A stretch of 43,782 bases of DNA from Bacteroidia bacterium. Its GTDB lineage: Bacteria; Bacteroidota; Bacteroidia; AKYH767-A; OLB10. The notes beneath the pieces are model-generated. The model had not been told where the DNA came from, did not search any database, and saw only the letters and a program-made list of their open reading frames with translations. The position numbers were made by a program, and so were the translations under genes. How positions within the stretch are numbered: the stretch's first letter is position 1; the number at the start of each line of letters is the position of its first letter. Location: the NCBI GenBank assembly GCA_035275625.1, contig DATEMK010000066.1, positions 1-43,782 on the forward strand. The letters run 5' to 3'. Below, piece by piece: positions 1 to 43,782 of the stretch.

Positions 1-90
1 TTTACTATTCCCCGCATCAATATGATCCCCGGACTGAAGTACCTGGGGAACATTTGATGCGTCTAAAACAACTATCTTTTTATCTGCCAC
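1..90 (-). CDS. Partial CDS (N-terminus only), third paralog of the small tail-distal protein family
   Basis: GTG at 90..88, one codon after the stop of the 94..567 ORF. Its translation ADKKIVVLDASNVPQVLQSGDHI aligns with GQKKPLVLGSDNVPQQLQAGDYI of the 94..567 product. The frame stays open to the window edge. Confidence 0.5.
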   Translation of the reverse strand, partial: MADKKIVVLDASNVPQVLQSGDHIDAGNSK

Positions 91-93
91 TTT

Positions 94-567
94 TTACAAT
101 TTATAAGCGTCCTGAATGTCAAGCCTCATTTCAGTTGTTGAAATGGCGCGCCCAACTACTTGTGAATAGCCGGTTGTCGGAGGAGTTGTAGTTAGCAATC
201 CAGCTGTTGCTGTGCTGACGTAATACAATGTATTAGCAACTAAACCGCCCGAACCTCCCGTCACTGCATCCCACTGTCCCGTGGTTGCAGATAAAATACT
301 TCCCTTACCGCACATGATCCCGCCAGTTACACCGGTGGCGATGCTGGTGTCAGCAACTAAGCCAATGCATGGAAGGGTACCCCCTGCATCTGCTTTCGCT
401 TTTTTAACGGTGTCGTTTGCCGAGTTATAAACAGGTGCACCGATAACGATTGATCCGGCTTCACCGTTTGTCAGCTGAGGCAGCTCAGCAGTTTGAATGT
501 AATCTCCTGCCTGTAATTGTTGCGGTACATTGTCTGAACCGAGTACTAAAGGTTTTTTTTGTCCCAT
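94..567 (-). CDS. Small Gly/Thr-rich phage structural protein, probably tail-fibre or receptor-binding associated (paralog family)
   Basis: 157-aa ORF downstream of the tail fibre gene. The C-terminal segment (...VVGRAISTTEMRLDIQDAYKL) is homologous to the C-terminus of the 593..1012 product. Confidence 0.6.
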   Translation of the reverse strand: MGQKKPLVLGSDNVPQQLQAGDYIQTAELPQLTNGEAGSIVIGAPVYNSANDTVKKAKADAGGTLPCIGLVADTSIATGVTGGIMCGKGSILSATTGQWDAVTGGSGGLVANTLYYVSTATAGLLTTTPPTTGYSQVVGRAISTTEMRLDIQDAYKL

Positions 568-592
568 AATGTTGATTGATTGTTAAAATGAT

Positions 593-1012
593 TTAAAATA
601 AATATGCGTCAGCTATCTCAATTTCGATAGTGTCTGTTTTGTAAGCAATTCCAATTACTTGTGTCCATAATGATGAAGGTGATGCAGGAGGGGTTTGTGA
701 CAATATTCCCTGGCCATTGATGTAAACCATTGCGCCAACGGTCCACGACCATGATGAATTTTGCATCTTCCCATCGGTCTGAACATTTCCGGAAGTGCTG
801 ATTGCAATGTCAGCCATGGCAAGACCAACAACTTTATTCTTGTGAAATAAATTTGCAGAATCTGCGAGCTGTCCGTTTGCCGTCACCGGCTGGCACTTCA
901 AAATATTTTCTGTAACTACTACGCTAATCATTGCATCTTCTCCAATTATATTTATTGGCGTGTTAAATTTTACTGTTGCACGCAGTCTGTTTTTGATTCT
1001 TACGGTGATCAT
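593..1012 (-). CDS. Small phage structural protein, paralog of the 94..567 product in its C-terminal domain
   Basis: 139-aa ORF with C-terminus ...QVIGIAYKTDTIEIEIADAYLF, matching the neighbour. Start overlaps the upstream stop by 4 nt. Confidence 0.6.
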   Translation of the reverse strand: MITVRIKNRLRATVKFNTPINIIGEDAMISVVVTENILKCQPVTANGQLADSANLFHKNKVVGLAMADIAISTSGNVQTDGKMQNSSWSWTVGAMVYINGQGILSQTPPASPSSLWTQVIGIAYKTDTIEIEIADAYLF

Positions 1013-1416
1013 GTCGGAACCTCAATGAATTTTGTTTGTGCATCTTTAGAAAGTGAAATTTCAATGTCAGATACAATATTGTCCATCGAACCACCGGTGA
1101 AGGAAGACACCACTTGTTTAATTTTAATTTCTCCGTAAATTATTTTTTCAAGGCTTAAAATTTTTGAGCCTGCAGCAGCAAGTTCAATGGTGCATTTTCC
1201 TTTGTCGGCTCCGGTCTGATCAAGAACGGTGATGACCTTAAATCCGGAAGCTGAAACAAGCGAGTAGCGGGCAATTTCTTTATATGCCCTGTGGTAAAGA
1301 ACAATGATCATTCCCAGGATGCCGGTTGTCAATGTCAGATCAATAGGCAAGCCCGTCTCATCATCCACAATGAGAAATTCCAGTACTTTATCTTCGCTCG
1401 GATGAACTTCAGTCAT
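1009..1416 (-). CDS. Hypothetical phage structural-module protein
   Basis: 135-aa ORF, tightly packed in the operon. Confidence 0.55.
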   Translation of the reverse strand: MTEVHPSEDKVLEFLIVDDETGLPIDLTLTTGILGMIIVLYHRAYKEIARYSLVSASGFKVITVLDQTGADKGKCTIELAAAGSKILSLEKIIYGEIKIKQVVSSFTGGSMDNIVSDIEISLSKDAQTKFIEVPT

Positions 1417-1424
1417 TGAAATTT

Positions 1425-1868
1425 TTAAATTAAACGGAACAATAAATCGAGCACAACATTTGAATCTCCCTGAGTAGGGACAGAATCAAATGTTGCCAAC
1501 AGTCTTCCGGTTTTCACATTGGTCACCTGTGTTGCACCGTCTTCAATCAGGGGAGTTAGTTTTTTCTTGCTGGATGAACCAAATGCTATAATATCAGTTC
1601 CATGCAATTGAAATTCCGAAACAGGACTGTTAACACCTTCAATGTGTAAATAAATGTGATCACAATCAAAATCTTCGGTTTCATAATTGATCGCGACAGA
1701 GCCGCTTATTAGTTCAATCATGCTGCCGTCACCGAACAAATGACTGTAGTCAGGCAGAACTTCCATTGTCTGGCCTGCTTTCGCTTCGGCTGCTGTTATA
1801 GTTCTGACCACTCTTCCCAATCGTAAATCTTTTACCATTGGTCCGTCAAATAATTTAATGTAATCCAT
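1425..1868 (-). CDS. Hypothetical phage structural-module protein
   Basis: 147-aa ORF directly downstream of the tail fibre gene. Confidence 0.55.
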   Translation of the reverse strand: MDYIKLFDGPMVKDLRLGRVVRTITAAEAKAGQTMEVLPDYSHLFGDGSMIELISGSVAINYETEDFDCDHIYLHIEGVNSPVSEFQLHGTDIIAFGSSSKKKLTPLIEDGATQVTNVKTGRLLATFDSVPTQGDSNVVLDLLFRLI

Positions 1869-1879
1869 AGTTGTTATAT

Positions 1880-3316
1880 TTAAGATTTGAAGTACTGTGT
1901 AATTTGAAATTGCCCGGTAGCGGATTGCCTGTATTTAAACCAATCATTTGCCGCGCCATCCAACGAAAGCGGGCTGCTAACACCTGATGGCAGTGAAATA
2001 TTCACCCCTGAAGTAATGTCCAAAGTCATTAAACTGTTTATCCTGGCTAATACTTCATGCGTGTAATTAAAGCTGGGTGTGTTGATTGTGTCTATTCCCA
2101 ATACTCCTGAACCTTGCAGGTCTAAAACTCCCGCTTTTTCTTTTGGATTGGTGCCATTTACATCCAAAACATTTCCTCCTGTTATAGCTACATTGGAAAC
2201 AATATTGCTGAACCCGTATTGCAGGACACCGCCATTAATATCGGCACTGTAAACCGCACTGACTCCTGTTTCGTGCATATCGGTTACGTTAGCGCCTGAA
2301 TTAATAGTTCTGCCTCCCGTTATAGTTGCACCCCTTATAGATGAGCTCCCTGTACCCAATATGCTGAATGAAGAATTTTCGCACCTGTATTTTTCTATCT
2401 GTGAGAATGCGGTAAGCGAAGCGGAAGAATTTAAAAATGTGTTTTGAATAAACGAAAAAAGTCCAGCGGTCATACTGTTCGTGATGGTGCAATTTTTAAT
2501 CACGTTATCTTTAAACGTGGAACCCAGCATGGCAGTGCCAGAGAATGCAGCGGTCATAGTTGTTTCCTCGACTGTGTTACCTGTAAAGTTTAAATATCCC
2601 CAGGGCGCGGTATTAATAAACGAAGTGGCACCGGCAACAGAATTTTTTACAACATTCCCGTAATTGTCGTAACGTTCGTAAATAACATCAGCCACAGGAT
2701 CATAATTCACGCGCTCAACTTCCAACGTGCCGCGCAAACCTGACGCTGTATAGTCAACAAATAAATGTCCGTAATGATCAAACCTATTTGACGTTATTGA
2801 ACGTAGAGCGATAGCAACATCAATAAGCAGGTACAAATAACCTCCACGTAAAGCACTGGTGGAAACAAGTGTATTGAACCCTGCGCGAGTAGTAAGAATA
2901 ACCTGGTTAAGGTAAAGTGTTTTTAATGCATTGGCAGAAATCTCATTCGGTCCACCAAGGTCGAGGTACTGATCAGTGTTTTGAATGTGTGAAAGTGTGC
3001 CTGTAGAAACAAGCTGCCATATCGCGGGATTGGTCCCGGGAGTTACACCGGTCTGGTAAGGAGTACCAACAAACAAATAAATATTACCAAGGTAACTGAC
3101 ATAAGAAGGGATCGGGTTTCCGTTGGAATCATTAAACGGATATGCCTGGCCCGGACTATAAGGCGCCACATTGCCGGTAGAATTCAATGATTGAATAGTA
3201 TCAATCAGAATTTCCCAATTGGTATCATGTTCAAGCCATGTCAGCTCTGAACCTTTTGTTGTGTAACCGGCTTTTGTTAAAATCCGGAAGATGAAATTTA
3301 TGTTTGGCAGTCCCAT
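1880..3316 (-). CDS. Tail fibre protein
   Basis: 478 aa. The N-terminus (TKGSELTWLEHDTNWEILIDTIQSL) is the typical phage fibre attachment motif. The rest is Gly/Asn/Thr-rich and beta-helix-like. Confidence 0.7.
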   Translation of the reverse strand: MGLPNINFIFRILTKAGYTTKGSELTWLEHDTNWEILIDTIQSLNSTGNVAPYSPGQAYPFNDSNGNPIPSYVSYLGNIYLFVGTPYQTGVTPGTNPAIWQLVSTGTLSHIQNTDQYLDLGGPNEISANALKTLYLNQVILTTRAGFNTLVSTSALRGGYLYLLIDVAIALRSITSNRFDHYGHLFVDYTASGLRGTLEVERVNYDPVADVIYERYDNYGNVVKNSVAGATSFINTAPWGYLNFTGNTVEETTMTAAFSGTAMLGSTFKDNVIKNCTITNSMTAGLFSFIQNTFLNSSASLTAFSQIEKYRCENSSFSILGTGSSSIRGATITGGRTINSGANVTDMHETGVSAVYSADINGGVLQYGFSNIVSNVAITGGNVLDVNGTNPKEKAGVLDLQGSGVLGIDTINTPSFNYTHEVLARINSLMTLDITSGVNISLPSGVSSPLSLDGAANDWFKYRQSATGQFQITQYFKS

Positions 3317-3319
3317 GAG

Positions 3320-3865
3320 TTAGTATTTATATTTCCACATTTCTGCGGGATCAATTTTGCAGTCATTACCACCAATAGCATTTATCCTCATGCGGCTTTT
3401 TAATGTTGTGATGGGTTTGTATAAAGGAAATTTTGAAGAGTCAGCGGTCTTGGTTTTCACAATGAATTTAATCATGCGATCTGCAAATGCATACGCTCCG
3501 GATTGTGCCTGTGAAATGAGATCTGCTTTTTCATCTTTGTCCAAACCGGTGGAGAATTCATTTTTCTTTTTTACCAGCCCTGAAGCAGTTGAATGAATGC
3601 CATCCGAAACAAGATACCTGGCATAAGAGTAATACACCAGCGCAGGAATAATGTATTCAAGGAGCGCTTTGTTATCGGTGTCAGTGGATGCGTGGTGATC
3701 AATGATGTCGAGCAACATTAAATCCTCATCGCTGAGCAGTGGTGACAGGTCAAATAACTGCGCTTCCAGAATGAACGGTTGAAGCTTTACTATATCGCTC
3801 ACAAATTTTGTGATCGGCTTATAAGGCTCGAAATTGTCTTTTGTTATGAGGAGGTCCTGAATCAT
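3320..3865 (-). CDS. Hypothetical phage protein
   Basis: 181-aa ORF with a 4-nt overlap to the upstream gene. Confidence 0.55.
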   Translation of the reverse strand: MIQDLLITKDNFEPYKPITKFVSDIVKLQPFILEAQLFDLSPLLSDEDLMLLDIIDHHASTDTDNKALLEYIIPALVYYSYARYLVSDGIHSTASGLVKKKNEFSTGLDKDEKADLISQAQSGAYAFADRMIKFIVKTKTADSSKFPLYKPITTLKSRMRINAIGGNDCKIDPAEMWKYKY

Positions 3866-5010
3866 TCTACCGGAGGTGTTTTAGGATCTTCTTTTTTGGG
3901 ATTCAGTGATTCGGACATGAATTCACCTGTGCCCATCGGAATAATTGAATAGTTGCCTGAAGGATTGATAGCGCCCTCCCAGTTGGAAAAAATATCTTTG
4001 AATGTTTCTTCAAACATTATCCGCTCTTCCTTCGTGTAATTGTTATAGTAGGTAATGGCATCAACCATTTGCTGACTGAGCCCGATCTGCCCGGGAATAG
4101 TTTCACCGATCAGAACACCAGGTGCACCAAATTGTTTCCGTATATTTTCACCAACAGAGGTTTCATGGTACTCAAACATTCTGTCATTCTTCGGAACATC
4201 GAATGGTTTTATTTCCGGAATCTGATCTTTCTTTTTATACTCGACATGGAAAATCCTGCTTGCATTTTTTCCACCCTGAAACTTTTTAACATTGTTGCGG
4301 AATTCTGTTCGTTCCTCCTCCTTTTCAAATTCAGGAGTGGCAAACATGTGGCTGGCCATGAAGTTGGTTGTTACATTCCGGAACTTATACATTTTCGTTT
4401 CGGAGTCTGTGATCACGTCCTCGCGAACGGAATCAATCGGGGAAAGAGGGTACTCATTCCCATAGTAAAAAAGCTGTCCTTTGTACTGGCCGACCCCTTC
4501 TTCTTCGATACGGTAGGAAACATATTCCGGATCGGCATTATACAGGTCTATCCAGTCAATTTTTTTCCGAAGAAAATATAACCTCCTCCGACCATCCCAA
4601 TCATCATATAAAGCAGCTCTCCCTGCAACTTCGGGGACTTCATCATCGCCCAGGCGAATGTGCTCAAACGGCACGTGAAAAACTTCGGTGATTTTTCCAT
4701 TGAGGTTGAAATTCATGTGAATTCCATAACCTTTGAAGCGTGCATAATCCGCTGCGAGCTTCCGGAAAAGCATGTCAACCGTCATACCCCTGCGGTTGAT
4801 TATTGCTTTGTAAAAAGTGAGATCCTTGAACCCTTCGCCCTTTATAAATTTTGCAAAGGTGTTGACACACCGCGTTGCGGCTCCACTCGCAGAAATGAGC
4901 ATGTCAATATTCTGCGGGTAAGCATTATCCAGATCATAGTTTTGAATTCTGTAAACTCTGTTCTTACGGATAATGATACGGGGATCAAGATCGGTAGTGA
5001 ACGAAATCAC
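3862..5010 (-). CDS. Putative portal protein
   Basis: 382 aa. Portal-like pattern includes ...FQGGKNASRIFHVEY... (resembling the F-x-G-x-x-NAGK portal motif) and an acidic/Pro-rich C-terminal tail. Assigned by pattern only. Confidence 0.5.
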   Translation of the reverse strand: MISFTTDLDPRIIIRKNRVYRIQNYDLDNAYPQNIDMLISASGAATRCVNTFAKFIKGEGFKDLTFYKAIINRRGMTVDMLFRKLAADYARFKGYGIHMNFNLNGKITEVFHVPFEHIRLGDDEVPEVAGRAALYDDWDGRRRLYFLRKKIDWIDLYNADPEYVSYRIEEEGVGQYKGQLFYYGNEYPLSPIDSVREDVITDSETKMYKFRNVTTNFMASHMFATPEFEKEEERTEFRNNVKKFQGGKNASRIFHVEYKKKDQIPEIKPFDVPKNDRMFEYHETSVGENIRKQFGAPGVLIGETIPGQIGLSQQMVDAITYYNNYTKEERIMFEETFKDIFSNWEGAINPSGNYSIIPMGTGEFMSESLNPKKEDPKTPPVE

Positions 5011-5012
5011 GG

Positions 5013-5456
5013 TTATTTAGTTTTGCCCTGTTTGCCAGTTTTTGTAGTGACTGATTCCGGATTGACTTCACCGGTGTCGGTTAATTTTCCACCTGCAGGA
5101 GATTTCGTTTTCTTCGGTATTTTGACAAATACACTTAGTAAAGCCGGACGGTTTGTTAAAATTATCCTCGCTTCATCAGGAGTGATGTTCTCTGAAGTCC
5201 GGGGACCAAACTCCGACATCAGTGTTGAACCCTCACGGATTGTATAGTCGAAACTTTCAAAATCAATTGTTATAGCAACAGGCTCCACCAATTTTTTCAA
5301 ACGTGCTATAGCATCATCGAATCTTCCCGGGCAGTTGATACAGATTTCCTCTTTCAAAAATTCCTGGCATACCGCCTGAAATTCTTTGCTTTTTTCTTCG
5401 TTAACGAAGACCTCGGCAACAGTATAGCCGATAACTTTTAAGATTTTTTCTTTCAT
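5013..5456 (-). CDS. Hypothetical phage protein with a basic C-terminal tail
   Basis: 147-aa ORF, 2 nt upstream of the portal-like gene. Confidence 0.55.
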   Translation of the reverse strand: MKEKILKVIGYTVAEVFVNEEKSKEFQAVCQEFLKEEICINCPGRFDDAIARLKKLVEPVAITIDFESFDYTIREGSTLMSEFGPRTSENITPDEARIILTNRPALLSVFVKIPKKTKSPAGGKLTDTGEVNPESVTTKTGKQGKTK

Positions 5457-5471
5457 GTTTATTTGAGTTTT

Positions 5472-5507
5472 AACAAAACAAGCCAGCTTACGGGCTGGCC
5501 TGCTTGG
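5472..5507 (-). terminator. Rho-independent terminator after the 244-aa head-module gene
   Basis: On the minus strand: GCCAGC-CCGTAA-GCTGGC stem-loop, extendable with A:U and G:U pairs, followed by TTGTTTTGTT. Confidence 0.55.
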
Positions 5508-5534
5508 TATCTGTTTTTTAAACGATTGTTGGAA

Positions 5535-6269
5535 TTATACCAACAGCGCATCAACCACAGCCTTGGATGCTGCCAAAGAAGTAATGAAGATGTTACGTGG
5601 CAAATGAGGTTCAAGCGCCTTCGGATTCGATTTTAACTGAATCTTATAAGCTGATCCGGTAACATCGTCACCGAGATTTCTTTCCAAAATGAACATTTCC
5701 AGACCGCAATCCCATCCATACACTTCATAAGCGGCATTGCCGGTTGCACCAGTGAATTTATTCAGAACAATTCCTCCGAGATTTCCGTCCTTCATTGATT
5801 CAAGATTTTTCTTTACATCAGGAGTTGATGTAAAAACATAGAAATCAATAAGGTGTTCGATGTTGGAAGAAAAATCTTTCTTCACGAGTGACTGTTTTGG
5901 AACGACACTCAAATTTTTTCCTTCAAATTTGAAAGCTGGCTTAGTGGCCTGCATCGCCATAGCTTCAATGATCAACTTGTTAAGCGTGTTGTAAGTGACA
6001 GTTGCTAAATCAACCTCATTTCGGTTGAACAAGATTAGATCGGCATCCACACCGGAAATTATCGGATTATCGCAATCCAACGTTACACCGGCTGCGACTC
6101 TTCCGCAGAGGCTACCGAATGCGACTCCGGTTTGCTGCATTCCATAAGAAGCTGCGATTGACCCGGCAGCAAGAAGGGGCGTTAATTCAATATGATTGAA
6201 AGCATTGGCAACAAGACCGCAGCCTATAACGCAGAATGTGATGACTAAGATGTTTTTTAAGATTTTCAT
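5535..6269 (-). CDS. Virion protein of unknown role (second head protein or major tail protein) with a hydrophobic N-terminal leader
   Basis: 244 aa, immediately after the capsid gene and followed by a terminator. The leader motif VIGCGLVANAF...TGVAF is shared with the capsid protein. Confidence 0.5.
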   Translation of the reverse strand: MKILKNILVITFCVIGCGLVANAFNHIELTPLLAAGSIAASYGMQQTGVAFGSLCGRVAAGVTLDCDNPIISGVDADLILFNRNEVDLATVTYNTLNKLIIEAMAMQATKPAFKFEGKNLSVVPKQSLVKKDFSSNIEHLIDFYVFTSTPDVKKNLESMKDGNLGGIVLNKFTGATGNAAYEVYGWDCGLEMFILERNLGDDVTGSAYKIQLKSNPKALEPHLPRNIFITSLAASKAVVDALLV

Positions 6270-6333
6270 TTTTTTGGTTTTTTGTTTTTGATGGTTTTTA
6301 TAAATTGGTTTTACTTTACTAACAGGCTAATGA

Positions 6334-7668
6334 TTAAGCAGGTCTCCACATTTCTATTTCCTGCGAGAACATATAGTTGACATCGGATTTCATACCGCAT
6401 TTCATTCTCACAACCTGATCTAATGTGGTTTTGCGCATATCAACGGTTTCTAAAGAGGAACCGTCACCGAGAAGATCAACAGCGAGGAACATATTGGAGA
6501 CTTTTGCAATGACAATCACATTCGGTTTCCAGTAAGGCATGGGTGTTAAAACATTTCCTAAGAAGTCGAGCACTTTATCACCGACAAACGCTCCTACTAC
6601 ATTAGTTCCGGCAGCCTGTGAAAGTTTATAAGCACGTTCCACATGCAGCGGGATATAAATTTTAAGATCAGTTTCAGCCCTGAGCGCATCCGGAATAGTG
6701 TTATAGATGGTGGAGAAAACCGAAATAACGTTGAAACGATTAATGCTGATCAGTTTGGCACTTCCGAATGTTGGCGTTCCTGTAGCTGCTGAGGTATCAA
6801 CTCCGATGGAAAGAGTAGTTCCTGAAAGAATTCCGGTAATCAGGTATGAATTACCGTTGAGCTGAGTGCTCATGTTACCTGTGCCGGCAACACCAAGAAC
6901 AGTTACATAATCCCCGACCTCTAAATTGGTTGTGCTTACTACGGTTACTACCGCTTCAGTTGCTTTTGTAATGTCACTTACTGCGAACGTTGCGTTAGCG
7001 CCAGGGTTTAATTTTCTAACATTACTATCGGCAAGCATTAAAGGAAGCAAACCGGTATAGGAAGAAGAAAACGTAAACAATGCATTTGCTGATTTACCAA
7101 GGAGGTAAAGCTGCTCGTTTTGAATAGCGATTTTCTTCAATGCACGCTGAACTAAGAAATCTGACAGCTCCACGGTTCCGTCATAGTCCTGCATTTCACC
7201 AGGCTTCAGTTGCTGAGCTTCCCATGAAGTGACAAGCGTACTGTAATTGTATTGCTTATGAATTTCATAAGCTACAGGATCGAGATAACGCTCCGGAATG
7301 GTAATAGATGAAGTCTGAGGTGTGAAGACTGCTGATGGTGTCTGGAATGCGAAATCATCATCCAGTGAACGCATCAGTTTTCTTTTCTTCACATTTGGAA
7401 TGACTGTTATAAGTCCACGTTCCACGAGACCGGGAGATAACAGGGCTGTTGCCTGGTATCCTGCCAATAATTCACCGGCATACGTGTTAGGCGTAAATGT
7501 GAATGTGGTTTCAAATGCTAATCCCGCTGGCATTCTGATGAATGACAAGGCGAAGAAAATCAGCATGAGAATGAAAGGGTTTAACCCGATTGCATTTGCA
7601 ATTAATCCACCTCCGATTATTGCAAGCAATAGAGCGGTTATCCGGTGGACGATTAGTTTTGATTTCAT
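6334..7668 (-). CDS. Major capsid protein (HK97 fold)
   Basis: 444 aa. HK97-family landmarks include ELSDFLVQRALKKIAIQNEQLYLLGKS and ...YTGLLPLM..., plus a C-terminal ...VRMKCGMKSDVNYMF. It follows a protease/scaffold gene. Confidence 0.7.
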   Translation of the reverse strand: MKSKLIVHRITALLLAIIGGGLIANAIGLNPFILMLIFFALSFIRMPAGLAFETTFTFTPNTYAGELLAGYQATALLSPGLVERGLITVIPNVKKRKLMRSLDDDFAFQTPSAVFTPQTSSITIPERYLDPVAYEIHKQYNYSTLVTSWEAQQLKPGEMQDYDGTVELSDFLVQRALKKIAIQNEQLYLLGKSANALFTFSSSYTGLLPLMLADSNVRKLNPGANATFAVSDITKATEAVVTVVSTTNLEVGDYVTVLGVAGTGNMSTQLNGNSYLITGILSGTTLSIGVDTSAATGTPTFGSAKLISINRFNVISVFSTIYNTIPDALRAETDLKIYIPLHVERAYKLSQAAGTNVVGAFVGDKVLDFLGNVLTPMPYWKPNVIVIAKVSNMFLAVDLLGDGSSLETVDMRKTTLDQVVRMKCGMKSDVNYMFSQEIEMWRPA

Positions 7669-7729
7669 TTTTTTTTTGGTTATTTAATGATTGGTTTTAT
7701 GATGGTTTTGAAATAGTGGCGTGGGTATG

Positions 7730-8977
7730 TTACCGTGCAGTTGCAGCAGCTCTTTCAGCTATAGTTTTGGGTTTTTCTTCATCCTCATCCTTGTCTTTTT
7801 TCTTATCCGGAGGAACAAAAGATTTTTTCTTTTTCGGCTCGTAATCCGTGGAGATTGATTTTTTAATTTTCTCCAATTCTTTTTTCACTTCTTCCAAATC
7901 GGATTTCTGTTCACCAAGCTCCTTCTCGAGCTTTTTGTTTTTGATTGTGAGGTCAGCAAATTCCTTTGCAATTTTTTCCTCGTCTTCAGTTTCATCCTCC
8001 GAATCTTCTTCTTTCGGTTTAACTGAAGTGACTTTTCCACCTGCAACGCTCACGACATTGCTGCCCTGGGTGTAATTTCCATCAGATGCAGGTTTGCCTT
8101 CTGAGTTCTGAGCTTCATCGCCTTCCGCAGGAGCTTCGTTGTCGGTTATAATTGAAATTTCTGAACCATCGTCACCGGTTGCAGAGATGCTTTTTACATC
8201 GCCATCAATGAGGGCATTTACTTTTGCTTTGAACTTTTCGTACAAAGACTTTTTCTTGTCTGCCATTGTTTTTTGATTTTTATATGTGTGGAATTTGAGT
8301 AAGAACTCTTTTAAAATTTCAGGGTGTTCGCTGATGATCTCGAAGATTTCGGGGTTCTCTTCTAAAAACTCAGTCGCTTTTGCTGCATAATTACCTTCTA
8401 TATCCTTGAAAAGATTTTCGGTTGCAGCAGGAGAATCAACTAAATCGGAAGCAACAAAAGATTTGAGGCGCAATGCATCAACTTCCTTCTCTCCTCCATC
8501 CGTGTTGATCTTAATTTTCTGTGATTCATCTGGAAAAAAAGCGATTGAATTTCCGAACATGTCGTTATTTTTCTCCGCCATGTCGAGGACGTATGTATAT
8601 AAATCACCGCCCGGAGATTTTTTTGCTGTTTTGTCGAGGTGCAGATCAGCGATAGTGTGGTACTTCTGCCCTTCAGGATCACCCATTGACTTTTCAGCCT
8701 TCAATTCATAGCGGAAGTTTTTGAAACGACCGATATAGGTACCCAGACCTTCTTTGCACATGGTCGGATGCCCGAACCGTGATTTAACACCATTGGTTTG
8801 AGCGTTTCCATGATCAGCAAGTGATTTCAGGAACACATCGTCCATGTAATCACCTGTTTTATCCCAACCATAGTTGGCGATCACCACATCTTTAATAATG
8901 GCATTCTCACGATCAATTTTCGTGGTCATATCTTTAAAGAAGATGGGTGTTGATTTAAAAAACCTGTGTTTTGGCAT
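7730..8977 (-). CDS. Prohead protease fused to a coiled-coil, acidic scaffolding-like C-terminus
   Basis: HK97-type protease-like His...Ser pattern (VKSRFGHPTM ... MFGNSIAF). The C-terminal half is Glu/Lys-rich coiled coil. The ATG at 8977 is preferred over the GTG at 8992 because it lies 26 nt from the late-promoter-like motif. Confidence 0.55.
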   Translation of the reverse strand: MPKHRFFKSTPIFFKDMTTKIDRENAIIKDVVIANYGWDKTGDYMDDVFLKSLADHGNAQTNGVKSRFGHPTMCKEGLGTYIGRFKNFRYELKAEKSMGDPEGQKYHTIADLHLDKTAKKSPGGDLYTYVLDMAEKNNDMFGNSIAFFPDESQKIKINTDGGEKEVDALRLKSFVASDLVDSPAATENLFKDIEGNYAAKATEFLEENPEIFEIISEHPEILKEFLLKFHTYKNQKTMADKKKSLYEKFKAKVNALIDGDVKSISATGDDGSEISIITDNEAPAEGDEAQNSEGKPASDGNYTQGSNVVSVAGGKVTSVKPKEEDSEDETEDEEKIAKEFADLTIKNKKLEKELGEQKSDLEEVKKELEKIKKSISTDYEPKKKKSFVPPDKKKDKDEDEEKPKTIAERAAATAR

Positions 8978-9002
8978 TTGGGAGAATCGCACAACAAAGG
9001 AA

Positions 9003-9034
9003 ACTCCAATTTAATAAAATTAACGGACAGTTAT
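9003..9034 (-). promoter_or_regulatory. Late-operon promoter-like motif C (head operon)
   Basis: Minus strand ATAACTGTCCGTTAATTTTATTAAATTGGAGT, 25/32 identical to the motif at 24270..24301 and related to 20032..20053. Confidence 0.5.
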
Positions 9035-9065
9035 TTGTCCCAAAAATTATTTTAATATTGCAGGC

Positions 9066-9392
9066 ATGACAAACAACCTTCAACTTTACTCATACCACCT
9101 GCAAATTTTACAGGACAAAGGCACGGTTCGTTACGTGGCGAACGCAACAAAATATGATGCTTTTTACAGGAGAAACGGCAGGCGTGTCGAGGAGCTACTA
9201 AATAAAATCTGCGATCTGCAGGAGGAATATTTTGAAACGGAAAACAAAGAAGTGAAAATGAAAAAGCGAAATTTGTTTCAGAAAATTTTTCGCATGAAGC
9301 CGTCACCGGTGATGAAGCCCGGCAAGAAAGAAGTTGATTTTAACAAGGCATTCAATAAACTGATGGAAGAGAAAGTTCAGATTAATTTATAA
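9066..9392 (+). CDS. Hypothetical protein on the opposite strand (moron-like)
   Basis: 108-aa charged, helical-looking ORF. It is one of only two plus-strand ORFs in the structural region. The antisense ORF 9052..9306 is Cys-rich and looks non-protein-like. Confidence 0.5.
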   Translation: MTNNLQLYSYHLQILQDKGTVRYVANATKYDAFYRRNGRRVEELLNKICDLQEEYFETENKEVKMKKRNLFQKIFRMKPSPVMKPGKKEVDFNKAFNKLMEEKVQINL

Positions 9393-9401
9393 CTTTGGGG
9401 T

Positions 9402-9638
9402 ATGTCTTGCGGATTATTACTAATAAATAGCTATGAGCGTGTTACTATTCTTTATACTGTAGACAATTTCAGTATTTCAGAAGTTAGAACTTGTAGTTTG
9501 GAATATCGTGTTAGACTGTCAGGAAAAATTTATGATCGCAAATCCGCAGAAGAGCTTTTAAAAATACGTGGGTTAACAGATCATCAAAAGAAAATCATTA
9601 TAACGACTTTCAATCTTTCACTTCCATCGAAGCAATAA
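9402..9638 (+). CDS. Hypothetical small protein, second plus-strand ORF of the island
   Basis: 78-aa ORF in AT-rich DNA. Its 3' end overlaps the 3' end of the convergent 9610..9840 gene by 29 nt. Confidence 0.3.
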   Translation: MSCGLLLINSYERVTILYTVDNFSISEVRTCSLEYRVRLSGKIYDRKSAEELLKIRGLTDHQKKIIITTFNLSLPSKQ

Positions 9639-9840
9639 CCCTCCTCACTGTTTTTTCTGAAATCCTGCATACTCCGGAAGTGTTGTAAATAGCATCCGCC
9701 TTATTTCCTGTCGCTGTTAGTTCTGCCTGGTACTTTGTATAAATTTCTTTCCATGCAATATACTTGGTAGAAATAATACCGGCTTTGACGCAACGCATCA
9801 GCAAACCTTTTCCCTCGAGCTCAATAATCAGATCAATCAT
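9610..9840 (-). CDS. Small helix-turn-helix protein (putative regulator)
   Basis: 76 aa. The C-terminal segment ...SGVCRISEKTVRRVIASM looks like an HTH. The ATG overlaps the tape-measure stop (ATGA). Confidence 0.45.
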   Translation of the reverse strand: MIDLIIELEGKGLLMRCVKAGIISTKYIAWKEIYTKYQAELTATGNKADAIYNTSGVCRISEKTVRRVIASMEVKD

Positions 9841-12800
9841 AAATTCGCGTCACCTTCTACCAACACTTTTGATTCAAGACCTGCGTTGATGTCTTCGACA
9901 GTTACTATAGGTGCAGGCATGTTTCTAAATGCTGAAATTAAATCGGATAATAAAGATTGTGTGGCCACCTCACCGGTGTCACCAGCTCCCGGGAATACCG
10001 GAGGAGCAAAGGAGAAAAAATCTCCGCTCACAAATGGCGATGTCTTCACCTGGCTCAAAGAATTTTGCAAACCTGAAAACGAACTGAAATTGGCGGAAGA
10101 AAAGTTATTGCTTGTTTGAGTGATGGATCGTTGTAAGTTGCTTGTATCGGTAATACTCCCGGTTACAGAAGTTTGCTGGCCTGTGAGATTTGATAAAACT
10201 TCGTTCACTGTTTTTGTGGAGGTTAAAATTTCGTTGATGGATTTACTTTCCTCCTTTAACAGTGCCATGCGTTTTTCATTGATGGATTCTGTAAGGTCGT
10301 TTGTTCTCAGCAATGATTCTTCTTCGGTTTTATTTACTGCTGCCTTGCCAAATCTTTCCGACTCAACAGGAGCATTAACGGCTTGCTTGCCAAACCTCTC
10401 AGTACTAATTTTTATTTCCTCTGAAAATGCCTGCCGTTTTTCCTCGAGCATTTTTAAACTGGTGTCCTGATTTATTCTCAACACTTCTTCGGAAAAAGAT
10501 TTCAGCTCCTGTAAAGATTTTTGACGGGAAGATCCATCAGAAGAGTTAGTAACTTTAGTAACCTGGTTTAACAGCTCTGTTTTCTGATCCTGATTGAGGA
10601 ATGTGGTTTTCACCGCCTGTTCAAAATAATCTTTGGTCAGCGTGTTGAGTATAGTAGTTAAATCCTGTTGTTTCTTCGTGAATTCGCTGCTGTTCCGGTC
10701 TAAATTTTCCGTTTCGAGATTGAATTTTGTAACATTTAAAGCACGTTTAACCCTGTACTGTATAAGGGAATCATCATTTATAAACCCGCCATTTTCAAAC
10801 TTTGCAACAACTGTTTTTTGCGGGTGTGTTGTGGTCTCTCGTTTGGCAGAAAGAGGTGTTGGTTGTTGGTCAATTGTATTAGCCAACACGACATTTTTCC
10901 CTTCATTGTGTATAAGATCATTGATAATGTCTAACTTTTTCGATGTGGTTGTCTTGCTGACAATTCCTGTTGTGACTTCATCCACAAAAACAGCCGCTTC
11001 CCCACCTTCAATATTAACTATTGGTTTACCCTTTTTATCAACCACATCAATCCCACCCTCTGCATGTGACGGACCTTGGGCTATGAACCCTCCTTTTTCA
11101 GCTACTGGCGTTTCATTAATTTTTGCAACGTTCGCCAACCCTGCTGCAATGGCTGCTGCCGCTGCAATGGCTCCGAGAACTATTCCGTAAGGACCTCCCG
11201 CCTCCAAACCATCGAGGTATGCCTGTGTTGCTGACAAATAAGTGTTTATCAGCGCTTGGGCAGATGCAAGAACCTTGTAAGCGCCAGTATGCTTTTTAAA
11301 TAAAGCGGCAGCATCGCCTAAAGTGTTAGTGGTAATTTCAAGTTGTGCTCTTTCCTGTTCCTCTACGACAAGCGTCCGGGCTTTGTTGTATTTGGTAACA
11401 ATGAGTGTTTTGGTTTTTTCGGATGTTTCCTTAAGCTGCTCACTTTTTTCATTGATGGCTTGCTCGTCATCAACACGCTGCCTGTCTAATGAAATTAATG
11501 TGGTGGCTCTTTCCTCTGCATTTAAAAGTGCAAACTCCGTGGAGTTGATAATTCGCTCCCGCTCGTCTTCAACTTCTTTGTTGCTTTGCTCGACACGCTG
11601 CTGCCGGAAAATTTCTTCGTTCTGAATTTTTTCGTTTTCACTGGCAATTTCCGCTTCTTCTTCCAGATCGAGAATTTGAAGTTTTTTATTCAAGGCTTCT
11701 AACGGATCACCGCTTGCCTGTAACTCCAATTGCTTTAAATCGAGTAAATCCTTAATGCGTTGGTCGTTGGCTGCGCGGGTGGCTTCCTGTATTGCCTTGG
11801 ATGCTTTGTAAAATGCAGCAAGGTTTTCCGCATCATACGCTGCATTGATGGCCAGCTCCTTTTTGCGACTCTCCTCAATTATTTCATTCCGTTCTTTCTC
11901 CTGATCCTCGAGTGATTTTAATTTAAAATCATCAGAATTTTCTATTGCCTGTAGTTCCCTGTTTAAAAATAATTCGTTGACTGAAAGATCATTTTCCCTT
12001 GCAGTTTCACGTACTTGCGATTCCTGCTGCAGGTTGTTAGTGATTTCGGAAAGACGAAGTTTAAATTGCTCCTCGAGATCATCACTGGTAACTGACTTAC
12101 GGATTTCCAATAGTGCATCCTGCTTTCTTTTTTCCAAATCAATTTCCTCCTGGTGCACTTTGTTGATCACCTCAATTCTTTTTTCTTCCAACCCTGAAAT
12201 TTTCTGCTGTGATTCCTGAATGATCAGCTGACGTTGATTTTCTGTGAGCCTTTCATCAGTCAATTTAAAATCACGGATACTTTCTTCCGCTTTTATTTCC
12301 GCATCAATCCGTTTCTGCGTTCCTTCCAGAGTTGAGTTTATTTCCAACTGATTACGCTCCTCAATATCCTGTTTTGAAAACTTCCGGTTGATCTCAGCGA
12401 TTTTTTCATTCGTTTGCTGTGCTAACAATGTCCGGAATGACTGTGTATCGCTCGCAGTACCTTTGATTGCCTCCAATTGATCAGTAAGCGCATTCCTTTC
12501 CTCCTCAATTTCCTTTGTATGTTGGTCCTTTATAAGTGACAACCGGAGAGTAGTTTCCTCCTGCAGTGCCTTCCGCTTGTTTTCCACATGCGATTCATCC
12601 AGCAATTCAAGGTCGGTATTCAGTTTTTTATTCTCATTGACGATGCGGGAATTGGCTTCTTTGATAGAACTTACCTCCTCGGTTATACTTTTCAATGATT
12701 CTTCCGCCTTTTTGCGCTCTTCTTCTTCCAGATCACCAATCATTTTGTGACGTATTTGCTGTTGCTGCTGAAAGAGATCTTCCAAATGCTGTTTGTTCTC

Positions 12801-14357
12801 GACAAGCTCCTGTCTATTTCCATCCTTCCGGGCATTCACTAAACTTTTTTGTAATTCAAAAATGCTTTCTTCTGATTCCTTCCGCTCCTGCGCAAGTGAA
12901 ACAGCATTTTCCAATGATGTTACCTCCGCTTCATTACGTTCTTTAATGAGTGAGAGCATGTCCTTATGCACCTGGTTATTTGATTCAAAAGATTTTGTAA
13001 GTGATTCCACGCTCTGTTCAGCCGCTCCGAATGCATCAGACGCGAAGATGGCCACTAATGCACCGGCAGCAATTAAAACAAGTCCTAACGGACCAAGCAT
13101 TGCTTTGATAGCGGTTCCTAAAGTAGTGGCACCTACGGCAGCCGTTCCTTCTGCTGCTGCAAATCCTGTAGTGGCAGCAGTACCCGCAACAGTTGCAACA
13201 GTTCCTTCCGCCTGTGCCACGTTTTGAGCCTGCTGTGCCACTGTAGTAAGTCCGAGAATGGCTTTTATGTTCTTGAATGCATCACCTAACTCCGCCAGTT
13301 GATTCAATCCGGATGCAAAAGCCATTGCAGCCTGTACTTTCAGCAATGCCTCCTGTGTTGCTTCGCTGGTATTGCCAAACAGCGCCATGCCTCCCTGTAA
13401 TGCGGAAATTCCACCTGCTAAAGCTCCGGCAGCCTGTGTAAATGCTTTGAACTTTGCATCAGGGTTTAATGCCTCAACCCTCTTGTTGAAATCACCCAAC
13501 TGATCTGTAAGCCCGGCAACTTTCTTCTGCGCTTCCAATGCCTGTTCAGAATCAAAACCGAATTCCTGTGCTATTTTCGTGGCCTCCTCCTTCGCTTCAA
13601 GAAGTTGTTGCTTCAAACTTTTGAATGCATTCGCAACGACCTCCGTATTCTGAGAAACATTGCTCATTTCATTATGGATCTTGTTGAGCTGTTCAGTGGT
13701 CAGCGTTAATTGTTCTGTCAACTGAATATTTTGCTGTTCGAATTCTTTCTGAGTAACGCCACCCTCCTGAAATTTTGAATTCAACTCAGCGATATTTTGC
13801 TGAATAGATTTTAGTTGTAACGTTACGGCAGGCAGCTGATCAAACGCTTTGCGAAATGATACTTCATAGTTACCCACATTAGTACGACCGTCACGGATTC
13901 CCTGATCAAATGCGATAATTGCGTCCTTTGCTTTTGCCACCTGATCAGAGGATTTTTTATAAGCCTCGGTTAAAATATAATTTCCCTGTGCATCCTGTTC
14001 CAGCAATTCCTTCTGATTCTTCAATTCAATAGATGCAAGCTGGAAGTTTCTCAGCAATTGTTCATAGCTTCCGTCAGCGGCTTTGTTTGCCTGCGTTTGC
14101 AGGGTAATGACATTGGTCAGGTTTTTTGTTTCGGTATTCAGCTCTTTAACCCGGAGTTCATTGTTGACAATTTTCTCAGTCAATTCCTGGTATGTTGCAA
14201 TAGCTCCTGATTTTAATGCTGCAGCAGCTTCCGTTGCAAAATCTTTATTCTCCTGTTTCAGTTTTGCAATTTCGGTTTTTGATTCAACGAGTTTTTGTTT
14301 CAGTTCGTCAACATCAATTTTAACCTTTAGTAAAATACTTTCTTCGCGCTCTGCCAT
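9837..14357 (-). CDS. Tail tape measure protein
   Basis: 1506 aa of long coiled coils, with Gly/Ala-rich hydrophobic blocks (AAGALAGGISALQGGMALFG..., GIVLGAIAAAAAIAAGLANVA) and a GPSHAEGGI motif typical of tape measure proteins. Confidence 0.85.
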   Translation of the reverse strand: MAEREESILLKVKIDVDELKQKLVESKTEIAKLKQENKDFATEAAAALKSGAIATYQELTEKIVNNELRVKELNTETKNLTNVITLQTQANKAADGSYEQLLRNFQLASIELKNQKELLEQDAQGNYILTEAYKKSSDQVAKAKDAIIAFDQGIRDGRTNVGNYEVSFRKAFDQLPAVTLQLKSIQQNIAELNSKFQEGGVTQKEFEQQNIQLTEQLTLTTEQLNKIHNEMSNVSQNTEVVANAFKSLKQQLLEAKEEATKIAQEFGFDSEQALEAQKKVAGLTDQLGDFNKRVEALNPDAKFKAFTQAAGALAGGISALQGGMALFGNTSEATQEALLKVQAAMAFASGLNQLAELGDAFKNIKAILGLTTVAQQAQNVAQAEGTVATVAGTAATTGFAAAEGTAAVGATTLGTAIKAMLGPLGLVLIAAGALVAIFASDAFGAAEQSVESLTKSFESNNQVHKDMLSLIKERNEAEVTSLENAVSLAQERKESEESIFELQKSLVNARKDGNRQELVENKQHLEDLFQQQQQIRHKMIGDLEEEERKKAEESLKSITEEVSSIKEANSRIVNENKKLNTDLELLDESHVENKRKALQEETTLRLSLIKDQHTKEIEEERNALTDQLEAIKGTASDTQSFRTLLAQQTNEKIAEINRKFSKQDIEERNQLEINSTLEGTQKRIDAEIKAEESIRDFKLTDERLTENQRQLIIQESQQKISGLEEKRIEVINKVHQEEIDLEKRKQDALLEIRKSVTSDDLEEQFKLRLSEITNNLQQESQVRETARENDLSVNELFLNRELQAIENSDDFKLKSLEDQEKERNEIIEESRKKELAINAAYDAENLAAFYKASKAIQEATRAANDQRIKDLLDLKQLELQASGDPLEALNKKLQILDLEEEAEIASENEKIQNEEIFRQQRVEQSNKEVEDERERIINSTEFALLNAEERATTLISLDRQRVDDEQAINEKSEQLKETSEKTKTLIVTKYNKARTLVVEEQERAQLEITTNTLGDAAALFKKHTGAYKVLASAQALINTYLSATQAYLDGLEAGGPYGIVLGAIAAAAAIAAGLANVAKINETPVAEKGGFIAQGPSHAEGGIDVVDKKGKPIVNIEGGEAAVFVDEVTTGIVSKTTTSKKLDIINDLIHNEGKNVVLANTIDQQPTPLSAKRETTTHPQKTVVAKFENGGFINDDSLIQYRVKRALNVTKFNLETENLDRNSSEFTKKQQDLTTILNTLTKDYFEQAVKTTFLNQDQKTELLNQVTKVTNSSDGSSRQKSLQELKSFSEEVLRINQDTSLKMLEEKRQAFSEEIKISTERFGKQAVNAPVESERFGKAAVNKTEEESLLRTNDLTESINEKRMALLKEESKSINEILTSTKTVNEVLSNLTGQQTSVTGSITDTSNLQRSITQTSNNFSSANFSSFSGLQNSLSQVKTSPFVSGDFFSFAPPVFPGAGDTGEVATQSLLSDLISAFRNMPAPIVTVEDINAGLESKVLVEGDANL

Positions 14358-14368
14358 GTGGTTTTGTT

Positions 14369-16297
14369 TTATAGAATCCGGATTAATTCTGTTAACGGAG
14401 GAACATCCGGAAGCCAGTTGGTTATTTTATTTAAGTAAAAAAATGCCTGGTATTTTTTCAGGTAATACGGAATGTCGAATTGCAATTCAGAAAGGTCAGC
14501 AGGATCCCAGCGAATTGTCGAATTGACTTTTTTATATTTAGTGAGAATCGCTATGAGTTCCTGATAATGCTGTTCAACAAGCGATTTAAAACTTAGATCA
14601 TACGGTTCATTTGGATTGACAAAGTATGTTGCTGGCAGATCGGTGAATACTGAAGTGTCACCCGATAGAAACGATTGGTATATAACCTCCTTTGATGGTG
14701 TGGGAATCATCTTCAGTTTTACTACATGTGGCGAACCGTCCAAATACAAACCGGTGTAAGGCTGCTGAAAATTATTATAGAAGTACCCGGTGTTGATTTC
14801 CTGAAAGATGGAAGTGAACATTGTTTTCTCCTCCGCGAGTGATTCATCGGCAATCAAAAAGTTTCCAGAGCTGTCACCCACAAACTTATCGTTCTTTCCG
14901 TACAGCAGTAAATTCTTCTGAGCGTAAGTGGTCGGGTGAAATTCTTTTTTGTCCTTGGAAATATTGATGTGCTTTGCAGATAAATCTTTTGCGTTGGGAA
15001 CATTGGCGAAGACATCCCTGAAGTGAAACATCTTTACCGTTTTAGTAAGTTCATCCGTTTGCGGGATCAAGCAATAGCGCTGCATGAAATCCTTAACAAG
15101 ATCCCACTGGGAAATTTCCGGCATGTTTAACGAAATATCGAATATTCCACCCTCTGCAACCGTTCCGCCATCCGGAACAATGTTCGTGCATTTGAATGTG
15201 CCACCTGCTTTTATGTTGATGAAATCCGATTGCGCGGAATTTCCTCCCAGCCTGGTAATGATATTGATATTATCGCCTGCATTAAAGTGTGCAGTATGGG
15301 TAAAAACATTCGTTGTGGTTGCAATACCGGTTTGAGTAACTGCCTGAGTGGCCACATTGCCAAACGTGTCAAAGAGAATTATATCTATCGTACGTGCAAA
15401 TGATGTGGTACTCTCAATGATTTGTGTCGTTTGAAAGGTATAGGTACCCGAAAATGGAATGGTATAACGTCCTATTCCTATCCATGCAGGATCATAATTG
15501 TTCCCGGTGTCGAATGCATTAGGCGCTCCTGATGAATCATCAGTATGTGCAATCAATTCCTGCTGGCCAGTACTGCCAATGTTCCTTACTATTAACTGAT
15601 CAGAGGTTTTAAGCGCGGAAAAAAAGCCTGTGCCTCCTGAAATTTTCAATTCTTTATTATTCATTGGCAATAACTCTGCGCGGAACTCCGGATTATTCAA
15701 CACATTTTGCGGAATGATCAGGTTCCATCCGTTCTGATCAAATATTTCAAGGATTAGACGGTAAATAAAAAAGCTGGGACGGGCCCGGCTTGTCAGGAAA
15801 TACCAGAAGGTTGGAATTTCAAAAAAGGAAAGAAGTGTATCATCAACAAAATTGATCAGCGCATATATATAACCGTCCGTGTTAGTCCGGGAATTGATGG
15901 CAGTGGCTTTATCCCACGTGTGATTCCATTGCGACAAATCAAGGTTGGTTAGAAACTTGTCTTTCAGATCTTCTTTCAATGTTGCATTGCCGGCATATAC
16001 ACGGATGTTATAATTATCGTCCTGATCATCCAGTATTGCAAAACCGTTTGGGATAACATCTATACCTCCATGATTGATGCGCGCTGTATTGCGTTTGTAT
16101 GGAATGTCTGTCAGTGATGTCAGCTGATCAGAATTTTCAAGCGTGGCGTTGTTCACATTCGTCTTTGGAACTTTGAACTTATTAGTCAATGTTCCCTGGC
16201 GGTCTTGTAACTCCGCAATGTTATTCGCCTGATAGGTGAGAGCTATTTTGGTTTTGGGACCGAGCTCAACCTGTTTATCGTTAATAAAAAAATCCAT
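14369..16297 (-). CDS. Tail tip or baseplate protein
   Basis: 642 aa. The N-terminus FINDKQVELGPKTKIALTYQANNIAELQDRQGTLTNKFKVPKTNVNN resembles conserved phage tail-protein N-termini. Confidence 0.55.
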   Translation of the reverse strand: MDFFINDKQVELGPKTKIALTYQANNIAELQDRQGTLTNKFKVPKTNVNNATLENSDQLTSLTDIPYKRNTARINHGGIDVIPNGFAILDDQDDNYNIRVYAGNATLKEDLKDKFLTNLDLSQWNHTWDKATAINSRTNTDGYIYALINFVDDTLLSFFEIPTFWYFLTSRARPSFFIYRLILEIFDQNGWNLIIPQNVLNNPEFRAELLPMNNKELKISGGTGFFSALKTSDQLIVRNIGSTGQQELIAHTDDSSGAPNAFDTGNNYDPAWIGIGRYTIPFSGTYTFQTTQIIESTTSFARTIDIILFDTFGNVATQAVTQTGIATTTNVFTHTAHFNAGDNINIITRLGGNSAQSDFINIKAGGTFKCTNIVPDGGTVAEGGIFDISLNMPEISQWDLVKDFMQRYCLIPQTDELTKTVKMFHFRDVFANVPNAKDLSAKHINISKDKKEFHPTTYAQKNLLLYGKNDKFVGDSSGNFLIADESLAEEKTMFTSIFQEINTGYFYNNFQQPYTGLYLDGSPHVVKLKMIPTPSKEVIYQSFLSGDTSVFTDLPATYFVNPNEPYDLSFKSLVEQHYQELIAILTKYKKVNSTIRWDPADLSELQFDIPYYLKKYQAFFYLNKITNWLPDVPPLTELIRIL

Positions 16298-16298
16298 G

Positions 16299-17876
16299 TT
16301 ACTGTGTGAGGGTTAAGCGTTCCGGAAGCTCCAATGTATATTCAATGTCACCCCGTTTGATCCGTGTATCGAATGGCGCTTTCTTCCCGGGAGTGATGAT
16401 ACAGCCCTGCCAGATGGGTACGTTTGCGGGAGTGAAACCTACAAGGAATTGCACTTCCGGAGAATCCAACATCTTCCAAAGCCCGCGGATGTCATTTTCA
16501 TCCAGACCTGTTGCACCAATAATAACTTTATTCTGCCGTGACTTCTGCAGCAGCTTAGTAATGGATTCCGTTGTTTCCAGATCACCCATGTTCGGCTGGT
16601 AGGTACCCAGTATTTTATCTTCCGGAGATTCAAATTGCCGGTAATAAAACAGGTAATAGCTCCACGCTCCCTCAGATCCCTTCCACGCGATGTAAACGGG
16701 TTGATCATAACAGACTTCTTTAACACGGATCATCCTGCGTTCAGTGCAAATGAATGGTGTGCCGAATGGAGGAACAGGCGGGAAGATTTCTGTATATACA
16801 TCTGTGACGTATTGCTGATTAACGTAACGCTGTGTAACATATCCATTGAGTACAAGCGCAACTTCCACCTTTGACACTCCTGCACCGTACCCTTGTGTTA
16901 ATCTCAACCGGTATTCTCCCGGGCGTGAAAAATAAGTGGGTACCACTGTGGTATCATTGACACCTGTGTTGACTCCGTTCTGATTGTATGGCCACTCGCG
17001 TTTTACCATCTGATGTTGGTAAATCTGATCGGAAATAATTACTCCGATATCGAATGGAAAACCTGCTCCGAAGTAAGTCGGCTCTGCAAAATCTGAAATG
17101 AATTTCGCTTTCACATCTGCATCAAACGCCACAGGAACAAACTCTCCCAGGTTCGCTCCATACTTGTCACTAATTTGCCGGACAGAATTTGTTGCAAAGA
17201 ATTTTTGTTGTGTGCCGGTGATGACATCTTCTAATGGTGCATCGAGTGAGCCGGTAGTTTTATACACTTCCCTGTAAAATATCCAGAACTTTACAAAGGA
17301 TTCGTATTCATAACAAAGAAAGTTAGTTGATTGATAATTGTTCCGGTTCTTAATGGCCATCCGTTTTTTTAACCAGGCAGAAACATCAGCAATGGCAATC
17401 CCTTTACTGTCCGGAGAAACACGCATCTTACCAATATCCGTTACCAGCGCTGAGTTCGGATAATTCTCATTTGCCATGATAGTAACTTCGATATAGTATT
17501 GAGGCTTTAGTTGATACCAGTTCACATATCCTGAAAACGTATTACCGAGGAACGGAGTTTGAAGCCTGAGCAATGTATTGGGCGCCATGATGGTGTGTGA
17601 CACTAATGCGTAAGCGCCATCGTATGGGCCAGAGCCAACATAAAATAAATCCCCCGCGGTCGGAGGTGTCAGGGTAAGATCAGCGTTTATAATTACATTA
17701 ATGATCCCGCCACCGCCATCCGTGACGGTTACTATTTCAAAATCCCTACGCTGAAATTCGTATTCGACCGGATGTGAAACGGCATTCCATTTAAAATCAA
17801 CAGGTGTCGGAGTTGGTCCGGCTAAGTCAGTTAGTACAACCGTTTTGAACGGGCGTTTTGTGATGATTGCTCCCAT
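16299..17876 (-). CDS. Tail or baseplate structural protein
   Basis: 525-aa ORF, tightly coupled between tail-module genes. Confidence 0.5.
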   Translation of the reverse strand: MGAIITKRPFKTVVLTDLAGPTPTPVDFKWNAVSHPVEYEFQRRDFEIVTVTDGGGGIINVIINADLTLTPPTAGDLFYVGSGPYDGAYALVSHTIMAPNTLLRLQTPFLGNTFSGYVNWYQLKPQYYIEVTIMANENYPNSALVTDIGKMRVSPDSKGIAIADVSAWLKKRMAIKNRNNYQSTNFLCYEYESFVKFWIFYREVYKTTGSLDAPLEDVITGTQQKFFATNSVRQISDKYGANLGEFVPVAFDADVKAKFISDFAEPTYFGAGFPFDIGVIISDQIYQHQMVKREWPYNQNGVNTGVNDTTVVPTYFSRPGEYRLRLTQGYGAGVSKVEVALVLNGYVTQRYVNQQYVTDVYTEIFPPVPPFGTPFICTERRMIRVKEVCYDQPVYIAWKGSEGAWSYYLFYYRQFESPEDKILGTYQPNMGDLETTESITKLLQKSRQNKVIIGATGLDENDIRGLWKMLDSPEVQFLVGFTPANVPIWQGCIITPGKKAPFDTRIKRGDIEYTLELPERLTLTQ

Positions 17877-18259
17877 TAGTTTTTAGTTGCTGCAGGTGGC
17901 GGTAAAACTTCTTCTTTCTTCGGTGGAGGTGGCGGAGGATTCACATACCCGGGTAAATTATTTGGAGAAGGTGATGGAGCTTTTTGGAACTGCATTTTAA
18001 TTTGCGTGATGGTATAGTTCATTCCGAACTTTACCAGCTCCCAATCGTGTTCGTAACACAACCGCTTTTGACCAATGCAGTATTCAACTGCCAGCTTTTT
18101 TATCACATCATCGGGAGGACGTTTCAGCCGTATGATGTCAGCAGGTGAATCCTTTCTCCTGAATCGTATAATCCATTCGACAATTTGAAGTAAAAAAAAT
18201 CCTGCACTTAAAAAAACAACGATGGCTGCAAACCATCCGTGAATTGTAATTTGAAACAT
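17876..18259 (-). CDS. Membrane-anchored proline-rich protein
   Basis: 127 aa. N-terminal transmembrane helix (FAAIVVFLSAGFFLLQIVEWII) and C-terminal PSPSPNNLPGYVNPPPPPPKK. Confidence 0.5.
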   Translation of the reverse strand: MFQITIHGWFAAIVVFLSAGFFLLQIVEWIIRFRRKDSPADIIRLKRPPDDVIKKLAVEYCIGQKRLCYEHDWELVKFGMNYTITQIKMQFQKAPSPSPNNLPGYVNPPPPPPKKEEVLPPPAATKN

Positions 18260-18262
18260 AGT

Positions 18263-18784
18263 TTAGTCTTTAAAGGAATTAATGATGTCTGATTTCATAT
18301 ATAAAACTTGCGAGTTGGAGTAAGCCATGATAAACGACTCGACACGTTCATCAGTAATTACATTAGAAAAAATTAATTGTGGCGCCTTGCCTGAATGCAC
18401 ATCACGGAATAATTTATTCCCATCCCTGTGCATCTTCGCAGCAATCATGTACGCCATTTGATCTTTACCAATTGTTTTAATCACCACTTTATTTTGAAGC
18501 TGCACAGATTTAGTAAACACAATTCCTTTTTTATTGATCCATGCCAGGATTGCCTCTCTTAGTGTTGGAGTTCCTTTGGCTGCATCTGGTCGGGTTGGAC
18601 CTCTTCCACCCTCTAATGTTTTAATCCATTTCCAGCCATATATAGTTCCTTCGGTATCGCTTTTGACATCCGCACGTACGTTCTGATCAGAATAACCATA
18701 GCCCCGCAGATTGCCCTTGATTTCATCAGCGAGCTTGTTAATGAATTGATCAACTATTTTGTCGGCAGCCTGATTTAGAGACAT
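18263..18784 (-). CDS. Hypothetical virion morphogenesis protein (neck or tail completion?)
   Basis: 173-aa ORF in the structural operon. Confidence 0.5.
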   Translation of the reverse strand: MSLNQAADKIVDQFINKLADEIKGNLRGYGYSDQNVRADVKSDTEGTIYGWKWIKTLEGGRGPTRPDAAKGTPTLREAILAWINKKGIVFTKSVQLQNKVVIKTIGKDQMAYMIAAKMHRDGNKLFRDVHSGKAPQLIFSNVITDERVESFIMAYSNSQVLYMKSDIINSFKD

Positions 18785-19215
18785 AATGTTTCGTCATTCT
18801 GAGGTGTAATACTTCCGGTGAACACAATTCCGCTCATGCCAACATCGAACAGATTTATAAAGTTCGTTCGCTTCACATTCTTTATCGTCTTTACCTTTTT
18901 GTTGTTGGTTGCAGAAATAATAAACTTCCTACTCAACTGACGCATGGGAGTGATGCATTCCGTATTATGTTTTTCCTGTGGCCAGTCAAGTTCTGATTTC
19001 ATTGCAAACAATAGCATGATGTCATAAGTTGGCTCTATCAAACCACTCAGTTTAATATCATCAGAAGAAACGACAGGTTCGATCTGCAGTACTGCCGGAA
19101 AATTCCTTTGGTCATGCATTAGATTGTGCTCTGACCTTACACCTGTATAAAATGAAACCGGGTATGTCCAATTAGCCCCAGTGAGAATTTCCTGTAAGAG
19201 ATCTTCGATTGTCAT
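18775..19215 (-). CDS. Hypothetical virion morphogenesis protein
   Basis: 146-aa ORF in the structural operon. Confidence 0.5.
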   Translation of the reverse strand: MTIEDLLQEILTGANWTYPVSFYTGVRSEHNLMHDQRNFPAVLQIEPVVSSDDIKLSGLIEPTYDIMLLFAMKSELDWPQEKHNTECITPMRQLSRKFIISATNNKKVKTIKNVKRTNFINLFDVGMSGIVFTGSITPQNDETLCL

Positions 19216-19382
19216 TTTTGATTCCGTTTTTGATTTTCTTTTATAACATCTGCGTACCTGATCCTGAACCGCCTTTCCTCCTGCAACATCTGTGAAACAA
19301 CAAATGCTGTATTGTAATCCATCAACAACACATCGTCCAACGTTATCTTCAAGTCCTTTGCAATCGCCCGGAGCATGTTCAT
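19212..19382 (-). CDS. Small hypothetical protein (56 aa), absent from the ORF track
   Basis: ATG at 19382. Its TGA overlaps the ATG of the 18775..19215 gene (ATGA). It fills an otherwise empty 190-nt gap. Confidence 0.4.
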   Translation of the reverse strand: MNMLRAIAKDLKITLDDVLLMDYNTAFVVSQMLQEERRFRIRYADVIKENQKRNQK

Positions 19383-19405
19383 TATTCCGAACCGCTCAAA
19401 GTTTT

Positions 19406-20014
19406 TTATACCGGCTGAAACCTCATCCTCGGTATAGAGAGGTTTATATATTTTGGCTTCAGTCTCCGAAATTTTTTTGATTTCTTCAAAAAAAAACCTG
19501 CTACCGGATAAGCTTCAAGGATTGAACACTGGCTGATCAGTTTTTGAAACAGCGATAGCCTGTCTTCAAAATCGGTTTTCTTCATTTCGCTGTACTCGCA
19601 CTTATAATATTTGAAGAAAAGGTAAACGGCAATGGAGTAAGTGATCATTTCCTGTTCACTTTTATCTTCTGTCATGGAACTCTGCAACAATATTTTCAAC
19701 CCCTGCGGCTCTTTCCTGATTTCCAAATGCGGATCAACCCACTTGGAACCAATTTTAATTCGCTCAGGCATGGCCAGCTCCTTCAATTTTGGCATGTCAT
19801 TTAACCAGGTGAGCATCGGCACAATTGTATGAGCAATGTACTTTGCATCAATCATTATCGCTGTATCATAGTCAATGTCCAACAGGATAGAAATGATTTT
19901 AAAAACGTCCTGCAGGTCCGGTTCGTTGGCAAGCTGGAAAAACTTTTCAACACTGACATCACCCCATGAAGTTGGCAGGGAATGTTTTTCAGTTCCAATG
20001 GTCAGAGGTATCAT
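19406..20014 (-). CDS. Hypothetical phage protein, first gene of the tail operon
   Basis: 202-aa ORF preceded by a promoter-like motif. Confidence 0.55.
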   Translation of the reverse strand: MIPLTIGTEKHSLPTSWGDVSVEKFFQLANEPDLQDVFKIISILLDIDYDTAIMIDAKYIAHTIVPMLTWLNDMPKLKELAMPERIKIGSKWVDPHLEIRKEPQGLKILLQSSMTEDKSEQEMITYSIAVYLFFKYYKCEYSEMKKTDFEDRLSLFQKLISQCSILEAYPVAGFFLKKSKKFRRLKPKYINLSIPRMRFQPV

Positions 20015-20031
20015 AATAGGTTGGGAGAGAA

Positions 20032-20053
20032 CGCAAAGTTAATTTTGTTAACT
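20032..20053 (-). promoter_or_regulatory. Late-operon promoter-like motif A (contains a Bacteroidota -7 box TAACTTTG)
   Basis: Minus strand AGTTAACAAAATTAACTTTGCG, 24 nt upstream of the ATG at 20014. It shares the 15-mer AGTTAACAAAATTAA with 24278..24292. Confidence 0.5.
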
Positions 20054-20111
20054 TGTATTTTCACGTGAAACAAAAAAGTTTTTAACAAAAAGCAATCCAC
20101 TTTTTCAACAC

Positions 20112-21455
20112 TCAGTTAAAAAATCCGAACCTTGGTGCCGTCAACGGTTTGTCCAGATCAAAATACACCCGCATCATGAGCGTGTCGGAAAAGTCAGGCG
20201 AACGGTTGATCTGTTCCTTTATCCATTCCTTTGGCTGAATGGCTTTTTTTCCATCAGAATCAACCGTTTTCTGTTTAACCTGTTCCAGTTCCTCGCGGAT
20301 CATTTCACGCCATTGCTCGTTCTCGGTGTTAATGTATAAACCCGCCTCATTTACTTTATCGGCAAGCTTGAAATAACACTGGCTTTTCAGATTCTTGAAG
20401 TTCTCTTTATCATCGCCTTCCTGTTTGATCGGTGAGGAATTGTTAATAAATCCTTTGCATTCGAGAATATCTTTTACTCCACCGCCAACGCCATCTTCAT
20501 CAACAAGAATATTGGATTTTGGAACTGAATGTTTCATGGCCAGGGAATCAATCCGCTTTGCGGATTCGGAAACTGAAAGTTTGAACTCCCTGAATATTTC
20601 TTCCACCCGCCATCCATCCCAAAGCATGATCACCGTATGGTCACTCCCGAAACGTGCGATATCCGCTGTAATGAATTTCTCCCCGGGTGTAACAAACTTA
20701 TTTGAAAACAGGTCAAATATTTTATCGTAATTGATCAGCGAGGTCGGGTCGTCATCATATTCCCAGTTACCAAGGTACAACCGTTGACGCATCACTTCAT
20801 CTTTAATTTTTGACAGTGATTGAATGTACTCCTGATTTCCCTTCACATTATCTTTTGGCAGCAATTGAATGAAGGCTTTGTCTGGTGGTAATGTGCCTGT
20901 GGTCCACGGCTTATAGAACTCCTGATACATCCAATTCTTTTTCGGATTGCAGGTGATTAATAATTTACGCGGCAGATTATACTTGTCATTGTTTTTCCTG
21001 CCGATGCTGATCAACAGATTTTCTTTTGCCAGGGATTTAACTTCACCACCTTCTTCAATCCATCCGCGGGTGAATTGCATTGAACCGAATCTTTCAAACA
21101 AAGGATCACGCGGGAGGTATGAGCATTCTAAAAGATAAACACGGCTGTCATTATGCAACCGGTAGTAGTTATCCTGCCCGTTAAATTTGCAATAGTCTGT
21201 CAGGTTAATTTGCCACTTGGAAAACGCTTCATTAATGGTCGGAATAGTGTGTTTCCGGATGTCTATAAGTTTCTCACGGGCAATGAAGTAAAAGGTTTCA
21301 GGATAAACCAATGCATCATGGAAAATACAGTTGGCACCAAGCAATGATTTACCGCCAAACTTTGCACCTCCAACCAATACCTCTACTGTGGTTGAATCAT
21401 TCCATTTACGGATAGCAGCAATTTGATTTTTATACGCTTTAAATTTAAGCTTCAT
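20112..21455 (-). CDS. terL: Terminase large subunit
   Basis: 447 aa. Walker A GGAKFGGKS and Walker B-like RGWIEEGGE, with an RNase-H-like nuclease half carrying conserved acidic residues (ITADIARFGSD..., VDEDGVGGG). Confidence 0.9.
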   Translation of the reverse strand: MKLKFKAYKNQIAAIRKWNDSTTVEVLVGGAKFGGKSLLGANCIFHDALVYPETFYFIAREKLIDIRKHTIPTINEAFSKWQINLTDYCKFNGQDNYYRLHNDSRVYLLECSYLPRDPLFERFGSMQFTRGWIEEGGEVKSLAKENLLISIGRKNNDKYNLPRKLLITCNPKKNWMYQEFYKPWTTGTLPPDKAFIQLLPKDNVKGNQEYIQSLSKIKDEVMRQRLYLGNWEYDDDPTSLINYDKIFDLFSNKFVTPGEKFITADIARFGSDHTVIMLWDGWRVEEIFREFKLSVSESAKRIDSLAMKHSVPKSNILVDEDGVGGGVKDILECKGFINNSSPIKQEGDDKENFKNLKSQCYFKLADKVNEAGLYINTENEQWREMIREELEQVKQKTVDSDGKKAIQPKEWIKEQINRSPDFSDTLMMRVYFDLDKPLTAPRFGFFN

Positions 21456-21906
21456 CTTGTGGCGTTACTTCCATGCCGCTGATAGGCTCCACTGTTTTAA
21501 AATTGACATTGGTTTCTTTGGGAGCCTCATACCCACACATTGAATTAAGAACTTCGGCTGCCCTGATCTGATCAGGGTAGGATGGAATAAAGGTTTTATC
21601 ACTGCCAGGTAACTTTGCACCTTTCTTCCGAATGATGTTTGTCAGGGTCTTTTTGATCTCATGTTCTGAAGCCACATCATCGGCAGCCATTTTTGCAATC
21701 GCCTCTTCACGAAATTTATCATAAAGAGCATTTTTTTTTGCCTGTTCCTCCGTAATCATTTTTGCCACATCATCACGCTTTAAAAGGAGCTTACCTTTGG
21801 TTGCAGCTACCTTATCGCTTACGTGCGGAAACGCAGCCTTGTAAGCTGTAACGTGATCTGGTGACTTTATATAAGCATTGGCGAATGCTAAATGTGTGGC
21901 TTTCAT
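21445..21906 (-). CDS. terS: Terminase small subunit
   Basis: 153 aa. The N-terminus FANAYIKSPDHVTAYKAAFPHVSDKVAATKGKLLLKRDDV matches the small terminase HTH pattern. It overlaps the terL start. Confidence 0.8.
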   Translation of the reverse strand: MKATHLAFANAYIKSPDHVTAYKAAFPHVSDKVAATKGKLLLKRDDVAKMITEEQAKKNALYDKFREEAIAKMAADDVASEHEIKKTLTNIIRKKGAKLPGSDKTFIPSYPDQIRAAEVLNSMCGYEAPKETNVNFKTVEPISGMEVTPQDEA

Positions 21907-21908
21907 CT

Positions 21909-23393
21909 TTATTCCACTATTTTCAACTTTTTAAGGATACTTTTCGGGTAAACATTGTCCTGTCCCCAACCATTCAGCTCAATCACACGTTTGAAAAAGT
22001 CCTGGTGATTTTCCCAGAATGCGTACCGCGATCCGTTGGGAAGTGGTAAGGTGAATTCATATTGCAGCGATTTCTTCAACGCATCCGGAGAAACGGTGTT
22101 TTGTTTTGTGGCCATGATCTGGAAGGTCTGATCCCCTCCACCTATTTTCATTTTGCTGCCAGGTCCGAAATATGTTTCCGCTAGATCCTGAGCCTCCTGT
22201 TTTGAATGGAACTTTTGATAGAACCATTGTCCGTTCCTGAACTGTCCGGAGAATCCATGTTCGTCAACGAATTTGATCATATCATCTTTCGTGAATGTTT
22301 TTCCGTAACCGGTTTTCTTTTGATTCGCTCGCCTTTCCAAACATTCTTTGAGTCGTCCGGAAATGAAAATCTTTCCACCTGGTTTGCAAAATGCATTCAG
22401 GCAGCTTAGAACATGGTGTTGTGCTTCCATGGAGTGAACAGAATTCAGAACAGAATCACAGATCACCACATCAAACAATCCGCTGGCTATGACTTGTTTT
22501 TTTATCCGTAAGAAATCAGCTTTCACATGCTCGATCCATATTCCGTTGGTTCCTTCTTTCCTGAAGAAGAATTCGAGCGGGAAAACATTGTACCCTTTTG
22601 AGTTCAGAGATTTTGCATAATCCTGGTACCCTGCGCCAAAGTCCAAAGAGATTTCTTCCTTCTTTAGGTTCGGGATCACTGTGTATTCATAAAGTCGTGA
22701 GTTGCCTGCTTTTTCGTTTCCGGTTTGTGATTCCCTCAGCCTGTTTTTCTGCGCATAACATTGAGGGTAAATTTTTTTCTCGGTGTGCTCATAAGAAAAA
22801 ACACCGTAATCCTGTGCAAACATATTTCGCGCGAAGTCAACATCTTTTTTTTGCAGCTTGTAACAAAGCAGCTTCATGTTCAGAAGTTTACAGCAGTATG
22901 CATACATCGAAGAAAGAAGCACATTGTTTTCATGGTCGAGCACACAATTTGCAAACGGACCATACCTGAGCATGAGCTTGGTGATCACGCTCACGATCTG
23001 GCCACATGCACCCGGACTCTTCACATCAATGTCGGCAGGATCCACGTAAGTGAATTCACCGAACGGAATTTCCTTTATGATCTGTACGACCGGTTGATTT
23101 TCTTTGATCGGCAGCTCCGTCATGTTATGGAATTGGTTGAAACGAATTTCATCCTGCAGAGAAACATTTGAAACGAAATATGCATAGCATTCTTCAATGC
23201 CGAGTACCTGCATTCCTTTGGTTCTTTGGTGGCCTGCAATAATTGTAGTGTTTTCCTTTCGTGCAACAATTACTTTGATCATTCCCAGCCGGATGATGCT
23301 GGCTTTCAAATTATCAAAGCCCTCGGAACTTATTTTCCGCGGGTTGTATGGTGCCGGCTGGATGTCACTTAATTTTATCTTTTGCAGCATCAA
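21909..23393 (-). CDS. ParB-like N-terminal domain fused to a class I SAM-dependent methyltransferase
   Basis: N-terminus: KLSDIQPAPYNPRKIS...IIAGHQRTKG (ParB/Srx fold). C-terminus: motif I LDFGAG, acidic post-I LEFF, motif II VVICDSVL, and KPGGKIFISG. Confidence 0.7.
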   Translation of the reverse strand: MMLQKIKLSDIQPAPYNPRKISSEGFDNLKASIIRLGMIKVIVARKENTTIIAGHQRTKGMQVLGIEECYAYFVSNVSLQDEIRFNQFHNMTELPIKENQPVVQIIKEIPFGEFTYVDPADIDVKSPGACGQIVSVITKLMLRYGPFANCVLDHENNVLLSSMYAYCCKLLNMKLLCYKLQKKDVDFARNMFAQDYGVFSYEHTEKKIYPQCYAQKNRLRESQTGNEKAGNSRLYEYTVIPNLKKEEISLDFGAGYQDYAKSLNSKGYNVFPLEFFFRKEGTNGIWIEHVKADFLRIKKQVIASGLFDVVICDSVLNSVHSMEAQHHVLSCLNAFCKPGGKIFISGRLKECLERRANQKKTGYGKTFTKDDMIKFVDEHGFSGQFRNGQWFYQKFHSKQEAQDLAETYFGPGSKMKIGGGDQTFQIMATKQNTVSPDALKKSLQYEFTLPLPNGSRYAFWENHQDFFKRVIELNGWGQDNVYPKSILKKLKIVE

Positions 23394-24021
23394 TCAGGAA
23401 TTTTGGAAATCCGATACTCGTTGTATTTTTATCCACGTACTGTTTTAAAAGTGCATTCAATTCATTCCGCTCCTCGTCAGTCATTGGAATTTTTTTAGTG
23501 TCAATTACCAGGTACATGAGGTTCAATGAAGAAGTGTTTTCCTCACCTTCCGCGGTGACTGTTTCATCAAACTTCGGTTCAACTCCCCACTTCAGAACAT
23601 CAATCTCATGCAATACTGCAAGCTCTGTAATAACTTCCAAGTCCGGTACGTAATCAATCTTTTGGGTTTGGTTATCGGCAAGGGCCAGCTCCCTGCCTTT
23701 TGCGGAATCCAAATCAATGTCGGTCCGCTTTACAGCGACAAGCATGTCACCGGTAGTTTCAACAATCAGAATATTTTGACCGCCTCCTTCAATATAATTT
23801 TCGGTGGCTTTGTTGCCGGCAATCAGCCGGTTATTCTTGTCGAGCAAAACCGATCTGCCCGCTCCGAATTGATGAAATGATTGTTTGATCATCTCCTTTC
23901 CTTTCGGAGTGCCTTTGTTCGTGTTCCTGTCATCAGGAATAATGGATTTAACGCTGACTTTTTTTACAGTTGGCGTTTTGATTTTGGATTTTGTTTTGGT
24001 TGATTTCATTGGTTTTACCAT
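23365..24021 (-). CDS. ParB-like domain protein
   Basis: 218 aa: VKSIIPDDRNTNKG...LLDKNNRLIAGNKATE...LALADN, preceded by a basic N-terminal tail. Confidence 0.65.
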   Translation of the reverse strand: MVKPMKSTKTKSKIKTPTVKKVSVKSIIPDDRNTNKGTPKGKEMIKQSFHQFGAGRSVLLDKNNRLIAGNKATENYIEGGGQNILIVETTGDMLVAVKRTDIDLDSAKGRELALADNQTQKIDYVPDLEVITELAVLHEIDVLKWGVEPKFDETVTAEGEENTSSLNLMYLVIDTKKIPMTDEERNELNALLKQYVDKNTTSIGFPKFLIDAAKDKIK

Positions 24022-24245
24022 TTATGAGCAGGGCAACTTACCCAGCCACCCAGCATTGATTTCAGATTCATGACGCACCCGCAGAGTTTTATTTCTTTTC
24101 CCGCATGACAAACTTTTTCGCCAATTATGGGAGGGAAAACTGTTAAGTCAAGCGTTCCGCATGTTATTACTTTCTTACCAAAGACTTTTGATTCTTTGTG
24201 GAACGGGCAGTCAACGCAAATTTTTAATTTATCGGATGGACTCAC
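24015..24245 (-). CDS. Cys-rich small protein (putative zinc-binding), first gene of the packaging operon
   Basis: 76 aa with 9 Cys (CVDCPFH..., CGC..., C..H). Apparent GTG start, preceded by the late-promoter-like motif. Confidence 0.5.
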   Translation of the reverse strand: MSPSDKLKICVDCPFHKESKVFGKKVITCGTLDLTVFPPIIGEKVCHAGKEIKLCGCVMNLKSMLGGWVSCPAHKW

Positions 24246-24269
24246 ATGGTGCCAAAAGTAACAAAATTG

Positions 24270-24301
24270 ATTCCAATTTAATTTTGTTAACTGAAAGTTA
24301 T
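24270..24301 (-). promoter_or_regulatory. Late-operon promoter-like motif B (packaging operon)
   Basis: Minus strand ATAACTTTCAGTTAACAAAATTAAATTGGAAT, about 25-30 nt upstream of the start at 24245. Confidence 0.5.
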
Positions 24302-24411
24302 CAGCATCCCATGGCCTGACCGATCAATCCAAGGAGGATAATTACAAGCAAAACAATTCCGAAAATTTTCCCGATGTCGTTAGGTACCCGTGGATGTTTG
24401 TAATTGTTCAT
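24301..24411 (-). CDS. Possible 36-aa single-pass membrane peptide
   Basis: MNNYKHPRVPNDIGKIFGIVLLVIILLGLIGQAMGC. A TATATTTG box (24416..24423, minus strand) lies immediately upstream. Confidence 0.3.
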   Translation of the reverse strand: MNNYKHPRVPNDIGKIFGIVLLVIILLGLIGQAMGC

Positions 24412-24426
24412 ATAGCAAATATAAAA

Positions 24427-24861
24427 TTACATTTGAAAAACGAGAGCTGCAGCATCACGTGAATGGTTTGAGGTCTGGTGTGGCCAGCCTGTTACTCTTT
24501 TAAAATAATCGTCCTTCCATTTAGTTCCGTTCTTTATCGGTGCAACCATTTCAAAATCTATTTTCATGTCGGTGAGAAATTCTTCCCATATGGTGCACTG
24601 TATTTTAATGGCGCCAGCTCCAAACTTTTTCTGATCAGCATTACCTCCAAACCATTTCCTTTTCCGTGCATCTTCCACGCGAACAAAAATTTGTTCCTTC
24701 TTTAAGATATCACGATAGAGCTCATGGATCTGGGCAAATGCCTGGTGAATCTTCAAAGTTTTAATGGACCAAAATTGTTTCTGCTGTTTATTCCAAACTG
24801 CAAAACCGGTTTCGATCCCGGGATCAATGCCGATGTAAATTATTTTTCCGGCTCTATTCAT
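24427..24861 (-). CDS. RuvC-like Holliday junction resolvase
   Basis: IYIGIDPGIETGFAV (catalytic Asp motif) and C-terminal SNHSRDAAAL. The start is placed at the internal Met (MNRAGK), which removes most of the overlap with the upstream gene. The track ORF extends to 24948. Confidence 0.7.
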   Translation of the reverse strand: MNRAGKIIYIGIDPGIETGFAVWNKQQKQFWSIKTLKIHQAFAQIHELYRDILKKEQIFVRVEDARKRKWFGGNADQKKFGAGAIKIQCTIWEEFLTDMKIDFEMVAPIKNGTKWKDDYFKRVTGWPHQTSNHSRDAAALVFQM

Positions 24862-25378
24862 ATAAATCCAATAGTCTTCCTGATGAATTGATTTTGCAGT
24901 GGATAACAGGAGAAAGACCTTGGTTCTTTTTTCTTTTGAATCCCACATGATTGAACCTTTCAGAAAATATTTTACACCACACTTCCCAATTTTCCACTAA
25001 TGGTATTACACCACAATCGAAAATTATCATTGCTTTTTCTACTAATTTCCAATTGGTTTGATGTCTAAAATTAATTCCGTAGTCTTCTTTAAATGTCTTA
25101 ATATAAACCCACCAACCATCGAAAAACCAATTGTTGGTGTTTTTAAAAACCCATATATAGCATGGTACAATTGAATCTTCATGCGAGATTCTTTTATAAT
25201 ACAATTGATCATTTTGTTTTTCCTTCCTCTTTGCAAAAACTTCTGCCCACGTGCACTTTTTCCATTCAGGTGAAACACCAAAATAACTTCCGCAATAATC
25301 ATGGTACATATAAGCGACATCAGGTGGTAATTCTTTTTTCCACCAAAATTTAGCCGCTTCCCTGTGCATGACTGTCAT
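24854..25378 (-). CDS. Hypothetical Trp-rich early protein
   Basis: 174-aa ORF in the early operon. Confidence 0.5.
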   Translation of the reverse strand: MTVMHREAAKFWWKKELPPDVAYMYHDYCGSYFGVSPEWKKCTWAEVFAKRKEKQNDQLYYKRISHEDSIVPCYIWVFKNTNNWFFDGWWVYIKTFKEDYGINFRHQTNWKLVEKAMIIFDCGVIPLVENWEVWCKIFSERFNHVGFKRKKNQGLSPVIHCKINSSGRLLDLYE

Positions 25379-25608
25379 GATTGCTGTATAGTTAAATCAA
25401 CTTTTCCTTGTCTCATGCAGATGCCCCTGGGTAAAACAAGACCGGTTTTTTTGCACCTCACCTTATCTATAAAATCATATTTACAGCGAAAGGTAAACCC
25501 TTCTAATATTTTTCCTTCATGCGTTCCATCCATCACACGGAAGTAATAGACATTAGTGGGCTTGACCTTTTCAACCGGTCTCCGGTGTTTTAATTTAGAT
25601 TGAATCAT
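25375..25608 (-). CDS. Hypothetical small basic protein
   Basis: 77-aa ORF with 4-nt overlaps on both sides. Confidence 0.5.
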   Translation of the reverse strand: MIQSKLKHRRPVEKVKPTNVYYFRVMDGTHEGKILEGFTFRCKYDFIDKVRCKKTGLVLPRGICMRQGKVDLTIQQS

Positions 25609-26435
25609 TTTCTTCTGTCAGGAGCTTTCGAATCAAATACAATCTTGTTGAACATTTCCCTCATTCGAGATCGTACTCGGGTCCCGTAAGTTTCCTCTAT
25701 CTGATCAGCTGTTAAATTTGTTGTGATGTGGGTTTTGTTTCGCATCTTGTAAAACAGATCATAACGGTTCAGGATGGTTTCTGCCATAACATTAGCCTGA
25801 TTCCCGAAATGCTTTTGGATCTCTTCTGTTCCAAGATCATCAAAACAAATTCCGACAGATTGCTCATGCCCGAACTTTACTCCTGCAGTTGCAGATTGAT
25901 ATTCACCGAAATATTTTGCGATTGCCTGACGTCCTCCGTCTTTACCTCCATCAGAAAATTCACTGGCCACCTTCCGGCAGCTGATCACAAAGTAGCTGGC
26001 CACCTGGTTATCGCGGAACATGCGCATGAGTGTTGTTTTTCCACAACCTACATTTCCAAATAACAAGATCCCTTTGTCAAGCTTCCACCCGTTTTTTTCT
26101 TCGAACCTTTTGTCATTAGTGAAGTAACAGGCCAGGTCGAAAATTATTTCTTCGTTGTATTCATCGATCACAAAATTTTTAACAGTCTTTTTGATTTGTT
26201 GAATGATCCGACCGTTAAACACTTCTGCAGAATAAATAGGATAAACTTTTGGCTTGTGGACAGTCGCCCAGTATTCTTTCTCCTTCTGAGCTTTGTCAAT
26301 ATCTTCCTTTGCTTTAAGGATGGCGGTTTTAGTTATTTGTATTTCCTGTTCCTGAGTGAGAGTTATGTGTTTATAGCTCTCCAATTTCTCGTCCAGATTC
26401 AATTCTTTGACTGGTATTGTTGCCGGTAGTTCCAT
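25605..26435 (-). CDS. DnaC/IstB-like AAA+ ATPase (helicase loader)
   Basis: Walker A LLFGNVGCGKTTL and Walker B ICFDDLGTEE. It sits downstream of the replication organiser gene. Confidence 0.75.
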   Translation of the reverse strand: MELPATIPVKELNLDEKLESYKHITLTQEQEIQITKTAILKAKEDIDKAQKEKEYWATVHKPKVYPIYSAEVFNGRIIQQIKKTVKNFVIDEYNEEIIFDLACYFTNDKRFEEKNGWKLDKGILLFGNVGCGKTTLMRMFRDNQVASYFVISCRKVASEFSDGGKDGGRQAIAKYFGEYQSATAGVKFGHEQSVGICFDDLGTEEIQKHFGNQANVMAETILNRYDLFYKMRNKTHITTNLTADQIEETYGTRVRSRMREMFNKIVFDSKAPDRRK

Positions 26436-27192
26436 TTTTTTTGATGTTTTGATTTTCTGTTTTCTTAGCCCAACTGATGAAGTGTTCCATTAACTCAAAC
26501 AGTGAGCGATTCAAGTTATGTTTTAGGTTTTGCTCCTCTATAAATCTTTTCAACATTTCCTCGATTTTTGCGCGCGGAAAACTTAAAAACTTTGATGTGT
26601 TATATATCCATCCTTCATTCTCGAGGAGCTTTTCCAAAATGGTTTCAGGATTATAAATAACTTTTGATCCAAAAAGTTCAGGCGAAATTTCCTTTACTTT
26701 TTTTTCTTTTAATTTTATTTCCTTTGCTTTACTTTGCTGCATTTCCTCCGGTGTTATCGCAATTAACTCCGGAGTTAACTCTTTAAAATCATGGGAAAAC
26801 CGTAATAAATTCAGATTCGGGTTTATTATAAAATTTTTCCGCTTTCCTGCCTGGCAAATGGCTACATATCTTTTTTGAATGCCGGCTGAGGTCAGAATCT
26901 TGAACGAATCAAAAATGATTTTGTGGAAAAAATCGCGCTTGACCAATTCATGCACCACATCATTCACTAACGTATGTTGAATATTACCCACACGCTTTGC
27001 AAATAGTATTGCTTCATCATCCCCCCATTGATAATAATACCCTTTGTCCTTATAAATTTTACATAGTAACTTAATAGCAATCACTTCTCCCTTTTCCCCG
27101 AACCTCCCGGAGACGAATTGAATCTTGTCATCCTCAAAAAAATCAACATTAAATGGAAAATAATCCAATCCTTCTTTTATCGGTCGAGCCAT
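26371..27192 (-). CDS. Replication organiser/initiator (DUF4373, DnaD-like N-terminal domain)
   Basis: N-terminus MARPIKEGLDYFPFNVDFFEDDKIQFVSGRFGEKGEVIAIKLLCKIYKDKGYYYQW is the characteristic DUF4373 pattern of Bacteroidota phages. Confidence 0.65.
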   Translation of the reverse strand: MARPIKEGLDYFPFNVDFFEDDKIQFVSGRFGEKGEVIAIKLLCKIYKDKGYYYQWGDDEAILFAKRVGNIQHTLVNDVVHELVKRDFFHKIIFDSFKILTSAGIQKRYVAICQAGKRKNFIINPNLNLLRFSHDFKELTPELIAITPEEMQQSKAKEIKLKEKKVKEISPELFGSKVIYNPETILEKLLENEGWIYNTSKFLSFPRAKIEEMLKRFIEEQNLKHNLNRSLFELMEHFISWAKKTENQNIKKNGTTGNNTSQRIESGREIGEL

Positions 27193-27195
27193 TGT

Positions 27196-27627
27196 TTAAT
27201 ACCTTAAATCAGTCCAGTGATACATTGTTAAACTTTCAACTATTTTGCACGTCTGACCTCGTAACCCCTTTTTGTTTCTGTCCTTTTTAACCGAATCAAT
27301 CCAGTATTTACAAAAATCATTTTCATCAGTGAATCCATCAAACTTTACAAACTCTGAAATTTCATTTCGATGCAGGGACCTACCATCAACACAAATCTTC
27401 AACGAAAGAAAGGTATCTGTGATATATATTATTCTGATCCACGCTTTCTGCTTGCTGATTAGCTTCTCCTTATTGGTGATCAGCTGACAATGTTTTGTTC
27501 TCAGTGCCGTGTACATGTATAAAGTTTCGCCAATCTTCACCTCTTTTTTTCTACGTTTGCGCATCGTGAAAACCTTAGTGCCTATTTTAATCGGATCAAT
27601 AAAACGTTTTTTGAATCCCAGGAGCAT
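27196..27627 (-). CDS. ASCH/PUA-like domain protein
   Basis: 143 aa. FKKRFIDPIKIGTKVFTMRK...KIGETLYMY resembles the ASCH beta-barrel N-terminus. Confidence 0.45.
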   Translation of the reverse strand: MLLGFKKRFIDPIKIGTKVFTMRKRRKKEVKIGETLYMYTALRTKHCQLITNKEKLISKQKAWIRIIYITDTFLSLKICVDGRSLHRNEISEFVKFDGFTDENDFCKYWIDSVKKDRNKKGLRGQTCKIVESLTMYHWTDLRY

Positions 27628-27628
27628 T

Positions 27629-27868
27629 TCAGTTTTTATTAGCGTAATTGTGTAACAGATAAAGTTTGTTCAGGCATACACGGCACACCGCCTTACCCTC
27701 ATAATTGAATTCCTTCGGCAGCATAAACACATGCATGTTCATTGCAGCATGTATGGGAGCTGTCTTGCATTCGTCACAATATCCCCATCCGCTACGACCA
27801 AATTTTTCAGGAATCGAATCAATGAATTTCTTCATTGCTATATCTGCTGGTGATTGTGTTTCCATCAT
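27629..27868 (-). CDS. Small zinc-ribbon-like protein
   Basis: 79 aa with CDEC...CRVC pairs. Confidence 0.5.
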   Translation of the reverse strand: MMETQSPADIAMKKFIDSIPEKFGRSGWGYCDECKTAPIHAAMNMHVFMLPKEFNYEGKAVCRVCLNKLYLLHNYANKN

Positions 27869-28035
27869 AATTTCTTTAAATATTCAACTAATACAATTAA
27901 GTTGTAAGGATCAATTAGTTCATAGAAGTCAAGTCCGTTGTGCACCATTTTCACAATTTCGATTTGCTTTTTGCTATGTACTTTGTAATGCACGGTGAAA
28001 GGAATTCCACAGACACGGCAATCATGCTTTTTCAT
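27865..28035 (-). CDS. Small protein (56 aa) absent from the ORF track
   Basis: MKKHDCRVCGIPFTVHYKVHSKKQIEIVKMVHNGLDFYELIDPYNLIVLVEYLKKL. The start overlaps the E1-like gene's end by 14 nt, and the stop overlaps the next ATG (ATGA). Confidence 0.4.
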   Translation of the reverse strand: MKKHDCRVCGIPFTVHYKVHSKKQIEIVKMVHNGLDFYELIDPYNLIVLVEYLKKL

Positions 28036-28858
28036 TTTTTGCTTTAATCATTATAGGATTTGTACTTAGATTGTCGAGGTTTAAAAACAAACCATGATAC
28101 TCCAGTTTCAAATTCCTGAACATCTTCCAGATCAGTTGTGCTCCATATTGCGCCAGGATGGAATTAATAAACAAATCCTGCTTTCCCAAAGCTTCAGCAA
28201 GTGAACAACTGGGCATATCCGGCTTATCAAATTTTTTCATATCCGGAAACAAATCCAGTATAGTAGGTAATTCTTTAACTGTACCCTTAGATCCTTTAGG
28301 CTGGTTCACTTTACCGAAGGTTCCTAACACCACCTGGCCTGATGTCTGGCTGTTGCCAAGGTCCAGCCAATAAACCGGTATGTTAAAGGGTGATCGGTCG
28401 TTATTGGTTAAATATTTAATTTCTTCGATCCATTCACGTGACTGTACGTTGTCCACACATGATACCATCATATTAGCAAAGCACCTGTCTTTTAAAGCCT
28501 GTTGATCCCATTTCATAGGAAATGACTGCCAGTTGAATCCATAAAACCTGTTGATACGCTCAATAAGAATTTTTGCTTTGTACTGATCTAAGTCAGCTTT
28601 TGAAAACAATTGCCGTCCCAAGTTTGCCTCGCTTACTTTATCAGGATCCCACGCCTGTACAACTATACCCGGGTGGCCCAATGCAATGAGCGAAACATTG
28701 ATTCTGGCCAGCGCCTGCAGCATCTGGCTGCCGGATCCACCACACCCAATCACTTTGACTGTTATGGGATGTTCAGGGGATAGAAAATACTGTTCGGTAA
28801 AATGAACTTTCTTTTCTTCTTTTTTGGAAACTGATTTTTTACTTACAGATTTTCGCAT
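28022..28858 (-). CDS. ThiF/MoeB/E1-like adenylyltransferase (PRTRC ThiF-family component)
   Basis: Rossmann motif VIGCGGSGSQMLQALA, then DPDKVSEANLGRQLF and VSCVDNVQSR, all hallmarks of the E1-like fold. It sits in PRTRC synteny. Confidence 0.8.
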   Translation of the reverse strand: MRKSVSKKSVSKKEEKKVHFTEQYFLSPEHPITVKVIGCGGSGSQMLQALARINVSLIALGHPGIVVQAWDPDKVSEANLGRQLFSKADLDQYKAKILIERINRFYGFNWQSFPMKWDQQALKDRCFANMMVSCVDNVQSREWIEEIKYLTNNDRSPFNIPVYWLDLGNSQTSGQVVLGTFGKVNQPKGSKGTVKELPTILDLFPDMKKFDKPDMPSCSLAEALGKQDLFINSILAQYGAQLIWKMFRNLKLEYHGLFLNLDNLSTNPIMIKAKNEKA

Positions 28859-29556
28859 ATTGCTCTGAGATTGGTAGTGCTCTGTTTAAGTTTTTTTAAA
28901 TTGAATTTACCCCTGCGTTTTTTCCTCCACCACTTCTGCATGTCCGTTTTACTATAGGCGCCTGTTACATTGTCGGTAAATTCCGAATTCCAGAATGCCT
29001 TTTCCCAGGCTGCAATAAGTTCATTAATATCCCCGCTTGTTTTTGGCACCTTCACATTACCAAGACACACCTTATGATCGGAATACACATTGAAGAACGG
29101 AGCATGATGCAGCCTGGTTAAAATGGATGGCCTGCGATTCTTATTCAATGCAGTTACAACCAGTGTATTGTTTTTGACGATGAAGACAAGCGGAGGAGTC
29201 CATGCAGTGATGGACGGCTTATTTTTAATCAGCAGAGTCTGGCGCTTTGTCGTCTGCCACCAGGCGATTACATTTCGTCCCGGGCGCTGATCAATAACCA
29301 GCAGGTTGGTGGGAACTATATCCGAAATAGAATAATACGTTTGCTTATCGTTTTTTGCAACCACATCCATCAGCAGCTGCAACGATTGTTTAGTAACCGG
29401 TTTTCCTGATCCGATAAATGCCTTGGAACCATCCTGCATGATGTCCGACACCTCCACGTAATATTTGGTTTCGGTCCGGTCTTTTTCAGCAGGATTGGTT
29501 GAATAAACAATCAAAGCCTGCTTGGGTGAATAAAATGAAAGGTTCGGTTGTTTCAT
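28843..29556 (-). CDS. PRTRC protein-B-like, possible E2/UBC-like component
   Basis: 237 aa, directly upstream of and overlapping the E1-like gene. The motif LHHAPFFNVYSDHKVCLGN is reminiscent of the E2 HPN...CL active-site region. Confidence 0.55.
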   Translation of the reverse strand: MKQPNLSFYSPKQALIVYSTNPAEKDRTETKYYVEVSDIMQDGSKAFIGSGKPVTKQSLQLLMDVVAKNDKQTYYSISDIVPTNLLVIDQRPGRNVIAWWQTTKRQTLLIKNKPSITAWTPPLVFIVKNNTLVVTALNKNRRPSILTRLHHAPFFNVYSDHKVCLGNVKVPKTSGDINELIAAWEKAFWNSEFTDNVTGAYSKTDMQKWWRKKRRGKFNLKKLKQSTTNLRAICENL

Positions 29557-30836
29557 AGAATATCTAATAATGGTATTGGTTTGAACAGTGCCTTGGAAAG
29601 TTTGTTAGTGTCTTCAAAAACACTCCGGTATTTTTTCTCCATCATCCGGCCAGCTTTCATAAATTTAATCAGTACCTCCGGGAAGCAATTTTTTGTATCC
29701 TCAAAATCTGATGGCTTCTCAATAACACAATCAAGAAAGAAAGGAACACCTCCCGCATTGCTGGTCTGTGCCTCACACATACCGGTGAGTTCATAATGAA
29801 ATGCATCATCGGTTCTCCAAAGAAATTTTACTGCCTCGTCAGGAGTCATGGGTAATTCATCGTATTGCTCCTCCTGTCCTTCATATTCTGAGGGAAGAGA
29901 AATGAACTTATGCATGTTCTGTCCCGACACCATTAGTTGCTTTCCAAGTTCCAGCCAGCTATAAATGTCTTTCAGGATTTGTGTATTGGGCTTGTATTTT
30001 CCAAAATAGCTGTCATACTCCCGCAGCCAAACCCTTTTCGATGAACCCGCTCTGATGAGCCGGTTGTAAAATTTGGTGGCTTCTCCTTTATTTCCGAATT
30101 CCTGATGTGCTTTTTCCAGGGATTCAATTTCCTTTTTCGTTTCATCACGGGGATCATTGCCATGATTTGTTTTATAGTGAACAAGGTTTTCTTCGATATT
30201 TTGATAGATGTAATTTTCACTATCTTCTTGCCACAAACCAACACCCCCACTATTGTTTAAATACCTGATCAGGTAAAAGCATAAATCAAAAAGGGAACCC
30301 TTATTTACTTTTTCTAATTGTGAAATCCAATACACCGGCATCACTGGACAGTCCACATCAAAGTAAACTGGCTGTTTCAGCCTCCAGCAATAACGTCCAT
30401 CTTTCAGAACAATGCCCAGCTCCTCGTGGTGAATCAGCTTGGATGTTTTAAGAAGAAATATGTGGAACACTTCTGAAACGGATGATTTATCAGTCCAGCG
30501 TGTGTTATCCTTGAATCCTTTGATTCCTGATGTAAGCGGTAATAAATCTTCCAGCGCCTTCAGGAGTTTTGATTCATCCTCCAAGAGGCAGTGACCTTTT
30601 GGCTTAGTCATCAAATCCACATGCACCCCATTCACGTATCTCAAAGGAATTTTTATGGAAGGTGGCATATGATTTCGGAGGGAGGAGGCACCCGTTCCCG
30701 GCTGTGCATCGAGAGGTCTAACACGCTCCGATTGATAGCGCTTTCGGAATGTAGGATGCTTCCGATTACGTTGTGAAGCTCCTGTAGATCCTCTTGCGGA
30801 TGATTGGGCTTTGGTGGTTTTCTTTTCTTTTTGCAT
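29553..30836 (-). CDS. Uncharacterised 427-aa cassette protein with a very basic N-terminus
   Basis: Lies between the Ubl and E2-like genes. The start at Met30 (30836) avoids a 68-nt overlap with the Ubl gene. The track ORF extends to 30923. Confidence 0.55.
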   Translation of the reverse strand: MQKEKKTTKAQSSARGSTGASQRNRKHPTFRKRYQSERVRPLDAQPGTGASSLRNHMPPSIKIPLRYVNGVHVDLMTKPKGHCLLEDESKLLKALEDLLPLTSGIKGFKDNTRWTDKSSVSEVFHIFLLKTSKLIHHEELGIVLKDGRYCWRLKQPVYFDVDCPVMPVYWISQLEKVNKGSLFDLCFYLIRYLNNSGGVGLWQEDSENYIYQNIEENLVHYKTNHGNDPRDETKKEIESLEKAHQEFGNKGEATKFYNRLIRAGSSKRVWLREYDSYFGKYKPNTQILKDIYSWLELGKQLMVSGQNMHKFISLPSEYEGQEEQYDELPMTPDEAVKFLWRTDDAFHYELTGMCEAQTSNAGGVPFFLDCVIEKPSDFEDTKNCFPEVLIKFMKAGRMMEKKYRSVFEDTNKLSKALFKPIPLLDIL

Positions 30837-30855
30837 CTGATAAACTGTTCCGTAT

Positions 30856-31077
30856 TCATCCTTTTGTTCCGACAGATGTTTTAAACGAATATATCGCCTT
30901 GGAACCCTCCACCTTCGGGCCACTCACTGATGCATTGGTCAGCTCGGGATATTCAGAGGAATAAAATTTAATCACTTCCTGCGGTGTCATATCCGGGTTC
31001 GGATCTGCCAGGTCAATTTCTTTACCATTCTTCTGGATGGTAAATTTTCTTTTTAAAGTATCTACTTGTAGTGCCAT
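30856..31077 (-). CDS. PRTRC protein-C-like ubiquitin-like (beta-grasp) protein ending in Gly
   Basis: 73 aa: ...MTPQEVIKFYSSEYPELTNASVSGPKVEGSKAIYSFKTSVGTKG. The size, the EYPELTNA core and the C-terminal GTKG match my recollection of the PRTRC C family. Confidence 0.7.
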   Translation of the reverse strand: MALQVDTLKRKFTIQKNGKEIDLADPNPDMTPQEVIKFYSSEYPELTNASVSGPKVEGSKAIYSFKTSVGTKG

Positions 31078-31090
31078 GTTTTTATATAGT

Positions 31091-32095
31091 TTAATCAGTT
31101 AATTCTTGTAACGCCTTTATCCATTTTTCAGCTGAGGCAAGCTGTTTGATCACCTCCGCATTGTCCGGAAATTTCTCTTTTGCTTTTTTGAAAGTTTCCA
31201 GTGATGCCTCATATTGACGATCCGTTCGCTGCTTCAATCCAGTTTCCATTAAATCTTTCAACTCTTTTTCCCTGGCATCTGCCTGTTGTTTGTTCAATGC
31301 CTGCTTTGCTTTCTCCAAATCATGTGAAGCTTTTGTATTTCCATCAGGCGCTTTGGTAACTGCAATTTCATATGCACGAATCGCCTCCTCGAAATTGCCG
31401 GCATCCATAGCACGCTTACCCAGATCCATTGTGTCAGTAAACTCTTTCAGCTTTTCTTTTGCTGCCTCAACTTCTTTTGATTTGTCCTGCTTGGATTCAG
31501 TTTCCTCAGGCTCCGTTTCAACCTTCACCATAGTAAGGTGTTTGTTAACCAGCTTTGTCAATTCAAACATGGAAACCGTTTTCTTTCCTCCAAAAATCTT
31601 TTTGAGGTTCTCATCAGAATGTATAGTTCGTTTTTCCTTCTTGTCCTGTAATCCCTTTTCTTTAATGTAAGCCCACATCTTTTTTGTCACTTCCGTTCTT
31701 GCTAACGGTTCTTTGCCAACAATCGGTTGAAGCGCTTCCCCGATTTCCATCTTCATCATAAAGGCGGGTTCTCTTTCAGATGATTTGACTTTTTTCTTAG
31801 AGTGTGAGCTTTTCTTTTTGGAAGATGCTTTCGAACCCTTACCATCTGTTTCAGTGTCGGATTCCGGTGCATCCTGCACAGTAACATTGAACTTTTGTTC
31901 GGTTGGCTCGGTGTTCACTTTTAAATGATTAATGATTCCATTGTCCACCTCTTCCGGATTGCCGGTCATGGTGATCAGTTTGTTGTCTTTATTGATGAGC
32001 AATGTCAGCTTATCACCCACTCGTGTAGTGGTAATTTTAACGACCTGTTTGTCGTTGAGTAGCGCAAATAGCGCTCTGAAGAAGATTTGTTCCAT
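31091..32095 (-). CDS. PRTRC protein-E-like N-terminus, SWIB/MDM2 domain, and TPR-like C-terminus
   Basis: N-terminus ...KITTTRVGDKLTLLINKDNKLITMTGNPEEVD. Residues 109-188, PAFMMKMEIGEALQPIVGKEPLARTEVTKKMWAYIKEKGLQDKKEKRTIHSDENLKKIFGGKKTVSMFELTKLVNKHL, are a textbook SWIB domain. Confidence 0.75.
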   Translation of the reverse strand: MEQIFFRALFALLNDKQVVKITTTRVGDKLTLLINKDNKLITMTGNPEEVDNGIINHLKVNTEPTEQKFNVTVQDAPESDTETDGKGSKASSKKKSSHSKKKVKSSEREPAFMMKMEIGEALQPIVGKEPLARTEVTKKMWAYIKEKGLQDKKEKRTIHSDENLKKIFGGKKTVSMFELTKLVNKHLTMVKVETEPEETESKQDKSKEVEAAKEKLKEFTDTMDLGKRAMDAGNFEEAIRAYEIAVTKAPDGNTKASHDLEKAKQALNKQQADAREKELKDLMETGLKQRTDRQYEASLETFKKAKEKFPDNAEVIKQLASAEKWIKALQELTD

Positions 32096-32106
32096 AATTT
32101 TAAAAT

Positions 32107-33261
32107 TTAATTTTTAGTAAATGTTACGTTTGTTAATTGTCTTCCGTTATTCCATATTGAGTAAAGCCCTTTTTCATTAACTCTAATCGTCATAGTTTCT
32201 ATCTTGCCGAAAAAATTAATATTACCTCCAAGATCCACCAGCCAGCAACTTTCTTTAGAAGGATGTATGCGCATTCCTCTTCCGAAAATCTGATAGTATA
32301 GTGCAAGTGACATCGTGGAGCGGGCCAGTAAAACACATTCCAGTTCAGGATAATCAAAGCCTGTGGTCAGCACACCCACGTTGATCACACAGCGAATCCT
32401 TCCGCTTTTAAATTGTGCCAGCACACGGTCACGCATTGCTTTATCTGTTTCCCCGGTAATTACGACCGCTCCGGGAATACCGCTTGCAACTTCTTTGGCT
32501 TCTGCAATCAGCGAACAGAACACTAACAGGTTTTTTCTTTTTGCAAGTAACCGGTTAGCATAGCCGATGGTGATTTGCGGCATGTTGATTTTACGGTAAT
32601 GCTCTTTGAGGCTGGCATCGGTAAAATCTGTTCCGGTAGAATTTACCTGCAGCATCTTTCTGTCAATTACATTGAAGCTGAAATATTCAAGCCTGGCAAG
32701 GTGGCCGGAGTCAAACAACACCCTGTTCTGAACATAGTAGATGCATTTGTTAAATATCCGCGGATTGGTCCTGTTGATAAATTTCAACATGGCGCCTTCA
32801 AGGGAGGATGAAAGCCGGTAAGGTGTTGCAGTAAGTCCCAATACTTTGGCTCCCGGAATAGCTTTTACAAAATCATGGTACATTCCCCCTTTGCCATTCA
32901 CCAGGTGACATTCATCAATAATTATATTTTCGCAATCCCGGAACAAGTGATGTTTGGTGGTAACGCTTCCTATTGTTGAGAAGGTTATTTTATCTAAATA
33001 TTTTTTCCCTGCCGATGCCGAGTAAACTCCTGCACGATAACCATAGCTGGTAAACTTCTGCACGTTCTGTGCAAGTATTTCTTTAGAAGGTTGAAACACT
33101 ACAGTCTTGCCACGGAGCTCCTTCGCTATATTAGCTATCACCACCGATTTCCCGGAGCCGGTTGGAAGTATTTCAAAGGCGTTATAGTTTCCACTGCCGT
33201 TGAAATAATTCACCGCATGGTGTATGGCGTCTGCCTGATATGGTCGTGGGGTAAACTGCAT
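32107..33261 (-). CDS. Superfamily 2 DEAD/DEAH-box helicase
   Basis: Motif I LPTGSGKS, motif II IIIDECH, motif III LTATP, motif VI QIFGRGMR. Confidence 0.85.
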   Translation of the reverse strand: MQFTPRPYQADAIHHAVNYFNGSGNYNAFEILPTGSGKSVVIANIAKELRGKTVVFQPSKEILAQNVQKFTSYGYRAGVYSASAGKKYLDKITFSTIGSVTTKHHLFRDCENIIIDECHLVNGKGGMYHDFVKAIPGAKVLGLTATPYRLSSSLEGAMLKFINRTNPRIFNKCIYYVQNRVLFDSGHLARLEYFSFNVIDRKMLQVNSTGTDFTDASLKEHYRKINMPQITIGYANRLLAKRKNLLVFCSLIAEAKEVASGIPGAVVITGETDKAMRDRVLAQFKSGRIRCVINVGVLTTGFDYPELECVLLARSTMSLALYYQIFGRGMRIHPSKESCWLVDLGGNINFFGKIETMTIRVNEKGLYSIWNNGRQLTNVTFTKN

Positions 33262-33872
33262 TAAACTTTTCCGCTTGAAAATTCTTTTTCTTTTTCCGCT
33301 TCTTCAATAGCATCATGTAATGTCACCTGGTTTGGATTTGTCCCCTCGTCCTCCTCCGGCATCGTGCATTTGCCTCCGATATACAATTCCACTTCTTTGA
33401 TTGCGTTTTCAGAAGCTGCCTTCAATTCTTTAAAGAACTCATATCCGCCTGTGTGGTCGAGCATGATTTTGGGAGTTTCCATGTCCATGATACCGTTAGC
33501 CACATGCTTGCTTCCAATCAGCACGATGGAAAGATTATCTTCTTCACCATTCATTTTAAATCCGCTTACCGTATAATCGTTGGTGATGTCATGGTTGTGG
33601 AATTTGTTGATTTTATCAATTTCAATTCCTTTGTGCTTATATACACCATCAATGATGGCGAGGTGCACGTTAAATCGTGAGAAAGCAATTTTCATGTCCT
33701 CATCCACAATGCCTTCTCCTTTTACATTATGCTTTCCGACACCGGCTCCCGATGTAACATGAATACTATAGTTGCACAAATCATCTGCTATGCTTGCGCC
33801 TTTCACTTCGAAATCTGTTGGTAAGTTCATTGGTTCTTGTTCTGTTTTTGATTTTTTGTTTGATTTTTTCAT
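33261..33872 (-). CDS. Hypothetical early protein
   Basis: 203-aa ORF, coupled to the helicase gene. Confidence 0.5.
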   Translation of the reverse strand: MKKSNKKSKTEQEPMNLPTDFEVKGASIADDLCNYSIHVTSGAGVGKHNVKGEGIVDEDMKIAFSRFNVHLAIIDGVYKHKGIEIDKINKFHNHDITNDYTVSGFKMNGEEDNLSIVLIGSKHVANGIMDMETPKIMLDHTGGYEFFKELKAASENAIKEVELYIGGKCTMPEEDEGTNPNQVTLHDAIEEAEKEKEFSSGKV

Positions 33873-33881
33873 GTTGATTTT

Positions 33882-34214
33882 TTATTTTATTATTAGTCCT
33901 ATAATTCTTTTTGCAACTTGAAGCCTGTATTCTACCGGTATATAGTACCACTTATGTTTCAGCTTATTCCCCTGTGCGTCTGTCGCCCAGTCAGCCTTTA
34001 CCGGAATGTTGAAAAAATCTTTCAGGTCTTTTGCTCTCCTTGCCATGTGACCGATATAAGGGTCTTTGTTAATGATGTGGTCTCCGTTGAGCATTCTTTT
34101 CAAAGCCTGCCAACATTGTTCATTAAAATCTTCTCTGCGTAATTCGAGCATTGCCTGACTTTCAGGATTATTTTCTTTTTTGTGTACAGGATCCCAGTCT
34201 ATTCTAAGTTGCAT
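33882..34214 (-). CDS. Hypothetical early protein
   Basis: 110-aa ORF. Confidence 0.5.
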   Translation of the reverse strand: MQLRIDWDPVHKKENNPESQAMLELRREDFNEQCWQALKRMLNGDHIINKDPYIGHMARRAKDLKDFFNIPVKADWATDAQGNKLKHKWYYIPVEYRLQVAKRIIGLIIK

Positions 34215-34853
34215 CTATTCAGTTACCGTTTCATCAGGAGTGTTTTCGTATGCTGAGGCATATTCCAGATATGCCAACCCCAAGTCCTGACTCGTTATAA
34301 AAAAATCCATGGGCGGTAATTCAGGATGAGCTTTGCGGTGTATTAGTGTTGCAGCTCCAAACCAGTCATATTTTTTTCTGAGCTCGTAACCTTTAGTGCC
34401 AGCCATGTGAACTAAATGACCTGCCAGGCACATAGCGCTTTTACAAATATTTTCTTCGGGATTAAATTCTGTGATCTCTCCAAATGTTGATTGCTGGTAG
34501 CATCTTTTCTTCTCATTAACTTCTTTGAGGATTGTCGAATATGGTTTGTCCAAAACAGGAATGCTTTCCCATTCATCAAGCTTTTCTTTTATTCCATTGA
34601 TCACGTCCGGTGACAGGTTCTTGATCACGTCCGGTGACAGGTTATTGATCACGTACGGTGACAGGTTATTGATCACGTACGGTGACAGGTTATTGATCAC
34701 GTCCGGTGACAGGTTCTTGATCACGTACGGTGACAGGTTCTTGATCACGTACGGTGACAGGTTCTTGATCACGTCCGGTGACAGGTTCTTGATCACGTAC
34801 GGTGACGCTTGCATGGCCATAAAAGCCTTAATGTTTAATGGAAGTTTTTTCAT
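34215..34853 (-). CDS. Octapeptide-repeat protein (NLSP[YD]VI[KN] x ~9) with a Cys-containing C-terminal domain
   Basis: The start is placed at MKKLPLNIK (34853), 1 nt after the upstream stop. The track ORF extends to 34973. The repeats are encoded by the 24-bp tandem array. Confidence 0.6.
   Translation of the reverse strand: MKKLPLNIKAFMAMQASPYVIKNLSPDVIKNLSPYVIKNLSPYVIKNLSPDVINNLSPYVINNLSPYVINNLSPDVIKNLSPDVINGIKEKLDEWESIPVLDKPYSTILKEVNEKKRCYQQSTFGEITEFNPEENICKSAMCLAGHLVHMAGTKGYELRKKYDWFGAATLIHRKAHPELPPMDFFITSQDLGLAYLEYASAYENTPDETVTE
34599..34806. repeat. Tandem direct repeat, 24 bp x 8.7 copies: GATCACGT[C/A]CGGTGACAGGTT[C/A]TT
   Basis: Counted by hand: 8 full units plus a 16-nt partial unit. 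Only two positions vary, each between the same two bases. Every unit contains a GATC. Confidence 0.95.
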
Positions 34854-34854
34854 A

Positions 34855-35466
34855 TTATTTTGTTTTTGATAGTAGTTGTAAGTATTGTTGTAATCGAATT
34901 TGAAATTGTTTAAAAAGACTGTTGAGCTCGGGAGCACTGAAAATGAAAACCTGTACCTCCCTGGTTTCTTCAACTAACATGGAGATCATACCATAGTCAA
35001 TGTGAATTCCGTTTTCTAATAGTGCAGCACGGTAAGAAGCTAATTGCAAAGGGTAATCATTCAGCCAGTCTTTTTTCTTTGGCTTGCCGCTTCCCTTGAA
35101 ATCGTTGATAATTACACGACCGTCCTTTTCAAAAATGCAATCGTAACGCCCTTTGTATTTGTGGATGTCGCTGAAAACATCCTGTTCAATGCATCTGATT
35201 TTGTAACCGGAAAGAAAATTTTTCAGGAGATCGTTTTCACAATTGCCGGTCTCAAAATATAGTTGAACGTTCTGATCAATTTCCCTACCGCGCTTTAGGG
35301 ACTCGCGCATGATCCGGTCAGCTTCTTTCTCGCCAATTCGTTCACACCATTGCTGAAGTTGTAGTTTGCTCGACTCCGGCATTGTTGCCGAGAGAATTTT
35401 GGTGATAGAATGATATAGCTTCCGGTCTTCCAATAGTGGAAGTTTGGTTTGATATTCTTCGCTCAT
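34855..35466 (-). CDS. PD-(D/E)XK nuclease (RecB/lambda-exonuclease-like)
   Basis: GRYDCIFE...VIINDFKGSGK (D...D/E-x-K) followed by QLASY (the QxxxY motif of the RecB nuclease family). It is adjacent to a Sak4-like ATPase. Confidence 0.6.
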   Translation of the reverse strand: MSEEYQTKLPLLEDRKLYHSITKILSATMPESSKLQLQQWCERIGEKEADRIMRESLKRGREIDQNVQLYFETGNCENDLLKNFLSGYKIRCIEQDVFSDIHKYKGRYDCIFEKDGRVIINDFKGSGKPKKKDWLNDYPLQLASYRAALLENGIHIDYGMISMLVEETREVQVFIFSAPELNSLFKQFQIRLQQYLQLLSKTK

Positions 35467-35933
35467 TTCAATGTAACTTTTATTCCGGTTGTGCTTGACT
35501 TGGTTGGGGGATATACTTTAGCAATTTCACCGGTCCCGGGAATTACAATTTCCAAAGAACCTTTAACAGATCTGAGTAAAGTTTCACGCTCTTTTCTTTT
35601 CTCGGCAGCTTCATCTTCCTTTTGTTTTGCTTCAACCCATTCAGGATCGTTGCAGTTAGAGAAGTCATACTTTGTTCCCAATTCGTAGATTTCAATTTTT
35701 GAAGAATAGGCTTCAAACATTTTTGCTCCGTGCTTTTCAGCCTCCTGCAGTGTGAGAGCCCCAATTTCTTTTTTCACCTGATCCATTGCTTTTTGCATGG
35801 CTGTGAGCTTCACGTGAAGTTCCAGGGGATTTACTTCTCCGGATTTAACCTCGCTGATTAATTTGAGAGCAAATTTTTCCGCCTGCTCTTTAGTGGTCGG
35901 GTTGTAGTTTATAACACTGTATGCTGATTCCAT
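35463..35933 (-). CDS. Hypothetical recombination-module protein
   Basis: 156-aa ORF between the ATPase and the nuclease. Confidence 0.5.
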   Translation of the reverse strand: MESAYSVINYNPTTKEQAEKFALKLISEVKSGEVNPLELHVKLTAMQKAMDQVKKEIGALTLQEAEKHGAKMFEAYSSKIEIYELGTKYDFSNCNDPEWVEAKQKEDEAAEKRKERETLLRSVKGSLEIVIPGTGEIAKVYPPTKSSTTGIKVTLK

Positions 35934-35935
35934 GA

Positions 35936-36844
35936 TTATGCAGTTTTTAAATTTTTAACTTGATTATATCTCTCTTTTGCTGCTTTAATAAAGTCAGCAT
36001 TTTCAATTACGTAAATGGGAAGCGTTTCTTTCAGCAAGGTCAAATCTTCAACGCTGTCACATTTGGCGAGCTTATCTATGGCTGTTACAACCTCCGCCTT
36101 TACATCCAAACCTGATTCACACCATTGAAGAATATTCTGTCCGGTTTTCTCAGAAGGTACGAAACCACCAGAGGCAAAAAGTCCGGAACGGTCTTTCATC
36201 GCGGTTGCATAGTGATTCAGGTTAAGATCAAAATGAATCGTGAATTCATAGTCAACACCTTCACGTTGGATGGGTGCCATGCCTACTTTTTTTGGAACTT
36301 GAATTATCTTGCCATTTTTCTCAATGGATTCCAGAACATAATCCACCTTGCTTCGCATACATCCAATGATGTGGCATTTGCTTGAAAGCATTGCCTCAAT
36401 AAATTTGTTGTGCCGAGGTGTCGCTTCACTCCATCCATTAGTAAATGCATTCTTGCTGTTTGATGAAGCTTTGAGAGTATCTACCAACTCCATCACTCCA
36501 CCGCTGCCGTTCCACTCATGTGAAATGGAATCAATAATTATTACTTCAATTCCTTCGACTTCACATTCCTTAATCGCCTCGATATAACGCTCAGGCGAGT
36601 ATGGTTTTTCCAATGGAAGTACCTGGAACTCTCCAATTGTAAATTTTCTTCCATCACTTTCTAAGGTGTGGTTTGCATAAAGATCAGCTGAGTTGTTTTC
36701 TGTATCAATCAAAGCGATCTTATTCCAGTCTTGTGTAAGACCGTAAGCAATCAGCAATGCTGATGCTGTTTTTCCGCTTCCGGCAGGTCCGGAAAGTCCT
36801 AATCTGATTTTTGCTTTTTGCCGTGTGGCTTTTCTGAGTGTCAT
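35936..36844 (-). CDS. Sak4-like RecA-fold ATPase (AAA_24 type, single-strand annealing or recombination)
   Basis: Walker A LSGPAGSGKTASAL and Walker B VIIIDSISHEW, with typical size and context. Confidence 0.75.
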   Translation of the reverse strand: MTLRKATRQKAKIRLGLSGPAGSGKTASALLIAYGLTQDWNKIALIDTENNSADLYANHTLESDGRKFTIGEFQVLPLEKPYSPERYIEAIKECEVEGIEVIIIDSISHEWNGSGGVMELVDTLKASSNSKNAFTNGWSEATPRHNKFIEAMLSSKCHIIGCMRSKVDYVLESIEKNGKIIQVPKKVGMAPIQREGVDYEFTIHFDLNLNHYATAMKDRSGLFASGGFVPSEKTGQNILQWCESGLDVKAEVVTAIDKLAKCDSVEDLTLLKETLPIYVIENADFIKAAKERYNQVKNLKTA

Positions 36845-36899
36845 TGATTTGTGTTTTAAAGTTTAACTATATTTGCAGTTCATTGAAATGTGTCTTTTC

Positions 36900-36926
36900 A
36901 AACCCGGTATTCGCTGTACCGGGTTT
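36900..36926. terminator. Perfect 10-bp stem-loop between two early transcription units
   Basis: AAACCCGGTA-TTCGCTG-TACCGGGTTT, 11 nt after the stop of the 36938..38215 gene. The T-rich tract is on the plus strand only. Confidence 0.4.
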
Positions 36927-36937
36927 CTTATTTAGAA

Positions 36938-38215
36938 TTAAATCGCTATTTCGTTTTTCTCAAGAAGCGTTTTGGTGAACAGGTTTATAAAATGCGTCTG
37001 GAACTGTCGGGAACAATCCACAAAGCCTGTGTTGAAATGTTCAGCTTCTTCTACTATCGTGCAGATGATTTCGAACATTGATTTATTCATCAACTGTTCG
37101 CTCATTAAAATTTCTTTTTTGTCGAGGTGGATTTGTGCGAAAATGGTTTTGTCTCCGAAAATGCCGTAGATAAATTTGAGTTCAGGGTTGATGAAATAAC
37201 CACATGATTCCAGTGTTGCTAATGCGGATTTTATTTTCAATTCGAGTTCAGGAAGAAATATTTCAAAAAACTCATTCACCTTGTCGGCTACTCTTACTGC
37301 GCTGATCCCCTTGAATTGTGCATTGAGAGAAATGAAAAGATTCTTTGGGACTATAACAACACCGGATAAATCAATCGGCAGTTCCCTTGCCTTAATGTCA
37401 TTGACTAACCTCTCGTGGATAATCTTAGCATTGCCCAGGGCTTCGCTCCAACTGTCGGAATATTTTGTACTCATCCATGAATAGTCCATCGAACCCTCAT
37501 AGTGATCTTCCTTCATTGTTGAAAGAGCATACTCCGCTACTTTTTTATCTGCATTAGTCAGGCACTTGGTGATGTCCCAATCCAACAGCCCTGTGTATTC
37601 ACGCAGCTCGTTTATAGAGGCGTTCTTTATGTCATACCTAAACAGAGCCGGTTTTTCATCATTCTCTTTTATAAGAACTCCCTGCTTGTAAATCCGTAAT
37701 GATTTGCCACCGCTGTAAATGGAAAAATCCGGACAGTCATACATCGGGGTTTCTCCGTGAATAAAATAGTTACCCCATTTATCGTGAACCTGTTTGATCT
37801 CTGTAACAAACTGAATGTAAAAAGTGGTGGCGCCTTCTGTTCCTGAAACTGTTTCCGTTACTTCTTTCTGTGCTTCACCTTCGTCCAGTGCGTTACACCA
37901 TAGCTCACGAATGATCATCCACGCTTTCCAGTCGAATCCCATTTTGTCGGTGATGGAGCTGCGTTCACCTTCTATATAAATAATCCGGAACTCCTGTTCA
38001 CGGATCAGTTCGGTTTTAGTTGTCATGGAAATTTCTTTCTCACCGACAAATATTTTGAAGTCAATGTTGTTGCGTACAAGGTAAGCAAGTACATATTTCA
38101 ACCCTGTGCCGAATTGCCCGATTTTAAAATCATCGTCACGCTTTGTTGTACCTCCCATGAGCGACACCAACCGTATGTCGAGGAGTCCTTTGTTCTGAAT
38201 TTTTAGATATTTCAT
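36938..38215 (-). CDS. Uncharacterised 425-aa protein with GHKL-ATPase-like motifs in reversed order
   Basis: KIGQFGTGLKYVLAYLV (like the Hsp90/MORC G2 box IGQFGVGFYSAYLV) at residues 31-47, and RELWCNALDEG (N-box-like) at residues 103-113. Confidence 0.45.
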   Translation of the reverse strand: MKYLKIQNKGLLDIRLVSLMGGTTKRDDDFKIGQFGTGLKYVLAYLVRNNIDFKIFVGEKEISMTTKTELIREQEFRIIYIEGERSSITDKMGFDWKAWMIIRELWCNALDEGEAQKEVTETVSGTEGATTFYIQFVTEIKQVHDKWGNYFIHGETPMYDCPDFSIYSGGKSLRIYKQGVLIKENDEKPALFRYDIKNASINELREYTGLLDWDITKCLTNADKKVAEYALSTMKEDHYEGSMDYSWMSTKYSDSWSEALGNAKIIHERLVNDIKARELPIDLSGVVIVPKNLFISLNAQFKGISAVRVADKVNEFFEIFLPELELKIKSALATLESCGYFINPELKFIYGIFGDKTIFAQIHLDKKEILMSEQLMNKSMFEIICTIVEEAEHFNTGFVDCSRQFQTHFINLFTKTLLEKNEIAI

Positions 38216-38242
38216 TGAGTGTGTTTATTTATGCAGTTTGAA

Positions 38243-38599
38243 TTATTGATGTTGCCTGAAAACTGATTCGCTGTCAAATTCTCCGGAACCAAAAGTTGGA
38301 GAGGAGGTTTTATTCAGCAGGTGCATTTCAACTAAACAGTCTGCCTTAACGCTGAACGTGTTGACGGCATCCAACCATTCGTCCTCAGTAATTTCAATTC
38401 CCTTTTCAACTACGGGTTTGATTTCTGATTCTGAGCATTCATTCCAAAATGTACAATGATTGTGGCTAAGGAGTACTTGAACCATTTGCTTTTCACTTGT
38501 AACTTTGTAAAAACTGGAACCGGTCTTGAAGAAAGCCGGAAGATTAATTGTAACCGTTTTGCTGACGGTCTTTTCTTTTTTGATTGTGATTGTGTTCAT
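38243..38599 (-). CDS. Hypothetical early protein
   Basis: 118-aa ORF. Confidence 0.5.
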   Translation of the reverse strand: MNTITIKKEKTVSKTVTINLPAFFKTGSSFYKVTSEKQMVQVLLSHNHCTFWNECSESEIKPVVEKGIEITEDEWLDAVNTFSVKADCLVEMHLLNKTSSPTFGSGEFDSESVFRQHQ

Positions 38600-38682
38600 G
38601 ATTTAACGAGATTTATAATTAGAATTATTAGAGTGATCATCCAAATAAGTCCGGCAATTGCCAGGAACTTTGTTCGTTTCAT
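38596..38682 (-). CDS. 28-aa hydrophobic micro-protein
   Basis: MKRTKFLAIAGLIWMITLIILIINLVKS, with ATGA overlaps at both ends. Confidence 0.4.
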   Translation of the reverse strand: MKRTKFLAIAGLIWMITLIILIINLVKS

Positions 38683-38858
38683 TTGCTGAAAAAACCGAAG
38701 CTTCCCATGATTGCGCAAAACATCATTATTCCAATTCCAATGAGTACAAGCCTCATGGCAGTTTTGTTTTTAATGTCATCCGGCAGGTAATAACTGTCCG
38801 GAATGTTGTTTTCGTAAACCGTGTCGAGGTCGTCCTCGTGTAAATACTTTTTGTTCAT
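38679..38858 (-). CDS. 59-aa protein with a C-terminal transmembrane helix
   Basis: ...MRLVLIGIGIMMFCAIMGSFGFFSK, with ATGA overlaps at both ends. It is just below the track cutoff. Confidence 0.45.
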   Translation of the reverse strand: MNKKYLHEDDLDTVYENNIPDSYYLPDDIKNKTAMRLVLIGIGIMMFCAIMGSFGFFSK

Positions 38859-39067
38859 TGGTGTGATTTTATTAAAGTGTTTATATATGATCTGATGGCG
38901 ATGTTCATTACTTTCAAATCGGTGATGCGCTGTTGAATTGTTTTTGCCAGGAATATTTTTCCTTCATCCTTATGATGGTTTTTGAGAACACGCAAACCGT
39001 GAATCAGGTTTTCGTTTCTGTCAATGGTTGTGTTGCCGATCTCCACCATTACCGGTTCTGTTTTCAT
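38855..39067 (-). CDS. Hypothetical early protein
   Basis: 70-aa ORF, coupled. Confidence 0.45.
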   Translation of the reverse strand: MKTEPVMVEIGNTTIDRNENLIHGLRVLKNHHKDEGKIFLAKTIQQRITDLKVMNIAIRSYINTLIKSHQ

Positions 39068-39405
39068 GCTGTTATTATTGATGGTTGTAATAATTCGATT
39101 GATTCTTTAATGGCCACTTTCACTTCATCGCTGAGTAACTCTGTCACCTCCTCGATTCGGTCGTATATATCATAATTGAGAAGCTTTATTATGCACTCAA
39201 TTATTTCGTTGTTGTGGTCTTCCTGATACCCGAGCTCGTTATATTCATATTCGGAAACACTCAGGTCGTTATGCTCCAAACCTTCACCCATATAGTAGCG
39301 TTGTGAAAAAATAAGATCAGTTAGCTCCTGCAGTTTAATCAGGTCATTGCGCTGTTCAACCGTTAGCCGGTTGTGGTGTTTACATAAACAATGTTTGAGG
39401 TTCAT
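39064..39405 (-). CDS. Hypothetical acidic early protein
   Basis: 113-aa ORF, coupled. Confidence 0.5.
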   Translation of the reverse strand: MNLKHCLCKHHNRLTVEQRNDLIKLQELTDLIFSQRYYMGEGLEHNDLSVSEYEYNELGYQEDHNNEIIECIIKLLNYDIYDRIEEVTELLSDEVKVAIKESIELLQPSIITA

Positions 39406-39572
39406 TTTATTCTCAGTATTGATTTGCGAATGTTGTAGCGTTGCTCCTGTCTCCTGTATGCTCTTGACTTTGGAGCCTGAACTTTTGAATCAGTCAAATT
39501 CTGTTGCAGGATTTTTCTTTCCAGCCGTTGAATTCGCTTTTCCAAACTTTCTATTTTCTGATCAGGTGTCAT
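39402..39572 (-). CDS. 56-aa basic coiled-coil protein absent from the ORF track
   Basis: MTPDQKIESLEKRIQRLERKILQQNL...RRQEQRYNIRKSILRIK, with ATGA overlaps to both neighbours. Confidence 0.45.
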   Translation of the reverse strand: MTPDQKIESLEKRIQRLERKILQQNLTDSKVQAPKSRAYRRQEQRYNIRKSILRIK

Positions 39573-39790
39573 GATTTGTGAGCTGGAACTGATTCAGTTA
39601 AAATTTCTGCATCGGTAAGTCCGGTTTCCTCACGGATTATTTTGAGTATAGAGGCTTTTGTTAAATCATCTGTGTTTTCCTTAATCCACCTACGGACGGC
39701 AGATTCTGAACACTCCTGATCCAATGCAATGAGGTTTCTGATTCGGGAATTTCCCTCAATCAGGTCTAAACATTTTTTTGTGAGTTCCAT
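39569..39790 (-). CDS. Cro-like or early regulator HTH protein
   Basis: First gene of the leftward early operon, divergent from the repressor. ...CSESAVRRWIKENTDDL looks like an HTH. The start is placed at MELTKK (39790), downstream of a TATATTTG box. Confidence 0.55.
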   Translation of the reverse strand: MELTKKCLDLIEGNSRIRNLIALDQECSESAVRRWIKENTDDLTKASILKIIREETGLTDAEILTESVPAHKS

Positions 39791-39900
39791 TTTTTGTTGT
39801 ATTATTGTTTCTAAATACGGTGCAAATATAAACAAAGTTTCAATAATAGAAACATTTTTGAAACTTTATTTAGAAAAAGTTATGAACAGGTCAAATAATT
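39791..39900. promoter_or_regulatory. Divergent lysis/lysogeny switch region with operator-like inverted repeats
   Basis: Four GTTTC/GAAAC half-sites form nested inverted repeats: 39806-13 with 39847-54, and 39834-42 with 39859-67. A minus-strand TATATTTG (-7 box TAnnTTTG) lies at 39823-30. Confidence 0.6.
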
Positions 39901-40524
39901 ATGGATCAAAACGATAAAGTATTCATGGAAGAAATCGAGTATTTGAAATCGTTACGGATTATAAAAAGAGACTCTGAAATTGTGAAAAGCACAGGCTACA
40001 GCAAGGGACTTGTATCTAATTATATCAATGGTAAGATTCCAATCAGCGAAGCTTTCAAAGAAAAATTCTACGAGGTTTACGGGGAACACTTGCCTAAGAA
40101 CAAAGTTTCAGATGTTGAAACTAAGTCGCAAGGCGGAAATATCATCCACGTTCCGTTAATTGCTTATGGTGGTTTTTTGCAGGGTTACGCAAACAAAGTT
40201 TTTATGGATTCTCTTCAAAGATTTTCGCTCCCTGGTGTTAATGGAGAGCATTACGCTTTTGAAGTTGATGGGATGAGCATGTTTGATTTGGCTGCGCCTG
40301 GCGACACTGCAATAGCCAGACTGGAAGAAAAAGTTGACTGGATGATTAAAGGAAAACCGTATGTATTGCAAACCATTGATGGCCTACTGATAAAACTTTA
40401 TGATGGAATTAAAGGGGAGAAATGGATATTCAAATCCTACAACCCGGAGTACAAACCAATCGAAATTCCATTGAGGAACCTGAAAAGAGTTTACTTTGTC
40501 ACTCGAATTTTAAAAAAAGTATAA
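39901..40524 (+). CDS. cI-like repressor (HTH plus S24 LexA-like autopeptidase)
   Basis: N-terminal HTH (STGYSKGLVSNYINGK). C-terminus FEVDGMSMFDLAAPGDTAIA...LLIKLYD carries the S24 Ser/Lys dyad pattern. Confidence 0.8.
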   Translation: MDQNDKVFMEEIEYLKSLRIIKRDSEIVKSTGYSKGLVSNYINGKIPISEAFKEKFYEVYGEHLPKNKVSDVETKSQGGNIIHVPLIAYGGFLQGYANKVFMDSLQRFSLPGVNGEHYAFEVDGMSMFDLAAPGDTAIARLEEKVDWMIKGKPYVLQTIDGLLIKLYDGIKGEKWIFKSYNPEYKPIEIPLRNLKRVYFVTRILKKV

Positions 40525-40525
40525 C

Positions 40526-41047
40526 ATGAAAAAATTATTAACAATCCTGTTTCTGACCACATGGTTACAAATCAATGCACAAACAACCCTTCCTACTGAT
40601 TCTGCAACCGGCAGGATTACTTTCACTGAAGTTGTAAAAGTTGATTCGACAGCTGCAAGTGAACTTTATTCCAGAGCAAAGATTTGGTTTGGTGAAACTT
40701 TCAACTCCGCACAATCTGTTATTCAAACTGATGATGCTAATTCAAAAACAATTGTTGGCAAAGGCGGAGCCGTTTATTATATGAATGGCCTGACTGGTGA
40801 AAAATTTAATGCCGGCACAATTCATTATATGATTAAGGTGGAGGCGAAAGACAACCGCTATAAATATACAATTACTGACTTCGATGTTCAAACAAAGTAT
40901 GCAAGTTCTACTGTGGAGGATTACAACAATACAAAAAAGCAGAAGCAGAAATTGTATGACCAGGTGCAAACTATTGGTGATGGACTTTCAACCAGCTTGA
41001 AAAATTCGTTATCAAAAACATCTTCATCGGCAAAATCAAATTGGTAA
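40526..41047 (+). CDS. Secreted DUF4468-like protein (lysogeny-expressed cargo)
   Basis: Signal peptide MKKLLTILFLTTWLQINAQ. GRITFTEVVKVD...ELYSRAKIWFGETF...YKYTITDF matches the DUF4468 pattern. Confidence 0.6.
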   Translation: MKKLLTILFLTTWLQINAQTTLPTDSATGRITFTEVVKVDSTAASELYSRAKIWFGETFNSAQSVIQTDDANSKTIVGKGGAVYYMNGLTGEKFNAGTIHYMIKVEAKDNRYKYTITDFDVQTKYASSTVEDYNNTKKQKQKLYDQVQTIGDGLSTSLKNSLSKTSSSAKSNW

Positions 41048-41398
41048 ATGAATCAGGATCATCAGGAGGAAATAACCAGGCGAATGGTTGAAGCTGCAAA
41101 GCATGTGATCAGCGTCAACAAAAAAATAACGGACATGAAAGCATTCGCGGAAACAATTGGTTCCGGACCGGTGCAGGCATCCCGGTGGATCAGTGGCAAG
41201 GGAAGCGTAACACTTAATGATGTGGTGAATGCAAGTACAATTTTCGGGATCTCTTTGGAGTGGTTATGCCTGGGAATAGGCGAGATGTATCTGAGCCGGT
41301 TGCAGCAAATGGAAAACAGAATTGCAGTGCTCGAAAAGTCCGTAAAAAAGTCAGTAAGGATTAATAAAAATTCAGCCGTTCGAATCAAAACAGCTTAA
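41048..41398 (+). CDS. XRE/CI-type HTH protein
   Basis: AFAETIGSGPVQASRWISGKGSVTLNDVVNASTIFGISLEWLCLGIGEM. The start directly abuts the upstream stop. Confidence 0.6.
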   Translation: MNQDHQEEITRRMVEAAKHVISVNKKITDMKAFAETIGSGPVQASRWISGKGSVTLNDVVNASTIFGISLEWLCLGIGEMYLSRLQQMENRIAVLEKSVKKSVRINKNSAVRIKTA

Positions 41399-41445
41399 AA
41401 AGAAGTATTAAAAATCAATCAATTATAAAATGAAAAACGCCCTGA

Positions 41446-41466
41446 TCGAATCTCGCCCAGGGCACT
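41446..41466 (+). other. Candidate attR core: a degenerate copy of a tRNA 3' end (T-loop to discriminator)
   Basis: TCGAATCTCGCCCAGGGCACT versus the tRNA-Leu 3' end TCGAGTCTCCTCTCGGGCACT (41603..41623). The flanks are also similar (CTAAA...GGTTTAARGTTTAAAGTT). Confidence 0.5.
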
Positions 41467-41537
41467 AAAAATGGTTTAAGGTTTAAAGTTTGAAGTTTAA
41501 GGTTGGCTGATGCGATGATGAACCTTAAACTTCGATT

Positions 41538-41621
41538 GCCCGGGTGGCGAAATTGGCAGACGCGCAGGTCTCAGAAGCCTGTGGGGTAACACCTTTAGGA
41601 GTTCGAGTCTCCTCTCGGGCA
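41538..41621 (+). tRNA. tRNA-Leu (anticodon CAG)
   Basis: Folded by hand. Acceptor GCCCGGG/CTCGGGC (one G:U pair); anticodon stem CAGGT/GCCTG with loop CTCAGAA; long variable arm; T-arm AGGAG-TTCGAGT-CTCCT; discriminator A. No encoded CCA. Confidence 0.9.
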
Positions 41622-41632
41622 CTAAATAAAAT

Positions 41633-41685
41633 AGGTTTAAAGTTTAAAGTTCTTTCTATTACCCTTAACTTTAAACTTTAAACCT
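41633..41685 (+). terminator. 19-bp perfect inverted repeat (hairpin) between the tRNA and aroC
   Basis: AGGTTTAAAGTTTAAAGTT (41633-51) pairs with AACTTTAAACTTTAAACCT (41667-85), with a 15-nt loop. It is AT-rich and built from GTTTAAR heptamers. Confidence 0.45.
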
Positions 41686-41697
41686 TAAACCTCATAA

Positions 41698-42777
41698 ATG
41701 CCCGGCAACACTTTTGGTCAACGCTTCCGCATTACCACTTTTGGCGAGTCGCATGGCGAAATGATCGGAGTTATTATTGACGGATGTCCTGCCGGATTGG
41801 AAATTGATTTTGATTTTGTCCAAAAAGAATTGGATCGCAGAAAACCGGGGCAATCATCTATTACTACTCAACGAAAAGAAAGTGATACGGCAAAATTTGT
41901 ATCCGGAATTTTTAATGGAAAAACAACAGGCGCTCCCATTGCAGCCATTATTCCGAATGAAGATGCCCGTGAAAAAGATTATGAACATCTGAAAAATACT
42001 TTTCGCCCGTCTCATGCAGACTACGTTTATGAGATGAAATACGGCATCCGGGATTATCGCGGAGGAGGGCGTTCTTCCGCACGCGAAACTGCCGCTAGAG
42101 TTGTTGCAGGAGCGATTGCAAAAGTTCTTTTGAAAAAATATGGAATAACAATTACTGCTTATGTTTCAAAAGCGGGAGAAATCGTTTTGCAAAAAAATTA
42201 TACAGAATTGAATTTGGAGGATGCAGAAAAAAATATAGTCCGCTGCCCGGATGAAACAACTGCTCAAAAAATGATTGAACTTATTGAGAAAACAAGAATT
42301 GAAGGTGATTCAATCGGGGGAATAATTTCATGCGTTATAAAAAATTCTCCTGCGGGATTGGGTGAACCTGTATTTGACAAGCTGCATGCTGATTTGGGAA
42401 AAGCAATGCTGAGCATTAATGCTGTTCAGGGGTTTGAATACGGGAGTGGTTTTGACGGTGCAGAAAAAAAGGGATCCCTGAATAATGATGAGTTTTTAAA
42501 TAAAGACGGAAAAATAATCACAAAAACAAATTTCTCCGGAGGCATCCAGGGAGGAATCAGTAATGGAATGGATATCTATTTCAACGTTGCTTTCAAACCG
42601 GTTGCAACAATAATAAAAGCACAGAAAAGTGTAAATAAACAGGGAGAAGAAATAACTCTTGAAGCAAAAGGCCGCCATGATCCCTGTGTGCTGCCGCGTG
42701 CTGTCCCGATTGTTGAAGCAATGGCTGCAATTGTTTTAGCAGATCATTTATTAAGGAATAGAAATTCAAAAGTCTGA
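41698..42777 (+). CDS. aroC: Chorismate synthase
   Basis: [20 protein letters not shown]..., RPSHADY..., [11 protein letters not shown]..., GRHDPCV: all canonical AroC motifs. Confidence 0.95.
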
Positions 42778-42822
42778 CAAAACATTAATGACTAATTTTG
42801 CTTTTTACATTTTTGAAATGTC

Positions 42823-43782
42823 ATGTCAGCAGACTTAAAACTTACTCCATTACCCGGTTGGTTCCCATCAGCAAAACTGCCTTTACTCATTTCCGGCCCG
42901 TGTGGCGCTGAAACTGAAAAGCAGGTTATGGAAACTGCAATGGGTATTGCAGCATTAAATAAAGTACATGTATTTCGTGCCGGCATCTGGAAACCGCGAA
43001 CACGTCCTGATTCATTTGAAGGCGCGGGAGAAGAGGGGTTGAAATGGTTAAAAAGCGCAAAAGAAGAAACCGGGTTAAAAACAACTGTTGAAGTTGCAAA
43101 AGCGGAACATGTTGAACTTGCACTAAAATATGATGTGGATATTTTATGGGTTGGTGCGCGCACAACTGTCAATCCGTTTTATGTACAGGAAATCGCTGAT
43201 GCTCTTAAGGGAGTTGACATCCCGGTAATGGTTAAAAATCCTTTACATCCTGATTTGCAATTATGGATTGGTGCATTGGAGCGGGTGAATCGGGCCGGCA
43301 TTGATAAATTGATTGCCATTCACAGGGGATTTTTCTCATCATCAAATTCTACCTACCGGAATGCTCCTCAATGGCAAATAGCAATCGAGCTGATGCATTT
43401 GATTCCTGATTTGCCTGTTATTTGTGATCCGAGTCACATTGCCGGAAACCGTGACCTGATTTTGCAATTGGCTCAGCAAGCTTTAGATCTTAAAATGTGC
43501 GGACTCATGATTGAATCACACATTGATCCTGATAATGCACTCAGCGATGCCAATCAACAGCTGACACCCGCTGCATTAAATGAATTGCTGGAAACACTTG
43601 TTGTCCGCAAAGAAAAATCCGATAACATTGAATTTCAAAATACCCTTGAGCTGCTGAGAAAAAAAATTGATAAAATAGATCATCACCTGGTTGAAACAAT
43701 TGCTTCGCGGATGAAAATTGTTAACAAAATTGGTGAGTATAAAAGTGATCATAATGTTACTATTCTGCAATTGGAGCGCTGG
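42823..43782 (+). CDS. Bifunctional 3-deoxy-7-phosphoheptulonate (DAHP) synthase / chorismate mutase type II, 3'-truncated by the window edge
   Basis: The frame is open from the ATG at 42823 to the window end (320 codons), so it is missing from the ORF track for lack of a stop. LISGPCGAE..., FRAGIWKPRTRP, ICDPSH (type I-beta DAHPS), then ...IDKIDHHLVETIASRMKIVNKIGEYK (AroQ chorismate mutase). Confidence 0.85.
   Translation, partial: MSADLKLTPLPGWFPSAKLPLLISGPCGAETEKQVMETAMGIAALNKVHVFRAGIWKPRTRPDSFEGAGEEGLKWLKSAKEETGLKTTVEVAKAEHVELALKYDVDILWVGARTTVNPFYVQEIADALKGVDIPVMVKNPLHPDLQLWIGALERVNRAGIDKLIAIHRGFFSSSNSTYRNAPQWQIAIELMHLIPDLPVICDPSHIAGNRDLILQLAQQALDLKMCGLMIESHIDPDNALSDANQQLTPAALNELLETLVVRKEKSDNIEFQNTLELLRKKIDKIDHHLVETIASRMKIVNKIGEYKSDHNVTILQLERW

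Follow-up and report, generated by a model that had tools for sequence, protein, structure and literature searches.

PRTRC systems (ParB-related, ThiF-related cassette; NCBIfam TIGR03734-TIGR03742) probably correspond to the '6d' operons of Iyer, Burroughs & Aravind 2006 (PMC1779556). The literature searched contained no functional or biochemical study of any PRTRC system, and no solved structure related by sequence to PRTRC proteins was found. In the full proteobacterial form, represented by Ralstonia phage Dina (NC_055026), the genes follow the order E-C-F-B-A-ThiF, and Dina has a ubiquitin-like protein (Ubl, protein C) extended to 129 residues and a protein A that joins DUF2016 to a Prok-JAB domain; the canonical order is also annotated on Cupriavidus, Xanthomonas, and Ralstonia plasmids. 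The cassettes are mostly borne by plasmids or ICEs, as the initial annotation of the present locus had stated, with 311 of 72,556 plasmid records carrying PRTRC compared with 6 of 50,697 phage records, the latter representing five distinct sequences. A Burkholderia prophage with PRTRC was noted in a 2026 paper (PMC13366799); phage-borne PRTRC is rare, yet already annotated (in Dina) and in print.

A comparable logic is found in the BilABCD, Bub, and CBASS Cap2/Cap3 systems of bacterial or mobile origin, where an E1 adenylates the C-terminus of a Ubl or target that is then passed through an E2-type cysteine relay (PMC10557695); the same steps are predicted for the cassette described here. Bil (type I; type II being '6C'), Bub ('6E') and CBASS nevertheless use other E2 families, together with a multidomain E1 or an E1-E2 fusion. 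They always include a JAB, they lie in defence islands, and their action against phages has been demonstrated, in contrast to the present cassette, which has no JAB.

The window, meaning the whole 43,782-nucleotide stretch of DNA that was analysed, contains genes for a large terminase, portal, major tail, and tape-measure protein as well as an S24 repressor, while one end holds tRNA-Leu and the host chorismate synthase. It is a siphovirus-like prophage of a Bacteroidota-type bacterium adjoining tRNA-Leu, and the temperate phage that carries the cassette is ~40 kb. Five packed, co-directional genes occupy 32095-28022 of the minus strand (Table 1), with spacings from E through Ubl, X, and E2 to ThiF of +13, +19, -4, and -16 nucleotides. 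As first described, all five reading frames are present, the cassette is phage-borne, and it is flanked by genes for recombination (AAA_24, PD-(D/E)XK) on one side and for replication (Lin1244_N/DnaD-like, DnaC-like) on the other, with an SF2 helicase gene directly upstream of E and the Lin1244_N and DnaC-like genes downstream of the cassette. What was overstated was the novelty of carriage by the phage itself, as the RefSeq record of phage Dina already has a complete PRTRC annotated. The cassette sits mid-way in a 22-gene co-directional lytic array with overlapping genes, away from the repressor and the att site. No terminator-like sites flank it on the minus strand, the spacing around it is at most 19 nucleotides, and no separate promoter gap is visible for it within the array.

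Table 1. Genes and domains of the cassette, with positions given in the window.
Feature	Residues	Position	Strand	Basis
PRTRC_E-position protein	334 aa	31091..32095	minus	gene order and weak TIGR03741 match
E-like N-terminal domain	1-65	31901-32095	minus	weak motif match
SWIB/MDM2 domain	116-187	31535-31750	minus	PF02201, 1.4e-26
C-terminal TPR region	about 224-322	31130-31426	minus	TPR_14 above cut-off
Ubl, PRTRC_C / Prok_Ub	73 aa	30856..31077	minus	PF14454 and TIGR03738
Protein X	427 aa	29553..30836	minus	PRTRC_F position, homology to ICE middle protein
E2-like protein, PRTRC_B / Prok-E2_D	237 aa	28843..29556	minus	PF14460
E1-like adenylating enzyme, PRTRC ThiF family	278 aa	28022..28858	minus	TIGR03736 and PF00899

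As judged from its sequence, the cassette is a five-gene, JAB-less and ParB-less PRTRC-type set of Ubl, E2, and E1. Its gene order, which the initial annotation had assigned to PRTRC, is the canonical E-C-(F-position protein)-B-ThiF that is likewise annotated in Dina. Placement by family models is uneven: C and ThiF score above their cut-offs, but B falls just under its equivalog cut-off and E is weak. By their E-values, the family matches lie well outside what chance would give. The Ubl matches Pfam Prok_Ub (PF14454) at 3.4e-25 and TIGR03738 PRTRC_C at 75.9 bits (cut-off 45.95), and the beta-grasp fold predicted for it comes solely from the Prok_Ub family; comparisons of its profile with ubiquitin, ThiS, MoaD, SUMO, and NEDD8 were without significance. 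It ends, as had been claimed, in SFKTSVGTKG, with the Gly73 codon at 30859-30861 and the stop codon directly after, giving a mature C-terminus of GTKG that is shared by all 67 distinct Ubl homologues from related loci.

The E2-like protein matches Pfam Prok-E2_D (PF14460) at 1.4e-29 and 103.4 bits (cut-off 25), and TIGR03737 PRTRC_B at 120.8 bits, slightly below the equivalog cut-off of 131.45. It contains the motif that had been likened to an E2 active site, LHHAPFFNVYSDHKVCLGN, which reads H151-A-P-F-F-N156 ... V163-C164-x-G166 (29059-29106) with Cys164 (29065-29067) as the candidate catalytic residue. This HAPFFN...VCxG motif is at least 95% conserved across 79 sequences, with H151 and Cys164 invariant, and recognisable in proteobacterial B proteins. 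Aligned by hhalign with six eukaryotic UBC E2s, the E2 profile gave E=2.6e-4 and a probability of 42%; in this low-probability alignment HPN pairs with H151..N156 and the catalytic cysteine with C164.

The E1-like enzyme matches TIGR03736 PRTRC_ThiF at 249.2 bits (cut-off 144.75) across model positions 9-244 of 245, and PF00899 at 9.5e-14. Both adenylase motifs originally listed are present, GCGGSGS at residues 38-44 (28727-28747) and DPDKVSEANLGRQ; the numbered residues are D71-x-D73...N79-x-G-R-Q83 and C134-x-D136. Cys218 (28205-28207), in the sequence PSCSLAEAL, is present in the ThiF of phage Dina too, and the nucleotide-binding motif, the Asp motifs, and Cys218 are at least 95% conserved among 77 sequences. 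Similarity to CBASS is restricted to the Rossmann core, which matches PADLOC CBASS E1-E2 models at 2e-7 or weaker; the NCBIfam 6A-MBL cap2_3 model reaches 19.7 bits (cut-off 320). PADLOC models matching the Ubl, X, or E2 were not found.

The remaining two proteins set this cassette apart from PRTRC as usually described. The gene upstream of the Ubl had been called protein-E-like, with which its position and order agree, while its similarity is weak (TIGR03741 at 14.9 bits, cut-off 37.95, E=0.019) and PF19556 gives no match. A custom HMM was built from 80-residue E N-termini of ICE loci, and an L-x-x-G-x-P-E-E-x-D motif within residues 40-60 has an E-value of about 0.03. A Lys/Ser-rich linker joins this N-terminal domain to the SWIB/MDM2 domain. 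The SWIB and TPR modules, which the initial annotation did not mention, are added to E in the phage version, unlike the ICE versions. Among relatives, L003 has a SWIB-bearing homologue that is 73% identical, L001 has one that lacks SWIB but is alike in its N- and C-terminal regions, and the genes at the E position of L004 and L096 match PF19556 PRTRC_E.

Protein X occupies the slot of PRTRC F but looks unrelated to it: it matches neither TIGR03742 nor PF14456 alpha-hel2, to which Dina F is a weak match, and X-family HMMs do not match F from either Dina or Cupriavidus. X begins at an ATG, the position equivalent to the start of its relatives, whereas the 456-residue GTG start given by the ORF list would run into the Ubl gene. 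Its N-terminus is very basic, as previously noted, with a pI of 11.8 for the first 60 residues; this disordered region (residues 1 to about 65) is followed by a folded alpha/beta core. X has no match in Pfam, NCBIfam, PHROG, or PADLOC. The AF2 model (pLDDT 88.8, pTM 0.82) is largely helical and matches no PDB fold, peptidase-like or other (best E=0.87), its single BFVD match being another uncharacterised phage protein. Nine close homologues were found, and all three whose contigs were examined are on phage contigs with identical gene order; an exhaustive profile search extended the family to 174 representative clusters at E<=1e-3. Compared by hhalign with the middle protein of ICE-type cassettes, X gave a probability of 80% and E=1.4e-5 over 307 columns, and on this profile evidence X is related to that protein, if distantly, and takes its place in the gene order.

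As had been reported, no JAB was found: scans with Pfam, PHROGs, or PADLOC revealed none in the cassette or in the 31 other ORFs of the window, protein A (DUF2016 + Prok-JAB, TIGR03735) is absent from the same set, and the 16-nucleotide overlap of the E2 and ThiF genes leaves no room for an intervening protein A gene. Nor was a PRTRC ParB-family protein (TIGR03734) found beside the cassette, where the SF2 helicase occupies the slot upstream of E. A ParB-like ORF at 23365-24021 has no NCBIfam match, and a ParB_N-methyltransferase fusion of a common phage type (21909-23393) lies ~4.6 kb downstream.

The lack of a JAB is common to an entire PRTRC subtype and not peculiar to this phage. The order E-C-X-B-ThiF without JAB or ParB was seen in each of the 80 related loci inspected in Bacteroidota genomes (L008-L087, most of them ICE-like), as well as in several phage contigs, among them the phage relatives L001, L003, L004, L095, and L096 and the IMG/VR contigs L006 and L007. 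Bacteroidota ICEs and plasmids of the Pseudomonas pTTS12 type and of Pseudoalteromonas share with the window this gene order, the conserved E1 and E2 residues, and a Ubl that ends at glycine. The proposal that X supplies the missing JAB activity did not hold. Its ICE counterpart (roughly 385 aa) is present in 80 of 80 JAB-less Bacteroidota loci, the residues conserved among 60 diverse members are mostly hydrophobic or structural plus one Asp, and no His/Cys/Glu constellation occurs across these members; the conservation pattern, together with the lack of a PDB match, speaks against a substitute deubiquitinase, and X may instead be a non-catalytic adaptor or scaffold.

Comparison of eight lineages, four with a JAB and four without, links this subtype to the form of the Ubl. 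Where a JAB is encoded the Ubl runs beyond the conserved glycine, by 61 residues in Dina, 62 in Xanthomonas, 7 in Cupriavidus, and 3 in R. pickettii, while in the JAB-less systems of pTTS12, Pseudoalteromonas, Bacteroidota, and the window it stops exactly at the glycine. Maturation by the JAB would account for this pattern, which points to the terminal glycine as the reactive residue.

Within the JAB-less subtype the phage clade is distinct from the ICE versions, with identities of 30-35% for E2, about 45% for ThiF, and about 40% for the Ubl, and its cassette has phage genes of recombination and replication as neighbours, where the ICE cassettes have SSB, DUF932, primase, and T4SS genes. Ralstonia phages Dina and YO105_4 and Burkholderia phage BgVeeders33/prophage AB2 are temperate as well, and their PRTRC cassettes likewise occupy the early end of the genome; the window shares 37% identity in ThiF and 25-30% in E2 with the cassettes of cultured phages. 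Among the 84 loci with the cassette ThiF gene, SSB was found in 63, DUF932 in 53, and primase in 14. The neighbours in relatives include SSB, primase, beta-clamp, and DnaB or SF2/SNF2 helicases, and replication genes are abundant in every cassette context examined.

We favour the reading, at a probability of roughly 0.6, that this is a functional JAB-less, ParB-less PRTRC conjugation system in the early/replication operon of a temperate phage that acts on the element's replication or DNA processing. The Ubl would be produced already mature, with Gly73 free at its C-terminus, and the ThiF-type E1 would adenylate Gly73 and then probably hold the Ubl on the conserved Cys218, which may lie in a crossover loop and from which it would be transferred to Cys164 of the E2-like protein and joined to one or more target proteins. 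[quoted passage not shown] Without a JAB, the cassette itself would not undo the tagging. The thioester chemistry, the identity of the targets, and what X and E do are matters that we only infer. Co-transcription with the helicase, DnaD-like, and DnaC-like genes, and the replication neighbours of relatives, suggest that the most likely arena is the element's replication or DNA processing during lytic growth. The dnaN gene adjoins the cassette in three phage-type lineages (L006, L007, L095) and two plasmid lineages, and with the replication-rich contexts this raises the idea that the sliding clamp, or some other protein of replication or ssDNA handling, from either the host or the element, receives the Ubl, with X as an E3-like adaptor of new fold bound to the E2 and the SWIB/Lys-rich E tethering the complex to DNA. 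Such a detailed scheme is speculative and decidedly unlikely; if true, replisome tagging by a mobile element would be a bacterial or phage counterpart of PCNA ubiquitylation/SUMOylation, redirecting host replication factors to the incoming or induced element.

The proposed replication target is read from gene neighbourhood, and early phage operons hold genes of many functions. The cassette might instead be a counter-defence or establishment module that, soon after entry or induction of the element's DNA, tags host immune or stress proteins to inactivate or mask them, or that shields the element's own proteins by tagging them. The phage cassette does sit in an early operon, to which L003 adds an Apyc1-like anti-Pycsar gene, and in Bacteroidota ICEs it follows SSB and DUF932 near primase, relaxase, and coupling protein, a gene set that may be likened to plasmid leading regions. 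The SSB/DUF932 surroundings fit an establishment or anti-defence role equally well, and leading regions are enriched in anti-defence genes (PMC11541004). ThiF is, however, absent from the text of that paper, the cassette components match no anti-defence family, and it is with replication proteins (beta-clamp, DnaB, helicases), not with known anti-defence genes, that the tight and recurrent linkage is seen. We regard this alternative as unlikely.

Defence morons are frequent in prophages, and a lysogen-expressed system resembling Bil, Bub, or CBASS Cap2 could tag the proteins of incoming phage and so provide superinfection exclusion. Those bacterial E1/E2/Ubl operons that have been characterised (Bil, CBASS) do serve defence (PMC10557695), and the ThiF core has its weak match to CBASS. 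We consider this reading very unlikely, since PADLOC has no model for three of the components, the E2 is of family D and not of the Bil (6C) or Bub (6E) type, and the cassette is embedded in the lytic array with no promoter gap of its own, not beside the repressor or att. Hardly probable at all is that no protein is tagged, with the E1 and Ubl acting as ThiS-ThiF or MoaD-MoeB in modification of a small molecule or nucleic acid and the E2-like protein as a carrier. The E1 is of ThiF/MoeB size, has no large Cys domain or UFD, and weakly matches ThiF/MoeB models, but no sulfurtransferase, rhodanese, thiazole or molybdopterin synthase occurs in the cassette or its relatives; the E2-like protein keeps its HPN-like motif and cysteine in UBC register (in the 42% alignment), and in sister systems a JAB isopeptidase goes together with Ubls extended at the C-terminus, a pairing characteristic of protein conjugation systems.

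PRTRC/'6d' is a bacterial ubiquitin-like operon type predicted in 2006 for which the literature searched gave no function, while its sister types CBASS Cap2 and Bil have since 2022 been shown to be real conjugation systems. The phage version is minimal at five genes and, as regards the cassette's own genes, irreversible, and its setting in a temperate phage of roughly 40 kb with a defined replication context makes deletion, induction, and adduct-mapping straightforward. Three general points about PRTRC can be tested: that the JAB-less subtype makes mature Ubls where JAB-containing systems make extended ones; that X is a family of at least 174 clusters with a confidently predicted fold and no PDB match; and that genes for replication and ssDNA, the beta-clamp among them, keep recurring beside the cassette in phages, ICEs, and plasmids.

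The window is a temperate siphovirus-like prophage, a reading that follows from its phage structural genes, its S24 repressor and the tRNA-Leu/chorismate synthase flank. According to PHROG and Pfam scans its genes include a large terminase, portal, major tail protein and tape-measure protein, together with a Holliday-junction resolvase, ParB-like genes and the repressor, and one end of the phage genes is flanked by tRNA-Leu(CAG) followed by the host chorismate synthase gene. This tRNA, directly before chorismate synthase and just past the repressor side of the phage genes, is the likely attachment site and marks the likely edge of the prophage, and no gene of the window was identified as an integrase. 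Between about 38.6 and 24.4 kb lies a run of 22 minus-strand genes with gaps of at most 93 nt, and within this early operon the cassette is bordered by an SF2 helicase gene (11-nt gap) on one side and by small ORFs on the other, beyond which lie Lin1244_N/DnaD-like and then DnaC-like genes. Scans for sigma-70 promoters and terminators gave counts close to shuffled expectation, the sigma-70 models not covering Bacteroidota promoters. Among 50,697 deposited phage records no near relative was found at the DNA level, the sole match being a 176-nt stretch of helicase.

All five co-directional genes claimed for the cassette by the initial annotation are present as minus-strand ORFs, separated by +13, +19, −4 and −16 nt, and every motif that it quoted was found with its codons where expected. 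Its PRTRC assignment holds for the ubiquitin-like protein C (Ubl) and for the E1-like ThiF, both above their profile cut-offs, and for the E2-like protein B, which matches PF14460 and falls just under the TIGR03737 cut-off. The upstream gene had been called protein-E-like; this likeness is marginal, consisting of the TIGR03741 value and a short motif match at residues 40–60, and the strong SWIB/MDM2 domain and TPRs revealed by HMM scan had been overlooked. The 427-aa protein at the PRTRC_F position, here called X, starts at an ATG, a longer GTG ORF being unsupported by its relatives. Two small Cys-rich ORFs past ThiF were considered as RING or Zn-ribbon E3 candidates and rejected, as no relative shows their conservation downstream of ThiF. 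The ParB-like genes of the window were likewise rejected as PRTRC ParB, being far from the cassette, of a common phage type and without a match to TIGR03734 or any other NCBIfam model.

Features of the window and of related loci (L006 and L007, IMG/VR contigs; L003 and L095, phage-type relatives)
Feature	Position	Strand	Remarks
E-position protein, 334 aa	32095–31091	−	SWIB PF02201 1.4e-26; TIGR03741 E=0.019
Ubl (C), 73 aa	31077–30856	−	PF14454 3.4e-25; TIGR03738 75.9 bits (cut-off 45.95)
X, 427 aa	30836–29553	−	no family match
E2-like (B), 237 aa	29556–28843	−	PF14460 1.4e-29; TIGR03737 120.8 bits (cut-off 131.45)
ThiF/E1, 278 aa	28858–28022	−	TIGR03736 249 bits (cut-off 144.75)
Cys-rich ORF, 56 aa	27865–28035	−	CxxC; overlaps ThiF end
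Cys-rich ORF, 79 aa	27629–27868	−	CxxC...CxxC; overlaps 56-aa ORF
ParB_N-methyltransferase fusion, 494 aa	21909–23393	−	just upstream of terminase genes
ParB-like protein, 218 aa	23365–24021	−	just upstream of terminase genes
252-aa ORF	34215–34973	−	marginal PHROG/Pfam matches only
Tandem repeat in 252-aa ORF	34597–34806		24-nt unit, 8.8 copies, 96% matches
GC-rich palindrome	36900–36926		11-bp stem
116-aa ORF	41048–41398	+	PADLOC PDC-M64B, E=1e-4
tRNA-Leu(CAG)	41538–41622	+	
Chorismate synthase	41698–42777	+	host gene
dnaN, L006	4973–6109		
dnaN, L007	9407–10522		
dnaN, L095	6485–7564		
dnaN, plasmid L089	12555–13661		
dnaN, plasmid L092	1–262		
Apyc1-like and RVT_1 genes, L003	2454–3194; 4385–5296		PRTRC early operon

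Other parts of the prophage carry features of their own. The 252-aa ORF of the early operon lies between a PD-(D/E)XK nuclease gene and the helicase gene, and its repeat encodes the peptide NLSP(Y/D)VI(K/N). The palindrome, AAACCCGGTA...TACCGGGTTT, sits in the operon's only sizeable gap (93 nt), between a phrog_8203 gene and an AAA_24 gene. The 116-aa ORF, located between tRNA-Leu and the genes on the repressor side, weakly matches a candidate defence family and may be a lysogeny-expressed moron.

Close homologues of X number only nine among 5.8 billion protein clusters, and about 20 E2 homologues are found at 59% identity or more. Five contigs of such relatives (three from X, two from E2 homologues) have phage-type gene content, with portal or terminase in two of them as well as RecT, S24 repressor and methyltransferases, and all five share the order (helicase or DnaN)-E-C-X-B-ThiF. 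The same five genes occur on two IMG/VR contigs, flanked by DnaN, DnaB, a DnaD-like gene or SNF2 helicase; a single-protein E2 scan of IMG/VR gave no match. More distant E2 relatives were sought with a degenerate pattern in one genome per species, and the best 80 of 242 are nearly all from Bacteroidota at 30–35% identity. In each of these 80 loci Ubl is followed by a protein of about 385 aa and then by E2 and ThiF, the last two having no gene between them. Neighboring proteins were clustered and their representatives scanned: of the 84 loci carrying the cassette ThiF gene, 63 have SSB and 53 have DUF932, and Toprim primase, tyrosine integrase, T4SS coupling protein and relaxase are also present, so that the context of the Bacteroidota loci is that of an ICE.

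The canonical proteobacterial order, ParB-E-C-F-B-A-ThiF, is found on Cupriavidus, Xanthomonas and R. pickettii plasmids, while the cassette of Ralstonia phage Dina reads E-C-F-B-A-ThiF and has no annotated ParB beside it. Here protein A is DUF2016+Prok-JAB, the isopeptidase, F weakly matches alpha-hel2, and the whole fits the operon type 6d description of Iyer et al. 2006 (PMC1779556). The five-gene form without JAB is also carried by P. putida plasmid pTTS12 and a Pseudoalteromonas plasmid; given its recurrence there and in the 80 loci, the absence of JAB is a trait of a PRTRC subtype and not of this phage.

JAB presence co-varies with a tail on Ubl, in a small sample of four lineages with JAB versus four without. 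Where JAB is present, Ubl extends beyond the conserved Gly by 61 aa (Dina), 62 aa (Xanthomonas), 7 aa (Cupriavidus) or 3 aa (R. pickettii), whereas no tail is found in pTTS12, the Pseudoalteromonas plasmid, the Bacteroidota loci (67 distinct sequences) or the window cassette. Such a pattern would be expected were Ubl matured by JAB and activated at its terminal Gly.

It had been proposed that the 427-aa protein may supply the missing JAB activity, and this is rejected on family, conservation and fold searches. Scans against Pfam, NCBIfam, PHROGs and PADLOC gave no match for X. When 1.84 billion representatives were searched exhaustively by profile, 174 clusters were recovered at E≤1e-3, most of 340–450 aa, and a 60-sequence X alignment used as query gained just one further protein. 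Apart from one Ser and D344, positions conserved in at least 70% of 60 family sequences hold mainly hydrophobic residues, Gly, Pro or Trp, a pattern unlike an active site. AlphaFold confidence rose from pLDDT 60 with nine input sequences to 88.8 (pTM 0.82) with 60 diverse family members, the model having a basic disordered N-terminus (about residues 1–65) and a mostly helical core with few strands. Neither the low- nor the high-confidence model matched an enzyme; Foldseek found no match in the PDB (best E=0.87) and in BFVD a sole match to an uncharacterized Caudovirales protein (4.6e-11). On these sequence and model data X is read as a probable scaffold or adaptor rather than a peptidase. The HMM of its ICE-type counterparts matches nine of nine phage-clade X proteins, and hhalign of the two alignments gives 80% probability (E=1.4e-5, 307 columns); the 458-aa middle protein of pTTS12 matches this ICE-type HMM only marginally (E=9e-4, 15-sequence database). 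X is not recognizable as PRTRC_F/alpha-hel2, its HMMs missing the F proteins of Dina and Cupriavidus.

Individual relatives show further variation. A 274-aa protein from a 13-kb metagenome contig (P0009) is a natural X-ThiF chimera, in which about 170 N-terminal residues of X join C-terminal ThiF at a shared PVYW motif with E2 deleted, probably through recombination or deletion, or as an assembly artefact. In the close phage relative L003 (a GCA_040384425.1 contig), the PRTRC early operon holds an Apyc1-like anti-Pycsar metallo-beta-lactamase gene and a reverse transcriptase gene, and a DUF6166 gene is inserted between E and Ubl.

Conservation was counted at a threshold of ≥95% over roughly 70–80 distinct sequences per protein. 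At this level Ubl retains its C-terminal G70-T-K-G73, with 67 of 67 sequences stopping exactly there, E2 retains H151-A-P-F-F-N156 and V163-C164-x-G166, and E1 retains G38xGGxGS44, D71xD73, N79xGRQ83, K94, C134xD136 and C218-S219; the E2 and E1 motifs are also kept in proteobacterial PRTRC proteins. Against six eukaryotic UBC sequences, the E2 profile scores E=2.6e-4 at 42% probability, and at that probability the alignment places H151..N156 opposite HPN and C164 opposite the catalytic Cys. In the PDB, sequence searches with E2, E1 or Ubl as query turned up nothing related, and the Ubl profile gave no significant match to ubiquitin, ThiS, MoaD, SUMO or NEDD8. The best-supported reading of these sequences is an E1-to-E2 relay of Ubl onto protein targets: E1 would adenylate Gly73 of Ubl, which would pass via E1 Cys218 and then E2 Cys164 to its targets, with X and the SWIB/TPR E protein perhaps serving as specificity or localization factors. 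Lacking JAB, the cassette would not be able to reverse the tag with its own genes. As trypsin cleaves behind Lys72 of Ubl, a tagged lysine would retain one Gly (+57.02 Da), which is isobaric with carbamidomethylation. The rival to this relay is a ThiS-like, non-protein role.

As to what the relay would serve, genes for proteins of replication and ssDNA recur beside the cassette, namely those for helicases, DnaD/DnaC-like proteins, DnaB, SSB and primase. An element-encoded dnaN, for the DNA polymerase III beta-clamp, adjoins the cassette in three phage-type lineages (L006, L007 and L095) and in the Pseudoalteromonas plasmid, while in pTTS12 the distance is about 3.8 kb, all these being raw occurrences. 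Such neighbors favor the view that the cassette acts on machinery with which the element replicates or handles its DNA, as an association and not a proof. The cassette might instead be a counter-defence or establishment module, or a prophage defence system; no PADLOC model matches Ubl, X or E2. We favor the replication or DNA-handling role.

The PRTRC family is not new, its description and HMM annotation going back to 2006–2008. As the initial annotation held, it is mostly found on plasmids (311 of 72,556 records), and in phages it is rare, at 6 of 50,697 records (five distinct sequences). Carriage by a phage is borne out by the prophage genes of the window but is not new, since RefSeq already annotates PRTRC in phage Dina; its presence in a Burkholderia gladioli prophage was remarked on in a 2026 paper (PMC13366799), and ICE-borne PRTRC was noted in Elizabethkingia with “very little known” of its function (bioRxiv 10.1101/2024.12.10.627669). 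Literature and PDB sequence searches found no functional or structural study of PRTRC. The original finding is correct and useful, in a system itself uncharacterized. What is new is the definition of a JAB-less, X-type PRTRC subtype, the divergent phage clade of that subtype with its E protein fused to SWIB/TPR, the association of JAB with a tail on Ubl, and the predicted fold of X, for which the PDB holds no match.

Follow-up and report, generated by a model that had tools for sequence, protein, structure and literature searches.

What does a domain known best from eukaryotes do in the middle of a bacteriophage protein whose gene lies next to one for a ubiquitin-like protein (Ubl)? The SWIB family of Pfam consists, in eukaryotes, mainly of protein-binding modules, and PRTRC cassettes are common on plasmids, ICEs and phages. 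The two meet in a single gene of the window analyzed here, a stretch of 43,782 nucleotides from contig DATEMK010000066.1 of a Bacteroidia bacterium (GCA_035275625.1). We asked whether the domain is real, how often such a fusion occurs, where the domain came from, and what its presence suggests about the cassette.

Results

A folded SWIB domain within a PRTRC-E-like protein

Counted from the start of the open reading frame at position 32095, the segment of interest corresponds exactly to residues 109-188 of a 334-residue protein (Table 1); translation of the same segment on the plus strand is riddled with stops, which leaves the minus strand as the correct reading. A first-pass annotation had recognized a SWIB/MDM2 domain here, and Pfam, AlphaFold and Foldseek all agree with it. 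The SWIB profile (PF02201) matches residues 116-187 of the window protein with E=1.4e-26 and 92.5 bits (cut-off 25) and is aligned from position 3 to its end at position 74, and the top match among sequences of solved structure is yeast UAF30 (E=1.1e-13). Modeled alone, the domain reaches a mean pLDDT of 90.1 and takes on a predicted SWIB/MDM2 fold, with TM scores of 0.82 to the Arabidopsis SWIB structure 1v31, 0.80 to the BAF60a SWIB structure 1uhr and 0.83 to an MDM2 structure. Foldseek returned 125 matches at E<=1e-3, the best 50 of which are all SWIB, BAF60 or MDM2/MDMX, and the top match of the full-length model is identical to that of the domain-only model. All 25 of the 25 invariant columns of a bacterial SWIB alignment are retained in the phage copies.

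The same annotation had placed the domain inside the product of a PRTRC-E-like gene, with a basic linker before it and TPR repeats after it, and this layout holds as well. The linker carries a net charge of +6 and is 30% lysine; in the full-length model pLDDT falls below 50 over residues 59-112 and is again low over residues 191-204 of the acidic spacer, and with a pTM of 0.34 that model is uninformative on how the domains are arranged. At the C-terminus TPR_14 scores 25.6 bits, above its cut-off of 23.5, TPR_16 also matches in Pfam, and TPR_2 is marginal (E=6.8e-6, 26.3 bits against a cut-off of 27). In the full-length model this domain consists entirely of helical hairpins with pLDDT 80-92, and Foldseek pairs it with TPR structures.

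Table 1. Features of the E-like gene and of the adjoining genes (positions in the window).
Feature	Coordinates	Strand	Evidence
Whole gene, 334-aa PRTRC-E-like protein with SWIB insert	31091..32095	-	ORF list, domain matches; stop codon 31091-31093
N-terminal globular domain, residues 1-78, divergent PRTRC protein E	31862..32095	-	TIGR03741 (below cut-off), hhalign, N-domain profile
Lys/Ser-rich basic linker, residues 79-108, predicted disordered	31772..31861	-	Charge, composition, pLDDT
SWIB/MDM2 domain, residues 109-188, in-frame insert	31532..31771	-	Pfam, fold model, indel in alignment
Acidic spacer after SWIB, residues 189-215	31451..31531	-	Net charge -3, pI 4.7
C-terminal TPR-like helical repeat domain, residues 216-334	31094..31450	-	TPR HMMs, helical hairpins, Foldseek
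Ubiquitin-like protein (PRTRC_C / Prok_Ub), 73 aa	30856..31077	-	PF14454 E=3.4e-25; TIGR03738 75.9 bits, above cut-off
Conserved cassette protein, ~420-430 aa, no family assigned	29553..30836	-	Between Ubl and E2-like genes
E2-like protein (Prok-E2_D / PRTRC_B)	28843..29556	-	PF14460 E=1.4e-29; TIGR03737 120.8 bits, just under 131.45 cut-off
E1-like adenylyltransferase (PRTRC ThiF family)	28022..28858	-	TIGR03736 249 bits (cut-off 144.75); PF00899 match
DEAD/ResIII (RadD-like) helicase, immediately upstream of the E-like gene	32107..33261	-	Pfam, NCBIfam

Genomic context and family membership

Pfam and NCBIfam matches of the downstream genes bear out the earlier placement of the gene in a Ubl/E2/E1 cassette. 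The Ubl ends in ...VGTKG, with glycine as its final residue. The protein of about 420 residues has no Pfam, NCBIfam or PHROG match, and the D and F PRTRC models find nothing in it even at E<=10; its longest open reading frame reaches position 30923 and so overlaps the Ubl gene. The E-like protein likewise falls in no PHROG family. Four independent contigs (L014, L015, L017 and L018) keep the order E-like, Ubl, ~420-aa protein, E2-like, ThiF. In L015, L017 and L018 the Ubl gene is separated from the E2-like gene by one encoding 375-425 aa, preceded in L018 by a 68-aa gene, and in L014 the gene is split; the helicase neighbor is also present in L014 and L015. The complete PRTRC set (TIGR03734-03742: ParB-related, A/JAB, B, C, D, E, F, ThiF) is not found here: ThiF and C score above their cut-offs and B just below, and a search of the whole genome for Prok-JAB returned none. 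ParB-like genes lie about 5 kb from the cassette, adjoining the terminase. The E-like gene is part of a repressor-controlled early (replication/recombination) operon of an integrated temperate prophage in an uncultured Bacteroidota bacterium.

Taken on its own, the window protein resembles PRTRC protein E only weakly at its N-terminus. The full-length protein matches neither TIGR03741 nor PF19556 at E<=0.01, and residues 5-97 alone reach E=3.3e-4 and 20.6 bits with TIGR03741, under the cut-off of 37.95. Profile comparison is more telling: hhalign aligns the N-domain with canonical Bacteroidota PRTRC_E at 90.7% probability (E=1.2e-6). A profile built on the N-domain recovers only 30 proteins among 1.84 billion representatives, and 18 of these match TIGR03741, 12 match PF19556 and 14 match TPR_2. 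The basic linker is a family trait, since 32 of 53 members have a 30-residue stretch with a net charge of at least +8, and the six canonical Bacteroidota E proteins that we read by eye have an N-domain, a charged linker and a helical hairpin in that order. As judged from these comparisons, the family plan is a small N-terminal domain, a disordered Lys-rich (histone-H1-like) linker and a TPR-like C-terminus.

Distribution of the fusion and selection on the insert

A survey of PRTRC E proteins, which the first-pass annotation had proposed, showed the fusion to be unusual (2 of ~55). SWIB is present in 2 of the 30 N-domain profile matches, in 2 of 36 proteins of a second set and in none of the six canonical proteins. 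Most members of the family do without SWIB, so the insert is an accessory and not part of the cassette core. The two SWIB-bearing proteins come from two diverged phages: the orthologue, P0002, lies on an independent NCBI MAG contig (L014), is 73% identical and shares the whole architecture. In an alignment of close relatives these two have the SWIB segment, and P0003, P0004 and P0005 show a clean indel in its place. Searches with the whole protein (tblastn) against 50,697 deposited phage genomes found nothing, the SWIB part included; a plasmid collection yielded stand-alone SWIB genes only, and scans of IMG/VR and JGI metagenomes with a five-member E alignment found no relatives. Two leads were rejected. 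A 329-aa open frame with SWIB in another Bacteroidota genome (G139), at first sight a second fusion, is a usual Lys-tail + SWIB stand-alone gene preceded by sequence that is also open in frame, and a gut-virome preprint matched "SWIB" only through "SwiBio" in its sample names.

SWIB has been joined to other viral proteins independently. Three viral contigs in IMG/VR encode ParB_N + HTH_ParB fused to a Lys-rich tail and SWIB, as confirmed with Pfam, and further viral contigs hold stand-alone Lys-tail + SWIB genes; phages borrow this module repeatedly. No homologues of PRTRC Ubl, E2 or ThiF were found around 16 viral SWIB loci.

Comparison of the window protein with P0002 gives a dN/dS of 0.076 for the SWIB segment, a value that is approximate because dS, at about 1.7, is near saturation. 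The N-domain gives 0.08, and both domains that flank SWIB are likewise under purifying selection. These values indicate that the insert is kept under strong purifying selection.

Bacterial origin of the insert

The domain had been called eukaryote-type and rare in bacteria, and neither description is supported, the second as regards this lineage. Bacterial matches abound: no fewer than 786 protein clusters reach E<=1e-10, the closest at 73% identity. The insert is nearest to short stand-alone bacterial proteins made of a Lys-rich tail and SWIB, which number in the hundreds at 60-73% identity. Set against plant proteins, which are 43-45% identical to the insert, such short proteins stand at 63-69%, and a SWIB protein of the chlamydia Simkania at 50%. 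SWIB is patchy across the phylum, with 5 of 200 sampled genomes besides the host exceeding the Pfam cut-off. Within the host lineage it is far from rare: 43 of 60 relatives from the host family and order, besides the host, have a stand-alone gene whose match covers query residues ~87-189, tail and domain together. Small Lys-tail + SWIB proteins are therefore a conserved feature of this whole Bacteroidota family and order. The host's own version (L001:1390-1728) is a 112-aa protein of pI 10.7 and net charge +25 that is about 63-66% identical to the insert. It adjoins dnaJ, and that synteny is not kept in the ~1.5 kb flanks of 10 loci in other Bacteroidota genomes, so the neighborhood gives no functional hint.

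Phylogenetic analysis places the SWIB domains of the window protein and P0002 in one clade (SH-aLRT 99), nested in a clade of 47 sequences (SH-aLRT 94) to which all 10 host family and order sequences and proteins of named Bacteroidia MAGs also belong. Sequences from Deltaproteobacteria, Myxococcales, Gemmatimonadaceae, Bdellovibrionales and plants fall outside it. The tree comes from 85 columns and a quick search, and the placement is supported to the level of the 47-sequence clade and no finer. The stem of the phage pair is long, at 0.35 substitutions per site; terminal branches in the host family measure ~0.05. The higher identity to bacterial proteins, the presence of a host gene and the nesting within the host-order clade together argue for phage capture of a host gene and not for a eukaryotic chromatin module. 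Sequence comparison thus indicates that the SWIB insertion is a single event of bacterial host-order origin, which corrects the idea of a eukaryotic import.

Discussion

We propose, as the probable explanation, that the window protein is an E-family protein with a captured host-lineage SWIB module that tethers the E scaffold to DNA or the nucleoid, or to a partner of the host SWIB protein. In an ancestor of the window phage and one other, a copy of a host-lineage Lys-rich tail + SWIB protein would have been inserted in frame into the basic linker, where linker and SWIB together would work like their cellular source protein. This module would anchor E on DNA or the nucleoid, or on the protein partner of the host SWIB protein, and E as a scaffold would bring along the Ubl-E1-E2 machinery or the ligand of the TPR domain, to sites where the phage helicase and replication proteins act. 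We infer the tether role from three observations: small SWIB proteins elsewhere are found in association with DNA or the nucleoid, the basic linker is a trait of the whole family, and viral contigs hold ParB-SWIB fusions of independent origin.

A bolder version of this model makes E an E3-like, substrate-selecting adaptor of a phage-run Ubl conjugation on the bacterial nucleoid, with SWIB docking to DNA or a host SWIB partner while the TPR domain holds charged E2-Ubl. We consider this improbable. If it were true, host chromosome-associated proteins or the host SWIB partner would be tagged early in infection or upon prophage induction, in a bacterial-virus analogue of chromatin ubiquitylation.

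A different use of the same module is also conceivable, in which SWIB acts as a mimic or decoy that competes for the DNA sites or the partner of the cellular SWIB protein during takeover, largely independent of Ubl, with E as no more than a convenient early carrier. The origin of the insert from a host-type protein with all invariant positions retained, its long stem, as expected of a captured and re-tuned gene, its place in a repressor-controlled early operon and the stand-alone Lys-tail + SWIB genes in other viral contigs are all compatible with such a role. However, a stand-alone gene would suffice for it, and here the module is embedded in frame in mid-protein between domains that are under purifying selection, so we regard mimicry as rather unlikely, if the best of the alternatives to a tether. 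It is less probable still that E is a substrate and not an adaptor, the lysines of its linker and SWIB domain accepting Ubl in a conjugation that switches DNA binding or stability. No feature of the family is more constant than the Lys-rich disordered segment that directly follows the N-domain, the E-like gene adjoins the Ubl gene in every one of the four contigs, and the Ubl has a free terminal glycine with no JAB peptidase to reverse conjugation. Yet this case is purely circumstantial: DNA binding accounts equally well for Lys-rich tails, and modification of lysines leaves unexplained why a folded, conserved SWIB domain (dN/dS 0.08) was retained in place of more lysines.

The remaining alternatives concern the origin of the insert. 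The view of the first-pass annotation, that the cassette had gained a chromatin module of eukaryote type, here taken to come from a eukaryote or a chlamydia, could draw on a Pfam family known best from eukaryotes and on solved-structure matches that are led by yeast UAF30 and by Arabidopsis, BAF60 and MDM2 domains; it is now very improbable, given the hundreds of closer bacterial clusters, the markedly lower identities of plant and Simkania proteins, the host's own copy and the position of the phage copy inside the host-order clade. We attach next to no weight to an artefact, either an assembly chimera of host SWIB gene and phage gene or a decaying neutral insertion. The source genome is indeed a fragmented MAG of 643 contigs; however, the architecture recurs at 73% identity on an independent MAG contig, the insert shows its low dN/dS within an unbroken reading frame, and an insert so different from the host SWIB gene (63-66% identity) is not a mis-join of that gene.

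The joining of E to a module of host origin, of a kind that elsewhere associates with DNA, is a "Rosetta-stone" clue to the role of PRTRC, as are the H1-like linker seen across the family and the ParB-SWIB fusions that arose independently, and together they suggest that E, and therefore the cassette, operates on DNA.

Experimental precedents for such a link come from stand-alone proteins. The Waddlia SWIB protein Wcw_0377 binds heparin and gives a genome-wide ChIP-seq signal (PMC6426960). The plastid protein SWIB-4, according to the account of Melonek et al. 2012 in a later review (PMC4154389), is a small basic protein in which a histone-H1-like motif adjoins SWIB and which, besides binding DNA and compacting nucleoids, complements an E. 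coli hns mutant, and it is thus a functional precedent for DNA binding. SWIB-4 also differs from the phage module in being eukaryotic, organelle-targeted, stand-alone and without a link to Ubl conjugation, and the plant SWIB proteins found in our analysis are only about 45% identical to the phage SWIB. It may be the basic tail, and not the SWIB fold, that confers DNA binding in these precedents. By analogy, a DNA or nucleoid link of the window protein is a reasonable inference.

Stand-alone Lys-tail + SWIB proteins, among them the 112-aa host protein, Wcw_0377 and Chlamydia CT460, share with the insert 60-73% identity across the full domain, the domain boundaries PxAFMKxM...KHL and a Lys-rich stretch before the domain. 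In contrast to the phage protein, where SWIB is internal and is followed by the acidic spacer and the TPR domain, the cellular proteins stop right after the domain (...KHLS, stop codon), and they have no PRTRC-E domain in front. A Lys-rich tail and SWIB on a DNA-handling protein, akin to the phage module, are also seen in Chlamydia TopA-SWIB (NF004966), topoisomerase III-SWIB (NF011313) and ParB-SWIB, and in NCBIfam residues 72-188 find their best matches in the C-termini of these two topoisomerase fusions. In the topoisomerase and ParB fusions the module sits at the C-terminus of an enzyme or clamp that works on DNA, whereas in the phage protein it is internal, within a scaffold-like component of a Ubl cassette.

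The closest known system is PRTRC protein E itself (TIGR03741 / PF19556), from conjugative elements, plasmids and some phages. Its N-terminal domain is homologous to that of the window protein, its gene has the same position directly upstream of Ubl (PRTRC_C), in company with PRTRC_B and ThiF, and the two proteins share an overall layout in which a charged or basic linker joins the N-domain to a TPR-like C-terminus. The window protein differs in scoring under the curated cut-offs of the E models and in carrying 80 residues of SWIB in its linker, as only the pair described here does among the members surveyed; its cassette has neither JAB (PRTRC_A) nor a recognizable D or F, and it resides in a prophage early operon and not on a plasmid or ICE.

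Results

The interval flagged by the first-pass annotation as a SWIB/MDM2 domain (see table) lies within a 334-aa minus-strand ORF; on the plus strand its translation is riddled with stops. A Pfam match to SWIB/MDM2 at residues 116–187, covering almost the full profile (E=1.4e-26; 92.5 bits against a cut-off of 25), bears out the domain, and among solved structures the top match by sequence is yeast UAF30, in its SWIB region (E=1.1e-13). A SWIB-only AlphaFold model from 21 sequences (mean pLDDT 90.1) resembles Arabidopsis SWIB 1v31, the BAF60a SWIB 1uhr and MDM2, with Foldseek TM scores of 0.82, 0.80 and 0.83. The full-length model, from five sequences, is of moderate overall confidence, with pLDDT 73–81 at residues 113–190, and its leading Foldseek match is again 1v31, with TPR proteins and MDM2 next. 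Profile score and predicted fold, either of which could have spoken against a SWIB domain, both came out for it.

The Lys-rich linker and TPR-like C-terminus described earlier also hold. Residues 59–112 are disordered in the full-length model, the linker at residues 79–108 is 30% Lys with a net charge of +6, and a helical-repeat domain occupies residues 205–333 (pLDDT 80–92); in Pfam, TPR_14 scores above cut-off at the C-terminus and TPR_2 gives E=6.8e-6. Scanned alone, the N-terminal 100 residues match TIGR03741 (PRTRC_E) at E=3.3e-4, under the curated cut-off. Aligned against a profile of canonical Bacteroidota PRTRC_E proteins, a profile built from the five closest relatives gives 90.7% probability (E=1.2e-6), and an N-domain profile matched only 30 of 1.84 billion representative proteins. 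In a 30-protein family set, composed of 26 N-domain profile matches, the window protein and three close relatives, TIGR03741 is matched by 18 members and PF19556 by 12. The E-like gene lies directly upstream of genes for PRTRC_C (Prok_Ub; the Ubl), a ~420-aa protein, PRTRC_B (Prok-E2_D; E2-like) and PRTRC ThiF (E1-like), an order seen again in four independent contigs. Because profile comparison, family set and cassette position concur, the designation PRTRC-E-like is correct, as a divergent member. No family was matched by the ~420-aa protein, whose translation probably begins at position 30836 (ATG), since the longest ORF (from 30923) runs into the Ubl gene. No Prok-JAB or PRTRC_A peptidase was found anywhere in the host genome, and the Ubl protein already terminates in Gly; the Ubl-to-ThiF genes (28022–31077) thus make up a conjugation set that lacks a deconjugase.

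The contig, taken here in its entirety, belongs to a 643-contig MAG of an uncultured Bacteroidota bacterium whose chorismate synthase reaches no more than 69% identity to its counterparts in MAGs labelled Bacteroidota, Bacteroidia or Chlorobiota. Its minus strand carries a tape-measure protein, terminase, ParB-like genes, an AAA_24 (Sak4-type) ATPase, a PD-(D/E)XK nuclease, a helicase, a Lin1244_N-domain protein and an AAA ATPase. These phage genes, together with the repressor, HTH protein, tRNA-Leu and host genes at the right end, show that a temperate prophage is integrated here, with the cassette lying in its early operon. No integrase was seen at the prophage right end (39901–43782), and the left prophage end is cut by the contig end.

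Positions of features in the window and in related contigs
Feature	Sequence	Position	Strand	Remark
E-like gene	window	31091-32095	-	334-aa product
SWIB segment	window	31532-31771	-	residues 109-188
S24-peptidase (CI/LexA-like) repressor	window	39901-40524	+	prophage right border
DUF4468 protein, HTH_3 protein	window	within 39901-43782		prophage right border
tRNA-Leu(CAG)	window	41538-41622		likely attachment region
Host chorismate synthase, then DAHP synthase/chorismate mutase	window	right of tRNA-Leu, up to 43782		
Second, stand-alone SWIB gene of host	L001 (contig C72)	1390-1728		112-aa protein
RVT_1 gene; DUF6166 gene	L014 (P0002 contig)	4689-5600; 9235-9546		
DNA polymerase III beta sliding clamp	L017 (P0005 contig)	6916-7995		
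ParB-SWIB fusion	L079 (IMG/VR)	4420-6372		
ParB-SWIB fusion	L083 (IMG/VR)	4384-6273		
ParB-SWIB fusion	L084 (IMG/VR)	4294-6258		

Among 5.8 billion protein clusters, the full-length E-like protein has only four close relatives. One, P0002, comes from an independent NCBI MAG, is 73% identical and contains SWIB; P0003, P0004 and P0005 (38–65% identical over the whole alignment) share the cassette and lack SWIB. Alignment with these relatives marks the SWIB segment as a clean indel within the Lys-rich linker. An assembly artefact is contradicted by the data, the same architecture being present in the P0002 MAG. As called, the P0002 ORF begins with 74 additional residues, which align with an extension in P0004. 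On the contig of this sister phage, an extra DUF6166 gene sits between the E-like and Ubl genes, and a reverse transcriptase (RVT_1) gene lies ~2.4 kb upstream; in a Phocaeicola prophage, a DGR variable region has been reported to correspond to PRTRC protein B (2026 preprint, 10.64898/2026.10.01.756045).

Comparison of the two phage copies gave a dN/dS of 0.076 for the SWIB segment (dS about 1.7), close to the 0.079 of the N-domain, with a higher value, 0.17, for the TPR part; all 25 invariant columns of the 21-sequence bacterial SWIB alignment are retained in the phage copies. The survey of PRTRC E proteins proposed earlier found the fusion to be rare, with SWIB detected in 2 of 30 E-family proteins by Pfam scan, in 2 of 36 by a profile search with precomputed Pfam domains, and in none of six canonical Bacteroidota E proteins read by eye. 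No part of the E-like protein found a match among deposited phage genomes.

The host's own 112-aa SWIB protein consists of a Lys/Ala-rich tail and a SWIB domain that runs to the stop codon (net charge +25, pI 10.7), and is 66% identical to the phage segment. Small Lys-tail plus SWIB genes (~110–150 aa) are present in 43 of 60 relatives from the host family and order, every match spanning query residues ~87–189 (tail plus domain), and conservation extends through the host family and into a sister family. Across 200 other genomes sampled from the phylum the distribution is patchy, with 6 matching and 5 of them scoring over the Pfam cut-off, and the gene neighbourhood is not conserved within ~1.5-kb flanks at 10 loci from other Bacteroidota genomes. 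The insert alone retrieves at least 786 clusters at E<=1e-10; the best 120 are short proteins of 84–149 aa, up to 73% identical, those with names coming from Bacteroidia, Deltaproteobacteria, Myxococcales, Gemmatimonadaceae and Bdellovibrionales MAGs. Identity is 50% to a chlamydial plasmid copy and 43–45% to plant proteins. In a maximum-likelihood tree of 138 domains, which at just 85 columns supports coarse placement only, the two phage SWIBs group together as a clade (SH-aLRT 99) with a long stem, nested in a 47-sequence clade (SH-aLRT 94) with all ten host family and order sequences and named Bacteroidia MAG proteins; other named phyla and plants fall outside. Tree and bacterial identities contradict a eukaryotic origin, and neither the earlier label "eukaryote-type" nor the description of SWIB as rare in bacteria is supported by these numbers. 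The insert is bacterial and most likely came from the host order, most likely through a single capture that predates the split of the two phages.

Discussion

Our analysis shows that the E-like protein is a divergent PRTRC-E scaffold, encoded in a prophage early operon, that carries an in-frame, host-derived SWIB domain under selection. For the host lineage there is nothing unusual about the SWIB domain; what is new is the domain architecture, a variant within the known PRTRC E family that arose when a phage captured a host gene, and we found no literature connecting SWIB with PRTRC or with ParB. An H1-like basic stretch just after the N-domain (~residues 85–130) is a hallmark of the E family, as seen in P0022–P0071: 32 of 53 E-family members have a 30-aa window with a net charge of at least +8, often with AKKAAPKK-type repeats, and a long K/P/A tail is present in one chromosomally encoded Bacteroidota E protein. 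As the linker of the family looks like a DNA-binding tail, the insert landed in, and lengthens, such a segment; shared low-complexity Lys-coding sequence is a plausible recombination site. Several P0022–P0071 members are on contigs of 40–48 kb, suggesting that a phage group of similar genome size carries this cassette.

As the most likely mechanism, we propose that the basic linker and SWIB tether the E-like protein to DNA or the nucleoid, or alternatively to a partner of the host SWIB protein. Tethering would position the Ubl-E1-E2 machinery, or a ligand of the TPR domain, where the adjoining helicase and replication proteins act. In the phage encoding P0005, an E-like protein with a K/P/A-rich tail, the sliding clamp gene is directly upstream of the E-like gene in the helicase's place, another link of the E position to the replication machinery. 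Two rival readings assign the module or the protein other roles: SWIB may be a decoy of the host SWIB protein, acting independently, or the E-like protein may be a lysine-rich substrate of the Ubl. Tethering is the reading we prefer. The fusion is a clue to what PRTRC cassettes do, and also points to an unstudied Bacteroidota family of Lys-tail plus SWIB proteins, which look like nucleoid-protein candidates of this lineage.

SWIB modules are known on DNA elsewhere. The small basic SWIB protein Wcw_0377 of Waddlia bound heparin and gave a genome-wide ChIP-seq signal (PMC6426960), and plastid SWIB-4, with an H1 motif beside SWIB, is a DNA-binding protein that compacts nucleoids and complements an E. 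coli hns mutant (PMC4154389). Work on chlamydial TopA-SWIB found that overexpression of an allele without SWIB slowed chlamydial growth (PMC12445093). The best NCBIfam matches to residues 72–188 are the C-termini of topoisomerase-SWIB fusions, foremost positions 875–988 of NF011313 ("DNA topoisomerase III", 988 positions; window 31532–31880); since this C-terminus matches linker plus SWIB, bacterial topoisomerase III-SWIB fusions exist besides chlamydial TopA-SWIB. A SWIB profile scan of IMG/VR found 16 viral contigs, with no PRTRC genes up to 6 kb on each side of the SWIB loci (less at contig ends). Three encode ~630–655-aa proteins with N-terminal ParB_N and HTH_ParB domains and a C-terminal Lys-rich tail plus SWIB, a separate case in which a DNA-clamping protein of mobile elements has independently acquired this module.

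What the first reader, a model, noticed from the sequence alone, without database searches (positions are those of the whole stretch)
34599..34806. Near-perfect 24-bp x 8.7 tandem array with a GATC in every unit, embedded in-frame in an early gene (iteron/ori candidate)
Seen in sequence: there are eight full copies and one partial copy of GATCACGT[C/A]CGGTGACAGGTT[C/A]TT. Variation is restricted to two positions, and each toggles between the same two bases. The array is therefore a combinatorial mix of four unit types.

On the coding (minus) strand it encodes NLSP[D/Y]VI[K/N] octapeptides. The opposite strand is also open through the array. Each unit carries a GATC and either a CGTACG or a CCGG palindrome.

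Established knowledge: lambdoid phages place their origin iterons inside a replication-module coding sequence (ori-lambda lies within gene O).

Inference: the array may be the phage origin or another protein-binding iteron set, or a slippage-prone variable-number repeat that changes the protein's length. The near-identity of the units implies recent expansion or concerted homogenisation.
Basis: partly seen in the sequence, partly recalled or inferred. Interest (0 to 1): 0.68.

Follow-up and report, generated by a model that had tools for sequence, protein, structure and literature searches.

The report
Coding repeat array of a phage protein
The 24-bp tandem array is most likely not a replication origin: it encodes a fast-evolving string of eight-residue units, each with two either/or positions, at the front of an uncharacterised phage early protein found in hundreds of phage lineages.

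Summary
There are 8 full and one partial 24-bp units at 34597-34806, and they vary only at two C/A positions.

The origin (iteron) reading is not supported; the variable-number coding repeat reading is.
- The array lies in frame in gene 34215-34853 (minus strand, 212 aa). It encodes NLSP[D/Y]VI[K/N] units in front of a conserved C-terminal domain with two near-invariant cysteines.
- That C-domain defines about 350 phage or prophage protein clusters. It is always C-terminal and usually follows an array of 5-, 8-, 10- or 12-residue units.
- Within an array the DNA units are almost identical. Between lineages the synonymous codons differ, yet the same D/Y and N/K alternatives persist.
- Variation within arrays is almost all non-synonymous, two-state and chemically radical.
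- GATC is not conserved per unit and is common throughout the window.
- Close relatives (C-domain 83-95% identical) differ in copy number (2-13) and unit order.
- AlphaFold2 predicts one short helix per unit, with both variable residues on one face. The fold has no solved or viral relative.

My inference is a hypervariable binding scaffold attached to a conserved effector or anchor domain. Its function is unknown. A test for a one-unit-one-base code against nearby DNA was negative.

The parts
34597..34806 (-). 24-bp x 8.8 tandem array. It encodes residues 17-86: one partial and eight full octapeptide units NLSP[D/Y]VI[K/N].
   Evidence: AlphaFold2 predicts a 5-residue helix (P-D/Y-V-I-K/N) plus a 3-residue linker per unit, with block-mean pLDDT 67-87.
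34215..34853 (-). Whole gene, 212 aa. It consists of an N-terminal cap helix, the octapeptide array, a connecting helix and the conserved C-terminal domain.
   Evidence: ORF list. Thirteen homologues were found by phmmer-type search. The C-domain profile finds 350 clusters at 50% identity. The model has mean pLDDT 85.3 and pTM 0.79.
34807..34853 (-). N-terminal leader or cap (residues 1-16, MKKLPLNIKAFMAMQA).
   Evidence: Helix 6-13, with mean pLDDT 90 for residues 1-10. Homologues have a similar MKK..KA.LA..GGN leader.
34215..34596 (-). Conserved C-terminal domain (residues 87-212 plus stop). Motifs are PY(S/T)xLL, QSTFG and C-x4-C-x-AG(H/W). Two cysteines (C137, C142) are near-invariant.
   Evidence: Alignments A1 and A2. 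No Pfam family matches. Weak, consistent matches to phrog_889 (14/14 members) and phrog_31265 (11/14), both of unknown function. pLDDT is mostly above 90. No structural relative in PDB or BFVD at E<0.6.
34525..34869 (+). Antisense open frame through the array (114 aa). It is a by-product of repeating a stop-free unit, not a gene.
   Evidence: Every homologous array tested has at least one open antisense frame, whatever its sequence.
34855..35466 (-). Upstream neighbour, a PD-(D/E)XK recombination exonuclease. Its stop lies one base before the repeat gene's start, so I infer they share an operon.
   Evidence: Pfam PDDEXK_1 at 8e-07 and phrog_298 exonuclease at 1.6e-29. A YqaJ-like exonuclease gene also lies directly upstream in locus L001.

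Best explanation
The array is the coding sequence of a repeat domain, and I see no evidence that it acts as a DNA element.

Shown:
- It encodes about 8.7 octapeptide units at the N-terminus of a 212-aa phage early protein.
- The protein's conserved C-terminal domain carries two near-invariant cysteines and defines a large, unnamed phage or prophage family.
- In that family the C-domain is preceded by arrays of short units of 5, 8, 10 or 12 residues.
- Units are homogenised at the DNA level within each array. The exceptions are one to four codons per unit that are kept in two alternative states.
- Copy number and unit order change faster than the flanking sequence.

Predicted:
- Each octapeptide forms one short helix plus a turn.
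- The two variable residues sit at positions i and i+3 of that helix. I infer that they lie on the same exposed face, flanking the invariant hydrophobic Leu and Ile.

Inferred:
- The array is a solenoid-like scaffold. Its surface is a string of two-bit units (D or Y, K or N).
- Unequal recombination among the near-identical DNA units reshuffles that surface and changes its length.
- It serves as a rapidly diversifying recognition module, most likely for a host or defence-related partner. It would deliver or anchor the conserved C-terminal domain.
- The partner and the activity of the C-domain are unknown.
For: Family and architecture:
- 13 homologues share about 50% identity in the C-domain. 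All carry NLSA[D/Y]T[I/L][N/K]-type arrays with the same two toggles.
- The C-domain profile finds 350 clusters at E<=1e-3, and the match lies at the C-terminal end in the proteins listed.
- Of 214 family proteins held, many of them fragments, 72 have arrays of at least 4 copies. Periods are 5, 8, 10 and 12 aa, with three period-16 (2 x 8) and one period-11 array.
- These include true Pfam Pentapeptide arrays, the Pfam 'Decapeptide repeat region' and one LRR-like case.

Selection acts on the protein:
- Within arrays the codons are identical. Between arrays Leu, Ser, Ala, Thr, Asn and Lys codons differ, while D/Y and N/K persist. N/K appears as AAT/AAG, AAC/AAA and AAT/AAA; D/Y as GAC/TAC and GAT/TAT.
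- Of the recurrent single-nucleotide toggles, 38 are non-synonymous and 1 is synonymous, against 26% synonymous expected (P about 1e-4).
- Replacements are radical: mean BLOSUM62 -1.37 against -0.55 (P about 4e-4).
- 147 of 149 recurrent variable columns have exactly two states.

Fast array evolution:
- C-domains that are 83-95% identical go with 2-13 units in different orders.
- L001's array is a mosaic of AGT-Ser and TCG-Ser blocks.

Structure:
- AlphaFold2 with a 125-sequence alignment gives mean pLDDT 85.3 and pTM 0.79, with helices at 26-30, 34-38 and so on.

Context:
- The gene sits in the early recombination/replication operon of a prophage.
- Cultured relatives are annotated 'putative pentapeptide repeat protein' in Ralstonia phages (RSK1 ORF34; Bakoly gp01 is an unannotated relative). 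They also show GA[D/Y]L units.
Against: - No binding partner, activity or phenotype is known. The binding-surface idea rests on analogy with other repeat scaffolds.
- pLDDT over the array is only moderate (block means 67-87). The single-sequence model was poor, with pLDDT 46. I could not inspect model coordinates, so the claim that the toggles are exposed is inferred from helical geometry.
- The toggle statistics pool arrays that share ancestry, so the P values are overstated.
- G<->T changes on the coding strand are in excess: 22 of 38 against 16% expected. This could reflect a mutational or gene-conversion bias rather than selection.
- Copy-number variation was seen between related phages, not within this phage's own population.
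- No gene is a conserved neighbour, so context gives no guilt-by-association clue.
Confidence: 0.6

Rival explanations
1. Replication origin or other iteron set. The 24-bp units would be binding sites for the phage initiator or another DNA-binding protein, placed inside a coding sequence as ori-lambda is inside gene O. GATC methylation would modulate firing.
For: - Nine head-to-tail direct repeats lie in the early region of a temperate phage, and each carries a GATC.
- An A+T-rich stretch lies just beside the array at about 34807-34900.
- The window has no other strong iteron-like array.
Against: - The host gene is not an initiator. The Lin1244_N initiator-like gene and the AAA ATPase gene next to it are 7-8 kb away.
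- Homologous genes keep the peptide repeat but not the DNA sequence or the GATC.
- All intra-array variation changes the protein.
- Unit lengths across the family are always multiples of three: 15, 24, 27, 30 and 36 bp.
- Arrays occur in phages with unrelated replication systems.
- GATC is at its expected density across the whole window.
- A 24-bp period is about 2.3 helical turns. Sites would not sit on one face of the DNA, unlike typical iterons (established knowledge).
Confidence: 0.05
2. Passive spacer. The array is a tolerated, recombination-driven expansion that only sets the length or flexibility of an N-terminal linker. The two-state sites would be neutral polymorphisms spread by unit duplication.
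For: - Copy number varies freely from 2 to more than 20.
- Unit order looks random, with no autocorrelation at lags 1-6 in 21 arrays.
- Two-state sites are what a single mutation spreading through an array would give.
Against: - The same D/Y and N/K alternatives persist across lineages whose synonymous sites have diverged and whose C-domains are only about 50% identical.
- Synonymous polymorphism within arrays is almost absent, and replacements are radical rather than conservative.
- The non-variable unit residues (L, S, I) are conserved across subfamilies.
- The model predicts order, not disorder.
Confidence: 0.2
3. Programmable nucleic-acid reader. As in TALE, PUF or PPR repeats, each unit would read one base through its two variable residues. 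Four unit types would correspond to four bases, so the unit order would spell a target sequence.
For: - Units are near-identical and variation is confined to two residues.
- There are exactly four common unit types: DN 75, DK 63, YN 60, YK 31.
- D, N, K and Y are typical base-contacting or stacking residues (established knowledge of TALE, PPR and PUF codes).
- Unit order is aperiodic, as a sequence would be.
Against: - I tried all 24 type-to-base mappings, both orientations and both strands, on the window and the stretches held for loci L001, L002, L003 and L008. None matched better than shuffled unit orders.
- Close relatives have completely different orders and lengths.
- Other subfamilies have one to five two-state positions per unit, not a fixed four-type alphabet.
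- Eight residues per base is geometrically unprecedented.
- The test has low power, because a target in the host genome or in unsampled phage DNA would be missed.
Confidence: 0.05
4. DNA-mimic anti-restriction or topoisomerase-directed protein, by analogy with pentapeptide-repeat proteins (Qnr, MfpA) and early phage DNA mimics (Ocr, ArdA).
For: - Distant members of the same C-domain family carry genuine Pfam Pentapeptide arrays.
- The gene is in the early region.
Against: - The arrays are electroneutral: window array net charge +1, and a family mean of -0.09 per 10 residues. Ocr and ArdA are strongly acidic (established knowledge).
- The octapeptide units are predicted helical, not a beta-helix.
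- The window protein does not match the Pentapeptide models.
- No PADLOC or annotated anti-defence match was found.
Confidence: 0.1

Closest known systems
Proteins with the Pfam PF25296 'Decapeptide repeat region' in front of the same C-terminal domain (e.g. P0052, P0018, P0200)
   Same: - The C-terminal domain is homologous.
- The N-terminal array has near-identical short units with two-state positions (R/I, W/L, D/A).
- Copy number is variable.
   Different: - Units have 10 residues (AAGYSLSDAR or AAGWTPSDLR types) rather than 8.
- The window protein does not match PF25296 at E<=0.01.
- The Pfam entry describes only the repeat. No function is attached and the C-domain is not modelled.
Pentapeptide repeat proteins (Pfam PF00805), including the phage genes annotated 'putative pentapeptide repeat protein' (Ralstonia phage RSK1 ORF34)
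   Same: - The Ralstonia phage proteins carry the same C-domain: hmmsearch 2e-14 for Bakoly gp01 and 1.7e-12 for RSK1 ORF34.
- Their GA[D/Y]L[R/K/G] units show the same D/Y alternation.
- The genes lie in the early or DNA-metabolism region.
   Different: - The period is 5 and the fold is a right-handed beta-helix (established knowledge), against period 8 and predicted short helices here.
- The window protein fails the Pentapeptide models.
TALE repeats (Xanthomonas/Ralstonia effectors), and PUF/PPR codes
   Same: - Tandem units are almost identical at the DNA level and variation is concentrated in two residues per unit.
- Arrays evolve by recombination between units (recalled knowledge).
- The 'L(S/T)P(D/A/E)Q' start of some family units resembles the LTPEQ/LTPDQ helix cap of TALE repeats. 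The TALE motif is from my memory and the resemblance is only a lead.
   Different: - Units are 8 residues against 33-36.
- There is no sequence or fold match.
- The one-unit-one-base test was negative.
- These are phage early proteins, not secreted effectors.
ori-lambda iterons inside gene O, and iteron origins in general
   Same: Direct repeats inside the coding sequence of an early gene of a temperate phage.
   Different: - The host gene is not the initiator.
- Units abut without spacers at a 24-bp period.
- What is conserved in relatives is the peptide, not the DNA.
Hypervariable prophage genes with intragenic tandem repeats (hyvI/hyvII of 'Candidatus Liberibacter asiaticus' prophages), and bacterial coding VNTRs in general
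   Same: In-frame, near-identical tandem repeats in a prophage gene whose copy number differs between isolates. Papers on the Liberibacter case surfaced; the details are recalled, not read.
   Different: - That is a different protein family with much longer units.
- A conserved two-state position pattern has not, to my knowledge, been described there.

Membership tests
Iteron-type replication origin | Several direct repeats of about 17-24 bp | tested here: met
   8.8 copies of 24 bp.
Iteron-type replication origin | Located in or next to the initiator gene that binds them (lambda O model) | tested here: not met
   The host protein has no initiator domain. The Lin1244_N initiator-like gene is at 26371-27192.
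Iteron-type replication origin | Repeat DNA sequence or arrangement conserved among related elements independently of coding | tested here: not met
   Synonymous codons differ between homologous arrays, GATC is lost in most of them, and the peptide is conserved.
Iteron-type replication origin | Initiator binding and origin firing at the site | not testable with these tools
   Needs EMSA or ChIP and marker-frequency analysis.
Coding variable-number tandem repeat (VNTR) | In-frame, near-identical head-to-tail units | tested here: met
   Units are 24 bp (8 codons), 96% identical, inside ORF 34215-34853.
Coding variable-number tandem repeat (VNTR) | Copy number differs between close relatives | tested here: met
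   Family members with 83-95% identical C-domains carry 2-13 units. This was not testable for the window's own strain, because no near-identical sequence was found.
Pfam PF25296 Decapeptide repeat region | Match to the family model above its cut-off | tested here: not met
   The window protein gives no hit at E<=0.01. Relatives such as P0052 score 237 bits.
Pentapeptide repeat proteins (PF00805) | A(D/N)LXX units of period 5 that match the model | tested here: not met
   No hit for the window protein. Its period is 8. Distant family members do match.
TALE/PUF/PPR-type modular nucleic-acid readers | Unit order specifies a nucleic-acid sequence, one unit per base | tested here: inconclusive
   No match better than shuffled controls in the window or in the stretches held for four loci. 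Targets elsewhere cannot be excluded.
TALE/PUF/PPR-type modular nucleic-acid readers | Repeat of 33-36 residues with two or three helices, and sequence or fold similarity | tested here: not met
   Units are 8 residues with one short helix. No Pfam or Foldseek similarity.
Unnamed phage family defined by the C-terminal domain (phrog_889 / phrog_31265 neighbourhood) | C-terminal domain with PY(S/T)xLL, QSTFG and C-x4-C-x-AG(H/W) motifs | tested here: met
   The window protein is a full-length match: E 2.5e-50 against the profile. The conserved residues are listed.
Acidic DNA-mimic anti-restriction proteins (Ocr/ArdA type) | Strongly negative surface charge that mimics the DNA backbone | tested here: not met
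   Array net charge is +1 and whole-protein pI is 5.9. The family mean is -0.09 charge per 10 residues.

The most novel reading that the evidence does not exclude
Phages carry a widespread natural 'combinatorial repeat library'. It would be a minimal solenoid of 5-12-residue units in which selection keeps one to four exposed positions per unit in two radically different states (D/Y, K/N, R/I, G/W and others). Unit shuffling by recombination would then generate a new two-bit-per-unit binding surface in each lineage. That would make it a prokaryotic-virus analogue of TALE arrays, variable lymphocyte receptors or designed repeat binders, coupled to a conserved effector domain with two near-invariant cysteines and used in the phage-host arms race.
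Probability: 0.3. Interest if true: 0.8.

Novelty: new variant of a known kind. Interest (0 to 1): 0.6.

Why it matters
If the reading is right, three things follow.

- The array is a clean natural example of concerted evolution combined with balancing or diversifying selection at fixed positions of a very short protein repeat. It recurs in about 350 phage protein clusters across several bacterial phyla.
- It would point to an unstudied early phage function, a recognition scaffold joined to a conserved domain with two near-invariant cysteines. It could also supply a very small natural scaffold (8 residues per unit) for binder engineering.
- It is a practical caution. In-gene tandem repeats in phage early regions should not be read as origins without comparative evidence. 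These arrays also break metagenomic assemblies: 10 of 19 IMG/VR loci end inside the array, so the family is under-sampled.

Tried and rejected
- **Near-identical relatives of the phage, to compare copy number.** Megablast of 30-40 kb against GenBank phages found nothing. Exact-pattern scans of the genome, viral and metagenome collections found nothing. An exact-protein look-up found nothing.
- **TALE-like code.** All 24 mappings of the four unit types to bases, in both orientations and on both strands, were tried on five sequences. None beat shuffled unit orders.
- **Super-repeat or periodic order of unit types.** No autocorrelation at lags 1-6.
- **Template repeat for a diversity-generating retroelement.** The unit occurs nowhere else in the window. 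I did not search the window for a reverse transcriptase.
- **GATC significance.** GATC is at its expected density across the window and is not conserved in homologous arrays.
- **Antisense ORF.** Rejected as a by-product of the repeat.
- **Function from databases.**
  - The C-domain has no Pfam family.
  - There is no PADLOC match for the window protein.
  - There is no PDB sequence hit below E=0.2.
  - There is no Foldseek hit below E=0.6 in PDB or BFVD.
  - tblastn of the window C-domain against GenBank phages found nothing.
- **Conserved neighbour genes.** None was shared by more than 3 loci.
- **Single-sequence AlphaFold2.** The model was too poor to use, with pLDDT 46.
- **Literature.** Searches on decapeptide or pentapeptide repeats in phages and on intragenic tandem repeats found nothing on this family.
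- **A better origin candidate.** The short ATTTCCTTT-type repeats inside the Lin1244_N gene are weak and were not pursued further.
Full report
**1.

Tandem Repeats Finder reports a single strong array at 34597-34806, with period 24, 8.8 copies, 96% matches and score 371. The degenerate unit GATCACGTMCGGTGACAGGTTMTT matches eight times head to tail with no mismatch. It matches nowhere else in the 43.8-kb window, and dinucleotide-preserving shuffles gave 0 matches.

Only the two M positions vary, and all four C/A combinations occur. The array holds 9 GATC, 5 CGTACG and 4 CCGG sites.

**2. The gene**

The array is in frame on the minus strand in an ORF ending at 34215. The likely start is ATG 34853, one base after the stop of the upstream exonuclease gene. 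This gives a 212-aa protein, MKKLPLNIKAFMAMQA-[SPYVIK][NLSP(D/Y)VI(K/N)]x8-GIKEKLDEW..., followed by a C-terminal region of about 125 residues.

D/Y is GAC/TAC and K/N is AAG/AAT. The plus-strand ORF through the array (34525-34869) has no significance. Every homologous array tested has at least one open antisense frame, because a stop-free unit is simply repeated.

**3. Genomic setting**

The window looks like an integrated temperate phage.
- The right end carries tRNA-Leu at 41538-41622 and chorismate synthase at 41698-42777.
- An S24-peptidase repressor-like gene lies at 39901-40524.
- A long minus-strand block starts near 38.6 kb. My reading is that it is an operon.

In that block the repeat gene follows:
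- an ORF matching phrog_8203, of unknown function (36938-38215);
- an AAA_24/Sak4-like ATPase (35936-36844);
- a 156-aa ORF;
- a PD-(D/E)XK exonuclease (34855-35466).

It precedes:
- two small unknown ORFs;
- a ResIII/DEAD helicase (32107-33261);
- a SWIB+TPR protein (31091-32095).

The Lin1244_N (formerly DUF4373) initiator-like gene is at 26371-27192. An AAA ATPase gene follows it; I infer a DnaC-like helicase loader. So the array sits 7-8 kb from the replication initiator, in a gene with no initiator features.

**4. Homologues show what the array is**

A search with the whole protein found 13 homologues about 50% identical in the C-terminal region. Every one carries N-terminal octapeptide arrays of the form NLSA[D/Y]T[I/L][N/K], with the same two positions toggling between the same two residues. 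Among complete sequences, copy number runs from one or two to about twenty.

At the DNA level the units are almost identical within each array. Between arrays the synonymous codons differ:
- Leu CTG/CTT/TTA
- Ser TCA/AGT/TCG
- Ala GCG/GCT/GCC
- Thr ACC/ACG/ACT
- Asn AAT/AAC
- Lys AAG/AAA
- Asp/Tyr GAC/TAC or GAT/TAT

The repeat is therefore homogenised within a lineage (concerted evolution). It diverges at silent sites between lineages, while the peptide and its two alternations are kept. That is the signature of selection on the protein.

GATC per unit is present only where the codons happen to give it: GTG ATC in the window, ACG ATC in L002, and once more in L021. It is absent from the other arrays tested.

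**5. The family is large and the architecture is general**

A profile of the C-terminal domain (A1) finds 350 clusters at 50% identity with E<=1e-3. In the proteins listed, the match lies at the C-terminal end.

IMG/VR, GenBank phages and bacterial genomes all contain members.
- Cultured Ralstonia phages are included (RSK1 ORF34, Bakoly gp01).
- So are genomes or MAGs of Bacteroidota, Alphaproteobacteria, Acidobacteriota, Planctomycetota and Patescibacteria.

In front of the domain sit arrays of several unit lengths:
- 5 residues: genuine Pfam Pentapeptide, such as ANLS[E/K/W] and GA[D/Y]LK.
- 8 residues.
- 10 residues: the Pfam PF25296 'Decapeptide repeat region', such as AAG[W/L]TP[SD/RA]L[R/I].
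- 12 residues, and rarely 9 or 11. One 11-residue case is LRR-like.

Of 214 family proteins at hand, many of them truncated, 72 have at least 4 copies. Of 149 variable columns with recurrent alleles, 147 have exactly two states. D/Y is the commonest pair (23 arrays) and K/N the next (16).

D/Y recurs in octapeptide, dodecapeptide and pentapeptide members.

**6. Variation within arrays is selected, radical and oddly biased**

I examined 17 arrays at the DNA level.
- 38 recurrent single-nucleotide toggles change the amino acid.
- The single 'synonymous' one is part of a double change, ATC to AGA.
- About 26% synonymous would be expected (P about 1e-4).
- The replacements are more radical than random single-nucleotide changes: mean BLOSUM62 -1.37 against -0.55 (P about 4e-4).
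- 22 of 38 are G<->T on the coding strand, against 16% expected.

These tests pool arrays with shared ancestry, so the P values are optimistic. The G<->T excess may come from selection for charged-versus-aromatic or hydrophobic pairs (D/Y, R/I, R/L, G/W, W/L, K/N). It may also come from a mutational or conversion bias. I cannot tell which, and I list it as unexplained.

**7. Arrays evolve faster than their flanks**

Proteins whose C-domains are 83-95% identical differ in copy number:
- 2, 3, 9 and 10 units in one group;
- 2, 3 and 4 in a second;
- 4, 8 and 10 in a third;
- 8 and 13 in a fourth.

Unit order differs too. L001's array is a mosaic of blocks that use AGT or TCG for serine, which points to recombination between diverged arrays.

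Within octapeptide arrays, the order of the four unit types cannot be told apart from random (lags 1-6, 21 arrays, 189 units). The two sites are close to linkage equilibrium (DN 75, DK 63, YN 60, YK 31).

It was shown between related phages, not within this strain, because no near-identical relative exists in the collections.

**8. Structure**

AlphaFold2 on the single sequence failed, with pLDDT 46. With a 125-sequence family alignment it gave mean pLDDT 85.3 and pTM 0.79. The model contains:
- an N-terminal cap helix (6-13);
- one five-residue helix per octapeptide (26-30, 34-38, ... 74-78; block-mean pLDDT 67-87), joined by three-residue N-L-S turns;
- a long connecting helix (82-97);
- a mostly helical C-domain with pLDDT mostly above 90.

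Within a unit the helix is P-(D/Y)-V-I-(K/N). The toggles are at i and i+3, so I infer that they lie on the same face, away from the invariant hydrophobic V/I and L. I could not inspect coordinates.

In other octapeptide subfamilies the toggles fall at the equivalent places, although the residues differ. Examples are LSP[D/A]QIA[R/W] and LSREQLS[G/W].

Foldseek finds nothing at E<0.6 in PDB or BFVD. The top PDB hits are superhelical repeat proteins with TM-scores around 0.2. The C-domain has no Pfam family and no PDB sequence relative. It matches only PHROGs of unknown function (phrog_889 and phrog_31265). Its near-invariant residues are two cysteines (C137, C142), several glycines and two prolines.

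**9. Mechanism, with the steps marked**

- Shown: the array is a coding, concertedly evolving, copy-number-variable repeat. It is under protein-level selection, with two maintained two-state positions per unit. It is the N-terminal module of a conserved two-module phage protein.
- Predicted: it forms a short-helix solenoid with the variable residues on one face.
- Inferred: the array is a rapidly diversifying recognition surface, and the C-domain is the constant effector or anchor. This is the arrangement seen when a conserved activity must track a changing partner, as in phage-host conflicts.

The family freely swaps one solenoid type for another (pentapeptide, LRR-like, 8-, 10- or 12-residue units) in front of the same domain. 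That fits a generic scaffold role rather than one specific fold.

**10. Alternatives tested**

- Origin or iterons: see sections 3-5. I put this at about 5%.
- TALE-like code: every mapping of the four unit types to the four bases was searched in both orientations and on both strands in the window and the stretches held for four loci. None beat shuffled controls. The power of this test is limited to targets in those sequences.
- Acidic DNA mimic: the arrays are electroneutral.
- Diversity-generating retroelement: there is no second copy of the unit in the window.
- Neutral spacer: hard to square with toggles that persist across lineages and with the lack of silent polymorphism.

**11. Novelty**

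Pfam already names the 10-residue repeat, and annotators call the 5-residue members 'pentapeptide repeat protein'. The following appear undescribed in the libraries and literature I could search:
- the octapeptide form;
- the shared C-terminal domain as a family;
- the rule of conserved two-state positions.

I class the finding as a new variant of a known kind (coding tandem-repeat scaffold proteins), of moderate-to-good interest. The origin interpretation that motivated the finding is not supported.

Noticed in passing
window 28022-29556 (minus strand), plus 29553-30923: A Prok-E2_D (E2-like) gene at 28843-29556 and a ThiF/E1-like gene at 28022-28858 lie side by side in the phage early region. 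An unknown 456-aa ORF sits just upstream. This looks like a phage-borne ubiquitin-like conjugation pair.
   Followed up: no
window 31091-32095 (minus strand): A 334-aa phage protein with a SWIB/MDM2 domain (E 1.4e-26) and TPR repeats, next to the ResIII/DEAD helicase gene.
   Followed up: no
window 26687-26730, inside the Lin1244_N (formerly DUF4373) gene 26371-27192: A short ATTTCCTTTACTTTT-type repeat (15 bp x 2.9, with a third degenerate copy near 26742) lies inside the initiator-like gene, in the lowest-GC part of the window. On position alone it is a somewhat better in-gene origin candidate than the 24-bp array, but the repeat is weak.
   Followed up: partly
whole window: CTAG is almost absent: 2 copies against about 27 expected from a Markov model. 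GATC and CCGG are at or slightly above expectation.
   Followed up: no
window 41538-42777: tRNA-Leu(CAG) and a full chorismate synthase gene lie at the right end. This is bacterial flank, so the element is probably an integrated prophage. No integrase was identified among the ORFs I scanned.
   Followed up: partly
window 33843-33891: A T-rich 12-14-bp tandem repeat (about 3.5 copies) lies at the junction of genes 33261-33872 and 33882-34214, just downstream of the repeat gene.
   Followed up: no
loci L004, L009, L010, L013, L015, L017, L018, L019, L022 and others (IMG/VR): In 10 of 19 viral contigs that carry the family, the contig ends inside the repeat array. Short-read assemblies break there, so array lengths and family abundance are underestimated in metagenomes.
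   Followed up: partly
family-wide (17 arrays examined at the DNA level): Two-state sites are G<->T on the coding strand in 22 of 38 cases, against 16% expected. Transitions are rare. The cause, selection for particular residue pairs or a mutational or conversion bias, is unresolved.
   Followed up: partly
L001 10001-10861: This 17-unit array is a mosaic of blocks that use AGT or TCG serine codons and Leu or Ile at one position. That suggests recombination between two diverged arrays.
   Followed up: no
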